Below are positions 1 through 64,000 of a stretch of 64,000 bases of DNA, piece by piece (the stretch's first letter is position 1; every line of letters begins with the position of its first letter). The DNA is from Marsupella aquatica (Eukaryota; Plantae; Marchantiophyta). Made by a program: the position numbers and the translations under genes. The notes under the pieces are model-generated. The model was given only the letters and a program-made list of their open reading frames with translations. It was not told the origin of the DNA and made no database searches. The stretch is from contig OZ316891.1 of NCBI GenBank assembly GCA_973895155.1, positions 16,643,651 to 16,707,650 of the forward strand, in the 5' to 3' direction.

Positions 1-736
1 CTGTCCTTGCCCAAGAAGGTTGGTTGTTGGTGCCACTGGAGTAGGTGCCATGGGAGCGGACGTTGAGCCGTAGACAAGGCCGAGCCAGAGCTAGGTTAGT
101 TGAGGGATTGTGCTTTAGAGAATATGGCGTCAAAATGGTGTCATTGTAAGTCTATTGTCCTGGGGATCTTGAACACCTTGTCAAGGAGGCAAAGGATGGC
201 TTCTCCAAAGCCGATGTACTTTTCCCCATCAAAGAAGAATTTGGTGATTTGTTCGTCCCTGCAATACTTGTTTTTGAACCAAAATCGATGATCTAGTGGT
301 GACAGCCTAGCAAGCGAGTGCGTCGTTCAAAATGCTTCTCAACTTTGTACCTTTGCGGGTTGGTTGTAGCTAGCAAGGCGACAAGATGGCCTTGTATTGA
401 AAGAAACTGGTACCAAAACCGGATAGCTTAGGAGGAACTGAGAGGAACTGAGAGGGCGGGAGGGCGGAGCGAACTCGAAGGTGTGGCTATGGTTGCCTGA
501 CTTCCCTGGACTCACCAACACGCTCACACTACCATTTTGATCATTTTATAGGGCGCTGACTCCTAGCGTGGACCTTGATATCGGAGGCGTTGCAACTTGC
601 TTGGACATTGGTGGTCGGAAGTGCCACAGAGAGGAATCGAATTAGCTGGAGCACTTCACATTTGTGAATGGAGGCCTGCAATAATTGAACTCGGCCTGCA
701 AGGTGAGTAGGTTGCTAAGCGTCACGACTAGAACAG

Positions 737-3178
737 ATGGATCCTTTTAGCGGGGTGGGACCGCGGATGCGAACTGGCTATGGTCGTGGCCCCGGGCGGG
801 GATCATCACTATCGTTGGCTATGGGGTCTTTTCATTGGGATCGATCGTTGGCCCAGGGAGGAGATGGACGGGATCCCTCCGCTCTAGGTGCCAGACAAAT
901 TGAAGAGGAAGAAGGAGGGCAACGGGCTGGGGAGCGTTCTGGTAGCACTAGGTTCTCCCTGCAAGACGTGAGGGGCGGGCCTAAGTCTGCCCCTTTTGAT
1001 CTGTTTGGCACTGCTGACGGTAGCAAAACAACTACAGATAAAGGCAACAGGCCTAGCAACAGAAAGTTTATCCCACGCTCTGGACCTTCATGGGCAGATC
1101 AGATGGACCTAGATATACAAGAGGCTGAGGAAGTGGTGGAACTTGAGCTACAGGCTCATTCCTTGAGACCTAAGTCGCCTGCAAGGGGGCGTGGGGCACT
1201 TGGGAACTTAGCGCCTGGTGATGCTCCGGTACGTAATGCTGCTGGCCCCAAGAGAGGGACGAGGCCCTCCACGATAGATGCACAGGGTTCTCAGAGGGAG
1301 GCTGTAGGCCTTGATCACCAGACGGAGCACAGACCACGACAAAGCAATCGGCAGCCACAACACGTTAATGCAGCCAGAACTCAACATACAAATGAGGATG
1401 ACTTTGCTGGGTTATCTGATGAACTACCAAATACCTGTTTGGAAATGCTACGTAAAATTGCCATCAGCTCCACTGGCGATTGGCCTAACACGCTTCACAC
1501 CAAGATTCAGTGGTCTATAGAGGAGGCTACTCTCTCTATTACAAAACTATACAACTGCACAATGATGTGCTATTTCACTGATCGCCCACCACTACTACCG
1601 GTCTTCAGGGACTGGGCTGAATCGGTTTTTAATCGTGACTTAGGCTGGCCGATAACTCAGATCAAATTTGCTGGTATGAATTTTTATGTGATCACGTTTG
1701 AATTCTAAGAGCATCGAGATGCTGCTTTGGAACTGGCCCCCTTCTTCATGGACCGGAAATTTGTATTTACTTTTCCTTGGGACCCATCGTTTGATGCAAG
1801 TAGTGATTCATACACGAAATTGCCAGTCTGGATCGAGCTACCATTTCGAGCACTAGTACTGGAGGGATGCAGGAAACGAATAGCCGAGTCATTTGGGAAG
1901 GTTCTATACTACATACAGGGTGACAAGCGCAACTCTTTCCCCCATGACAGGGCTTGTATATTGTGGGACACCAGCCGAGAAGTACCACACTGCGTTGGAG
2001 TGGATATTACTGCTGGCATCACGATTTGGCAGCCTGTAGTATTCAAAAATATACCATATCATTGTTTCAAATGCAACCAAAAAGGCCACTTAGCGCGGGA
2101 CTGCAAAGCACTCGAACAGGAGGAGAACCCCACCAAAACCAATGAAACAATCCGGGATCCTACTACAAGCGAGAGGGCAGGAGAAATATTTCAAGAAGCA
2201 AAGACGACGGAGGATATCCTGGCTGGTGGAAGCCACGCGGCCTTCACAAGTCTGAACACGTCTCGTCTGGACACTAGCAATGGTGCAGGAGGAGCTGTCG
2301 ATCACATGTTGCGTGAACAACGACCCAGTGTGCCACATTCAGCCAGCAGGGAGAATTACCAGATTACAACCGCGTCAAGAGAAAGGAGCGTGCTTAGGGA
2401 AGCGGGAGGGACCCGGGGGCCTTTGGACATGGAGCAGAGAGCAAAAGCAGGAAGGAACGCGGGGTCATTGGACAGATCAGACCGGAGAATAAGGAGCGGC
2501 GAAGGGAACACATAGGAGAACTGGGTTCCGTCTCCTTCTGCCAAAAATAGGGTGTCACATGAGGCCACAAGCGCTTATGATCAGGATCAGATTCAAGAGA
2601 ATCTAGGTGGCAATCAGAACACTAATGAGGACTTGAATCCGTTGGCGTGGCCAGCCTTGGTGGTCAGTCTGGAAGCTCCGAGGACTAGGCAATCTGCTAG
2701 GGACTACGGGTCAACTGGTGCTTTGCCAATTGACTCTCTACGGCTGGGTCCAATGAGGGTCAAAGAGCTAACAGCGATCGAGGAGTATGAAGCTGTGCAA
2801 GATGGAAGCGGGGACAAAGAAAATCAATCTTATCAGGGGGGCTCTGATATTGAGATGTCTGAATACGAAGAATACATCACCAAAAGTCAGCTGAAAAAGG
2901 AAAGAGCGAGGAAACTCGAGCTGAGAACTCCTCCATCTGTTAAGAGGAATGACGATACAAGGAAGGACACTAAGAAGGTGAGATCCTTACAATATTCGGG
3001 GGCAGAAATTGCTCGCTCTCCCTATAGAGATCGTTTAAATAGTGAAGATCAAGAACGACGCGAAGGAAGGCAGGTGGAGGAGCAGGAGGATGGAAGTGGA
3101 AGGACAAGGGATGCTGGACGGGGTCTCCCCGAGAATAAACTTTCTCCGGGCTGCTCGAGATTGGCTTCTCTGAACTGA
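737..3178 (+). pseudogene. L1 ORF1 (DUF4283-like region plus CCHC knuckle)
   Basis: ORFs 737-1708, 1727-2515 and 2552-3178 are in one frame, split by TAA at 1706 and TAG at 2513. The LPVWIELP motif and CX2CX4HX4C are typical of plant L1 ORF1. Confidence 0.9.
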
Positions 3179-3214
3179 ACAAAGGAGGGTACGTAGGTAG
3201 GTCCGCAAACGATA

Positions 3215-6200
3215 ATGACAAGTGCTATTCTGTCGTTTGCTTCATGGAATGTATGCGGGTTGTGTGACCCAAATAGGAAACAGATCGTAAAGAATTGGCT
3301 CATCTCACTGAAGATACCACTTACAACACTTGCCTTACAAGAAGTTAAGGCTGACCAGTTTAGATTAGACATAGCCTTAAGAGCTATTTTGCCCAATTAC
3401 CAGAATTTCTCTTCTGCTCCGGATGATGGACGTGGAGGAACGTCTTTACTGCTTCACCCATCGCTTACGGTTATCGAATCAGGGATCATTGACAAGGGGC
3501 GGGCAGTTTGGGTACGAGTGGAGCATCCTGAGGGTAATTTTGGCCTGGTAAGTATTTACGCACCTAATCTGGCCAGGGAGTGGGCGCTGCTCTGGCATGA
3601 CCTGAAGTCCTCGCTACCGCAAGACAATTGGATAATGTGCGGAGACTTCAATATGACAGAAAGAGATACTGATTCTTTGGGTCCTTCCCCTCTCATCCAC
3701 GGGAGGGAGGAGGAATTATGGAGATTCTTGAAAATGCGTTTCGACTTAGTGGACGCAATCAGCATTAGCCAGAAATTTACGGGTGCCAACTTTACGTGGA
3801 GAAGGATCATCAATGGCGGGATGGTGCAATCACGTCTTGATAGATTCTACTTCAGTGAGCAAGGATGGTGGACAGGAAGTGTAGATGAATTACTACATGA
3901 GGGGAGCTTGGCTCTCTCAGACCATGACCCATGTATCATCAGATGCCGGCTTACAGCAGCGGATATTCAAGAGACGCACCGGAAATCAACATACTTTAAA
4001 GCTAATGCTCTCTGAAACTTGAACTCCTGCACAACTACTCTGATGATGATCTCAAAGATTTTGCAACCACTGAGGAACAGGTAAGGATTGTTGAGCATGA
4101 GGATGCCACGCAAAGTAGATGTCTCTCACGTATCAAATGGCTGGGCCAGGGAGATGAGCCATCAAAATTCTACTTTGCCACGCTAAAAACCAGAGAACGA
4201 GAGAGACCATGTCTGAGCTACTGCTAGATGATGGCAGGATAATTACTCAAGAGAGTCTAAAGATGGCTGAGATCGAAAAGCAATTTGGGGCCCTATATGA
4301 GGCGCATGACGACGTGACAAGTAGTCAGTCCCGGGAGGTTCAGGCCGCGCGGAGGAGGTTGTTCTCAAACACACGGAAGGCTCTCCCTGCCACGGATCTC
4401 TCAAAGCTAGAGCAACCACCTACAATGGAGGAGGTGAAGGATACATTATGGTTGTTCCCGACTGATAAATCACCGGGGCCTGACGGATTAACAGCTGAAG
4501 TGTTCAAGAAGTGTTGGGACTTCTTAAACGAGGATCTGTTGAGTATGATTCTCGCGTTCTGGAGGACCGGTGAACTGGCGTGCAACGTGAAGCAGGGGAT
4601 TATCAAGTTAATTCCCAAGAAGGCGGATAAAAGGAGACTGAAGGACTGGAGGCCTCTCAGGATGCTCAACACGACCTACAAGATTATAGCCAAACTCCTA
4701 GCCAGCCGCTTAAAACCGCTGCTAAACCAACTGATCAGCCCCCAGCAATCCGGTTTTATTCTAGGAAGACACATTCTTGAGAACATTTCCATAGCGTGGC
4801 TTACAGCGGACTGGGTAAGAAACAAAAAGGAAAAATCCTTATTCCTCAAGCTCGACTTTGAGAAAGCCTTCGATCGGGTCAACCATATGTACATTTGGGA
4901 GTCCATGCACCTCTTGGGACTCGGGAGTCACTTCATCAGGCTCTCAGGTCACTGGTTACGGGGGCAAGCTCTAAGATTCACATTAATGGCCTCTTTTCTA
5001 AGGACATTTGAATGCTGAGAGGCGTACGTCAAGGCTGTCCACTCTCTCCTCTATTGTTTGTGCTCTCGACCCAACCATTCATGGATTTCTTAGATGGAGA
5101 ACTGGCACAAGGCACCTTGAGAGGAATTCAGATATCGGAGGTGCTGACGATATGCTACAAGTTCTTTGTTGATGACCTCAGCATGTTTATTCCTGCTTCT
5201 CCCAAGGATTTTCTTGGGGCCAGACTAGTTATCGAGTGCTATGAGCTGGCATCGGGGGCCAACTGAATTTGCATAAGTCGACCGTTATTCCCTTGGGACT
5301 CAATGAGATCCCGGAATGGTTGGTTGAGACAGGTTGCACTATTAGCCTGAAAGGGGAAATTCAGAAGTACTTGGGTGCTCCGTTGGGTCGGGGTATACAG
5401 GCCTCTACGCTCCACACCTTCTGTCTCGATCAAATCAAATCCAGGCTCTCTACGTGGGCCACCCGGTTCTTATCATTCACTGGCAAGACCATACTGGTTA
5501 AGCATGTTCTTCAAGCTGTACCCATTTACCATATGATGTTCCTACATTCTTCGAGTGCTCTGGCCAGGAAAATGGTGGCTCTATGCAGTGACTTCCTTTG
5601 GGGTTACAACGCTGCAGGGGGGAGAAAGGTGCCACTGGTGGCCTGGGGAACATTGGCCCGCCCCAAGGTGGATGGGGGGCTAGGCTTCAAGGAATTCAGA
5701 AGGTATTCGGACACACTCCTAGCACAATGGTTCTACCAAGCACTTGATCATCCGGACTCAGACTGGGCTAAACTCTACTACGAGAACTTGAAGATGGCAA
5801 AATGGGGCAAACACACCCAACCAAGCTAAGAGCAAAACTTGAGCAAAAGGCTTTGCACAAACTTTGGCATGAACCTAGCCCACGGCAGCAATACTACATG
5901 AGAGATGTGAACCCCATGAAGAAATATCGAGAACAAGAATACTTATCTAGCACTATCTCAGTACAACTTAGACAACTTATTGCTCAGTATAGACTAAGCT
6001 CACACCACCTTGAAGTAGAACAAGGGAGATGGAAGGATATTGACAGGAAAAAGAGGGTTTGTCAACTATGTGATAGCCCTAGTATAGAGAATGAATATCA
6101 TGTATTCATTGCTTGCAAGTTTTATGAGGGGGTTAGGATGGCATCTCAAATCTTGGTGAAAGATTTGTATGCATTGTTTGGTCTGCCCCCTCAGCAACTT

Positions 6201-7545
6201 GGAAGATATATCTTTGCGGTGGATAGGGAAAGGAGAATAGGTTTGGAAAATCTTTCAGGGCTCTCTAGGTCCATAGTTTCTTTGAGGACATAGTTGTCCT
6301 CTTCTGAGCAATCTCTTTTGGTTGCTCTTTTCTTTGATTGCATTGTACTTTACTTTTTGTGGCAGCTCCTTTGACTTTCATGGTCCCGGAGCTTAATACA
6401 TTACCATTACCATTACCATTAGGAGAAATGGCTATTCCTTCTCTGATTGCCTCCTATTGTGTTACCCTCGCTCCTTCAGCGGCTTGAGCTACACTGGCAG
6501 TCTCTGGAAAGCCTGGGAAGCACTCCGTACTCACTTGTTATTTTCGCCTGCTGGTGCTGCTGTGGCCGCTTGGTGGAGCATTGATGATATTGTCAGGTGT
6601 CTAGAAGGGTTCTAGGATCTTCCAGAAGACATGAAAGGTAGGCTGATCCGGACTTGCGGACGAATGGGTTTGAGAAAGGTTTCTGACCTCAGATGCTGGG
6701 GTGGCAACACTCCGGAATTTGCCCGACACAAGCTCAACAAGATCAGAGGTTTGGACCCGGAATTGGAGGCGCTGTGCATTTCCTTTGTGAGAAGAATCAG
6801 AAGGATCTCGGATGACAAAGAGGCTGGTTCTTCAGCAACATGCTGGATCTGGGCGGACAAAAAGGAGAGAATGAGCAAATTTGCCCTGCCTAATGCTAGA
6901 GCATACCAACTCCTGCGCACGAAAGGTTATGACTTTACTAGGCTCAACAGAATCTGGTCGCTTCATCTCTCTGATCTGGAATGGAGTAAACTTTGGCACT
7001 CACTATGGGCGTCTGATCTCCCCACGAAGTCTCGCACATTTCTCTGGAGAGTGATTGCACAAGGGCTCTTCACTAACATACGGGCTTTGCGGATGGGTAA
7101 GAGTGATGGTACTTGTGGTCTGTGCCGTAATGCTCTTGAGAGTATACCCCACATTTTCTTTACATGCAAGCTTGCTGCCAAAGGTTGGGATTTGGTTGCC
7201 AGGACTTTTCCAGATTTGATCACTTGGCCAGCAGTTGATCTGAGAGTTCTAATGGAGGCATTTCAGGGCCACAGCCTAGCTCGTTCACTGATCGTTTTCA
7301 TGGCGTATCAAGTACTCTGGCACATTTGGCTTGCTCGGAATGACAGTGTATTCAATAATGGCAGAAGCAGATGTTTTGACCTGTTGAAGATATTTACGGA
7401 GGTCATTGATTAACTCCATGGACTGTGTGAGGATTTAGGCCCCTGCAATAGGCGCACACGGTTGCTGTGGATCAAGGAGGAAATTATTAAGGAACGCTTG
7501 AACTGGGCCCCCCGGGCGGAGGCTCCGTTCTCCTCTTCCTCCTGA
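3215..7545 (+). pseudogene. L1 ORF2 (endonuclease-RT-zf), interrupted
   Basis: Pieces 3215-4015, 4209-5018, 5012-5266, 5269-5820 and 6418-7545 carry stops and frameshifts. The EN-RT linker near 4015-4200 looks short, suggesting an internal deletion. Confidence 0.92.
5821..6421 (+). mobile_element. 5'-truncated RTEX/RTE-like LINE nested in L1 ORF2
   Basis: Encodes a C-terminal LINE zinc-finger region (YRLSSHHLEVEQGRW..RVCQLC..ENEYHVFIAC), then a 3' UTR and a (CATTAC)3.8 tail at 6399-6421. L1 ORF2 stops at KWGKHTQ (5820) and resumes in the same frame at IRRNGYS (6418). Confidence 0.8.
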
Positions 7546-7814
7546 CTTCCTACTTCAGTCCTAGCCCACTAGACTTAGACTTTTTGTGCCTCACTAGTGG
7601 GATGCATTAGATAGAACCGGTATCTAGGGCTTAGCATGGTTGCTGATACCTTATGGCCTTCTCGTGATAGGCCGAGCTTATCACGCCTTAAGCTTACCAA
7701 GCACTCCTCAAGTCCGAGTCAAAGCTAAAAGTTAAGCATGCCAAATATTTGATACTGGCAATCGGTTTTACGGGCCCAAGGTTGACAACCATAACTCACT
7801 TGGACTAATCTGGT

Positions 7815-7998
7815 GGTATGTTAGGTGTCGTGCCACCAGCCTATGCGTGAACTTCCATCATTATTGGCCTAATCATTATGACTAACTAATTTAGTGTTGA
7901 ACATTATGCTAATAACTACAGACTCCTAGTCTACTTTGTACGTACTAAATATGGATTAAGCCGTATTACTGATTACCAGGCGTGCTGGCGGCATCACA
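7815..7998 (-). repeat. LTR-like repeat start (copy 1)
   Basis: Its reverse complement begins TGTGATGCCGCCAGCA and aligns over about 180 bp with 19905-20090 (shared TGGTAATCAGTAAT, CACTAAATTAGTTAG, ATGATTAGGCCAATAATGATG). It truncates the neighbouring copia protease. Confidence 0.75.
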
Positions 7999-8950
7999 CC
8001 ATGCCAATGATCGCACATTGGACATCATCTCTGATTTCCATAGTACCGGTACAAGGTTGGTAAGTGGAGAAATATGATCGCGTTGGACACACGTGATAAG
8101 AGGAACCCAAATCCAACATTCATTTATTGTCATACACAGAATTCATAGCACCAATACATAGCACTTCAACAACATCCTCATTATCAACAATCACAATACC
8201 AATTGACGATGAGGATGCACCATTGAAAGCAAGATGCTTCTGTTGTGACAGAGAATCACAATTTCACTTGGTGTGGCCCTTCTCATGGCAATGCCACCAC
8301 TGAACTTTCTTACTACAAGACTTAGATTTAGATCTACTATGTGATTTAGATATAGACTGATCCGTAATACTCTCCATTGATATGCCTCTAACCACTAAGG
8401 CAATAGACTCATTATCACGGCCAGAAAGTTGTCGCTTGCTCCATTCTACAAGAACGGTAGTCTTTAGTGCCTCATCCAACTTCAATGTAGACTTGTCATG
8501 TGCACAATGATTGTCCCCAACGTTGAATAGCTTTGAGAAAGCGACATCAATAAGTGCATTGCAAGATACTCATTGGTCAACCTGTCTCCCGCCATGGTCA
8601 CCTTGTGCACAATCTCATCAAAAAGACTTAGGTGATCAGGCATGTTGCCACCATCCTTCAACTTCAACCTAAACAGTAGCTCCAAGTGATAAATGCAAGT
8701 AGTCAATGAAGTACTCTAGTATAACTAAGTGAGCATATCCCAGATCTTCTTGGCGTTATGATCTATCCCCAACACATACTTGAGAATGTTGTTTGCCAAG
8801 AACAACTCAATTGTACTACATGCCTGCATCGACATGTCTTCCCACTCCTCATATGTTAGATTAAAGGGCTTCACTCCAATGATGGTCTTCTCAAGACCCT
8901 GCTGGATGAACATGTTGGTCACCTTTTGAGTCTAGAGGCTGAAGCTGACC
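7999..8950 (-). pseudogene. copia gag (UBN2-like, zinc knuckle) plus protease remnant
   Basis: Translated pieces: EEWEDMSMQACSTIELFL, LFRLKLKDGGNMPDHL..HLLMSLSQSY, CHEKGHTK and MLDLGSSYHVCP (copia protease D-x-G-x-S-x-H motif). Confidence 0.85.
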
Positions 8951-10721
8951 TTCTCGTCAAACTTCTCCGCCTCAAACTTTGGCGCCGCAAGCTTTCAAGA
9001 AGCCATGGATGCTGCCACAAACACATAGGAAACACACAACCAAAATGCCTCCACCCAAAAATTCACCAAAAAATGAAAGTTGGCAAATATGGAAATAGAA
9101 TGCACCACTATGTAGCCTGCAAGGTACACTGCCAAGATCAGAAAATGATTTGGCAAAAACTTCTTCAACAAAAACTTATTCAACCCGGAGCAGAGGGGGG
9201 TCAAAATGGTCGTTTTGACACCCGTCGGGTATCGCCCCAAAAATATTTTTCACCAGCAATGCACAAATCAATCTCATTAGCCCGTGCTCAACTCCCTTAA
9301 GTATCCCCTTGCAAAGTCTCACAAAAATGTTCTTCGGACTCTACAATCGCCAAATTTGGAAATTTTGGCTAAAATTCAGCTTTGGAAAAGTATGTTTTCT
9401 AGGGAATCTTTGTACAATCAGTCGTACAGCAAAAAGCACTGGATGCTAACATGTGGAGGAATGGATGTTCAAGATGCAATAAAACAAGGAATTAAAAGAA
9501 AACACAAATTAAAAGAAAGCCTCAAGTGAAGAGCATTCCTTCGTGCAAAAAGGCCCCTAAACAACCAATTCCTTAAGGGCTCGCGACCCCTACGCGACAC
9601 TTGTAATCTGCTTCCCCTCATTGCTTGCTTGTACCATCTCGGGTACAAGGGACCATTAAAGCCCCCCCTCATACCTCCTGCTCGTCCCTCCTTGAATGTA
9701 CCTGCATAGAGCTTTGGCCCCAATTAAAGTAGAGCTCTCGGAAGAAGGGAGCTTCAAACCCCCTCTTCCCTCCCTCTTCCACTTTGGGCCTTTGGCCCCT
9801 AACACTTAAATTCTCCCAAAGGGAAGGAGCATTAAAGCTCCCCTCTCGCCCCTCCTTTAAGCTGCTGCATAGGGCCTCATGTAGATCTCCCTGTACACTT
9901 GCTCATTGGCCCTGCATAGGGCTTCAGCCCAAGTCAATAAGTGCTCCCGAGGGGAGGGAGCCTTGTGCTTCCCCCTCCTCCTAGCTTGAGCCCTCCTTAA
10001 TTAAAAGCTTCTGAGCCCTCTTGGCTTGCGCGTAGGGCGTCATGCCCCTTGTAAAGTGCTCCCAAGAGGAGGGAGCTATGAACTCCCCCTTCCCTCCTTC
10101 TCCTTGTGCTTCCCCTTGCCCTAAATGCTTTGCATAGGGCCTTGGGCCTAGGCACACTTTGGACCTTGAGCTGGCTCTTGCCCCCCTTCTTCGTACGTAA
10201 TGAGTGTACCCAAAATACCGGCCATGTCGCCGCAAAAAGTTGCATGCAACGACCACAAAGGAAAAATTGAAGGAAAAAAAACATGCACCTTTTCAAAGGA
10301 AAATCTCAACGTTTCCCACGAGAAACCACAACCCCACCGACCCCACAAGTGATAATCTAATCACTAAAAGCCATAGCCAAAAGTTCTGAGCACTTAAGAA
10401 AACAATATTAAACTCTAAACAAGATTACTCGGCACACAAATGATGAAAAGCAGTGAGACTTTCACCAAAATGTAGTGCCCGCCTATGCGCATAAAAGATT
10501 GCTAGATTGTCCTCTTGACAATACTTAAAAGAACAAAGACACATCCAACACTCCAAGCTAAAGCTGCAACCAGAAAACCATCACCGCTTTCAAACAAAAC
10601 TCCAACGCAAAACAACCAGTGAAATGATCAGACAATCATCAACAATGATTCAATTTTTCACCATGATCCAACACAACGATCACTCTCACCATTGCCCACG
10701 CCACCAAACCATGAACACAAA

Positions 10722-10733
10722 GGTTTGATACCA
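10722..10733 (-). promoter_or_regulatory. primer-binding site (tRNA-iMet)
   Basis: Minus strand reads TGGTATCAAACC 2 nt after the LTR end ..CTTACA. Confidence 0.8.
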
Positions 10734-11389
10734 CTTGTAAGAAACCGTTGGCTCCAGACTAGACATAAATGCGGAACATGAGAGGCACTCAATTAGACGC
10801 TACACCGACAAGATACCCCGAGTGGAGAAACTCCTGAAGGATCCATAGCATATGAGAGTACATGTGAAGAATGAGGGAGAAAGTGCTCTCCCTCTAACCT
10901 ATACCCCCAAAGGGGGCCAAGATGTGTGGGCCTAAACTGATCTTATCCTAATGTAATCTAGGGTAAACTAAGCCTAGTAAGGCCACACTAACTAAGCCAA
11001 GAACCAAAGTCAATTCCTATTTTCATGCCTCCCTTGCCGTTGCTTGCCTCGTTGCCTCGCTTGCCACTGCCTGGGCGCATCTCATGCCTCCTGGCTCCCC
11101 CTCGTTGCCTTCCTGCCTGACACCTCCCCTTCGCTGGCCTTGTCACAGTTGCGACAGCACCTTGGTCTAGGCGTCCTCGCTATCTGGAGGACCATTTAAA
11201 GCGTTGAAAATATGACCTTTATAACTTTTAGGAACCCGATTTACATTTAATATTAACTCATATGATCAATTTCCCTACTATCATATCAAATTTCATTAAA
11301 AGACTCCATTTAGCGTTGATTTTTCTTTTGTGGTCAAAGTTTCAACTAACAATATTATTCTACCCATTTATTCACTCTTAGCAATCTAG

Positions 11390-13168
11390 TGTGTCGCCTA
11401 GTCGTAGAAGTCAACTGTACCTTAACACTTAGCTCTAGCGTCGCTAACTCTGGCGCCAAGCTCCTCTATGGTCCAATCGCGGAACGGCCATCCAGTGAGG
11501 ACTAAGCATGGGGAAACTAGTGGGCAACGAGGTGTTGTACTTGCCAAGGCAATGCACTAAGCTGGTGACGCACACTAAAGACTTAGACTAGCTTGGGGCT
11601 GGTCGGGTCATGGGAAGGGGTCGGGCTCAAGGTGGACCTTCCGGACCCCCGGACGGACTTTGAGTTTTGAGGGCTTGAGTGGGACCTCCTTTTGGGCCCA
11701 AGACTAACGAAGTTTACTTCATGTGCAATGGACGCTTGGCACATGAGTTACGGCGTGGCCCAAGTGCGGCCGCCTGGGACACCCAAGTGGAAATGGGTTC
11801 TGAGGGCCCAGGCATGAGCACTGGGTTGGCCCAATCACAATAGGCTAAGACACTCTATCTATGGACGCCTAGCTAGAAAGTTATGGGCATAACAAGTTAG
11901 TTACATGTCCATGCATGCGGGTTGGGGTCCAGGTGAGGGGCCAAAATTTGTGGACTAAAGTAGGTCCGGGGTGGCAAGTCTCCAGAAACATATATGAGGG
12001 AGTGGTGTCTCCCTGGGGACCAAGGGTGAGCCCAAGTCATGAGCCACGGTGGTCGCAACACCAAGGGGAGACGACAAATGGAAACAACGATAACTTGCCA
12101 AATCCTGCCAAAATAGCAGCCAAGCCGCGTTCAATTTCCCATGGGAGCTTGCGTTGGAGAGGCAAGGCCAAGTAGGCATGGAGGTTGAGTTCCAAGTGCA
12201 CTTGGCCCCTAGGCTATCGGTTGAGTGAGAACCGTGAGTTGGTTGTTGGAGTCGGGGCCATTCTGGTCCCAACATTTTAGTACAAGCTATGCTATTTGGA
12301 CCATGAACATGTCCTAGGGGCAGAGCGGTCATCCATTAATAGATAGGTACATGGGGAAGCACGGGATGCAACCAATGAGGGACTGTTTTGGACAAACAAT
12401 GGGTTTCGGCTCTGGCTCTGGCTCTAGCTTATGGCAAAGCCATGCGGGCCAACCCAAAGGACCTATTTTCTGATTTACTTACCAATGTATGTTGAGCTTG
12501 AGTTAGGATGCTAGTCTTGGAATGTCTAGATCCTTTAGTTTACTTATCGGAGCGCTTGGTTGCTTGTGCAAACAATGAGGATCGTTGAGCAATGGTCGCG
12601 TTAGGAGCAAGTGCAGTTTCGTATGGGAGTGGCCGTCGGGGGTGCAAGAGGCATCAAGTTGCTTTCTCAAGGAGTTCCACGGAGGCGGTCAGGCACCAAG
12701 GGCACTTAGGCGTGGGTGCTAGGATTGGTGAGGGCACTGGGTGGCAAGGTCCACCACTTGTGGTAAAATAGCAATTGCTTGCATAGACACTGGGCCAGAG
12801 TTGCGCTAGGTTGGAATCCAAAAATCCTAGCAGGATTTTGTGGGGACTTAGTACTTTGACGTGTTTGGAGGCCAGGTCAACTACGTGCAGACTTTGTCGT
12901 TGGAGACATGGTTAAGAACACTTGATCAAAGAGTGGCCAAAAGACTCTCCCCACCAAGGGGAGGGCTCAAGTTTAGATTAAATAGAAGGAAATCAGATCA
13001 ACTTCCCTAGACAAGTGCTACAAGGAAGGTGATGAAGACATGGTGGTCGCGCGAACGGTTGGCCACTGCGGCAAATACATCTAGTGTAGAGCGATCCTCC
13101 AAAGGACAAGTCAAGCAAGGACAGCACCAACAACTACAGGTTTGCTCATAGTCTATGTGACAACAACA
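11390..13168 (-). repeat. LTR-like repeat, about 1.8 kb (family shared with 48713-50243)
   Basis: 11390-12770 is an inverted diverged copy of 48750-50243 (e.g. CTTAACACTTAGCTC, GAGGACTAAGCATGGGGA, GATTGGTGAGGGCACTGGGTGGC). It has TG..CA ends; no TSD was found. Confidence 0.7.
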
Positions 13169-13289
13169 GGAGCTCTCCCGTTTCCTTTAGCACCCAACAT
13201 AGCATTTCAACCATTTAGCATTTGTTTCAAAAAATTGTATTCTTATTTATCATCGCAACCTACAAAATGTTTCTCCAAAGATTCTCACT

Positions 13290-13745
13290 ACTCATCTCTC
13301 AACAAGATAGATAAGTTATCAGTCATTTTCATCAGTCTACCTGATATCAACTGCCACCTCATCTCAGAGAGGCCGCCAAGTTGCAATGTGAGAAAAAAAA
13401 TGAAAAACAAATTTGAGGAAAAAAGTATTTTTGTTTGAAATTTTTTTTCCGCCATGGGGCGTCCGTACCGTACGGACACCTCATCTTGGCGAGGCCAGTT
13501 GAGATGGGAGAAATTTTTGGGGGATTTTTTTGGTTTATTATTTTTTGGTGGTTTTTTTTGGTCCGTATGCCCATCTCGACGAGGTCAGCCAAGATTGAGT
13601 CAACCTCAGTTGCCCAGCTGAGATGAGCGGAGGTTTGAAGGTCTCATCTCAACTCCTCAGTTGAGATTATGAAATGTTTGAGATAACTGATATTAGCCAC
13701 TGATATAAGTTATCAGTGGTTGATAACTGATGATGTTGTGTACCC
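13290..13745. repeat. foldback/MITE-like segment with nested inverted repeats
   Basis: Palindrome GTCCGTAC-C-GTACGGAC (13461-13477), imperfect IR 13480-13509 vs 13570-13600, hairpin CCACTGATA-5nt-TATCAGTGG near 13697-13719, and recurring GTTATCAG/CTGATA and CATCTC/GAGATG motifs. Confidence 0.5.
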
Positions 13746-14789
13746 CTCTCTCAACCCATCAAGAAGCTCTCTTTGTTGTTATCCTATCACTTGAATTCTT
13801 GTTTTCATTTGCTTTGTTTTCAACTTTCTTCATGTTGTATCGTTTCCCCTTAGCCGTTATGCCCAACTAACATTGTGATCAATTCTAGAACATGCTCACT
13901 CCATAGCCTTCTCTATAATGCAATTCTTTGATTCTTAGCTGATCATGCACATGTTATAGCCCTATCTTGAGCAATTACTTCTCCTGCACAATGGCCTCCT
14001 GAATGAATGCATGTCTACTGCCAATATCAATCCACATCAAATACTGGAGACACCAACTTCAAAAGAAACACGTTAAACCAACAACAATGCTCAATCGGTC
14101 ATCTTGCTCTTGAGAGATCCCACTCTTAGCTATCTGACGCTGAAGAGATGCAATTCCCTTGGACCATCCTCTTTCTCATTCTCCCTCTTTCTTGTTGACA
14201 ACAACATTTGGTTTACATCGCTCTATCCATTCTCATCCAAATCTCATCATCGAAAGCCGTCGACCAACGAAGGCAAAACAAAAACAATTCCCATGGGACC
14301 AGGGAAAAAAATTCATTGAATCAATCACACCAGCAATCTAACCAACGGTGAAGAACAACATCAAACATTCTTTCGAGGTGTCTATATGTTCATGCACTGC
14401 ACTTCCTGTTGTCCCTTTTGCTACAATCTTGGCTCAAAATGATGACAACGGTGATGGCTCAGTACGTCAATTTCCTTCCACATTGATTTCTCCTCCCACA
14501 ATACCACACCCAATGAACAACAATGCCCCTCCCCCTTCCACAAGTCCCAAAGTCATCTCTAACCTCTGCGCGCATGAACTGACCTTATGAAGTTTGAACC
14601 TTCAATTGCCATGTGTTGCTTCCAGGTAAATTGAAGGAAAAACTCTTAACCCTTCTTATCTTCCCTCCCTTCTTCTTTTGTCCTATTGGTGTTTCTTCTC
14701 CATTTTTAAATCCCTCACCAAACACAAACCACCATCAAGCATTTACAATTCAGAAATAAAGTATTCTTTTCCTCTCCTCCATTATCCGA

Positions 14790-15490
14790 CCCGACAACAA
14801 TGCCTGGACTGCCCCTGCACCTTCCCCGATTGTTGCGTTGCCGCCTTGCTACCTAACCTCCCTCTTACGCCCTCGCTACCTTCTCCTGGCTTGCCATTGC
14901 CTGCTGTGCTTGGACAGCCTCTGCACCTCCCTTGTGCCCTTGCTGCCTTGTCTTGGCTTGCCGTTGCCTCGCTGCGCCTAGACCGGGCGTGCACATCCCT
15001 CGAGCGCCTTGCCACGCCAAGGCTGCCCTTGTTGCCTCCCTCGTGATTGCCAGGGGCGCGCTGCCTCACCGCTACCTAGCCGCACCTGGACCTCCCTTGC
15101 ACCTTCCTTGTGCCCTCGCTGCCTCCCCCGTGGTTGCCAGAGGTGCGTTGCCTCACCGCTGACTGGCCATGCCTAGACCTCCCTTGCACCTTCCTTGCGC
15201 CCCTCGCTGCCTCCCCCTGGCTTGCCGCTGCTTGGCTGCGCCTGAACCGCCCGTGCACCTCCCCCAGGCACCCTACCATGCTGGGGCTGCCCTTATTGCC
15301 TCCCCCACAATTGCCAGGAGCGCGCTGCCTCCCTATGGCTTGCCATTGCCTGGCCCCGCTTGGACCGCCCCTACACCTCCCTTGTGTCCTTGTTGCCTCC
15401 CTCTTGATCGCCACATGTGCACTTGCCCTACCGCAACTACTCTCACTTGCCCTGCCACGGCCGCTTGCTTGCCGCCAAGCTTGCCTTGCT
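14790..15490. repeat. degenerate GC-rich tandem array (units about 60-110 bp)
   Basis: Recurring CCTGGAC(C)TCCCTTGCACCTTCCTTG(T/C)GCCCTCGCTGCCTCC motif. Similar pyrimidine-rich GCCTC motifs occur inside the copia LTR at 11030-11170. Confidence 0.75.
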
Positions 15491-15932
15491 TAGAGTATGG
15501 CGTTGGCCATGGTCGCTCCCCGGTCCAAGCACGCTTGCGTTAAGGGTCGTGGGGTGATTTTTATAGTAGCTGGCCTACTAGATGTTGCCACGTATACAAA
15601 TTTATATTTCATTATTTGTCATCGTATTTGGGGTGTATTTATATGCATGACACAAATACTTGAATACGGAGAAATCCCACAGTGGGGGATAAGACTTTAT
15701 TCATATGTAATGAAAAATTTACAATGACTCGACAAAGTCTAAAAAATGAATCCCCAGAAGGAGTTCTTGACAACAATTAGTTGTCTAAAGAATATAAGTC
15801 TATACTGGCAGCAATCCAGAGTCCGGTGTAATCTATAATATGTCGACTAAAACTATGTCAGACCTATCAATGCTAACTCAATGCCTCACAGGCTATTATG
15901 TGTGTCGTTTAATGTCTACAATGCCTCACATG

Positions 15933-18079
15933 CTAACATCTGACTAGTTTAATGACAGTCCAGAGGACGGTCCTCGTCCATCTCCACCTCCACCTCCTGA
16001 AGGCCCCGCTCCATGAGGACCAAAGTTCAGACTGAAACTGCAAACCATTCATAGTGCAATTTGTCAATGCTTTAATTTTTTCAAAGATAGTATTAATAAC
16101 TGGATTAACAATGGCCAAGTTTGGCAGCTTGGCAATGCCCTTAAATCTCGGGTCAGAACAACTTAAAGCATCCCAATCCATGGACTCAAAAAAACCATCC
16201 AAATCATTGTTTTGTTCCTCTTCAATGAAACTCGTAGGAACATCATCACCCAGTGTACTCAGGCCCTGTTCGCCAGTAGGTGCCACTAGCTCAACGCTCA
16301 CAGCTGTTGTGACAACTTCAATGGCAGCGACCTCCATCACTGGCTCAAATGTTTGCAGAACGAGAGTGGGCTCCAGTTCTATCACAAAAGGCAATGTCGA
16401 CTCTGCAGAATCGGCAGCTGCACTCATCAAGAAACATAAGTTTAGAAACAAGAGTTATATGAACCAAGCAAAACAGACCATAATGAAGTAACTTCTGTAT
16501 TACCTTCGGATGGCAGCACCTTGGCTGCATCCTTCAATTTCTTCGGCAATGGCTCATCCACCACAGATAAAGCAGGCCCAGATAGCTCTTCGCACTTCTC
16601 ACCTTCAATAAGTGCCCTCTTGCCCTTTGTTGCCTCCAAAATAACTGTCTCAGGGTAAGCAGTTCCATCTGTGGCACATCTGAGTGCAGCTCAAACTTTA
16701 GCCTCTGTGCTACGACTGTATCTCTCATACGCCCCCTCGCTTTTGTGCCCTGAGATTTTCATCCCAACCTTTGGTGGAATGCCCTCAGCTCCCATCCGAG
16801 AGATGCAAGTGGTCCGTACTGTTTTATTCGACACACCATCGGTACCGAGGCCAGCCTCCTGATGCAACACTTTCAGACAAGAGCCAAGAGTTTTCTCACC
16901 GAGTCTTGACGTTGAGTACCATGCATGCGTCCGCGGGTGGTCAATGCATTGGTAGAAAAGAAATGATGCACTTACTGGTAGATGGTGTATTAACATTCGC
17001 AATGTATTGACCACATCAAGGTCATAGTTAATCACAACAGGTCTGAAATGCTCCTCCTGATATCGATCCATACTCACTCTATAGTTCTTGCTAAGACGCT
17101 CGTCGTACTTAACAAAATCACCATGGACGTCAGTTGCAAATATAAAATCAGCCTTCATAAGATTATAGAGCTCCTTACCGCCACGGATACAAAACCGATT
17201 CAACAAAAAGAAAACTGCCCTCCTCTGTAGGCCTCGCAAGTGTGACACAGAGGTACTCAAATGAGCCAATATGATAGCCTCATCTGCAAAGGTAATGACA
17301 GAGGCTTTCTTCCTTGGCACATTAGCGCCTGCCTTCTTCGACCGCTCCATTGCTAGCACACAAGCGACAGCCACTGGCTTGAAGAGAGGAGAAGATCGCA
17401 TATTGAACACTTGCTCTTCCTTACCTGTCTCAACCACACGCCTCTCTTGTTTCTTCCTCAAAATACGGTGGAAGGCACGGTAAAGACCCATCAGGGTCTA
17501 TGAAGGATACAACTTACCGTCCTTCTTGCAAACCTGTTCAAAGAACTTCATCAAAAGCATTACACAGTCTCGACCAGCCATTTCCTCAAACGGAGTGGTA
17601 GTCTGCCACCCTTTGAACTCATGAAACTTACTTAGGCGGTTAGACGCCCTCTGATCAACAGCTGCACTTGGGTTACTCCCACCCTCGGCAAGGGTGCGCT
17701 GAAACTGTGCGTCTTCCGGCAGGAACTCGCATGAAGTTCCGTTCGGGAGATTGACTGTCAACTGTTGGGAGATGATGGAAAGTGCAATGACATCAGGGTC
17801 TCCATGTATATCTTGAATGTCAGAATCTAGACAAGATAGTGACTCAGCAGCACAAGAGCTCTCAGCGAATGGATCAGACACAGTTCCACTCGAGGCTACA
17901 GCAGTCGAAGTCATTACTGACATCCCCAAGCTAAACAATGGTGCAGTCTCTCTGGCGACGTCTGCTTCATCAACGACCATGTTGAAACACACGATCAGTT
18001 GGCTGAAATGAAGTCTCATTTCAGCTCTACAGTGACCGACTAGGCGCAGCAGGGAAGAAACAAACGAATGTAGAGACAA
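15933..18079 (-). pseudogene. DUF3504/Crypton tyrosine recombinase, 2 in-frame stops, 1 predicted intron
   Basis: ORFs 17498-18079, 16691-17491 and 16442-16639 share a frame (stops TAG 17498-17500, TGA 16691-16693). Catalytic set: R (FCIRGG), K (SKN), K-x-x-R (NKTVR), H (SGHKS), Y (YERY), with an upstream KKDGKLYP motif. A GT-AG intron at 16503-16418 joins in frame to ORF 15933-16451. Confidence 0.85.
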
Positions 18080-18639
18080 ACGGATTGTTACTCAATGACA
18101 TCGATCTGGAGTGCTTCGAACGCGGTACATCTTGATGGAGAAAGGATTCAACAATGCTGAATACTGCTAAACATTCAAAACAACCTTGGAAACTTTTTGG
18201 AGGCATAATCCAGCGCTTTATTGTTGCGTTGAATAGATGTTAGTGTAAAAACACTACAGACTAACCTACATCTGCAAACACAGCGGCAATGACTGTTAGC
18301 GAGAACATTCACCATTAACATCGATATCAGACAAGCAGACAACATCAATATCAGATAAGCAAAAGACATTAACGACAATGAGAACTAACAGACACAACTC
18401 TTAGGAGTGCAGCTCTAGAAACGCCTGAACTGGCTCGGAGCCAGTCTCCGCAGCCAATTGACGCCGCCTGAACAAGTATGGGGGGCAATGTTTGCTAGAC
18501 CATGATACAGATTACAACAAGCATTACAAGAACATGATACAGATTACAACGAGGATTACAGGTCATTAAAAATGCATGCATTGCCGTAAACACACTAACT
18601 GCACCACCAGCTTGGAATATCCGTAGCCTGTTAGTTGCG

Positions 18640-18855
18640 CCGGAGAAAAGCACTGCGAATGCCGCATGGACGAGAAATGGCAGCGCACGGCAGAGAGAGA
18701 CGCCCGAGAGAAGCACCGCAAATGTAGCATGGACAACAAATGGCAGCGCCAGAGAGAAACGCCCGAGAGAAGCACCGCGACTGTAGCACAAACGATAAAT
18801 GGCACCGCCAGTGAGAAATGCTTGAGAGAAGCACCACGAATGTTGCATGAACAAT
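18640..18855. repeat. about 60-bp tandem repeat x3.5 in the Crypton 5' region
   Basis: GAGAAGCACCGC..TGTAGCA..AAATGGCAGCGCCAG.GAGAAACGCCC unit repeated. Confidence 0.8.
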
Positions 18856-19396
18856 ACACAGGAAAAGCTCCAAAAGGGAAACGCTGTCACAACTCACGAC
18901 TACCGATGGGAAGAACTACAGGAGCGACTAAAAGGGTTCCCCCGGACTGGATCCCCGCAGCCTGACGGCCTCGCCAAAAAGTGGAGCGAGAAGTGACGCA
19001 TTGCCGTCACTCTCGTTCACTATATACTGGAAGCCACCAATACCTTGCTGAAATCTGAGCCGTCCAAAATCGCCTGCCCATTTGATCTTCCGTTAGGCAG
19101 ACCCTAAACCCTAATATCTTCAGCCGTTGGATGTTAAGATCAAAATGCCCCATCCAATCTACACTGTCAAAGTTTGAATGAGTGGCCGAGATTCATTTTG
19201 GCAGTGGCGCGCACAGGAGGCGCGGAGGAATGGACCCGCGCCTTTCAATCCGGGCCATCCAATCTTGTCCAGATGAAAGCGCGTCAATGAAATGCGCTTG
19301 ATCGACGGAGCAGGCCAGCCAGAGGACACGCGTTTCCATCTTGGTCGTCCAAATAGGATGCACAACCGCTTAACGTATATTTATGGTCCCCAATTA

Positions 19397-19481
19397 CTCC
19401 TTAATGGAGTATTGGGGCTTCCGTATGCCTCCCCGCTCCCGTGGCTCGGCATACGGTCGCCCCCAATACTCCATTAAGGAG
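19397..19481. repeat. 85-nt hairpin with perfect 21-bp stem
   Basis: CTCCTTAATGGAGTATTGGGG (19397-19417) is the exact reverse complement of 19461-19481. Inner stem CCGTATGCC (19421-19429) pairs with GGCATACGG (19448-19456). Confidence 0.9.
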
Positions 19482-19904
19482 GAAGGAGGGACCTTAAACA
19501 TATACGCTAAGGCAGCGGTAGCCCCAATCCATGTGCGCTTGGGGCCAGCTTGCGCTTGGGGCCGACTCTCCTTGCCCTTGCATCCCTCCACTGACATCCC
19601 CAGGGTGAGCGCTGCTGCCTTGCCGTGGGCCCTGTAGTGGCTGACTTTTCCAACGTCACCCTTGCCACGTAGTGATGGTTGCCCCCTTGCAAGCGCTTGG
19701 ATCCTACGGTGGCCATTGGTTGCCCTTCGCCACGTCCGGTCCCTTTGGCTACCGAGGTGAGCCCATTCTATGCCATGCCACAGCCAGTAATGACGCCCTT
19801 GCCTATGCCTCAACCAGTGTTAGCCCAGTACTCTACCGCATGGTTGGGCCAATCCGTCACTATCGCACTAACAACCTGGGCCTTAATTTTGGGTTAAAGA
19901 TCTT

Positions 19905-20090
19905 TGTGACGTCACCAGCATGGCTGGTAATCAGTAATATGGCTTAATCCGTATTTAGCACGTACGAAGTAGACATAGGAGTCCGTAGTTATTAGCATAA
20001 CAACACTAAATTAGTTAGACATGATGATTAGGCCAATAATGATGAGAGTTCACGTTCGGGCTGGCGGTGCGGCACTATCACTCATACTGG
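19905..20090 (+). repeat. LTR-like repeat start (copy 2)
   Basis: Starts TGTGACGTCACCAGCA and is an inverted homolog of 7815-7998. Confidence 0.75.
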
Positions 20091-22684
20091 TGTGACAACC
20101 TCAGCAAGGCTGACTTGAGCTATGGTCATCCTTGTCTCTCCTCCGCAAAGTTGAGCTGCAGTGCCGATCATCTTTGTCTCTCAGTCGGGTCTTTGTGGTG
20201 CCATTGCCTTGCTTTTCTTCTCTTCAATACGCTGCCATAGGGCTGAGTTCTACTAAGTAAGTAGGTTCCATCAGTAGTGATTTCCTTTCAATAATTGTCA
20301 AAGTTTGTCAATACTATGTTAAAATGCTAGCTCAACAATTGCCTACCTTTAATGTACAAAATGTGTTTGTAATTGCCAGTGTCCAATCTTAGAGTCATAA
20401 ACTTAAAATTTCCTCCAATTGCACAAATCATTGACTCCGGCCAACTGTATTGTTATTTTGTTCTTCATGAGAAGTCATGGCTCGTCCAAAATTGTCAGCA
20501 CACAGAGGCGAATCACAGGTGAGACACAAATATACAAGTAGACACTGTCACTATTCCAATGCACAGATTCATGAGAAGGCCACTAATGTCCGCATCATTT
20601 ATTAACCTATTCATTAAAAACATATTTTCTTTGGTTCACAAATCAATCCTGAAATGTACACTTTCATGACCCAAAATATACACTTTTTGGTCCCTAAATG
20701 TACACTTTATAAGCCAAATCATATTAATATTATTGGACAAAGACATAACTCGGATAAATAGATTATAAAATAATATACAATTTATTTTCTCCAAACTGAC
20801 AATGAATATGAATTCTTTGTTACTATCTAAGGGACTTAACATGAGTCAAATCTCTAAATTAAGTGTTCTTTACAATGTATATTAGAACAAGTGCCCCTCG
20901 TTCCTTACTATCTACCATACTGTCACGGTTGCAAATCCCTTTATGTTTAGGGAGCTAAAACTTGGTGGTGTTATTCCTAATGAGTATAGTCTCTCGCAAA
21001 ATGTGTCTGAGATTTTCTCTTTACGGATCTAAATAGTCTTGTTCTTCAAATGATTTAGCAAATGAGGTGACAAGTGCATCATCAAATTTGTTCTACAAAT
21101 GATAGCAAGTGAGATGACAAATGCATCATCAAATTCTAAACGTGAATTTAGGGCATAAAACTCACTTCACTCTTTTAGTTAATTAACACCTTGAATAATA
21201 TGAATTTAGGGCGTACACAATGCAGGGCTCCAATATATTTCCGTATAGCCTAATTTGTGTACACAATGCAGGGCTGCAATAGATTTACATATGGCCCAAT
21301 TAACGAATCCTCTTTTAAAAACGTGCTGGATCAGCTGAATGTCACTCACTCCAAAGTTATGGCAATATTGACAATAGTCCTTGAGCAAAGATTGCTTGAT
21401 CCGTAAATACAGTTCAGTTGGACTTATTGCCACATGGGCAATTGACGCATCAGGCCTATTTCCTGGTTCCCACCTGAAACCCAATACCTCTTCCCGGACT
21501 AATATGCGTAGTCCCGGAGAGAACCACAAGATAAACAAAGTACCTGTGAGAGGCCCGCAACAAGTGAAGGTAACTCCTGATATGATAATATCCATGAAAG
21601 TCAATCACCTGTAAGGGCTTGAGCCTCAGAGGAGGACGTTGCATGAATTCCACATTGCAGTATGGGAAGGGACAGCACCGTTGGAACTGAGCTTCTCAAA
21701 AAAGAATTTCAAATGTTTGGTTACCAAACATGACTCTAACTCAATCCACAGTGTAAGACAATGTCTGCAAACACACTATGAGATGCATGCATCATACTAC
21801 CGTTAGTTCAGTGGTACAACATCGATATTTATGCAAGTGAATTTCCATGCTAGTTTCTTTATAAAAAAATTAATAGCTGTAGTCATCGCTATATACTTAC
21901 TAGTAAAACAGCAGAGTGGAGTGACTTAACCTTCCACAGAACAGCCTCTCTAGAGTCTTCCGTTCAATGAGAATGCATGTATCTGAACTGTATAATACTC
22001 ATGCAACATTTTGCTTGCCGTATCACAACATGATCAAATAAAGACGCTGCGGTGAATGCACTTGGATAAGCTTATTTGGAACTAACAGATTTACAGACTT
22101 GGTCCAGTGGAGTTAAGCACCAACCACTCAGAGTCACAAAAATGTCACCTCAAATGAAGATGATGTTGGCCTGCCACATAGTCTTTCGCCTCTCCAACAT
22201 GTACAACTCGTGAGCTTTAGCTACGGTATGCCATTAGCCGGCCTATATGCCTTGATGCCGTCACATTCTCACAGATGGAGTCTGTAGTCGAAGAGAGTTG
22301 GGATGGATACGTGAGCCTTGGCGCACATTTGCGGTCCTGGAAAAATTCTCCTTCTAAATCTTTGCAAACTCCACTGCGACAACATCATCATCGGTATTGG
22401 GCAGTACCAACAAACTTGAAAACTTTTTGGGCATGAATCTCTTTTACTTGGTGAGAGTGAGAAAGTCACTCCATTCTTGTGGTTTTTCTTCTTTCGAGTA
22501 CAAAAGGTATCCTCTCTACAGGGATGGCATCTATGCAATGCTACCTTCGAGGCCTAGTCCGCCTTCCTCCTGAGCTCCTGCTCTGAATATTTATTCCTGA
22601 CTATGTATGCTCAGAGAAGATCTCTGAGGAAATTTTATTGCAGTTACCCCTACCCTTAACGTGGTACATCTGGAAAGACCTGCT

Positions 22685-24379
22685 TCAGACTAGCTCCCAG
22701 TCGTTCAAGCTGTCACTGCTGGGTGTCCTTTCCATACCGTCACAACTCTGCAATGATGCACTGGACATCGATTTTCCTAATCTCATCGCCCTGTATTCTT
22801 CACTCACGAACCAGTGTGCGTACTGGTCATCCGCTCCTTCTGGTAAACTTCGCTGCAGATATTGCTCACTGACCTGCAGTAACGAATAGACAGACTCAAC
22901 ACCCTGATAAGAAAACCAAGTTTCACTCCCATGGCAAATTTTCAGATTGACTTCTGAAAATTTGCCAGAAGTCACATGGACTTCTCCCTTTGGAAAAATT
23001 AGGCAGGCGGTGTGAACGAGATTATTCAGAAAATGCAAACAACATAGGACAGAAATTACAGAGGAAACCTACAAGCGTACTATACATCCACTAATTGACG
23101 CAATTCTTGCCAATAGTCTAAACGTTACATCAAGTCGCTTACGGTTGGGGTTAAGGGCACCGCAGAGTAATCGAGAATAGCAGGTTCCGTAGCTTCCACT
23201 TCCAGCGATGGTAGACCTTCTCGGATGACCTCTTGGTCATGTTGAACTTCAGCAATGTGGTCTAGGTTAACGTCCTCTATTGCAGAACCGGATATTGATG
23301 CTGTTTCGAAAGTGGTCAGGTTAGGATCAAAAAAGAAAACAAAAAAGTAGACACTGGCATCTGCAATGGCAAATATGACGGTGACTGGTACTGGCAAAAC
23401 CTAATGAGATCACTACAAATTGGCAGAGACTACATCCTTGGAAAGATGTAAACTTTTTCCATTTCTTTGTGAGCATTGCAACAGCCACTTCAATAAATTC
23501 CAACAGCTAGACCAACCTACTATTTAGGAAAATAATATACATAATTCTTCAAATTGTTCAGTCGACATGCATATTGAGCAAGCCAGACAGAGAATTTTGA
23601 AGCCAATTGTCTACGACCCTACATCAGATTATTTAAAAATGATTAGAAAGCAAACATACCTTCAGGATGGAAGACAGGGGCATTGATCAGCTTTGCTAGT
23701 TTTGCTGCCTTTATCGTTTTGTCTGCCCCCCTCAGCAAACCATTGCTCTGCCCTAACTCTGCTTCACCTTGTGACCCCTCAAGTTTTTGAGGAGTATCCG
23801 GCAGAAGCATTTCCTTCACAAACTCTGCACAAAACTTCCGCATGTTCGTACCTACCGTAGTCATTTGCTTCTCGAAGTAGGCACTAGTTTCCTGGAGACA
23901 TTACATCCAAGTCAGAAGTGCCAAAAGAACGCTACCTGGATGCCTGCACTTCTCTTCACTTAACGGAATTGATGACGATAGATGAACTTTTGACTTAAGA
24001 GTCTCTAAACAACTTTTCATAAAACGATTTCGGAGAATTTGCACGTGTCAAGATAATTGATCATACATACGAAAATATGTTATTTAGGGAATATGTCCTG
24101 AATCCACAAGAAATTAGCACAATATGTGGCCCATATCTTGTAGCAAAATATATACTCTTTACTGCAATTAGTCCATGAATTTTGCCAGACATGCTGTCAA
24201 AAACTAAAATGACTGCAATGTTTATGAAACTGGCAAAAACGCAAAAAGGCTCATACCTGCACAAGGTGATTGGGATTTCTAGCTGTCTCAGTCTCACAAA
24301 AAGCCTCCAGCTTTTGCTGCATGCGGTCCATCCACGACGGCTCCTTCGCAGGACCCTGCCGCTCATTTTGCGGAATCAT
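22685..24379 (-). CDS. ATI3-like protein (At1g17780/At2g31130-type family) with C-terminal ATG8-interacting motif, about 233 aa
   Basis: Four GT-AG exons in consistent phase: 24379-24257, 23891-23660, 23300-23143, 22873-22685. The N-terminus SWMDRMQQKLEAFC..QETSAYFEKQMTTVGTNMRKFCAEFVKEMLLP resembles this family as I recall it. The protein ends SDSLNDWELV*. Confidence 0.75.
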
Positions 24380-25907
24380 CGCTCTAGCTGCTTCACAACG
24401 AGACACCTGGCTAAAACAAACGTGCAGACGGAACCGAGTGTCAGTGAGCTAGTCTCGCCTTAAGATCCGATCCAAATACACGTGCAGAACGCGCCAACTG
24501 CCCCCTCAAATATTTCATGACCAATTCTACTCTCTCGACAACAGAGTTGCCAAAGATTTAAGTAGGTAACAAAAATCTATTCCAGAAACCTCAGGCCATG
24601 CTCTGCAACTCTCAGTGAGATAAACAATCCTCCACCCAGCAATTCTACAAACTCTAGACGACTAAATAGTGAAAATCTCAAGGAAATCCAATAATTCTCT
24701 TTTAAAGATAGAAAGAGAAACCACGAGGGAGGGTATCCTCGTGTTGGGAAAATCTATGTTATAGTCAGGATGAGCCCACTATGTCAATCCTCATCAATTT
24801 TTTGTAGGGACTGGTGATATATTCTGGACACTTTGCATGACGAGGAATCCCCGAAGGAAATCCCAAGCCGTGTGAATTGGCGAGCAAGGCTAGCTATCTG
24901 GATCTGATAGCCTGGCGTAATTTTGCTGACTGGAAACTATCCGAATGAAGGAGTCCAGAATTTTAAGAAGACTCCTATTTGGAGAGAGAAATAGCCGTCT
25001 CGTCTAACCTCGACTTGATAAGTTCTACAATCCCAAGTTACGTGGACAATTTGGGTCTGATAAGCACGCTCAAGCTCTACTGTGCTTCCAGACGAGAGTA
25101 GGACTGTGACAAAAGAGAGGTACGAGACGACAAAGAAGTGAGAACGTGAGCCAAAACGGGAGAATTTATCCGTCAAACATGTTGACATGCCATGCCAACC
25201 AATTTTATTCCGAAGGGAGACATGACGAGGAAGATACTTACGACGTATAGCTGATTGCTCTCAACTTGAAGTGGGCACAGCATTGTATGTATGAATGTAC
25301 GACGTGTGCAAACTGACAACCCAACCAGCCTGCCTCGTCCAAACCCAAAAACTGGTACCGTACAGGAAGCTGGGATGAGCTGTCCAAAATAGACCCAGAC
25401 GCAAACTAGAGCGAATAAAGACTTTGAAATCGAGCAGTCCAGCAGTAGTAACAGAAGCAGGGAGTAACGGGTCCGTTACTCCTCCGTTTGACCTATGACA
25501 AGGAGATCAAGTAATCAATTCTCACTTCGCCGCCTTGCCTAACCGCAAGACTACCTCAGCGTCGAGACGTAACAACACTACGAATGACAGTGTCTAACAA
25601 AAGGGCAGGCAGGCAAGTAGGGGTTGAAGATAAAAAGAGGGTTTGTGAGGATTTAGGCTCAAATTGTTCGTGGTAAGCTACTGAAGTTGGTTAGGCCTTC
25701 AGTAGTAATAGTAGTCAACTGCTAAAATTCACGCACCACAAGAGATCAGGCAATCTATCATCCCCCTCGGTAATTGAGAATTTGTGGAAGGAGGTGACAA
25801 CAAGAAGAGCAACAACGGCGATGAGGAGGACAACGACATGCTTACTATTAAAGAGCAGGAGGAGAACGAGAGGTCGACAGCTTCAACTAGGACCAAAACA
25901 CAGAAAC

Positions 25908-25908
<1 letters not shown>

Positions 25909-25946
<38 letters not shown>
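25909..25946. repeat. (TC)19 microsatellite
   Basis: Direct read; lies in the probable 5' leader of the ATI3-like gene. Confidence 0.95.
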
Positions 25947-25951
<5 letters not shown>

Positions 25952-26044
25952 CTGTGTGAATATTCACGATCATAAAACGATGTGTCATTCAGGTGCAAAA
26001 CCAGCTTGCTAGAGCAAAAGACACATACAGAGAGCCAATCAACC

Positions 26045-26184
26045 GAGGTGAGGCAGGGGAGCACTGACTCTTCTTTGTACAGCTCGAGGAGGTGAGGCAG
26101 GGGTGCACTGACTCTTCTTTGTACAGCTCGAGGAGGTGTCGCAGGGGAGCACTGACTCTTCTTTGTACAGCTCGAGGAGGTGAG
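26045..26184. repeat. 44-bp tandem repeat x3
   Basis: GAGGTGAGGCAGGGGAGCACTGACTCTTCTTTGTACAGCTCGAG at 26045, 26089 and 26133, nearly identical. Confidence 0.95.
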
Positions 26185-26346
26185 ACACTGGAATACTGGA
26201 TGACCAGCAGCAGCAGGAGGAGCAGGAGCTAATACTAGAAGATAATTGGTAAACTCGCTCGCCCTCAACCTCTCACAGGGACGTGCAGCACCTCTCCGCT
26301 GTACCCACGACGTCGACGTCAGGGAATGACTGCTGCAATGGATAGT

Positions 26347-26368
26347 TCTCTCTCTCTCTCTCTCTCTC
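26347..26368. repeat. (TC)11 microsatellite
   Basis: Direct read. Confidence 0.95.
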
Positions 26369-27520
26369 GCTCTCTGCCCGGACAAGAACAAAAATTGTGA
26401 TACATGTAGAACCAAAAACTAAAGTAGCAATTGACAGAGAGGGGACGAATGAAGGACGACCGCTAACTCATAAAACACTCTTTTCTGCTCCTCTCACCTC
26501 AATACCCTTCGCTGCCCTCCTTTTGCTCGCTCCTTCCAATCCACTCTAACGTTGGGTACTCAGCTGCCAGACAGAATCCTGCATCCCACTCCAAACTAGG
26601 CACTTCACCGGTCAGTCTATGAGTTCCCCTCCTCAGTCAGTTCCTTGTGCTCAATTTTCTTTCCCCACAATTTCTCGGGGACTGTACCGTGCGTTCCCAA
26701 GTACGGTACACAATCCTACTCCAGAGAATTTCTCCTCCCATGGACTCTCCCCTGCTACTCGTTTTGCTCCTTCCGCTTTATCCTTTCTCTTGGAGAAAAG
26801 ACCAAACTTAGAGCGACTTTGTGGCGTGGGTACTTGCAGTAAAGTACTAGTCGTGCGATAGGGGGAAGAGTTTTCCCCGTCATTGGTTTGCGCATGGTAT
26901 GCGTCTCGCTGCCCGGCAGCCCTCTCTGCCTGCCCGACCCGGCGGGGGGACGCATAAGGATAACGACGATTCCCAATTCTCCGCACCCCCTCGCTTCTGC
27001 TTGCGGGCCAGAGCCAAAAAGTTTCACCTCGACTATTGCGTTGCCTTTCTTTATTTTGGACGGCGCGGAGCCGTGAAGGTCTTTTTTTGTAGCGTGAAGC
27101 CCGGAGAGGCAGGGAAGACAAACGGTGGCGGAAAAAAGTGGCGTGGCAAATGACGCGGGGCAGGCCGATCGACATGAGCTGGAGAGCTCCGCTAAGCCAA
27201 ATCGAATTTTTCTCTGCCCTCGAGAGTTGGGTCCCAATATGTCAGAATGGGGTACCCTTGTCAATAGATCGAAAGTCTCTCTCACACTTCGGGCAGTTGC
27301 CAATACCTTCTGGTACAAAAGGGTTAAAACCATTTTTGCGCATGACCCTGTCCAAGAGTGTTGTGACTAGGGGTAGCGGGAATGACTGATGGGGCACCAA
27401 ATGTGAGACCTGACCAATCCGCCCAAGAGTCGTAACTGGAACTTAGGACTGACTGCTATGAGGAGAGGACCCAGTTTCAGGGTGTTTATTTACTCACCTG
27501 GCAATTTGCACACACTGCTC

Positions 27521-28224
27521 AACCCTCCCAAATCTGAGAGTCCAAAAATGTCATTCCCAGGCTACACCTTGTTTTGGAGCACCCAAGTGCATCATGGGAT
27601 GCCATGAAATGAGGTTTTTTTTTCAATATTTGAAACTCCCTATTGTATACAACTCTGAGGGTCAATGTGAAAATATTGCATGGCCGAACTAGGATCCTGA
27701 TGGTAGTCGTGTACAGACTCTGGAGGCTTGAGTTTTTTGAGAGTGTCCGCCTGTAAGCACGAGAGGTGACAACTTGCAACGTGGTCAGGCTGGTTATGGC
27801 AGACATTATATAGCTCCTAGTGAAAGACCATTACAGAGTTTACATGCTAGGGCAAATGTGAAGGGATTGGCACTAACCCCTCTCAAATCTGAGAGCCCCA
27901 AAATATCATTCCCCGACTACACCCTGTTTTGGAGCGCCCAAGTGCAGCATGGGAGACCATGAAATGGGTTTTTTTTTTCAATATTTGAGATGCCCTATTG
28001 TATACAACTCTGAGGGTCAATGTAAAAATATTGCATGGCCTAACTAGGATCCTGATGGTAGTCGTGTACAGACTGGAGGCTTGAGTTTTTTATTGTGTCC
28101 GCCTGTACGCACGAGAGGTGACAACCTGCAACGTGGTCAGGCTGGTTATGGCAGACATTATATAGCTCCTAGTGACAGACCATTACAGAGTTTACATGCT
28201 AGGGCAAATGTGAAGGGATTGGCA
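27521..28224. repeat. about 352-bp direct tandem duplication
   Basis: 27521-27872 and 27875-28224 share long identical blocks (e.g. CAACGTGGTCAGGCTGGTTATGGCAGACATTATATAGCTCCTAGTGA; both end GAAGGGATTGGCA). Confidence 0.92.
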
Positions 28225-29581
28225 GTTGCGATTTCCCAAAATCTGTAGAGGACACAGGGCAGAGTTGAGTTGAGTCGACTTCTTCATCGCTTCGGTATAA
28301 TTTTGCAGGTTCGTCCTGGTGGAATGGCAAACGTGGCCCCAGAAAAATCGGTACGCGAGACACTGCCGTTCACTCTTCAGTTATTATCGTAGTATAATAC
28401 TGTCAGTAGTGTCGTGAGGTGTACTACAGGCAAACCCTCAAGATTATTCTCAAATTCTCAAACCTCCTGGAGGTTTTGGCTTTGGTCACCGTAGCACAGG
28501 TTTTTCAAGTAGTACAGTAGCAGACTCGCAAAAGTTTGTCTTACCATTCTTGATTGAAGTCCATAATTCATACTTTTGGGCTGAGGATCTTTTGAGACAC
28601 CCTATGATATAGTTCAGTGTGCCCTGGAAGCAGGGCTAATTTATGTGCATGTCCGCCTGGCAGACAATAGTGGAAACAAACTATCTTCCTCTAAACCAGG
28701 GTATGCCTACATATACAGGGATGCGTCAAAACCTTGGTAAGTCCACTCCTTAGAGCAAATCCAACCCATGGGTACTAAAACTCGATTTAAAATTGCATCA
28801 AAACCTTTTTCCATCAAAATCTTTCTTATTTTTCTTTGCTGAAGACATCCTAAAAATGATTCACAAAACACTTATTGGATATAAAGTTTTCCTATCCCCA
28901 ATGGAAGCAAATTTATGCCAAGATGTCTATATTTACAAGGAGATGAGAACATCAAAGATGTTCTAAATAGAGCAAGATCATTCACTCCAATAATAGATCA
29001 GGCCTCTAAAATTGGCTTTTCAAACTTACTGGAGCATAGAATAACATATGTCTGTTGACCAAGAGAGACCAAAGTGAGTAAGTTGAGAACTACATGGTTG
29101 GTCAAGGGTGTGTTAATGTGTGATTCTAGACCACAAAGATTTGAGCAAGTTAAACAATGTTTGGCTTCTCATGAATTTATTGGCTTATATTAAGAGCAAA
29201 GCACAACTATTTAATATGTGCCAAAGGTGTAGAGCAAAGACTCAACTTGCAATGGCACGCACATGACCATCTAACATATATGTAATCAACAAAGAGAGAT
29301 ATGTGGGACTCCGGTGAGGCTCCCTGGGCCCTTAGCTTAACTAATATGGGACCCCCCGTGCGAACCGCTGAAGGGGTTTTTTAATCCCATTTCTTATAAC
29401 CTAACAAGCCCATGTTTAATGATATGTTTGATTATAATGGATGTAGGGGTTTTTTTTAAACTATCCAAAGTATCATTTCGCAAGGGTGCGTAATATGGGC
29501 TTGCCATGCATCACCACCAGATTGGTACATGTGTCTAGACATGGTAGGGTGGGTTTAGGGTTTAATACCTGCCTAAATACA

Positions 29582-30180
29582 TGATGAAAAAATGGATTAC
29601 CTCATGGAAAACACCGCTACTAGCACTTGCTCTCCAAGAAGTCAAGACTGACACCTTTAGACTAGATTTACCTTGAGAACTGTTCTTCCTGACTATCTAT
29701 CCATCTCAGCGGCACCTGACGAAGGATGTGGAGGGACTTCGTTGCTACTACACCCTTCTCTCAATATTATTGAGATTGGTAGGATTGATAAAGGACGAGC
29801 TGTATGCATGGGCACGTGTCATCCACCCGGAAGGGAGCTTTGGCCTCATCAGCATTTATACCCCCAACACCCCGGGTGAGCGGGCCCTTTTATGGCATGA
29901 ACTTAGATCTCTCTGCCTCAGGACAAATGGATACTTTGTGGCAACTTCAACATGCCGGAGAACAGCGAGGATGCGTTGGGATCCTCACCGTTGATCAAAG
30001 GCAGAGAGGCTGAATTTTGGAGATTTTTCAAAATGCGCTTTGACTTAGGATGCTTTGGAATTTGGCCAGGAATTTCTTGGTGCCAGATTCACATGGAGGA
30101 GAAGCATTAACGGAAAATGTGTTCTCTCCCGACTTGACTGAAATTATTTGAGCAACAAAGGATGGTGGACCGGAGCAATG
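29582..30180 (+). pseudogene. L1 endonuclease fragment related to 3280-3880
   Basis: LALQEVK..F RLD, GGTSLLLHPSL, FGLISIY, FLGARFTWRR and SRLD motifs with frameshifts, colinear with the L1 endonuclease above. Confidence 0.85.
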
Positions 30181-33100
30181 GATAGTTAAATTGGTGGATT
30201 TATCTTGTTTAGAATTTAGAGAAGCCCTTTCAGCGACTTAGCATCCTCCTGTTGTAAGGGGCTTCCCGTTTACAGATGTCACCTTTTGTCTTGACTTTGT
30301 TCCACTCTTTGACCTCTGTGGTCTGCCCTTGTGGCTTTGTTGCATTTTTTGGCCCCCCTTTCCCGTAGGGTTTTGCAGGTTATATATTTTGGAAAAAAAT
30401 AATTAATTTAAATTAGAAAAAATTGGTGGTTTTACTGGACTTTGTAAGCCAAGGAAATTTTATAGAGGACTATCTAGCTACTCAACAACTTACAGTAGTT
30501 GGCAAGTTAGCTCCTATACTGTATGCTCTATCTGATAGGGAGATAAGTATGGAGAGTAGAAGTAAGCTTGCAAGGTAGTTAGCTCAAACTAGAGTTAATA
30601 GCCAGGGAATTATTGGTAGCTAACTCTAGTGCCTGGTAAGGTTAACTAGAGCGAAACATAATTGAGGTTAAGGATTGTTGAAGTTAAACTAGTGGAGAAG
30701 GCCTCCACCATGGAGGAGCACTTCATTGTGCTCATACTAGAGGTCAATTGTCAAGATTTGGAGACCGGAGAGAGAGAGGAGAGGAACCCTCATAGAGGAA
30801 CTTGTTAGCTTGCCAGGCTATGGAAGATGTATGGTGTTAGTGCATATTTAGTGATTTCTTCTCTTGGCCATGGACGTAGCCCAGATGGGGTGAGCCACAT
30901 ATCTTTGTGTCGGTGTCAACTGTCTATTGTATAATTATTGGTGTATATAATGTTGTGCGCACTGTCCGATATTTATCTCAATGCATGTTGACCATATCAA
31001 GTCTCCACAAACTAAGCTCTCTCTATCTCCTATATGATTCCGTAACAATGAGTCTCAGTTTCACTAATTGCCTTAGGCCTGCTAGTGAATATAGTAGTAA
31101 AACATCTAACTTTAACCAAACACTTGACTACAATTAGACTAATTGCAATAACATAATAACTCTAGACCTAAGAGTAAATACTTAACACCCAACAACCCTG
31201 CAAAAATTTGAAAATGTAGGGCCTGGCCAGAAAGGTAGTGTGGATGCTCTAAGAAGCATTCATCCATAAATGCAATAGACAATTACATAGAGTTTCATGC
31301 ACCTAATTCTGCAATATCCCATCCTTGTGACCTGATAATACATTTTGGGAGTGAATAAGCAATTTCCCATGAACTTATTGGGTTTAGACCATGCACATAA
31401 TTATGTAGAAGTGCATACTGTGGATAAGTGCATGGGTGCCTTCCTGGCCCTACACTGATCCACATTTGCAATTATCAGTAATGAACCCACTTCTTCTCTA
31501 CACCCTAGACTGAACTTGAGAAGGGTTTATTGCTGATAATTATGTTGAACACATCAATCAATGATGTACATCAACCCAATGTGGACAAGATTAAAGGCAA
31601 GATGGTTAACTAATAAAGATGAGAAGCTAGAGTGTGGGTCTAGGTTTCTAGAGTGAAATACTTTAGACTGCAACTCTAGGGCCCCACCAAAATCTATGTG
31701 GATGGAAAAAAGCATGAGATATTTTCTATGTCAAAATGATGATCATACATGATGATGTTTGTCATCATATCTATCAAGATTCAAAGAATGTGCATTTAGG
31801 CTCGTCCTTTATGTCATGCATAGATTTGGGGACGAGCTTTTGGACTGAACTTTGCGAAGGAGGCTTTGGCAATTGACCAGTGTAAATATCATAAGAGTCG
31901 CCACTTGGAACGTGTGTGGTGCTGAGTGGAGCCAGTTTATGGAATCTGTTATGCAGGGATTTGGAAAATACCTCTTTCGCCCATGAAGCCTTTCTCTGGC
32001 AGGAATGATGGCAGACAGGCACGGCAGAGGTAGGATCGAGAATACCATCCACAAATCATTCCCTGGGCATTGTCCTACCACCACTTGTCACTGTGAAGCT
32101 TCTCCCAGGGGACCAGGACTGCTTTCTATGGCGGTTTCTACGGACTGTTCTACTTTCCCACCCTACCTTATCCTCTAGGGCTCTTTAAAGCTCAAAGGTA
32201 AAGCTCAAAGGTGACTTATGAACAGGGTATCCACGACATGACCTGCTACATACTAGTACAGTAAGCTGATTCCTTTCTTGACGTTTCGGGTATCCAGTCT
32301 AGTTTTCCATACTTTGTAGCAGTTCTTTTTCCCTCTTCCCACCTCCATCGCTCGCTGGTCATTTCCATTTTTTGACCGTTTCTGTGGTTCTAAAGGTTCT
32401 TCCTCTCATATCTCATCCCATCGAATATCACAAGGACTAACAGTGTGCAATACTTGGGTGCTCTTTAAGAATATGTATGAACTTCTCTCATAATTGCTAT
32501 GGAAAATGATGTTCCTTTGCCCAGAAATATTTTAATGTACTTACCGTTGTGGAGGTTTTCTACCTTTCAGCCTTGGATTGCGTACTTCCCTAGGTGATTA
32601 ATGGCGAGGAGATCCATTTTAGGTTGAATAGGTCTCACTGTCAGGGTCTTAAATGTGGGTACGTTGGCCCCTTCTCCGAAACGGGAGCCAATTTGACAGA
32701 TCTCAACAACCAAACAACAACCAAGTGAGTAGCGAGGATCTACTGTATATTGTACGTAGTGTCTAATTTAGTGCTCCGACAACTGTCATCTCTGTGTTTA
32801 GAAGAACTAGTGGCTCTTCTCCGAACTGTTTCGTGCTGTGTTTAGGGTTTAGGGTGGACGGCAACTATTCTTGTTGGGATGATTGGGTACATACCCCAAT
32901 TCGCGACTCCGTGTATTACTGGGATTGCTGCCATCACTCAGTGCACGAGCCAAGGAGGAGGATTGAATTGGTACGATGAGATTCAATTATCGATCTCTCA
33001 AAATGTCCAGTAAGCGCCAAACTTTCGTTGCGTGATGTTGTTGCAATGGCGGGTGGTGGGTTGTGGATTGGTTCCATCTGTTCTAGGTTGCTCACACTTG

Positions 33101-36100
33101 TCGCAGAAAGGAACTAAACGAAGCGCATCTTAAATTTCATAGCTGTTCGGAAGTCGGGTTGAGGAATCGGTGGAGGCACATCTTGGTTGTCACTATGTTT
33201 CTGGCATTGTGCATCTCAAACTGTTTAGCCAAGCCAACCAGTGACTGTTTTACGCTACCATAGGAGATGAAAATATTTTCTCGAAAGACGGCCAGCTCTC
33301 CGAGACACTTACTTTGGTGAAGTTGGCTGCCCCCAAGGTACACCAGTGGGTCTGTAAAGTTCACAGGTACCATTTCATTGTTGTTTAGATGTCAGTGTAT
33401 CTGTCGTAGATGGCAAGCTTTTCATGTTATACAACAAATCTGGATTGGAAACGTGTATGAAAGAGTGAAATCTTGCTATAGATGTGTCTTCACTTCCATG
33501 CCAGGTACAGTAGGTTGGCTAAACTTCAAACGGAACAATTGAGTAGAGAAAAGTGAAGGCTATCTTGTAGGTCAGTGTTCCGGTCCCTCTACAAAATGTT
33601 GTGATGGATGACCTAAGGCTTCAAATGAACGAGTCCCAACTTTTGCTTCTCAGCTCGTTTGCATTCTCCCGTACGTTTTATCAACATATAGAACAGGTTA
33701 GGTCGGGTGAGGGAGCTAATGCTTGAGAGGAAGGGCCGCACATGACGATCATGAAACGTTAATTTGAACTAATCGGTTCTTGTATGCAAGGCCTGAAATG
33801 ATACATGATTGTAGGATCACTTGTGGCGTGATCCTACGTTGGATGAGATCGAGCTTTGATGCGCTTTGATTTAGTGACATGGAGTTCTAGATACCTGGAG
33901 AACGATAAAGGCAGGTACAAATTTGGTTGCAAGGTCGGCGTTAAACGGCAAAGCTGAAAATTTCAACCAGAACAGTTTCCATCCTTATGGCTATATCCTC
34001 CTTGCCCACCCATGTATGCACGACGCATCAGTCCAGAAATCATACATAGCCAAAATTCCCAACAGAAAATACACCGCGTCTAAGGTAAGATTAAATTCAA
34101 CGGGTTCATATGCGAAGTTTATTTAGCTAGGGTGTGTCTAGCTTCAGTGACAAAGAGGAATGTAGAGCAGGCGAGCTAAATGTTCGATGCTGACTTCTTC
34201 AAGTGGGCAGTCAATAACCCTGCCAAGCAAGAAAAACGCACATAAAGCATAACGCGCCTCTAACACCATCTGGGTGTTATTCAGTCCCAAAATAAGAATA
34301 GACCTGTCAAAAACCAATTTGAACCCGCGGCACATCATGATAAGGTGGCAGCACAAATCAACTTCAAGCCACATGACCAGATTGAAACCGCTCAATAAAG
34401 AACTCGGGGGAATTCAAATGAGAGAGCTTGCTGACTGCGTTCAGCAGTCTTAACTACAATACTAGAACACGTTCAACAAAGCGGCGTGTCAACACCGGTC
34501 TAGTTCGTGCCTTGTACTTTTGCCCGTTTCCTTCCCACTGGTCTCCCATGTGCCCTAGGCGTATGGACTACATACTCTCTACCTGAACCCTAAACCACTC
34601 AATCAAATTCCCTTCATCCCTTCAAACCTTGTTCGAGTACTCGTTTCTGATGGTCCTTGAGTCTGTGTCCTTAGTTTACAAGACAATGAGACAGATGCCA
34701 TAATTCTTGGCACATTCTCCCCCCGGTCTGTAGTCTCCTATCAGTAAAACGACGAGGTCTCCTCGCTGTAACTAACACCAAATTGTGCATCCTACAAATT
34801 GCCAGCCATCCTGTGCATCCTTCCGCTCATGTAATAGTTTCTAATCTACAAGAGAGGCCAACATTCGGGAGTGGAAGAGAAGTGGTCGTCGATATAATCC
34901 CTCGACGCCACCTCAAGATAGTTCCACAAGCAGAAACTTGAACCACGTACCTGAGTTTGGAACATTGCCCTCATAATGCACCAAGTGCAGATGTTCGCAA
35001 AGCATGAGAGAAAACTACTTATATAGCAAAAAACATTTAGCCCTTCTCTACGGCAAGAGCCAAGAAGCCCCAGAGCGCTTGTGGATAAAAGCAAGAATGC
35101 AGCAATGTATACAAGCCATCAAGGCAGTCCCCATTCACCAATTAGTCTTTGTTTGGTACCCCAGCCCGGTTGTAAGACAAACATTGAACATGTGTAAAGC
35201 GCGTGCTTGGCAATACCTCGCATACTTGAAGGCAACAAATGAATCAAGAACTCTACTCAAAACAAGACGCCTTGCTCATGCACATAGCTATCCAACTACG
35301 TATTGTCCTGTTCTGTGTCAGGCCAACTCTTCTAACCCCCTTCGCACAAATGCTTGCAATGGTAAAAATGAATCTCAACCAGCTTACAGCGAGGTCCTTA
35401 TTTTATTCCATCCACGAATTTGCGTATGTGGAAAGAACCAGAAGGATCAACAGTAAACAAAACAGCTGTTATCATCACATAAAACACACGGACTTTCCTA
35501 TTAAGGATACCCAACCACGCCGACCCCAGGATAGTTCAGGGTATGTCTCGAGATCAAGTCAAGTGCATCCCAACCCTGTCACAGGTCATAAACTTTCTCC
35601 ACTTAACCTTCGCTGAATGTGAACTGCCACGAGGAGAGAAAATGGAATTCAATCAACATCTTTTAAACACATGATCCTGCCCTTACAACAAGGTAGGTGA
35701 TGACACTAAGATTTAACTGCAGACTATACTCCAACCTCCAGACAGTCCAATTTAAAGAGCCCAAACTGTATTTACTGCAGCGGCGCAAAACGGGTTGCTC
35801 GATGAAGATGCTCCAATTTCTTCCCACTGAACGCAAGTCACGATGAACCTACCACTTACAGAAACTTCTCGATACTTCAGACCTGGCCCTGTTCATCACA
35901 TTGGCAAGTGCAGCTCTAACAATGTCTCGGTGCATTTATTTGCTTAATTAAGAAACACCGGAGCAGCAAGTTTCATCAAGAATATTCTAGAATGATGCAG
36001 GAAATTGAAATCGAGGCAGGACCGGGGGTGTAGTACAACAGCTGCATCCCACATTGAGGAAACTACAAATTACTTGCGAGAACCAAACCTTCCGCCAGCA

Positions 36101-37695
36101 CCTTGTTAAATTAGTCGCAAACCTAGTAAGAGTCCTGACAGACACTTCGATAACAAAAATGGTTGTGAAAACAGGCCAATAGGATGACCTGAAAATACTT
36201 CGCAAACTAGCCTGGATGGACTATTAACGAAGGCAAGGCTAAGGCTGTATATAATGCTTCGGTTGTATTACGCAAATAAGGAGCTTTAACGTAACAAACC
36301 GGTACAAGGGAAAAATGCATGCAAAGGAACAGGTCCAAGCTCACTATTACCTTAACAAATGGGCCTTAAGCAAACATGACAGTTGATTGGGTTGAGACCA
36401 GAGCATACTGAGATTTGAGGATATATAATGACAAAAACTCGGCATACCAGATCAGGTACCCTGTTCTGTGCACCAATGACTCCACAAGTCAGAAATTTCA
36501 GGTTTGCAAATGTCAGAATAACTTTCTCGTTCAATCGCACCACACTTTGCCCAAGTTCACAAAAGATAGTATTTCCTTGCTAAGTACAACTCTGCACCGC
36601 TTCATGACTGCTTAGAGAGCCGCCACAGGTCTTCAGAGTAGATTATGAGTGAATTAGATCTCTGGATGGGCTCGCAGTTGATCTGTCAATTCAATGCTCC
36701 AACAACAGCTACACGAACCTCAACCAAAAGATAGCCGTGCAAGCAAGTCCAGGCATCACCCTGCAAATGCAACCGCTACAACGAGAATGCCGTGGCGGAC
36801 AACAAATTCCGATGTAAGCCATAGAAATCTGCATCGTAGGTATCAAAGGTGCTACAAAAAACTGTGAAGTACCCAGTATCAATTTAACTGGACCTCAACT
36901 TTCTTTACACAATCTCATGGAGCCTAGGTCATGCCTGAGTTATGGGCAAAAAGAATAAAAAATAATAATCCAACAAAATTGGCCCATTGCTTACAATTTC
37001 AATGGTTGGAGTCTAATTTGAACACAACTACACTCCGCATCCGACTGGCATCCGACTTGGAGCACTTCAACTACTACTAACTACGTTGGCAACAAGTAGC
37101 TATACGTTACAGCCCCCAACTGTTTGACAATTTGAAAGAACCTACACTTTTAGGGAGCATCATGTGATGCCATTGCTATGAGTAGGGTAAGCGCCCTTGA
37201 GCATTTGGTACTTGATACTTGCAGAATAAGCAATATCTTCAAAGGCTCTGCAATGTACAGTTTCACAAGTATAATCCCAGCCACTAACCACTTTGAGTGC
37301 CACTGCCAATACAATCATTTAGCATAACAGCAGCTCGAAGCTCCTACCTGAGACCGGTGACGATTTCTGACCAAAGAAAATCCCCCCTACACCAGAGGTC
37401 GCAATACTTGTACATGCTCCTGCAGTCTACACCAGTACTATCAGCTGAACGACTTCGCTGTTAATTCAGCGTGACAACATGCCAAACGTTCTTGGTGTGG
37501 AATTTGGAATGTGTTCCTGTTTCAGCTCGAGGCTTTCGACTCTGTACAGTGTTATTCAAAGTGCCTCGTGCGAAAGCAAGAGATCATCCCAGAAATCGAT
37601 CTCAATCAAGTATGCCACCAACTTAGTACCATCAAATTTCTGTACTCGAGATTCTCTAGATAAGCCCTAAGTCAAGTTGGAGTACTTCATTATTA

Positions 37696-40600
37696 TCATG
37701 TTTGAAGTACCAGAGGGAATGGCCTATAGTTTGTTTCTGCACCAGAAACTCCCTCCATTGCATACTTATCACCAGCACAAGGTTGGCTTCCAACCGGCTC
37801 GGTTGATTGCTGTAAAGCTGCACTATTATCAGGGATAGCTGCAGATTGCATTCGCCATCGCTCTTGCCATTTATGCTTCAACCCCATGCAGGCTCTCTCG
37901 CTTCTCCCACTACCAGGGCAACCTTCCTGGCCACTAATTGAAGCAGTGGTTCCTAATGGTGCTTGGACATTTTGAGAGAACCCTGATTTCTCGACTTTCT
38001 TTGTTTGAGAACTTTCGATGGCTGGTACATACACATACTTCTCTGGCTCCCCTGACGTCGATCTGGTCTCCAAACCTCGTATTGAAGCTGCAGGTGAGGG
38101 GCCTGCGCTAACATCCGGGCGAGCTAGACATTGTTCCGGACGAGACGGTAGCCCTTCACGTTGAGTCACAGAACTGCAACCGACAGAGATAGAAGTTAGC
38201 AATTATTTCGGAGACTTCGTTAGGGAATTGACAAATCAGTAACACTATCATCTGACAGGCTTAAACATTATGGATAGAATGACTACTACAGTCGATTACA
38301 TCATAACATTGTCCTGAGTGCAACCCATACCACGAAGAACTGTTGTCAGTGTCCAATTTCACCCTCTTCAACCTCTTCCTTGGGGACTCTGACTTTGCAG
38401 CCTTCGAAGTGGATAAGGATTGTTTGTCATCTCCAGACTTTCCACTGCTGAAACAGATTAAGACAGCTGCCGCTTCCTCTTCGCTGCTACTGTCCACAGC
38501 AGAACTATTGGCAGCCTCACTCCGCAACCCGTTCACATCACTGGAGATGCATAACCGAGGCCTCCGCATTGTCCGATGCTTCTTAATAGGAGCAAGAGGC
38601 AGACTTTCAGACCCAACTGGAGGATCTGCTGCCAGTTGAACTGTGTGCTTGGTTTTGGTGGTCCTGAAGGAAGAACCAAAGAAACAACTACATAATAAGA
38701 ACATAAGAAAACAGAACGACCTGACGATTACATCCAGACCAGGGCAACAAGACAGAAAGTCCTAAGCAGTCAAACGAGTCATTCAGCATGTAGAAGGACG
38801 TGACAAAACAATCTGGCATGAAAACGGAATATAATCGACGATCCAGGGTACATACATATCTCATTATCATCATTCAAATCTAGCATAAACCTCTACGGAA
38901 TCAAAAAGCGTTCCGAGTCATCCAATTAGTACTTAATGAGCTGCTTACTTTGCTACCGTCTTGCTTGAGTTCCCAACGGGAGATAACTTCGGGTTGGGAT
39001 AAGTTGCCTCCTTCAGATTCCCCTGGACCATCGAGTATCCACAAATCTAAATCAGCATTCATCCAATTTCCCACCAAAAGAAAGATCTACATATCCAAGA
39101 CACTCCGCAGAGAAGGGAAGTCAAATTACTAAAATTGATTCTAGGTAGCTTCACCAATCGACTGGAAATTAACTTGCAGAAGTCGTAACGGACACGTTTG
39201 TGTCTACTAAGAAAGGTATCTATGTTAGTAATTTATACATATCATACCTCAAATAATCTGATGGCATGGATCTTCAGCTTCAAAGCCATATCATGTGTCT
39301 CCGTACCCTTCTTATTGTACACCTGCACTTACAACTAAATTTCAGGCCCTATCGTACAAAAACACTTCGAATCCTTCTTCCAGCATTTAACTCATCTTGC
39401 ATTGGCAAGTCAAATACTTCAACAGAAGGGAAGACGCATAGATAGAATTGATAGAGAACAGATCTCTTCCAGGGAATGAATGCATACATGTTCAACCTAA
39501 CAGAGCACTTATAAATCGCAAGGGACCAAGGTTGAAAGGTCACTGTGGACCAGCCAAACTCGATGACAGTGAAAATTAAATTAGAAGCGAATGTTACTGC
39601 TACTGAGACGTCGATTGGAATCTACTATGCAACAAAAAAGGAACCTCCGTTCCTACAATGGAAGATGTGGTTTAGCAGCTTATGGACCAGCATGTAACAG
39701 CTGTAACAGGGAGTGCAAGCAGATAGCCAACGAATGCAATTAACGTCGAGTACAGGATCCAGATGAACAGTATTGGATCGGGGAATGTGGCCGATGCTAA
39801 TCTAATTTGTGGAGAGGAATAACAGGCTGAACACGCACCATAGCATTCGTAACCATCAACATCACATCCCGACGAAGTGCCTCAAGGCTGTAAGACTCAT
39901 TATTCTGCATTCAAACCACGAAAAGAAGAGCAAATGACTGCACATGAGATTAACGGATATCCTAAATAAAATCATCAGAGATTCACACCCCTAAAAGTTA
40001 AAGGTTCACGAACAGACACATGTTCCGGACAAGAATACTCCGCCATCAGAGGCTTATTCAGAAAGCAACCCAGAACATGAAAGCTCCAAAATGGTACTGT
40101 CGGGCTAAGGATTGACCTCTAACTGTCGGCGTATGGTGCTAAGATCCATGGGCTGTCGGATAATTGTATCATAGTCCTCCAACAAAGCCACCGGCCTGCA
40201 CAAAGAAAAAATGCCAAAATTACGCATCGAGCCAATCGAAAGACGTGCAGAGCAACGCAGACTAGACTGCAAACTAGACATCTGAATACAATTTCCTTCG
40301 CTACAACTAATCATTTATGCAAACAAACCTTCGAAAAGGAGCGGCATATTTCGATGCAGAAACCCCCTTCCAATAGTCGAGAAGAGGATCAGCTTGTGCC
40401 CATCTTTTTCTCCTGTTTTCCGCATGCCTACCAAGGCAACGATGAAACAGAGGTCAAGACTCTGCCTTACTTGGTGTAATGATGTGTAAATAAGTGGCCA
40501 TAAGATCGTCGCTATGAGTTGCATAGTACCTTTGCCTACTCCGTTCACCGAACGAAGTAATATTTCCGCTAGTCTGTGAGCGAAACGGCGGAAAGCACAA

Positions 40601-43600
40601 TTTGAGCATCTACTCAAATGTCCAAACCATCTCTCATAAACAGGCCGAGATAAATAAATATGTATAATTCAAATGAAGTTAAGTCGACTCCGCAGTGAAA
40701 CCTCGTAAATGCTATATAGGAAGCGATAGTGCATTTGTAAGCCATCATTGTTTGCACTATTGACAACAACTACCATGAACCACCTCTTCCGAGGAGTGAC
40801 GGATTTCCGCAACCATGTAGACCGTAGCTCTACCTGAGTGAAGTCGTATTGGACGACTGATCCAAGGTCGTTTTTAATTAAATGAATGAGATGAATCACA
40901 CGCCCAGGTATCCGAATTAGAAGACACATTCATCAAACCCATAAAGAAAAATTGAGCAATACCTTCCTACACTTTTCCAACCGAGCTTTTCTAGTTGCGG
41001 TTTCATGGTGCCATTATTGCAGTCTGGTGAATGTTGTTCATAGTCATCCTTCCGACGTCCAAGGTTCGAGGATCTTCTCTTCAGAGCGCTAGTTGAATCT
41101 TCATAATCCGCCATTATGTCGTACTTGCCATCTCCAGTCTCTGCACCTTCGTCATCCCTAAAAGACTTACATCCGTCACCATTACCTAAAGTATCATCAG
41201 CATCCCCACTTTTAGACTCCTCGCTCCAATCACTCTTCTGTTCATTTTGGGAGCTTACTTCGAGTTGCTGGGCGACTGCACAATCTGCTTGAAATACAAG
41301 ACCAAGAATCACTTGTAAGTGCAGTTTTCTTACACTGACGACATAGAAGAGAATGATTCACGTACGTTTACATCCCCCCAGCAAATCCACGACTCAACAG
41401 CATTGCATGATTCATTCCATAAATACTTGGGAGAGCCCGTGAATTTCTGATAGCAAATTAATTTGACTGTTGTGTTGGTAATTCAACACAACAGTCAAAT
41501 TCCGGATAGAGATTCCGGATATGAGAAATTGACTTGAAACAGTAAGGAACGGATACGATGTTCACGTACAAAGTCCTTGCAGTCCATAGTGATTGCCTTG
41601 CGTGCTATTCTCAGGCATTTTCTCAGCTGCACGCTTCATCCATTGACTACCACTTACAGGTGGCCATTGGCATCCTCCCGAATCAGCTGAGTTGGTCAAA
41701 CATGTCATACTCTCCTCCCCGATCACATAACTACCACCATTCCGATCATCAGGAGAATCGTATAGTACTGAACCTCTCTTGAGATGCTGTCTCAAAGCCA
41801 CAAGATGAAGTGCGGGCGCCACGGCAGGCCCCATTGCAAATTCCGTCATATCCGTCAAATATGAATCAAGGCAAACCCGCATCGGCACGACAAAGCATCC
41901 CTCAGGCAGAATAGCAATCACTCAACGCATTAGAAATGCTAGTATTGCAACTGTGGACGGAAAGGCCAAGCTTGTTATCTCCCTCTGGATCGCACCAACA
42001 AAACTCTTTCACATCAAAGCTGCTGATGTACTCCCCCCGCCTTCAATGTCATTCAAGAGAAGCAGAGTTTCCGAACTGTGGAAGCGAACCTCCACACAAT
42101 ACTTAGACAATTTCTTGCGCCTCGGCTGCGCAATATAATTGATCTCCTCCTCAAAGGTCATCACGGCCAGTTCGAAGTCACTGAAAGACTGCAATTAAGA
42201 GAACGTTCTGCAACAGAAAAGTGTTCGTGAGTCCTTGAAAGGATCAAACTCAACGTAATCAATCTGAAGATGCAGAGCACAACCGCCACATAAAGCTAAC
42301 TGCGGCGCATATCCTCCTAGTCAATTCCATTTGTCCTCCTTCGCGTTACTCTCAAACCACACCCAACGACAAAACTTTATCCTTGTCGGTTGACATTCGG
42401 GACATGGGCTATATTTCGTCTAGGGTCTAGATCTCTAATTCCTCCCGGTTAAAGCACGCCAAGAGAGCATACGAAATAAACCAAAACTACTGACACGGAA
42501 AGTCATATGGCCCCCTTTGCACTGGGACCTTTTAGAAATATCTGCTGCTTATACAGATGACAAGACACGACCTCGTCAGAGAGCCAGACTATTCCAGCAA
42601 CTAACACATGAATCGAGATTCCAAAACCGATTGAGAATCCAGAAATCTAGAACCCAATGCACATTACGAAGATACAAGGCTACCCAGAGGACGTAAGGTT
42701 CCAACGAGCCACAGCTAGACACAGCGAATCCAGAGCACGAAGCACTCAGAACGGAGGAAGCATGCAGTAACGAAAAGCGGAGGCAAACATATTCTGAGAG
42801 GGATAAAAGTGAAACTGTGGCGTTACCAGGCTTTTTCTGAATCCCACCAAAGGTTAAACCTTGTCCGTTAACGGCGCTAGCAAGGCTCCAACAGCCACGT
42901 AGAGTAGTCAAGCAAGAAGAGGAAATACAAGAAGTCATCAACCGCCGTATAAACGAACTGATCCCGAACTCCTGCTCGAGGGAGTGAGAAGTAGGACGGA
43001 CCCTTTCCTAACATCTTCGCCTTAATCATCCCACGGCATCAAACTGCGAATGCTATCCGTCCGGATCTCTACCAGTAAACACCGACCGCACGCCTAAGCG
43101 AAGAATTATCAGTAGGACCTCTGTCGGTGCCCAACCCAAGCACAAAAGGAGAAGGCGTACCCTTCCATTGGACACAATGACTTGTACTGCGGCAGAAGGC
43201 AGAGAAAGAACGGAAACTAGGAGGCCGACAACCGAGTTGCTGACGATTTGAGGCAATTATCGGGACCGGACTCGAGGCTGAAAGATTGGGTAGAAGGCAA
43301 GTCCTTATTATCATCGTGGTAGTGGTCCTGCCATTCACTACAGTACATAGGAGTGAAGTCTTTGTCTCTCTAGTGGAACGAAACGCCGCATCAAGACGGC
43401 TACAACTATCTGCAAAGCCGTGAAACAAAGTGCCGCGCTGCCCAATTCCATGCTTCAAACATTCATTTCATCCTCTACGATGTTCTCGTCAAATCACAGA
43501 AAAGGATTCAACCCCAGCGAGGCCACAACACCAAAACGGGATGCACAACGGGAAGAATTACAAGAATCCCTCCCGACCGTCCGTTTATCCCCTTTCCCCG

Positions 43601-43898
43601 ACTCGGACACAACGTACAGCACATACAGGCAGCGCAGGACACTGCAAGAGAGACAAAAGCGGGAATCGGCGGCGCACTTGATCACAACCAAGACAAGATT
43701 TTTACTACAATGTCAACCTGATAATCATCGTACACCACAATTTGATGCAGCGCCGTCGCAACTCACCTCAAGCAATGCACCATCGTCGACATGTGGTCCC
43801 AAAAACATGATTGACGCTCCATGCCAGGAAGAAATGGCTCTTAAATCATTCGCGAGCATCAGCAGATACATGTGGCCGCCGGTTCCCTTCCCGGACAT
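37696..43898 (-). CDS. multi-exon bromodomain protein (BRD8-like bromodomain); start uncertain
   Basis: Spliced exons near 40412-40330, 40195-40117, 39904-39839 and 39322-39248 give WKGVSASKYAAPFRRPVALLEDYDTIIRQPMDLSTIRRQLE-NNESYSLEALRRDVMLMVTNAMVYNKKGTETHDMA (bromodomain with PMDL and NA..YN). Further in-phase exons: about 39046-38949, 38664-38330, 38175-37696. Upstream exons at 41288-40963 and about 41900-41569; 42190-42090 and 43898-43767 are tentative. Confidence 0.8.
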
Positions 43899-45533
43899 GA
43901 AACCTCGTTCAACACTGTGAATGGCAGCGGCACATCCGAATCAAGGACGGAGGGCAACGGAACAGAAACCCAGAGCCAAGGAGAGGTCACTAGATCAGAT
44001 AAATTCTCCGCGCAATACCAAATCCAGTAGCGCAACAGCTTTCCGCCCCCATTTTGCGCAAATCGGGCTCGCACTAGCATGCCAAACAAGGACAGGCACG
44101 AAACTAACAGCGGAAACGGACGGAACGACAGAGACTACGCAATGCGTTGGGAAATCACAATTTCCGGCTCCAAAATACAGTTCTCCCCAAATCTCACCCT
44201 GCTTTCCACCATTTCCTTAAAGGACACGCTGTCCATCAAATAGTGAGCGAGCACTCCCTGAAAAACTATTAGCTTCCACCCCGCTCAGCCAAACGAACAG
44301 TGACTCTAATAGCCAGCCAAAAAACTAAACAATTACAGAGCCACACACCGCATCATCCAAGACCGCCAACATCATCATCCAAGACGGCCACGAGCATCAT
44401 CAACGTTGTCATGATCTGAGAGCGCCACAAGGCCGCAAAACGCACTCACTGACTCATTCCGTCAGGATAGACAGACAGCATCCCGCGTCCACATCCCTCC
44501 ATCCCTCCCTTCCTTCGTCTCCTCTCCTCTCCCAACACAACAACTATCTTAGCGCGCCAGAACACCCTCGCGACCTTCCGCACCCATTAGCTTGATCGTC
44601 TACCGCTCCTGGTGTCTCTCGCACGCGGAATTGGACGCCTAGAGTCGCAACAATCACGGAGTGCCTCGATCAAACAGGAAGAGCATTCGCTCTCTTCTTC
44701 TGTCTGTGTGCGAGACGTGCGTGCAGCCCATACAGAAAACACATGAGTAGAAAGACGGGAGAAGCGGAGGTTTGGTCAAGGAACGAGTCTGAAGAGGGAG
44801 GGAGGAGAGCCTTCTAGGTCAGGAGGTGGAGCAACCAACGACTCTCCTCCTCCTTGGGCAGGGGAAGGGCCGATGCGCTGAGTGACAGGGTTGCAGGGGA
44901 GACTGTCCGGCGAAAGGGCTTACTCTGGAGCCGCAGGGGATGGCAGGGGATGGCGGAGAAGGGCTGAGGGGAAACCAATACGGTTAACAAAGTCGGTATG
45001 AACACCTGACCGCCTATGTCCCGTCGCTGACTGGCTTGCTGCTCGGTCACCTTTCCCAACCACCTACCATCGCCGGTAAGTCGGTGTTTGGTTCGATTCG
45101 GGCGAGCCCTCATTCCCTTCTTACAAGCAAAGCTTTATAGCAAGCCAGGGGCAAACCACCCCGGCAAAGGGAACAAAGCAGCACGAGCGGCCAAGGCCAC
45201 CCCACCAAAGAAAACAGAGAGGAAACTGGTCATGGAAATACCATACAGCCACCATAGGGTGTCCTTCTCAAATATGGGTAAGTTTGGTGTGGTACAAAGG
45301 TTATTGGATTGTAACCATTTCTACTACTTTTTATATAATCTACTGCCCAGAAAGTCACTATAGTTAACTCTATTGCGTAACTGAATATACATACTATAAT
45401 GATAGTGTGGCCTGAGCTGCGAGTCTGAGCCCCGTTCCTACTCTGCTCAAAGGAGCTTCCCCCCGCTTTTTTTACTTTTTGGTCATTTACAGCCCAATGA
45501 TCTTGTACCTGATTGTCATTATCCTATACATAA

Positions 45534-45990
45534 CTAGTCCAATACTTGTGCGTTGCACAAAATATGTTGAGATGAAAAATAGATGTTGATGAGAGAAAAA
45601 ATACTGAGGTGAGAAAAAGAGATCAAGGTGAGAAAATTTGGCAAGGAGGGAAAAGATGGTGAGGTGAGAAAAACATGTAAAGATAAGGAAAAGACAGGGG
45701 AAAAGATGTCAAGGAGAGAAAAGATATCGAGGTTAAGGGAATGATGTTGTGACGAGATAAAGATCTCAAAGTGAAAAAATGATGAAAAAAAACATAAGAT
45801 GTCAAGGTGACAAAAATTGTCAAGTGAGCATAAAATATCGTGGTAAGATAAAGATATCAATGTGAGAAAAGATGGCGAGGCTAGGTGAGAAAAAGATGGC
45901 AAGTCAAGGAAAAGATGTTGAGGAGCGATAAATATGAGAAGATTAGAAAAACATGTCAAACTCCCGGTCAAACTGAGAAAAGATGTCAAG
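45534..45990 (-). mobile_element. Helitron 3' end (non-coding remnant)
   Basis: Minus strand ends TTGTGC-AAC-GCACAA hairpin (45546-45560), 8 nt spacer, then CTAG|T (45534-45537). An AG-rich degenerate array (AAGATGTCAAGGTGAGAA-like) spans 45575-45990. The 5' end was not found. Confidence 0.7.
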
Positions 45991-48712
45991 ACTAGACTTG
46001 AAATTATAAACTTTACAATCGAGACATGTTATTAGTGATCCTGGCCATACACTTTTGTGGATGTTCAATAACCCATCCATTTTGCATAGAAATTTGAGAC
46101 ACAAGATAACGACCACCGCATCATAGATTTACAATCTAGTGACAGGAAAAATATCCTTTCTTAACTCTAAATTTTATGTTGAAAGTATTTTAAAATTCTC
46201 AATTTCTTTTCAAATATTTCCAATTTAATTTTAAATATTAATAAATTTAAATATTTTCTTAATTAAGTTCTTCATCTTGGGTAGAGGTCAAAATATATTG
46301 GTCCTCACTTTTTTATTAGGGATAAGGTATTATAGTGGTAAACAATTAGAGAGGGAGTAACACTTTATGTATGGATGGTACCAAATGGAGACTCGTGCAT
46401 TGAGAGCACACTTTTCTTGCTTGGAAAAGTGTGTCACCTTTTAGCTCCACACTAAATGTAATTAACTTTTTGTCTGTTCCTTCTCATTGTCAGACTCTTT
46501 ACTTTTTTGGGCCCTGCAAATTCAAATCACAACCACTCTATAAAAGAGCGGGACCTTGTATTATAGTTTAGGATGGGTTAGTTAAGTTGTGGGGTTGCCA
46601 GTGAACTAAGGTTTAATTTATGTCTAATCAGAATACTACTAGTGTGCTCATAGTACTGATTCCTAACTAACCTCCACATGCTACTAACAAGATTCTTCCA
46701 GTCTGTCCGGATGTGGAGTTTGTTAGGTCTTAGGTCTAGGGATATGACATGGGCTAACCGTAGTTGGAGACATGGTTAGGTTAACTAAGTTGGACACTAT
46801 ATCCTAAGCGGTGTGAGCTTGGACAAGTGGAACTAAGGCTCATTGTTACGAAGCCACTTGAGAGATAAGAAGAGCTTACACTATGGAGACTTGGTATGGC
46901 TGACGGGTTTAGAGTTCAATAATGTTCTCTTGTGTGTTCTTGAGGATATAGGCTCGAGGAGGGGACCACATATCTCTTGTGTTGACCACTTGTGCATTAG
47001 ATGTGTCATGGCTTTCTCGTTGTGAATGTCGTTTATGCTCAACAAAGTTGAGTGTAGCTAGAGTGGTGGCACTGATGGCAATTAATTTAGTTTCATGGGT
47101 GGTAGCCACTATTTGGCCTACTAAGCTTGCTCTTGCTCTGAATAGGTTCCTGAAGAGCAAAGGTCTTGTTCCAACCTTGTTAATTAATCAATAGTTTCAC
47201 TCATATTCACTCATCATTCTCATTGTACGTGTCAACACACTTGGAACCTCACGGTTAGCACGTAGCTTCAGAACAAAGTTACATTCCTGTGCATTTGTCT
47301 TGGTTTTCTAGGGGTTTTGCTACCCTCAAGCATCCATTTGATGTGCTCCATGGGGCTACTCAAAATGACCCATTGGGGAGATGGTTGTCACCCTATTCTA
47401 GGTAGTGTTAGAGTGTATCGTACTATCTAGATCCGTATGTTTGGTATGTGTGCTATATGAACCAATAAGGTTCCATTAGGTTTGTGTAAGAGTGTAGTTC
47501 TCTCTTGTGAGGCATTGAAAGGTTATCTTTCAATGTTGAGCCTTGGAGAGGGGAGCTTGTGTGGTGGCTATGGTGGCTGAGAGCTCTCTCTATGTAGCGT
47601 GGATTCCTTGAGTGCAAGGTGCGTTGGCTCGACATATGTGTGTGATTGGGTCGGACGGGATTGAGTGCGTATTGTTGGCGTTGATCGTTGTTCGGATTCT
47701 ATTGGGATTACATTGAAAGATCAGGCACCAAATTCTGTTGTGCAAACTGTGCAAACATAAGTTTGTTTCGTGTCAATTGAGTTGGCAACGGTTTGTGGAA
47801 ATCGCTTGAATCTACTGCATGGATCCGGGGTAGCTCAGATTGCATTGAGTAGATTGTTAGTCTTTCAATCTGCTGGAGTCTATGTTTTGTTGTCGGGTTG
47901 GCGAATGCGGGTTGTTTTGAGAAGAGAGATCGCAGGTCGTTGGAGATCACAGATTGCTCAACGTTTTGCCAAATTTGTAAGGAGACAATGTGTCAATCTG
48001 GGACCTGTGCTGCCAGTTTGACGGACAATATGCTATGGGGCCCCGATGTAGCAAAGCGTTGCGGGCGTGAAGGGCTCACTTTTTGGCTCATCTTGGCGTT
48101 TTGAGGCAACTTGTGGTTACTCAAGACGACGGGCATGAGGGCAGAGCAGGAGCGGGCGGGCAACTTGCTGGTACATGAGGAGAACTTGCAAGTGTTGCAG
48201 TTTTGAGTGTCAAATTTGGTGCATAATAACAAGTGAGAGGTCATCCGTCCCAAAGCTATTCCTCTTCTCATGCGCTTAACTAGCTAGTTCTTATGTGGTG
48301 CATTATACATGTTTCTTCCATATTTGGTGTCCAAGGAATGAGGCCTTAAGCGTTTTATGCACTTTTGAATTCATCTAGCTACTCTATTTGAACTCGTTTG
48401 CGATGGATTCGGGGATGGATTCTTGAATATTTGATGCGGGATTCTTGAGGCCTATTATGAAGGCCCTACATTGAATGTTATGAAGATTGTTTGATAGATT
48501 TGTGATCACTCTTGGTGTGGAGAGTTGTTGCTTATCCACTCTTGTTGTTAGACCCTCTCCACACATGCTTCCTGTTGACGCGCCATGTTAGTGTTGTATG
48601 GGTATTTGATTCCGTACGAGTGATTTGGGTTTGCAACCGGACACTCTAGTTGTGTTGTGTATTTCTCTCATGGTGATGTTGGAGTGATGCACAACACACC
48701 ATGGTGAGTGCT

Positions 48713-50243
48713 TGTGGTGCTGGCAGGGACAGATTGCCCAATTAGGGGTTAGCACAAGTGGTGAACCTAGCCACCCAGTGCCCTCACCAATCCCAACACT
48801 CACACCTAAGTGCCCCTAGTGCCCAAACGCCTCCACAGAATACCTCAAGCAAACATCCTAGTGCCTCTTGCACCGCCAACGGCCCCTCCCATATGAAGCT
48901 GCACTTGCTCTCCAACACGACTACTACTCAACGGTCCTCACTCTCTGCACAAGCAACCAAGCACCTGGGTAAGTAACCCTTCAGGATCTAGAACTCGCCA
49001 AGTCTAGCATCCTAACTCAAGCTCAACAGACATTGGTAAATAGGTCAGTGATAGGTCCTTCGGATGCCATAAGTCAAAACCAGAACTCACGCCCACTGTT
49101 CGTCCAGAACTTGTCCTTCCTTGGGCGCGGTCCGGGTTCCCCCTCGTACCTATCCATCACCAACTGACCGCCCTGACCCCAGGACATGCTCATGGCCCAA
49201 ATAGCTTAGCTTGTCCTAAAGCTTGTCCCAATGCGTCCGGACCACAATGGCCCCAACTCAAGCAACCAACTCCCGGTTTGCCTCATTGATGGTCTAGGGG
49301 CTGAACACTCTTGGAACTCAACCTCCACACCTACTTGGCCTTGCCTCCCCAACGCAAGCTCCCTTGGGAGACTGAACGTGGCTTGGCTATTGTTCGGCAG
49401 GATTTGGCAAGCGGGTGAGTTAACACCCGCAAACCCCGAGAACCCATGGTGACCCCAGACCCAGCTGAGCTTACGAGGACGTAGCCCTCCTTGAGAGCTT
49501 TCCAACGCACCCAAGGAGTCCCCCAACGGACTTCCTGCTGGAAAAATATCACCGTTTCCGTTTGACGGTTTCCCTTAGTGTCGAGACCGCCACGACTCAC
49601 GATTTCGGCTCGCCCTTAGCTCCCAAGGAGACACCAATCCCCTCATATATGCTTTTAGAGACCTGCCACCCCCGGACCAGCTTTGGTCCCTAAATTTTTG
49701 GCCCCCAACCCGGATCCTATTGCGCATAATGGGCGTGCCATCAACTGGCACTTCCCATAACTTTCTCGTTTATTAGGCATCTGCAAGCCTTAGCCCGTTG
49801 TGATTGGGCCGACTTAGTGCTCATGCCTAGGCCCTCAGGTCTCATCGCCGCTTGGGGCCCCCGACCGGCCCAACCCAGATCGGGCTATAACTTGCGCCCT
49901 AGGCGTCCGTTGCCCATGGCGTCAACTCCATTGGCCTTGGGCCCAAGAGGAGCTCACACTCAAGCCCTCAGAACTCAAAGTCCATCTGGAGGTCCGGACG
50001 GTTGTCCTTGAGCCCGGCCCATTTTCCCTTGACCCGACCAACTCTCAGCTAGTCCAAGTCCTTAGTGTGTGTCACCAACTTGGCTCCTTGCCTTTGCTAG
50101 CGCCACGTCTTGTTGCCTACAAGTCTCCCCATGCTAAGTCCTCCCTGGATGGCCTATCCGGGCCTGGACCATAAGGGAGCTCGGCATCAAAGTCAGCAAC
50201 GCCGGAGCTAAGTGTTAAGGTAGTCGAGTTCCATGACTGCACA
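48713..50243 (+). repeat. LTR-like repeat, about 1.5 kb (family shared with 11390-13168)
   Basis: TGTGGTGC..TGCACA, an inverted homolog of 11390-12770. It is either the gypsy 5' LTR or a solo LTR in its leader; no canonical PBS or TSD was seen. Confidence 0.7.
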
Positions 50244-50282
50244 TAGATTAGATGGATGACTATAATTTTGTGATTGGTCATC

Positions 50283-51500
50283 ATGGCTTCTTCTGGTGCT
50301 ACGGGGCTACCCGATGGACGGCGGACTGGTTTCACTTGGAGTGGGATGCAGTTTTGGTCAGCGACATTGGTAGCAGTCAACAACGTAGCTTCAGACAGTT
50401 ATTCTGACAAGGACTCTATGACCAATTCTTCTCTTCATCAGGTGATTGCATCTTTGTTGTGGGATATGGAAGAGATGTACGGGGTTACGAAGGGCCCACG
50501 GAGATACTCTGGTGCAGTTGGCACAATTAATCTGGATGACTTTATCCAGGACTTTGATACGTGGTGCAATATGCAGGCAGTGCATAACATCACGTTATTT
50601 ACCCCTTTCATGGCATGGAAGGGATTATTTCAGCATTTGGAGGGGCCACCCATGGATGACTACCATGACTTTTGGAACTTGGCTCATTTGGTTGAGATTG
50701 AGGCATGGAGGCAGCATTGGTCGCCTAATTACGTGTCCATCACCTATGACACTAGTGCGGCTGCCCAATCCATTGCCACAGCTGTTGCTTCTTCTAGTAG
50801 CACTAGCCAGAGTGGCACACCATCCACTAGTAGCACCCCAGTAGCATCCACCGCTACTCCTACCGGTGCGATTGTGGCAAGGGCTGGAGCTACGCCAGCA
50901 TTTAACCTTGTAGTGGAGTTCTTTGAGGTATTGAAGCAGAACTATTAGGGTGTGAGGACTGATAAGTTGAAGGGTCTCCAGGAGTTTCAGCACAAGACTC
51001 AAGAGAGTCTACGTGAGGCATATACTCGTATGCGCAGATTGATCACTATCACCAAGGGAGTGACAGAGGCCCAGGCAGTCCAGTTTGGGTATGCAATTCT
51101 AGACAAAGAATTGCGACGCATAGTGAGAGATGTCACCCTGCTTAGGGATGCAGATCTCACATTGGCAGTTGTTTGTACACTTTCTGAGCGCATTGAGCTC
51201 AATATGGTGAATGAGAAAGTGGTGACTTTCGGATTTGCCAAGGAAGCACCAAAGGCTGCATCTACCCCCACATCATAGCCTTCTACACGCAAGAACCAGA
51301 GGGAGAAGCCCACTACACGGGAATCTACTTCTCAGAGACCTGTGCCTTCCTATGCTAGACAGCAATCAGGATGTTGGACCTATGGTGGGGACCATGCGTA
51401 GCAATATTGCCCTAATCATAGAGGGCCAGGAGGGGCCTCAACACCTGATCAGTGGCAATGTGATTCGCTCCTGGACACACCAAGGATAGGTGTTTCTCAT
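50283..51500 (+). pseudogene. gypsy gag
   Basis: RYSGAVGTINLDDFIQDFDTWC and LQEFQHKTQESLREAYTRMRRLI (retrotransposon gag-like), plus degenerate Cys/His knuckles at about 51370-51500. Confidence 0.75.
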
Positions 51501-52384
51501 TCCATCCTGAGTTACGGAGAGGAGGACAGCGCACACATGATTAAGGAAGATGAGGTAGAGGTGGCGGTCGTGGCCGACGTATGCCACATGCAGGAAGACA
51601 GGGAGGTGATGTTGCTCCTACTATGACCATAGATCCCAAGGATGCTAAGATTTCTCAATTGGAGCAACAACTAACTGCTATGGCTAGTTCTCAAATGAGA
51701 CCTGCTTCTGGTGATGGGGCTTCTACATCTCATGGAGCTTCCACATCCTATGGGGCTGATGGAGACCTTGCCACCATGGGATTCATGTGTGGTATTGCGC
51801 ATATTCATGCAGCAGCTTTGACACGTGGGGCAGCCAAAGCTCTTGAGCCCCGAGGAGTAGTAGTGGAGCTAGATCCACAAAGGGGGGATGCACATCGTCA
51901 GAAAAAGCTTCCTTACTAGTCTTTTACATTGTCAAAGATAGTTTAGACTGCCTCTATGAACCCGATCCGGACAAACCCTAGTGTGGCTAAGTTGGCAAAA
52001 TCATAGGATGTTGCAACAAGGATGACAGGTACCTTGCTGGGGGTGGCTACCACCATAGTGCGCACCCCGCTATTTTCAGCGACAAATATGCTAACATTGG
52101 GGGTTGGTCTAGCTGATGTGTTCACATTAGCAGCCACATTATGCGAGGATACTTCAGTTTTGGCTTCTCATGCAGAGGTAGCATGCAGTTCTAGAGTAGT
52201 AGAGTTGACACCACCTACTACTATTAGTGAGAAATGGCATGCAGCAGCAACAAAGTTGATGGATTTGCCAGCACGCCTCGCATTTGAGAGGACTAGGTTT
52301 AAACCTAGCGGTGTATCATTGGATAATCGGAGTGGTATCTTCCAATTAGTTGGGCCTACTAGAGCAGTATACTAGCTAGAGAGA

Positions 52385-52700
52385 GTGTTACTGGATACTG
52401 GTGCCCAACCCTTAATGTTGGGTAAGTCTGTAGTACGAGGATTGGGATTGCGTCTAGAAGATCTGAAGGAATGTCCCTTTCCTATCCAGACTTCATTAGG
52501 GGGACCTACACCCACACAGCACATCACCAGACGACCACTTGACTTGCGGATTCAGGAGGGTCATGCAAAGGATAGCTCTCACATATAGACACGAGCTATT
52601 TTGACTAAGGCAGAGTCCTATGATGTGTTGGTGGGATGTACAGTACTTTACCGCATGGGATTCATCCTTGATTTTTGGGATGAATCAGTTTCCTATCTAC
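52385..52700 (+). pseudogene. retroviral-type aspartic protease
   Basis: VLLDTGAQPLMLGK and YDVLVG motifs. Confidence 0.85.
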
Positions 52701-53019
52701 CTGCTTGGCAGTCTGGAGATGCTAGATTGAGCAGATTGCCAATGCGATTTAGTAGACCTGTGGGGGTCCTAAACCTGCATCATTGTCTTTGGTAGCATTT
52801 AGTGGTGTGATCATTGATCCTGACAATTTGATTGAGGGCAACGTACATGTAGCAGATATTCCAACAGTGGAGCAGTCACATGAGGAGAAGGTCATGCAAG
52901 GGTTACCTGTTGGTAGTGTTGTGCCACCACAGCTAGGAGCAGAGCAGTCTCCTACAGGTAGGTTGGTGACTCTTTCACCATTGGATACCACTCCCATTGC
53001 ATGGCAGTATCCACCAGAG

Positions 53020-53960
53020 GATATTTGTTTGTTGGATTTATTTGGTGAGATTAGCACTGGATTGGTTGTTGTTCTTCAGGCAAGAATTTCAGTGTGTCGT
53101 TACTTGTATGTGGAGATAGATGAGACAACATGGAGAGTCTCATTGCGCCATGTGGCTATGTTGGTGGATTGTTATCCATAGTTATTGCCAGTGGATGTTG
53201 TTCATGGCTATCAGCAAGCACTGCCTACTGATATTTTATTGTTGGGGGTGGATCATTTGGATTGCATTGGCCCTATTGATTTGGTGATTGCTGGTTGGCC
53301 ATGTCAAGGCCTATCTAGAGTTGGAGTTGGAGATGGACTTCATGATCCACAATCTGCATTGTTTTGGGAGATGTTACGGGTGTTGCGTCATCTCTAATGC
53401 ATTAGACACAGTCTCCAACCTACATTTTGGAGAATGTGCCACTCTTGGGTGATCATTGTCAGTGGATTGTTGCCAGTGTTCATCAAGTGAGGTCTTGGAT
53501 TGGACCTACTGTGTTATTGGATGTTGCACATGTGGGTTCTTGTGCACATCGTCCACGTTTGTGGTGGACTAATTTGTTATCAGGTGAGGTGTTGAAGCGA
53601 GCATTTGACAACATTCCTTGCTTGCCAACCTTGGTAGTGGATGATATTTTGGATCCAGGGCGTTGTTCACAAGGTGTGACCCGGCCTGACAGATCTCCAT
53701 TGGCCATAGTCAATGTGGTTGGGCATCCACGTTGTGCATTACCCACTTTTGTGAGCCACTCTGCTTCATATGCTTTTAGCGCATGTGGCCCTGGACTTGT
53801 GTGATACAGCTCTATGACAGTTAGTAGAGCCCACTACTGATGAGAGAGAGCGGGCCATGGGGTTCTCCATAGGTACAACTGCTGTTGCATCTATGTCAGA
53901 GAGTTCACGCCGCCAGGTCCTTGGCCAAGCCATGGATTTGAATTGTTTGACTTGGATTGT
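53020..53960 (+). pseudogene. DNMT3-like C5-cytosine DNA methyltransferase domain inside gypsy pol
   Basis: Motifs in canonical order: I LLDLFGEISTG, II YVEID, III TDI, IV DLVIAGWPCQGLS, V DPQSALFWE, VI ENVP, VIII AHRPRLWWTNL, IX ERERAMGF..GTT, X RRQVLGQAM. Disrupted by stops (53179, 53395) and two frameshifts. Confidence 0.92.
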
Positions 53961-54168
53961 CAGTTTGGGAGTAGAGCAATTCTGGAAGCGCTCTATTGGC
54001 ATTATAGATTGTCCATTGGTGAGCTTGCGGCCTACTAAGATAGTAGTGGCCATAGTTGGGGGTGAGCAAACAACCCATGGACCTATGGCAGGATTGGCCA
54101 AGGCTGGACAGATTGTTGAGCAAGAAGGGACTGCTCAAACTATTGCTAAATAGCAATCATCAGCTATC

Positions 54169-54897
54169 TTGTCTACCCTACAAGAAGATATTAGGGATTT
54201 GGTGGAGAGTTGGGAGCCACAGATTGGTCCTAAGTTAACAAGGGAGGAGAGATGTCGCATGCATCGATTCCTAAAGAGTTACTGGAATTGTTTTGCATTC
54301 AGCATGAAAGATTTGGGGACATTGAAGGGCCTTGGTATTCAAATTGAATTGGCTAGTGATGCGTCAATCTTTTGTACACCATACCGTTATAGTGACATGA
54401 AGAAAGCTTTGATTTGGAGCAAAACTCAAGATTTGTTGGAGGTTGATTTGGTGGAGATCTTGTACGGGGAGTATGCCAATAAGGATGTGCATGGTAATTA
54501 CACGGATAGGCACATGTGTGGTGATTACCAACCTATTAATTGTCAGACAAAATCTGATCGATATGCCATGCCCATACCTGAGGAGATCTTTGATGTTGTG
54601 GGGCATGCAAAGGTTTTTAGTTCATTGGATTTGAGGGCAGGGTACCATCAGCTTCCGGCCATCAGACATTTTGACAGGTCCAAAACAACATATGGGGAAT
54701 TGATTTGCATGGCAAGGATCGTTTGTATCAGTGGTTGTTCTTACCATTTGGGTTGAAGAATGCACCAGCTGAATTCCAGAGAGTCATGGATCAAATTCTT
54801 ACAGGTTTGGATTGTGTCAAATGTTACATTGATGATATTTTGGTCTATTTTTCCATTGTGGAGGAACATCAACAGCACTTACAGATTGTGTTGGAGA
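54169..54897 (+). pseudogene. gypsy reverse transcriptase (N-terminal part)
   Basis: CGDYQPIN, YAMPIPEEIFD, FSSLDLRAGYHQ, LPFGLKNAPAEFQRVM and YIDDILV. It breaks off at about 54897. Confidence 0.92.
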
Positions 54898-56483
54898 CAC
54901 AACTACATTTCGCTACGTCGTGACTTCCTTCCACGTCTTGTGACGTAACGTTCTTCCTCATTATGTCTTCTACTACGTCATAACCCAAAATTCTTGACGT
55001 AAGCCAAACCGCGGGTGACACCAGGAGGCTTTCAATTCCAAATTTACGTCGTCTAGAGCTTCTCAAAAGTAACGTATCTCCCAACAGGACTATTAACGTC
55101 ATTTGGTTCGAGGTAAACAATTATACGTTGTACTATACGACGTAACTTAATTTGTTTGGAGAGACGTATATATGGACGTCGTTTGAGATGTGGCTCTAAC
55201 CGATACCATGCATAAGACTACGTAGAATGCATGCTCTACCATGTTAGATGTAAATGACAAATGTGGGTAACGCCGTAAATGTTTTGAAATCCGTCATGAG
55301 TAAGGTTTTTTGTGGGAGTTTTTGGGTCAAGGCTATTGGGACCTCACTACACGCCCATTCATGATTTCAGACGTCCACTCCTTGCTAGTGCACAGAATTT
55401 GCATTGTGAGATTGAAAGTCTTCAGCTATGGTGCATAAGATATTCAAGGATGTTCATTGTTGTTTTGTTCCGCTAGGTGAAGAAGACAAGATTATTCGTG
55501 GGTTTTTTTGTCGTGGAGGTGTGATAGACAAGTTTTTTACCTCAAAGACGGAATATTTGCTTGCCAATACCTGGAAATAGGTCCGAGAGCACTTCAGTGA
55601 CTACCCTGGATTGATTGAGCACTTTGCAGAGATCGTGCATTTCATCTCAACTTTTTGGGTACAGTACTCCATTCTGGGCAATAAGGAGTTGGACCTAGGA
55701 GACTTGTTGCTGCATCCAGGGGACGATCTGATGCTGGATGATACGCCCAAGGATCATGATGGTGAGGCTTGTCCACCAAACTTGGCTAAATGTGAGTTGT
55801 CACCGACTAAGCTTGATATTGTGTTGTATGATTACAAGGAAAGTCGTGCAACTGAGGTTGAGGCTGAAAGGCTAAAGGTTGGTGAAGCAGTGGTCCACAA
55901 GAAATGGAACGCAAGCAATAGGCGTGATTCGTACAAAAAGAGGAAGGCAGATGAGGAGTACTACTAGTTTGGTGAAGGGACCCCTTAAGCTACACTAGTG
56001 CCAAGGTCAGTTGGAGATGGAGCACCATCATTTGCCTAGGATTGGAATCAGTTTAGACTGGAGTCAGACTCATGCCTTATGTGCACCTTGTATGTTTTTG
56101 AGCGCATGAATAAAAAGTCCATCCTAGGCAATTTATATTTGTAATGTGTACCATGAGTAACGTCGATTGAAAGATTTTACGTCACTAGAAGAATGGTTTA
56201 ATAAGAATTTACGTTGTCTCATACACGGTAACATAAATACATCCTTCACTGCGAGGTAAAATTGCAACGTACCCTTTTTACGTCGTTGATACAATGTAAC
56301 AATGATGTAACTATAAATTAACATTGGTACTATGGGTATACGCGACGTTGTGTTGTATAATGTTCTTTAGGGCAACGTTAATTAGTGCAAAGTGTGAATT
56401 GGCCTGCTTCATAAGGGTTTATGTGCTAGGACCCATTTAAGGTTGTTCGAAGGCCGAGGTTTAATGCTTTTTAATGTGTTCTT

Positions 56484-56652
56484 TGTTATAAGTGATAAAC
56501 CTAACCCTGGTAAACTAGACTTACCCTAGTGAATAGGGACAAGAGGTGGTTACATAACCACCACGCCATGTACTATATAGGGAGCCCTCATACTCCCAAA
56601 TGGAATAGAAGGTAGTGAGTTTGTTGGCGCATGAGATCTATGTCCCTGAATA
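56484..56652 (+). repeat. 5' LTR
   Basis: Direct repeat of 62351-62519. Confidence 0.97.
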
Positions 56653-56665
56653 CGTTATCAGCACG
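56653..56665 (+). promoter_or_regulatory. PBS (half-tRNA-Met type)
   Basis: CGTTATCAGCACG immediately after the LTR, without the usual TGG; matches Bianca-lineage PBS as I recall it. Confidence 0.7.
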
Positions 56666-57093
56666 ACTCTTGATCTGAGCATTTTTTTCCTTACACATCA
56701 GCTCGAGCAAAATTTTGTTTGAAAAAAAAAATGGAAAATCTCCACACCAGCCCACGAAAGACAAAAACATCTAAGGATTTCAGTTTTTTTTTAGGATTCC
56801 AACAATAGCTTTGCCCTCACATCAATCTCTCCTCCCTGAACGCGACCTTCTCCACAAAAATTACCCAACATCTAGCAAGGACGGCCCTTGAAATATCGGA
56901 GCAGGCACGAGGAAGGTCGATACAAGGCAAATGGACCATCAAGAATGGCTGTACACGGACCAATATCAGGGAAGTCCCGATCCCATCCCCCAAGATTACA
57001 CAATTTCAAACAAGATACACCAAGGAAAACTTAAGCAATTTCCATTCACTGAGACACTTCCGATTACCAAAGATACAATACTTCGATTGAACA

Positions 57094-60000
57094 ATGACTA
57101 CGATTGAGAAATTACAATTTAAGGCATTAGCCATAGACGGTGAAAATTATTTAACATGGTCACTTGACATTGAGGCCTATCTTGCATCCAAAGACTTGCA
57201 GGACGCAATCCTAACCGATGCAGGCCTCACACTACAACAGAAGGCAAGAGCGCTAATCTTCATTCGACATCACTTGGCCGAGCCACTCAAGACCCAGTAT
57301 CAGAACCAATATAATCATAGAATACTCTGGGAAGATGTGAGATTACGGTTCAACCACATGCGGCTTGTCTCCCTGCCAACGGCCCGCCATGACTGGATCA
57401 ATCTTAGAGTCCAAGACCACAACTCAATAGCGAGCTACAATGGCAAACTATTCCGGATCACCTCACAATTTGCAGTCTGCGGGCACCCCATCAATGACGA
57501 CGAAATGATAGAGCACACCCGTTCAACGTTCAACATAGGAAACTTACTCCTGGCATCACAGTACAGAAATATGGGCTTCACTAAATATTCTGAACTGATC
57601 GCATATATGCTTCTTGCCAAAAAAACACCAATTACTCCTCCTGGAGAATGCCAAATCTCGCCCACCAGGGGCCGCTGCACCCCCACCAAGACCAGAAGCC
57701 AACTTTAATCGCCAGAACGACAGGCCCAAAGGGAGAGGAAATGGAAACTTCAAGGGGAGAAGAGGCACAAACCCCGGTAGGGGTAGATATCAACAAGGCG
57801 GTAGAGGCATCGGCCAACCCAATAGAGAAGACCAAACATTCGGAAACTTTAACAGAAGAGGTGGATACAGAGGAAGAGGAGGCGGACTTAGAGGAAGAGA
57901 CCGAGGGGGGCGCCTCACCAGGGGATATTACAATTGGAACCGAGAAGACAATAACCCCATTGAATGTTTCAGGTGCAGAACAAAGGGACACCTACAAAGA
58001 GACTGTCGGGCACCGGCACACTTGGTCACACTCTACAAGCAGAGCCAGGAACAACCCACCAATAGAGCACAGGGCAACTACATGGAGGCCCTAGACAACA
58101 TTGAGGGCTATAGATTAGACCCAGCAGTACCCGAAGTCCACACCGCCCAACTAGGCTCCACCTCAACACCACCGAACGACCACAGTAACTGCATTGTGGA
58201 CAGCGGAACATCTCACTCAATACGACGAGACAGACATTATTTCCTCCAAATCACACCATCCAACAGATCCATGACAACGATAATAGGACCTAACCACATA
58301 GAGGAAGGCTACGGCCCGGCCAGAGTCAGATTCCCAAAAGGGACTACAATCTACATCGACTCAGCAATTTACGCACCAAGGGCGACAAAGAACCTAATCA
58401 GCTTCAACGATATCCGCGCAAATAAGCTACATGTCCACACTGATACCCACAACAATAGGGAAGTGCTGCAGATACTAGACAACACCAAACCAGGGGGAGG
58501 AGTCCAAGAGATCTTACCAATTTACCCCCTGGCTTATACATCGCCCGGATACACTCTTACCACACACAACTCCCCACTCTTAATTTAACTCAAACCTGGC
58601 ATAATTGCCTTGGTCACCCCGGCACCAATATGTACCATAACATTCTGAAGACCACGGTGGGGATACCCCACGGAGTTCACCCCTCAGCCTTGAACAAACC
58701 CTGCATCGCTTGTTCATAGGTACAGATGGTGACTCGGCCTGCACCATCAAAAACCATACATAAGATCCCACAATTTTTAGAGAGGATACAAGCAGATGTC
58801 TGCGGGCCAATCAAACCACCCTCCGGCCCATTCCGATACTTCATGGTCATTATAGACGCCTCCACCAAATGGTCATAGGTCTCATTGCTCTCCACACGGA
58901 ACCTAGTCTTCACCAAAATATATCTTATCTCACATACTGAAACTCAAACACCAATTCCCAGAGAATCCAATCAAAACCATCAGAGTTGACAACGCGGGGG
59001 AGTTTACCTCAAAAACGTTCGACAACTTTTGTGAGACTACAGGGATAGACACCAAATACTCGGTCCCACATGCCCACTTCCAGAATGGTATCGCCGAATC
59101 GGTGATAAAACGCATACAGATGGTGGCCAGGCCACTGCTAATGCAATCCAACTTACTAGCTTCAACATGGGGCCATGCGGTCCTACACGCTGCCGCCCTC
59201 CTAAGAATAAGGCCATCCTCCTGCAATACCCAGACCCCTCACTTCTTGGCATACGAAATGCCACCGAACATCACCCATCTCCAAACATTTGGATGCCTGG
59301 TCCTGGTCCCAATAGTCGGCCCCAAACGGACCAAAATGGGACCCCAGAGACAACGAGGCATCTACATGGGACTAGACTCATGTTCTATCATCAGGTACTT
59401 GGAACCTACGATAGTAGACATATTTAAAGCAAGGTTCCAAGACTGCCAATTCTTCGAAGATGAATTCCCAACTCTCGCCGAAGACATTGCTAGAAGCGGA
59501 CATGTCAAAGCACAAGAACTACAATGGCTGCCCACAAAACCAATCACTGATGACCACCGGACCAGAGAAGCAGACCAAGGAGTACAAAGGGTCCTCCATT
59601 TATAGCAGATGCTCACGAACTTACCTGACTCTTTCAACGATGCAGCCACAGTCACACGGTCACACACGGAGGCAGCAAATATACCCGCAAGAATTTCACG
59701 GACAGCCCCACAGGCAATGGTAGCCGCACCAAAGGCAAAATGGGGCCGACCTCTAGGCTCCAAGGATATGTACCCGCAACCACCACGCAGCGCATCACCA
59801 GCACCCACGGCAACCCCTGCACGAAGATCACCCCCTACAAGGGATACAACAAACGAGGAAATAACAATCAGCTACATACACACCAGACAGATGATGCAGC
59901 GAAATACAACACAAATCAATGACCACTTTGCATTCCATATCTCTGAGGAGATAACCAACAAAACCCCCGACCCCATTACAGTAGCAAAGGCCCAATCTCG

Positions 60001-61780
60001 ACCAGACTGGCATCAATGGGAGCTGGCCATAAACTCCGAATTAGACTCCCTGATAAAACAAAACATCTTTGGACCAGTAATCCCTGCCCCCGCAGGGACA
60101 CACCTTATGGGATATAAGTTCACATTTTTGAGGAAACAAAATGCAAAGGGAGAGGTAATCAGATACAAAGCTTGCTTGGTAGCGAAGGGCTACACCCAAA
60201 TTCCCGGCCGGGACTTTGACCAAACATACTCCCTGGTGATGGATTCCATAACATACCGGTACCTCATTGCGTTTACACTCTTGCACAAGCTCGTCATGTA
60301 CACGCTAGACGTGATAACAGCCTGCCTGTATGGTATCCTAGATACCACAATATACATGAAGGCACCCCTGGAACTGATCAAAAGAATAAGGTTCCACATT
60401 GAGGGGGAGAAGAATGGTACCACAGACTGCGATCTACAACCGGGCCTAACCCAAACCGGCCCTACAAGCGATTTGGACAAAATGACGAGCAAGCTCGGAC
60501 CTACAGTACCGACACCAAAGGATATGCTTCACACATTCGACCTCGGGAAACGAACAGTCCTCCTACCGAACACCTCTGCTACACAGCCAAAACGAGTCAA
60601 AAGAGAACTCGCAGTCCAAGTCCTACGCTCAATGTATGGATTAAAATAGAGCGGACACACCTGGTACAAACAATTCAAAGCTAAAATGCTCGCACTGAAC
60701 TTCAATACTGACAACATTGCCCCATGTTTGTTCCTCAAATAGGAGGCAGATGAATTTGTTATCATCGCAATTTATGTAGATGACATAAACATCTTTGGCA
60801 CAGCAACGATAATGCAGAAGACAATCAAAATCGTGAAGAAGACATTCAAGATAAGGGACATCGGGAAGCCTAGCTATTGCCTGGGATTACAATTCAACTA
60901 CTTGCAGCAGGGAATCCTGATCAACCAATCAACTTATACCGAAAAGGCGCTACGAAAATTCAACATGGCATCCGCCCACCCGGTCAGCACCCCCATGGAC
61001 CTAAGATCCTCAGACCCCACAAGGGACACCTTTAAAAAATGGGCAGAGACAGAGGAGGTTCTTGGCCCCAAGAAGCCATACCTCTCAGCCATCGGGGCCC
61101 TGATGTACCTAGCGACATAGTCACGCCCCGACATTGCTTTTGCCGTCAATCTACTTGCTTGTCATAGCTCCAACCCCACAATCCGACATTGGAATGGAGT
61201 AAAAAGGGTATTCCGATACCTGCGTGGCACAACGGACATGGGGCTATTCTTCCCCAAGAACTCAGAAAACATGCTGACCGGCTACGCGGACGCGGGCTAC
61301 CTCTCAGACCCAGACAATGCAAAATCCCAAATAGGATACGTCTTCCTACAAGGTGGCATGGCGATCTCTTGGAAAAGCAGCAAACAATCACTCACAGCAA
61401 CCTCCTCAAATCATGCCAAGATAATAGCACTTTACGAAGCCACCAGGGAAAGCATCTGGCTGAGAAACCTGATAAACCACATACACCTGCACACAGGCAG
61501 AGCGTAGCTAAAGAAACCAACAACTATATACGAAGACAATCGACCCTACGTGGAGCAGATAGTCCAGGGATTCATTAAAGGGGATAGAATCAAACACATA
61601 GCACCCAAATTCTTTTTCACTCACGGACAGCATGGCGAACAGGTCCAAGTACAATGGATTCCAAGTAAAGACAACCGCGCGGACTTGTTCACTAAACCAC
61701 TCCCACCAGCACTACACCGCAAACATGCATACGGGATAGGACTGCGAAGTATGGCATCACTTTTACAAGGAAAAGAATGA
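57094..61780 (+). pseudogene. copia gag-pol polyprotein, multiple stops and frameshifts
   Basis: gag DGENYLTWSLD, knuckle CFRCRTKGHLQRDC, protease IVDSGTSHSI, integrase (DVCGP, RVDNAGEF, QNGIAE), RT (YKACLVAKGY, YVDD at about 60773) and RNase H (GYADA, YEDN, ADLFTKPL). Confidence 0.95.
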
Positions 61781-62341
61781 CGCAGGCCATCAAGGAACTT
61801 ACCCAAACTGCACACCCATTACTGCCGATCAAACTGATACAACGGGAGCTCCAACATCATATGCTACCCCCAATCCGCCACCCCGAACCATCGAGAATCA
61901 CGCAGAACCGATGAGACTTGATCAATCCCAACACACAAACGACGACCTCCCAACATGGCCGCACCGACTACCAAACGAACGAAGATTCAAACGATGTCAG
62001 CAGCCCACCAAAGCAACAGACCGACGATTGGAGGCGTTCAACCCGTGGCCCGCATGATGCGTAAACAACTCCTTAAACATAAACACAGACCACGAGTCTT
62101 TAGACACATTAACGGACACATACATAGAGATTACACCTTTTAATTTCCCTTATGCACCCTTTTTGCATACTATAAGGACTTACATTCAATAACTAGACCC
62201 AAACTTATGTTATAGTAGTGGCACTCTTTCCATAATGGAAGCATGGTTTTAATGAGACCATACTACATTGGGCCAGACCATAGACCATAGGGTTAGCTTT
62301 CCCCATCATATGGTTGGCTGTAACACACTCATCACCCAACC

Positions 62342-62519
62342 AAGGGGGAGTGTTATAAGTGATAAACCTAACCCCGGTAAACTAGACTTACCCTAGTGAA
62401 TAGGGACAAGAGGTGGTTACATAACCACCACGCCCTATACTATATAGGGAGCCCCCATACTCCCAAATGGAATAGAAGGTAGTGAGTTTGTTGGCGCATG
62501 AGATCTATGTCCCTGAATA
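62342..62519 (+). repeat. PPT and 3' LTR
   Basis: AAGGGGGAG (62342-62350), then LTR 62351-62519. Confidence 0.97.
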
Positions 62520-62664
62520 TTCTTAGCTATAAAGTGAGGAAAGAAGAAACTTTGCACAACTCTCCCTCCAGTTTGCCAGATCCCAAATGCTAGAACATAT
62601 GTCAATATATATGTGGAAGGTGGGCATAGCCAATACATATAAATGGAGGGTGTGAAGGATAGTG

Positions 62665-64000
62665 TCAGTCCCCATCATCTGCAAGGACTGATGGCATTAA
62701 GCCCTTCCCTTGCCGAGGGAAAATTGGAATGACAATGGACCATCCTCTCATGGTGTGCATCGGAACCATAATGCACTGATCCACCTGGCTAGGAAAAACT
62801 ATGGTGTCACTAAACTCAGTCCCTGTGGGTGCAACTCGGGTTGTGTCCACGCGATAAAAACCACACTCATCCGCAACCATCGTAGCTCTCGCTGGAGGTG
62901 ACATGATCGACTTGTGCCACCTCACCTCTAATACAGTGGTGACAAATGACCCAAAATGAACATCTGAATTGTCCACAACTGTCCCACAATAAGGAACCTC
63001 TACATCATCTACATCAGTCATCATGAAGATTCCAGAGTTACAAGTACTCTTCTTCATATGGTCCGTCCTCCAAGTCCGAAAGTGGTGCCCTGACTCATAC
63101 ATGTGTGTATGAGTCGTGGCCCACATCCCTGGCCCCCTAATGATGTTTTGTACATCAATGGGAATGGATGTAGGCCCATGCAGAGCCAAGAGCCTGTCCA
63201 TGCGCTCCAAAGCCCAGACACAAAAAATGATGCAATGCCACGACCTGTTTGCGCAACTCCCACTTGAAGCTCCAACCATGCACTGCCAAATATGTTGTCA
63301 CAAGATTGTTAGAGATTTGCAGCCTTCTCAAATCCAAATCCAAATCACAATCTCATACAATTTTAGAGTACCATACCTATACATCTCCCTCCAATCAGAC
63401 ATCTCCGGTCGATTGCCCAACACATAATTATGGATCTGTCGATGGAAGATGTCATCATCCAATGATTGCTTCTTGGCCGCACCCATCAATTGCAACCCAC
63501 CATTGTCATCATCTTGTGCCTCTTCCCAAGTCATGGGAGCCACGCTGTCCAAACTCCCTATCACCCCCAAGAATAGAAATTAAAGACACTCTGACATAAT
63601 GAACCCTGTTGCCATACTTCCCTCAGGGCGAGCTGGTTGACGCACCCAACCCTTGAGCACCTTCATATATTGCTCAATCCAATACATCCACCGGGCATGG
63701 ACTGGGCCCGCAATGGCAACTTTATCCACTAGGTGACATAGCAAGTGCATTTGCATGTCAAATAGTACATGTTGGGGGGAACACTCGCTCCAAATTGCAC
63801 ATCACTTGCGCCGTCCTCTCCCTCATCAAAGGAATGTCAGACTCCTTGATCTCCTTGCCACATACCCACCTACGAGGCACTCAAAAACATTCCAGGAATA
63901 AATATCTCAACCCAACCAATTGTGGGCTAAGATGGTTACCAATTCAATGCCTAAGCTTATTGATCTCCCTCTACCTAAGATATTCCTAATAACGTCGTTC
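62665..64000 (-). pseudogene. CACTA transposase C-terminal part (DUF4218/DUF4216-like)
   Basis: Minus strand: FDMQMHLLCHLV and GPVHARWMYWIEQYMKVLKGWVRQPARPEGSMATG (about 63590-63760), then GHHFRT..TCNSGI..PYCG and FPSQVDQC (62665-63100). Confidence 0.88.

Follow-up and report, generated by a model that had tools for sequence, protein, structure and literature searches.

The window analysed here, a 64,000-nucleotide stretch of Marsupella aquatica DNA, carries on its minus strand a two-exon frame of 666 codons that runs from 18019 to 15933 and contains an 86-nt GT-AG intron and just two defects, a TAG and a TGA. Four minus-strand open reading frames (17498-18091, 16691-17497, 16442-16690 and 15933-16454) make up one protein when the TAG at codon 174 (17498-17500) and the TGA at codon 443 (16691-16693) are read through. 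Related proteins carry glutamine at the first of these positions (P0002, P0004, P0008 and P0010) and arginine at the second (P0002-P0005, P0008 and P0009), so that both stops are consistent with C-to-T changes in CAG and CGA. This agrees with the initial annotation, made from the sequence alone, which had described a near-intact gene with two such nonsense changes; the gene is indeed only lightly broken. Exon 1 (16504-18019, minus strand, 505 codons, P0001) starts at the first ATG at 18019, with a second candidate ATG at 17980, and encodes a disordered amino-terminus followed by an N-terminal core-binding-type helical domain and then a catalytic domain. The predicted intron (16418-16503, minus strand) has the junctions GAAG/GTAATA and GTGCAG/CTGCC, and the predicted splice of 16503 to 16418 would merge the frames into 2001 nt, equal to 666 codons plus a stop, in line with the clean in-frame intron that had been proposed. 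Within this predicted intron, other copies of the gene differ by indels (54 nt; 71 nt) and by a stretch of 65 nt replaced by 88 nt. The predicted exon 2 (15933-16417, minus strand) encodes an acidic C-terminal tail of 161 codons with its stop at 15933-15935, an open frame with a chance probability of about 1.4e-4. Third codon positions hold 18 of the 29 listed between-copy differences (p 0.0014), and 11 of 18 in exon 2 (p 0.014). No significant similarity was found between exon 2 and the C-termini of P0003 and P0007, where the only trace was a DW(D/E)xL scrap (E 3.7).

The AlphaFold2 (AF2) model of the protein has a mean pLDDT of 73.8, with most of residues 120-400 above 90. Using Foldseek, the best matches to this model were Cre-DNA complexes (Cre of phage P1, PDB 1ma7 and 1crx; E 1.7e-7, TM-score by target 0.62-0.66, about 350 columns), which align over both domains; further matches were the Tn1549 integrase and QRICH1 (9hjt_H). 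A sequence search of the PDB with a profile of plant relatives found nothing, and only the fold search gave matches. All of the catalytic residues are present in the window protein, within a codon span of 16718-17185 on the minus strand: R279 (17183-17185), E283 (17171-17173), K311 (17087-17089), K399-x-x-R402 (16823-16825 and 16814-16816), H425 (16745-16747) and Y434 (16718-16720). The order R, E, K, R, H, Y is identical to that in Cre, which differs from the window protein in sharing only 12-14% sequence identity, in having a histidine at the position of K399 and in acting on a 34-bp lox site. The Cre-like two-domain fold and the ordered catalytic residues place the protein in the tyrosine recombinase superfamily, with lysine in the first-histidine position.

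The direct Pfam matches are weak. Phage_integrase is found at E 3.9e-4, whereas DUF3504 scores E 0.041 and 14.4 bits, below the Pfam cut-off of 29.7 bits. By direct Pfam DUF3504 match the window frame falls short of the CryptonA lineage. The same is seen among its plant relatives, 3 of 25 of which match DUF3504 at E <= 0.01 (best 2e-7), the other 22 and the window protein giving no match at this level. Profile comparison shows the relationship more clearly. In hhalign the profile of the 25 plant relatives aligned to an animal-type DUF3504/QRICH1 profile with probability 100 and E 3.1e-50 over 346 columns, spanning both domains, and paired SNKTVRTT with TNHSLRAT and GHKS..Y with GHRS..Y. Lysine thus occupies the position of the HxxR histidine of the animal relatives, and does so across the plant clade. 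A HMMER profile built from seven plant relatives recovered 1633 proteins at E <= 1e-3, with matches to proteins bearing DUF3504, QRICH1 and Phage_integrase domains at E 1e-18 to 1e-22; 17 of the 50 long profile matches exceed the Pfam DUF3504 cut-off, mostly alongside QRICH1 and Phage_integrase domains. The ESM Atlas neighbours of P0003 are likewise DUF3504/Phage_integrase clusters from molluscs, cnidarians and chordates. The earlier identification of a DUF3504-type recombinase with a full catalytic set is upheld at the level of homology.

Among the named matches, the close relatives are limited to liverworts, a moss, lycophytes and ferns, and no seed plants were found among those looked up. 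The full catalytic set is kept in 10 of the 25 plant relatives and is lost in the Selaginella and Diphasiastrum proteins. Proteins of Marchantia polymorpha and M. paleacea share one 90% cluster, and Adiantum and Calypogeia each have several paralogs spread over different chromosomes. In a tree of 25 plant rows and 16 animal-type proteins, with fungal (including Glomhopper) and stramenopile Cryptons outside its sample, all 25 plant rows fall on one side of a branch with SH-aLRT 100 and form taxon-specific subclades. The first proposal allowed for either an ancient lineage or horizontal acquisition; the tree favours the former. When the 25-sequence alignment was used in a word-index search, the only matches were six proteins already known, two scans of metagenome contigs (A1; P0156) gave no locus, and a search for longer fused forms of the recombinase found none, which is itself weak evidence. 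It is likely that a Crypton-like lineage spans the non-seed land plants. Our literature search found no published description of one and no paper on land-plant Cryptons, consistent with the earlier remark that these are not a recognised group of plant transposable elements.

Tyrosine recombinases are also carried by the DIRS1 and Ngaro elements of eukaryotes, and the gene might be the recombinase part of a retrotransposon of this type, with its reverse transcriptase (RT) part lost or elsewhere. In one of 50 relatives, P0051, a recombinase fragment is indeed followed by an RVT_1 domain, and ALOG plus Phage_integrase (DIRS-type) clusters are found further down the Atlas list (rank 13). The RT stretch of P0051 does not match the LINE in the window, however, and its motifs presumably reflect a neighbouring Ty3/gypsy element fused into the gene model. 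The window locus shows neither the RT/RNase H of DIRS1 and Ngaro nor their long terminal or split repeats. Between 7.4 and 57 kb no open reading frame of 110 aa or longer gave an RT match; the nearest RT belongs to the LINE at 719-7410, on the opposite strand, leaving none within about 8 kb or on the same strand. The remaining 49 of the 50 relatives also lack an RT. In addition, DIRS and Ngaro recombinases are without a DUF3504 match in the analysis reported in PMC3212892, whereas the plant clade aligns to the DUF3504 profile at E 3e-50. We regard a DIRS/Ngaro origin as extremely improbable. In agreement with the initial annotation, neither RT nor gag lies beside the gene. The tyrosine recombinase is the only enzyme, as in Cryptons.

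The gene lies within an AT-richer block of about 3.9-4.0 kb (from about 15537/15585 to 19505/19511; GC 0.46) that interrupts GC-rich sequence. Both the left flank (14790-15536, GC 0.65) and the right flank (19512-19873, GC 0.60) are C-skewed and of single-copy depth, and the left one contains an 87-bp tandem unit at 15024-15217. The two share 21 8-mers, exceeding 285 of 287 other window segments. They had been taken as halves of an LTR-like repeat split by the insertion; they do share motifs, but the single-copy depth and the tandem array on the left argue against that description. The window also holds a plant-type LINE and a copia element, which fits the plant-like genome first suggested.

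In sequencing runs from three studies the contigs revealed many diverged copies of the gene. For run X1, 411 contigs were aligned, 84 at >=99% identity, 58 at 95-99%, 139 at 90-95% and 130 under 90%; the 84 closest may be this locus itself. Copies are mostly 5-15% or more diverged, the differences are mainly transitions, and some copies are frameshifted by 1- or 4-nt indels. In X1-X3 the summed contig depth over the gene exceeds the flank depth 2- to 20-fold. Many diverged and partly frameshifted copies point to an old repeat family, neither a single-copy gene nor a recently active element, and the proposal of fairly recent activity is thus not borne out. The window copy is among the better-preserved copies.

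Could the gene instead be a decayed duplicate from a non-mobile, domesticated host gene family, derived from a Crypton long ago and spread by ordinary duplication? Some relatives do resemble host genes, such as Marchantia Mp5g04240, with its near-identical M. paleacea protein, and Selaginella loci that have several isoforms and lack the catalytic residues. The third-position bias indicates past selection on the protein, and the contigs contain no proven termini, empty sites or insertion polymorphisms. Against this, all catalytic residues are kept in the window copy as well as in the 10 relatives, and the many diverged copies have different flanks, stops and frameshifts. The position of the gene in the AT-richer block within GC-rich sequence, and the Adiantum and Calypogeia paralogs on different chromosomes, also speak against a host gene family. 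The gene belongs to a repeat family and is not the single-copy syntenic gene by which the initial annotation would have been refuted. We think this origin unlikely. The feature at 15933-18019 on the minus strand is, with good confidence, a two-stop, many-copy gene for a Cre-like Crypton/DUF3504 recombinase, most likely within a dead copy of a DNA transposon.

Around the gene the repeated unit is composed of several segments. Its 3' non-coding part (15537-15932, minus strand) begins where the summed contig depth climbs from 124 to 430-1590 in X1, with a like pattern in X2 and X4, and it contains modules, 15538-15608 and 15585-15652, that are also found in other contexts; clusters of loose ends lie at 15538/15540, 15585 and 15652. 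The upstream region (18020-18422, minus strand) is common to at least one other copy, about 90% alike. Beyond it lies a segment (18423-19368) at single-locus depth, equal to that of the unique flanks (11.4 in X2, about 105 in X3). In this segment TRF identified two tandem repeats, one with a 59-bp unit (3.6 copies, 18638-18854) and one with a 32-bp unit (2 copies, 18497-18560). This is followed by a near-perfect palindrome of 143 nt (19369-19511), a self-inverted match with 42-nt arms that are 86% complementary and a DNA fold of -47.1 kcal/mol (z -11.6). The palindrome is a high-copy repeat, with a depth in X1 of 1200 against about 120 in the flanks; 13 contigs have a loose end at 19505. A search of Rfam over 14000-21000 found nothing. 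At the window locus the palindrome stands about 1 kb upstream of the gene, and in the copy of about 90% identity (X1-X3) 18422 is connected to 19464, within the palindrome, as seen in a 548-nt contig that runs through 17907-18422 and 22 other letters before reaching 19464. In all, three contexts tie the palindrome to the body of the recombinase, and we infer that it may be part of the element, as a candidate end or recombination site.

The initial annotation drew the limits of the element differently, at 15590-19379, with ACGTATA as 7-bp terminal direct repeats, in a lineage taken to be fairly recently active; on such a reading the repeats would be the recombination substrate. The motif does stand on the plus strand at both places, 15590-15596 and 19373-19379, a cluster of loose ends at 15585 is five bases from 15590, and a subterminal inverted repeat (15616-15631 with 19349-19365, 16/17) lies just within both ends. 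Terminal direct repeats of 4-6 bp are also described for fungal and oomycete Cryptons in PMC3212892. However, 56 different 7-mers occur in both of the non-coding end regions where 46 are expected from shuffles, so that chance would be expected to supply a common 7-mer like ACGTATA, and the inverted repeat, although present, is equalled in 3% of shuffles. Contigs of other copies run unbroken through 15590 (15538-15608, in 4 of 4 runs), those that end at 15585 or 15591 run on into recognisably related sequence, and the right repeat falls within the first arm of the high-copy palindrome, a repeat that extends to 19505. No contig joins 15589 to 19380; the sole end-to-end joint, in a gene-less contig of X5, connects 15652 to 19369. 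Together with the 5-15% or greater divergence of most copies, these observations make the proposed limits and recent activity very improbable, and the boundaries of the paralogous copies in the contigs do not match the proposed repeats, an outcome that the initial annotation had itself named as refuting. Direct repeats of the kind found at CryptonF/S-type ends were not recovered.

No pair of termini is common to the copies, and the loose ends cluster at 15538/40, 15585, 15652, 18422, 19369 and 19505. Since the loose ends are scattered and some flanks of other copies are themselves conserved (at 15585 the agreement is 0.9), several repeats may form a mosaic at the left end. The similarity of the left end to the palindrome arms is not beyond chance (p 0.25-0.8). 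An inverted match of 14/15 between 15537-15551 and 19360-19374 was equalled in 3.6% of shuffles and, as one of four tests, is not relied on. We also tried TTAA at both repeat edges (15540 and 19370) as a piggyBac-like target duplication and rejected it, the inverted repeat being just 8-9 bp and imperfect. Another possible arrangement that we considered is a recombinase block (15653-19368) inserted in a 205-bp MITE (15585-15652 plus 19369-19505). The palindrome and the gene are linked under the MITE reading too, because the palindrome also adjoins a second copy that bears the gene.

The known systems closest to the element include the CryptonA elements of animals, for which Kojima and Jurka report Pfam DUF3504 matches at E <= 8e-12 and none for DIRS/Ngaro (PMC3212892). 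In the passages of that paper cited here, CryptonA elements, like the window element, have as their sole gene a DUF3504-related two-domain tyrosine recombinase, lack an RT and a C-terminal GCR1_C domain, and occur at low to moderate copy number. For animal Cryptons its authors describe a lack of terminal repeats, which makes the ends hard to define, as here, and they reported non-autonomous two-end derivatives of CryptonI, to which the gene-less contig joining 15652 to 19369 is comparable. Unlike animal CryptonA, the window element has a land-plant host, 22 of the 25 plant proteins fall outside Pfam DUF3504 at E <= 0.01, lysine replaces the HxxR histidine clade-wide, and the plant proteins form a well-supported branch separate from the 16 animal-type proteins. 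A link with fungi of the Glomeromycota, which inhabit bryophyte thalli, is conceivable. Their CryptonA elements, the Glomhoppers, also have a DUF3504-related recombinase with the catalytic residues kept, and many of the copies, which lie in repeat-rich regions, are truncated or carry introns; in the account published in 2026 their transposition is likewise without direct proof, and their hosts, unlike that of the window element, are fungal (PMC13465315). The domesticated DUF3504 genes (ZMYM2-4, QRICH1, KCTD1, KIAA1958 and WOC) share the fold and ancestry of the window recombinase, and their catalytic loss is matched by the lycophyte relatives. The window copy differs from them in keeping all catalytic residues, in being multi-copy and in being a pseudogene.

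By analogy with Cryptons, the element may have been mobile. The transposon would be excised by its recombinase as a circle and would then re-integrate, following the mechanism proposed by Goodwin et al. in 2003, as quoted in PMC3212892. A more far-reaching scheme, which we offer tentatively and consider rather doubtful, is that land plants have their own ancient K-for-H Crypton lineage, whose members would have a long palindrome at one boundary (19369-19511 in this copy) as the crossover site of the recombinase. Gene-less derivatives made of the palindrome-bearing ends would also be in circulation, abundant and mobilised in trans, and the lineage would have been domesticated at least twice, in the catalytically dead lycophyte genes and in the conserved Marchantia Mp5g04240.

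The Crypton hosts given in Table 1 of PMC3212892 are fungi, animals and stramenopiles, Cryptons of Glomeromycota were reported in 2026 (PMC13465315), and plant transposon reviews, as represented by PMC11630846, treat Cryptons just as a rare class. A recombinase-only lineage of liverworts, mosses, lycophytes and ferns would, if true, fill this gap in the classification of plant transposable elements. It would also account for unannotated 'hypothetical proteins' in chromosome-scale assemblies. The window copy, though dead, is useful for defining the family, being one of the better preserved. Finally, the lineage would point to recombinase-derived domesticated genes in plants, in parallel to ZMYM and QRICH1.

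The window locus holds a pseudogene from a Crypton-like recombinase family that is related to CryptonA, occurs in many copies and belongs to non-seed land plants. The gene lies on the minus strand and spans four consecutive stop-to-stop frames (17498-18091, 16691-17497, 16442-16690 and 15933-16454). Reading from the ATG at 18019 to 16504, with a TAG (17498-17500) and a TGA (16691-16693) entered as X, we obtained a window protein, P0001, of 505 residues. Related database proteins carry Q at the TAG (P0002, P0004, P0008 and P0010) and R at the TGA (P0002-P0005, P0008 and P0009), so a C-to-T origin of both stops, as proposed in the initial annotation, is reasonable. At the 3′ side we predict an 86-nt intron (16503..16418, minus strand), with boundaries GAAG/GTAATA at 16504/16503 and GTGCAG/CTGCC at 16418/16417. 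Its removal adds 161 codons, for a total of 2001 nt or 666 codons and a stop, and the two stops are the only defects in this spliced frame. The probability that exon 2 stays open by chance for 161 codons is about 1.4e-4 at local composition. Among the differences between copies listed from the contig alignment, 11 of 18 in exon 2 (p 0.014) and 7 of 11 in exon 1 fall at third codon positions, 18 of 29 for both exons combined (p 0.0014), and the predicted intron holds the larger indels of other copies (54 nt, 71 nt, and 65 nt replaced by 88). Against this structure, exon 2 showed no significant similarity when compared with the C-termini of relatives. The evidence for the predicted two-exon structure is indirect.

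Pfam matches of the window protein fall under the curated cut-offs, both for Phage_integrase (E 3.9e-4, 20.7 bits against 27.1) and for DUF3504 (E 0.041, 14.4 bits against 29.7). An AlphaFold2 model built from 31 sequences has pLDDT >90 across most of residues 120-400. Its best structural matches are Cre-DNA complexes (E 1.7e-7, TM by target 0.62-0.66, about 350 columns), with further matches to the Tn1549 integrase, XerA/XerH, lambda integrase and human QRICH1; as modelled, the fold is clearly that of a Cre-like tyrosine recombinase. Using a HMMER profile from seven plant relatives against 1.84 billion representatives we recovered 1633 proteins at E<=1e-3, of which 372 reach E<=1e-10 and 67 reach E<=1e-30. 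In a Pfam scan 17 of 50 long hits passed the DUF3504 cut-off, mostly alongside QRICH1 and Phage_integrase, and the two of these 17 that were looked up by name come from Branchiostoma and a fish. Aligned with each other, a profile from 25 plant proteins and one from 15 DUF3504-passing proteins matched over 346 columns and both domains (probability 100, E 3.1e-50). The ESM Atlas neighbours of P0003, a Calypogeia relative, are DUF3504/Phage_integrase clusters from molluscs, cnidarians and chordates. A DUF3504 match is what distinguishes CryptonA from DIRS/Ngaro in the excerpted text of Kojima and Jurka (PMC3212892).

Alignments with the relatives show that the window protein retains R279, E283, K311, K399-x-x-R402, H425 and Y434, and the R-K-(K)xxR-H-Y set read earlier from the DNA is thus present in full. 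Lysine 399 occupies the position of the HxxR histidine of animal-type proteins, a column that is K in 16 and R in 3 of the 25 plant rows. Type IB topoisomerases have a lysine at the equivalent place, and for this reason lysine 399 need not inactivate the enzyme. The gene also has no reverse transcriptase beside it, in agreement with the initial annotation; RT hits elsewhere in the window were limited to a LINE on the other strand and a distant copia element at 57-61.5 kb. The former, a plant-type LINE (719-7410, plus strand), has stop-broken ORFs with DUF4283 and zf-CCHC, Exo_endo_phos, RVT_1 and zf-RVT; the Ty1/copia element (57091-61504, plus strand) carries Retrotran_gag_2, Pol_BBD, rve/SH3_retrovirus and RVT_2 in several frames.

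We assessed copies with the Logan contigs of five sequencing runs (X1-X5) from three studies, aligned on the locus. Coverage of the flanks, 15000-15536 and 19509-19842, is that of single, identical contigs (124 in X1, 10-16 in X2). Across 15537-18340 summed depth exceeds that of the flanks 2- to 20-fold, a figure that does not give a copy number, and peaks over the catalytic domain, and at 18423-19368 it is back down to the locus's own contigs. In X1, 411 contigs aligned, of which 84 are at least 99% alike and could derive from this very locus, 58 are 95-99%, 139 are 90-95% and 130 are below 90% alike. Differences between copies are mostly transitions, and the coding part of some copies has 1-nt or 4-nt indels. 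The repeats are an old, decayed family, and the locus is not a single-copy syntenic gene, the alternative against which a multi-copy element had been set. A fairly recent activity had also been suggested; the contigs give no sign of it, and the divergence of the X1 copies speaks against it. Tandem arrays lie upstream of the gene, at 18638-18854 (59 bp x3.6) and 18497-18560 (32 bp x2) in the segment at the locus's own depth, and at 18317-18369 (24 bp x2.2) in the shared upstream region. Beyond the right flank a short repeat (19843-20075) recurs in opposite orientation at 7825-7998 (84.6% over 175 bp), with a summed depth of 5498 in X1 and loose ends at 19897 and 19905.

The gene sits in an AT-richer block (GC 0.46), on both sides of which the interrupted sequence is C-skewed and rich in GC (0.65 to the left, 0.60 to the right), and the left flank shares more 8-mers with the right flank than with 285 of 287 other window segments. 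Judged from its composition and the loose ends, the block runs from about 15537/15585 to 19505/19511 and therefore includes a palindrome at its right end. The left flank, previously taken as part of an LTR-like repeat, is instead a tandem array of an 87-bp unit, covered at single-copy depth. Two segments at ~10800-11360 share 29 8-mers with it, the most of any part of the window, and may represent a further stretch of this GC-rich type of sequence.

Limits of 15590-19379 with 7-bp terminal repeats, as first annotated, do not agree with the other copies. ACGTATA is indeed found at 15590 and 19373, and the subterminal inverted repeat at 15616-15631 and 19349-19365, but 56 7-mers are common to both non-coding end regions against 46 in shuffles, and the inverted repeat is matched by 3% of shuffles. 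On the left the depth step is at 15537, not 15590, and contigs of other copies span 15538-15608 unbroken in all four runs examined for this end. Contigs that cease to align at 15585 or 15591 continue into recognisably related sequence, and a separate class shares 15585-15652 alone, with flanks that are mutually conserved (agreement 0.9) and unlike the window. On the right, 19373-19379 falls within the first arm of the palindrome. No contig of the sequencing runs joins 15589 to 19380; the sole end-to-end joint, in one X5 contig, connects 15652 to 19369.

The palindrome (19369-19511) is 143 nt long, with arms of 42 nt that are 86% complementary and a DNA fold of -47.1 kcal/mol (z -11.6). It is a high-copy repeat that reaches a depth of 1200 in X1; in 13 contigs, whose flanks are unlike one another, the similarity between copies ends past 19505. 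Three observations tie it to the recombinase body. At the window locus it lies ~1 kb upstream of the gene; a ~90%-alike copy seen in X1, X2 and X3 runs from 17907 to 18422 and, after 22 other letters, from 19464 onward; and in the gene-less X5 contig the 3′ end module 15585-15652 is followed directly by the palindrome from its first base. It would fit these data if the palindrome were an element end and recombination site, with gene-less derivatives of the kind that Kojima and Jurka report for CryptonI in the excerpted text (PMC3212892). Preferential integration of the recombinase element into a palindromic MITE would fit as well. The left end has no similarity to the palindrome arms.

We looked up 30 HMMER hits by name, most of the 1633 lying outside this look-up. 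Among the 27 with E <1e-28 all named proteins are from non-seed land plants: the liverworts Calypogeia fissa (several), Marchantia polymorpha, M. paleacea and Riccia sorocarpa (three), the moss Ceratodon purpureus, the lycophytes Selaginella moellendorffii and Diphasiastrum complanatum, and the ferns Adiantum capillus-veneris and A. nelumboides (many). Seed plants were absent among the 30. A quick maximum-likelihood tree of 41 rows, built without fungal, oomycete and diatom Cryptons and without DIRS/Ngaro recombinases, places the 25 plant rows on one side of a single branch (SH-aLRT 100), apart from 16 animal-type rows, two of them named and the others labelled from Pfam domains. The window protein groups with P0002 inside a starred clade containing Calypogeia proteins; the two are 79% identical, and 84% over the 398 tree columns. 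P0002 has an uninterrupted 464-aa frame, but C replaces the catalytic R402, so this nearest relative is probably inactive too. Two gene models, P0051 and P0012 (Adiantum), join a recombinase fragment to RVT_1 and to PPR repeats, respectively, and are probably merged neighbouring genes.

In the excerpted text of Kojima and Jurka, Cryptons occur in fungi, animals, oomycetes and one diatom, and terminal repeats were not found in animal Cryptons (PMC3212892); the Glomhopper paper, also in excerpt, adds Glomeromycota and calls DUF3504 widespread in Opisthokonta (PMC13465315). We found no description of land-plant Cryptons in the literature under liverwort, Marchantia, moss, Physcomitrella, bryophyte, lycophyte, Selaginella, fern, or DUF3504 with plants, although Repbase or supplementary TE tables may have entries. 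The Crypton first proposed here keeps its recombinase gene, catalytic set, lack of RT and multi-copy nature, and loses its ends, LTR-like flank and recent activity. We infer that the element is mobile; by analogy with known Cryptons, it would move by excision to a circle and re-integration.

The full catalytic set is kept in 10 of the 25 plant proteins and nearly all of it is lost in the Selaginella/Diphasiastrum clade. The proteins of this lycophyte clade, P0044, P0048, P0065 and P0089 (Diphasiastrum, Selaginella and unnamed), have lost R279, K311, R402, H425 and Y434; they share a long stem branch, have several annotated isoforms and look like the plant equivalent of animals' inactive DUF3504 genes. 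A Marchantia relative of ~600 aa is found in M. polymorpha (P0018/P0158, MARPO_0141s0031 / Mp5g04240) and M. paleacea (P0159), in one 90% cluster and at a tree distance of 0.037. Both proteins have T in place of H425, and the gene is a candidate domesticated recombinase. Because the catalytic set persists in some proteins and residues have been lost from those of the lycophytes and Marchantia, the recombinase family of non-seed land plants seems to have both transposon-like and host-gene-like members.

Follow-up and report, generated by a model that had tools for sequence, protein, structure and literature searches.

A conserved stop codon between a DNMT3-like methyltransferase and the reverse transcriptase of a Gypsy retrotransposon family in land plants

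The 64-kb stretch of Marsupella aquatica DNA analysed here (the window) contains a dead, 3'-truncated member of a multi-copy Gypsy retrotransposon family, in which a DNMT3-like cytosine methyltransferase (DNMT) is a standing part under purifying selection in land plants. The TAG codon between the DNMT and the reverse transcriptase (RT) is a conserved feature of the family, not decay; the DNMT therefore closes the first open reading frame (ORF1), and the stop separates it from the RT. The RT, RNase H and integrase are likely made by occasional read-through of TAG CAA TCA. The kind of element has been known since 2018, and the conserved stop after the DNMT is the new part.

The window copy, its methyltransferase and its family

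The window copy was found to carry gag, protease, DNMT and RT in that order on the + strand (Table 1). This order, with the DNMT between the protease and the RT, had been proposed in a preliminary description made from the letters of the window, and was confirmed by both the motif positions and the Pfam matches. The motifs named there (LDTGA, PC, ENV, RPRLWWTNL, ERERAMGF and RRQVLG) were all present on the + strand, and the TAG lies in the RT frame. The copy had also been called dead: compared with unbroken relatives, it has at least 12 other in-frame stops and five frame changes between 50466 and 54897, and the RT ends at 54897, where unrelated sequence starts and beyond which other copies continue. 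RNase H, integrase and the 3' repeats of the element are absent from the 64-kb window.

The Pfam aspartyl protease match in the window (E 5.6e-4) was below the curated cut-off, and the RT matched RVT_1 with E 1e-14 and the pol of the metagenome relative L059 at 67-69%. A zf-CCHC domain is present in L059 (Pfam). An inverted partial copy at 11400-12766 (- strand), with no coding part beside it, matched the probable 5' non-coding part at 74-75%. Over the 5' non-coding part, the summed contig depth was greater than over the coding part of the element.

Table 1. Features of the Gypsy-DNMT element copy in the window.
Feature	Position	Strand	Remarks
Probable 5' non-coding part	48749-50238	+	Left limit approximate
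gag, start of ORF1, decayed CCHC knuckle	50466-51425	+	Matches residues 1-319 of P0020 (Marchantia) at 55%, chain E 0.0
Aspartic protease	52283-52696	+	LDTGA 52391-52405
DNMT3-like C5 cytosine methyltransferase domain	about 53023-54021	+	PF00145; interrupted by stops and by two changes of frame, near 53396 and near 53802
DNMT motif DLFG	53035-53046	+	
DNMT motif WPCQ	53296-53307	+	PC 53299-53304
DNMT motif ENV	53430-53438	+	
DNMT motif RPRLWWTNL	53550-53576	+	
DNMT motif ERERAMGF	53842-53865	+	
DNMT motif RRQVLG	53908-53925	+	
Open linker closing ORF1	54022-54150	+	Length varies by family
Conserved stop and context TAG CAA TCA (stop 54151-54153)	54151-54159	+	Candidate type I read-through signal; contig and relative comparison
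Pyrimidine tract ending in AG	54165-54184	+	Candidate splice acceptor, stem arm, or mere Ser/Leu codons
ORF2: short spacer and Gypsy RT, cut at 54897	54154-54897	+	RVT_1; YIDD 54825-54836

PC and ENV of the window DNMT sit in different frames. The PF00145 profile, which had been suggested for this region, matched 53182-53394 with E 6.5e-8, above the curated cut-off. The domain is present as described; the DNMT proper spans about 53023-54021, whereas 52780-54170 had been put forward as the stretch to translate for the profile comparison. It is 60-68% identical to the Marchantia protein P0020. As had been claimed, the domain is intronless and its motif order is linear and not permuted; in relatives, the catalytic residues are kept. 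The suggested likeness to DNMT3 was confirmed with a family profile compared with solved structures, in which DNMT3A came first (E 1e-14) and DRM far behind (E 2e-5). The predicted fold was also nearest to DNMT3A (E 1e-9), in a weak AlphaFold model (pLDDT 51) that does not bear detailed reading. A DRM or CMT origin was ruled out by the linear motif order and the profile scores. Most relative rows retain the catalytic Cys, ENV and RxR, and ECQ replaces PCQ in many distant relatives (12/48 and 50/96).

When a 132-aa piece of the DNMT was used as a query, 35 of 1308 candidates proved to be matching proteins, with identities of 41-75%; the names among them include Marchantia polymorpha, Sphagnum and Calypogeia. 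Between 5158 and 16306 contigs per run (four DNA runs, two studies) aligned to 49500-55600 at 80% or more. In run X1 the summed contig depth, which is no copy number, was 28,000-50,000 over the DNMT, 24,000-46,000 over the RT and 53,000-79,000 over gag, dropping to 400-1,000 immediately beyond the truncation; the DNMT depth is of the same order as those of gag and RT. A metagenome scan found 224 relatives, the best 80 of which were kept for analysis. Among these best 80, the DNMT was present in 80/80 and the RT start in 66, and gag, protease, DNMT, RT, RNase H and integrase were all present in 24, the rest being mostly short or cut. The best 80 loci form two families, one peat-moss-type and one comprising L059, L079 and L080, with the window as a third. 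An integrase piece of L002 (peat-moss-type) was 100% identical to a Sphagnum fallax protein. Among viral contigs, 74 pattern matches yielded no relatives of the element.

Measurement of dN/dS, as the preliminary description had proposed, gave values of 0.14-0.18 for the DNMT between the three families (dS 1.7-2.2), which indicates purifying selection, and the DNMT was better conserved than the protease. Values within the decayed peat-moss-type copies were 0.5-0.9, as expected from decay after insertion. It had been considered that other copies might lack the domain, or that the contig might be algal; instead, the same order was found in Marchantia and Sphagnum proteins and in the metagenome loci, and the DNA is that of a land plant. 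The capture of a host DNMT3 retrocopy by one element as a single event, with the TAG as a decay mutation, would suit the many decay stops of the window copy and is almost certainly wrong, given the shared domain order in Marchantia, Sphagnum and the 80 loci, the low dN/dS and the near fixation of the stop.

The conserved stop and how it may be passed

Sixty-five of the best 80 loci (of 224) span the DNMT end and the RT start, and 15 cut or interrupted loci were excluded. The codon matching 54151 is TAG in 43, TAA in 20 (one read one base off) and TAC in two; an in-frame stop is therefore kept in 63/65 relatives, and CAA comes next in 63/65. A Gln or Trp codon (CAG, CAA or TGG) was found at this position in 0/65 loci, and the absence of CAG rules out deamination of a CAG codon as the source of the TAG. 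Where linkers are of the same length (n = 47), the stop falls at that codon in 46, compared with six or fewer for any other codon. Within the window's own family, comparison of 263 contigs over 54100-54205 showed 11 rows with differences of 5% or more, none of them within 54144-54159. The 65 loci are not independent, some being repeated (59 distinct junctions of 66), and the cross-family argument rests on three families because 62 of the 65 belong to one.

TAG CAA is identical in the three families, in flanks only about 30-50% alike and with synonymous sites near-saturated between families; CAA makes up 2.2-2.6% of pol codons. The distance from DNMT end to RT start is 213 nt in the window and 270 and 327 nt in the other two families, in frame in all, and 25-28 open codons follow the stop in the three families. 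Similar ends were seen at the protein level only: the nearest protein, P0002 (75%), terminates at the same residue as the window ORF1, the Marchantia models P0013, P0014, P0017, P0020 and P0030 terminate 64-76 aa past the DNMT, and a further group terminates 82-180 aa past it. The preliminary description had placed the DNMT within pol, had taken the TAG for one lesion in an open polyprotein and had expected a consensus with a single open gag-PR-DNMT-RT-RH-INT frame; on all three points the conservation of the stop leads to a different arrangement, in which the DNMT ends ORF1. In the algal relatives P0049, P0064, P0249 and P0233 and in Closterium P0209, the DNMT and RT share one open frame, and the stop is therefore not required in the wider group.

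According to PMC3542737 (section 14), UAG CAR YYA is the type I read-through motif of tobamoviruses, benyviruses and pomoviruses. The window context AAA TAG CAA TCA fits this motif fully, as does CAA CTA in L079/L080; CAA CCA in L059 also fits, and the commonest peat-moss-type context, TAR CAA CCC (55/65 loci), departs from CARYYA at the sixth base. As in the viruses, the UAG is followed by CAA and pyrimidines, two A's precede the window stop and the polymerase lies in frame downstream. Unlike them, the element is a retrotransposon with its candidate signal after gag-protease-DNMT, and its commonest context is CAA CCC. Among three routes past the stop (read-through, splicing and re-initiation), we consider read-through the probable one, and favour it because it would explain both the fixed CAA and the shared frame. 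The DNMT likely belongs to the abundant ORF1 product under read-through and splicing alike.

Splicing, with a short stop-bearing intron removed from a share of transcripts and the DNMT still made at the ORF1 level, is the chief alternative to read-through and has to be taken seriously, although we hold it to be less likely. In Ogre elements, a stop-holding intron is spliced out of some transcripts. A pyrimidine tract with AG ends 31-34 nt past the stop in all three families, and in L059/L079 an 8-of-9 donor lies 38 nt ahead of the stop and forms an in-frame pair with the acceptor (69 nt). The window has a weaker in-frame pair at -89/+34; however, the site matching its donor is GC and not GT in most peat-moss-type copies, and in that family the strong acceptor is in a different phase, with a fitting donor in 1/47 copies. 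Four Marchantia and Sphagnum gene models (P0009, P0022, P0023 and P0035) skip the DNMT-RT junction, but they are cut at differing places. Splicing would also leave the fixed CAA and the shared frame unexplained.

Production of the RT-integrase from its own start just past the stop, by re-initiation or an internal promoter, appears improbable. An in-frame ATG occurs 7 nt past the stop in peat-moss-type copies, whereas the window, L059 and L079 have none ahead of the conserved W-E-P start of the RT, and the CAA would need no conservation. Simple read-through does not necessarily follow from the presence of an in-frame stop, as Candida Tca2 illustrates (PMC2194720). The same source lists MuLV gag-pol, Tca2 and SIRE1 pol-env, in which structural and enzymatic proteins are kept in proportion by such a stop, as they may be in this family; here, unlike in those elements, the protease and a chromatin enzyme precede the stop, and a pseudoknot is unsupported.

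A stimulating stem-loop 3' of the stop is a weak candidate only: single folds gave z of -0.5 to -2.4. A duplex between the pyrimidine tract and a purine tract at the RT start, with arms picked post hoc, beat synonymous recoding with counts of 5-21/500 for five peat-moss-type loci, 38-44/500 for L059/L079 and 61/500 for the window. The duplex was absent from the RNAalifold result for 39 rows.

Relatives, known elements and the wider green-plant group

The PHD finger and the split repeats are known from relatives, and the window copy ends before them. The Pfam order in L059 is RVT_1, RT_RNaseH, Integrase_H2C2 and rve (the Gypsy set), and a PHD finger was found by pattern at the integrase end in 13 loci; matches to PF00628 had E 5.5e-12 to 1.9e-8. 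The closest solved PHDs include those of CHD4, KDM5B PHD1, PHF21A and AIRE, which are readers preferring unmethylated H3K4 (H3K4me0). The element PHD resembles H3K4me0 readers, a resemblance to be taken as a lead only.

Full elements in relatives are about 9.2 kb. Split repeats of the form A (about 340 nt)-coding-B (115 nt)-A-B were identified in L030, L046, L047 and L066. TG...CA ends with exact 4-bp target duplications were present in L014, L046/L047, L065 and L066, and target duplications with one mismatch in L030 and L061. The DDE integrase, these ends and the exact duplications rule out the DIRS/tyrosine-recombinase class for the relatives. L014 (5615-14254), L065 (2507-11240) and L061 (2265-12055) showed only A-coding-B with a target duplication, as if the A-B tail had been lost by recombination between the two B repeats. 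No tRNA primer-binding site was evident by eye just past the 5' A repeat (L047 5841-5870 and kin), a hint that these integrase elements may be primed in the manner of DIRS.

KnitGypsy-Dnmt3 of Klebsormidium nitens was described in 2018 by de Mendoza et al. (PMC5890265). It shares with the present family the Gypsy domains, an intronless linear DNMT3-like domain, purifying selection and DIRS-like split repeats (here seen in relatives). In a K. nitens protein, GAQ93235.1 (P0088), protease and DNMT follow each other as they do here. It differs in that its DNMT shares an ORF with RT and RNase H, where here a conserved stop lies between, and in that it was called a K. nitens-lineage acquisition, whereas the relatives found here span Mesostigma to mosses and liverworts. 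Furthermore, the host here is a land plant, and the PHD carried by relatives is not named in the KnitGypsy-Dnmt3 figure legend. We regard the window element as a variant of the KnitGypsy-Dnmt3 kind, because its DNMT lies outside the RT ORF and the other features are mostly shared.

Chlamydomonas Gypsy-7a_cRei also has a PHD finger in its polyprotein and LTRs of sub-repeats, but DNMT is missing from the domain list of its legend (PMC9940879), and REM1 is cited in PMC8557442 as a PHD-bearing Chlamydomonas Gypsy element. SymbioDIRS-Dnmt3 and the EpiLTRs are likewise retrotransposons with their own cytosine methyltransferase (PMC5890265; bioRxiv 10.64898/2026.05.21.726589), but are tyrosine-recombinase elements, or carry DNMT4-related domains with DAM and a chromodomain, and are of another lineage. 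The accessible parts of PMC12344493 and of the same bioRxiv preprint mention 'streptophytes' without naming a land plant, and those of PMC9516144, PMC11244446 and PMC6453930 contain no description of bryophyte elements of this sort. No paper on a land-plant Gypsy-DNMT3 or its stop was found in the literature searched, most subscription journals being outside its scope.

A profile search of 1.84 billion representative proteins gave 450 matches at E<1e-30, the best 150 of which were taken. Two layouts were seen among the matches listed: protease-DNMT before RT, and RT-RNaseH-DNMT-integrase-PHD. Organism names exist for a minority of rows in both sets; the named DNMT-before-RT members are streptophytes (Mesostigma, Klebsormidium GAQ93235.1, Closterium, Marchantia and Sphagnum), and the named RT-RNaseH-DNMT-integrase members are chlorophytes (Chlamydomonas eustigma, Scenedesmus and Cymbomonas). 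Fern, hornwort and seed-plant names numbered zero among the named matches, and as most matches are nameless this is no evidence of absence. The RT-RNaseH-DNMT-integrase-PHD polyproteins form a large set (P0056-P0282), about half with ECQ and not PCQ and many missed by PF00145, of which no description was found in the literature searched.

A DNMT tree (FastTree) was built from 189 domains, after 32 near-copies were dropped from 221, with no host DNMT3 included. All 96 RT-first rows fell within one 125-row group (SH 96), and the bryophyte rows formed one 24-row group (support 100). The RT tree comprised 69 rows, with one protein present in duplicate; in it, one side of a branch (97) consisted of the 10 DNMT-before-RT rows. 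Both trees are without an outgroup, so neither decides a single origin. P0088 is on the DNMT-before-RT side of the DNMT tree, its placement relative to the bryophyte group not being settled, and the RT tree holds no Klebsormidium RT. The Klebsormidium-like ORFs P0088, P0118, P0204 and P0246 end 5-6 aa after the DNMT (protein only), and this algal family may therefore also split the DNMT from the RT.

Only tentatively, Gypsy-DNMT3-PHD could be viewed as an ancient lineage of all green plants that goes back to a single early capture, the DNMT having come to follow RNase H in chlorophytes and the protease in streptophytes. In bryophytes, a leaky stop of the viral type would then have moved the DNMT to the Gag side; particles would hold far more of it than of RT, and it would pre-methylate cDNA and be able to spill onto host DNA.

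Proposed role of the methyltransferase, and other sequence in the window

We lean slightly towards a model in which ORF1 encodes gag-protease-DNMT3 and its stop is read through now and then to give RT, RNase H and a PHD-integrase, with DNMT at the Gag level methylating particle cDNA and the PHD steering to silent chromatin. Ribosomes would pass TAG CAA TCA at a few percent, yielding RT, RNase H and the PHD-bearing integrase, and DNMT would be made at about 10-20x the level of RT/integrase; the general Gag:Pol ratio is given as 20:1 (PMC2194720). The element protease would free the DNMT within the particle, and the 9-kb cDNA would be methylated there, before integration, by a slow enzyme present in many copies. 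The PHD, like readers of unmethylated H3K4, would steer integration into silent chromatin, and new copies would land already resembling old heterochromatin.

It is rather unlikely that the DNMT is instead kept for a role other than on cDNA, either to act in trans on rival elements or the chromatin of the host, or to bind DNA as a component of the particle. Gag-level amounts would exceed the possible need of one cDNA per particle, and the ECQ of many distant relatives would suit such a role. The Klebsormidium (KnitGypsy-Dnmt3) enzyme had no activity in yeast, a result called inconclusive, but the related SymbioDIRS-Dnmt3 domains methylate CG (both from PMC5890265). The retention of the catalytic Cys, ENV and RxR in most rows also argues against it.

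Why a transposon should carry its own silencing enzyme has been a question since 2018, so far approachable only in algae with poor genetics. Because Marchantia gene models hold an unbroken gag-protease-DNMT frame, self-methylation by a transposon can be put to the test in a plant with established genetics. In the published picture, DNMT is one-to-one with RT and expected to act in cis, and the conserved stop alters that: the likely large excess of DNMT is in line with bulk methylation of the cDNA within particles, and would also let the enzyme act on the genome of the host. In Marchantia and Sphagnum, gene models of this type that are labelled 'DNA methyltransferase' should be read with caution, as they are transposon ORFs.

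Several other features were noted in the window. A decayed LINE (719-7413, + strand) has a CCHC ORF1, an endonuclease-like frame and an RT (RVT_1 E 2.6e-18), with another fragment inserted near 5772-6293. A tyrosine-recombinase-like frame at 16691-18091 (- strand; Phage_integrase E 3.9e-4, below the cut-off) is perhaps a Crypton-type transposon remnant. An exon-like frame at 22688-23026 (- strand) had a Calypogeia fissa protein as its sole match of 38 candidates (81% over 61% of the query) and no Pfam family; by this one match, the host is likely a leafy liverwort. Decayed frames at 62665-63801 (- strand) had no Pfam match and resemble by eye what we take to be a CACTA-type transposase. The sequence that cuts the Gypsy RT (54898-64000) opens with CACAACTACA, followed by short CGTCG/ACGT-rich repeats. 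Inside it lies a copia LTR retrotransposon (56484-62519, + strand) with gag, protease, integrase and RT, several stops and 169-nt LTRs that are 98% alike, which is a young insertion.
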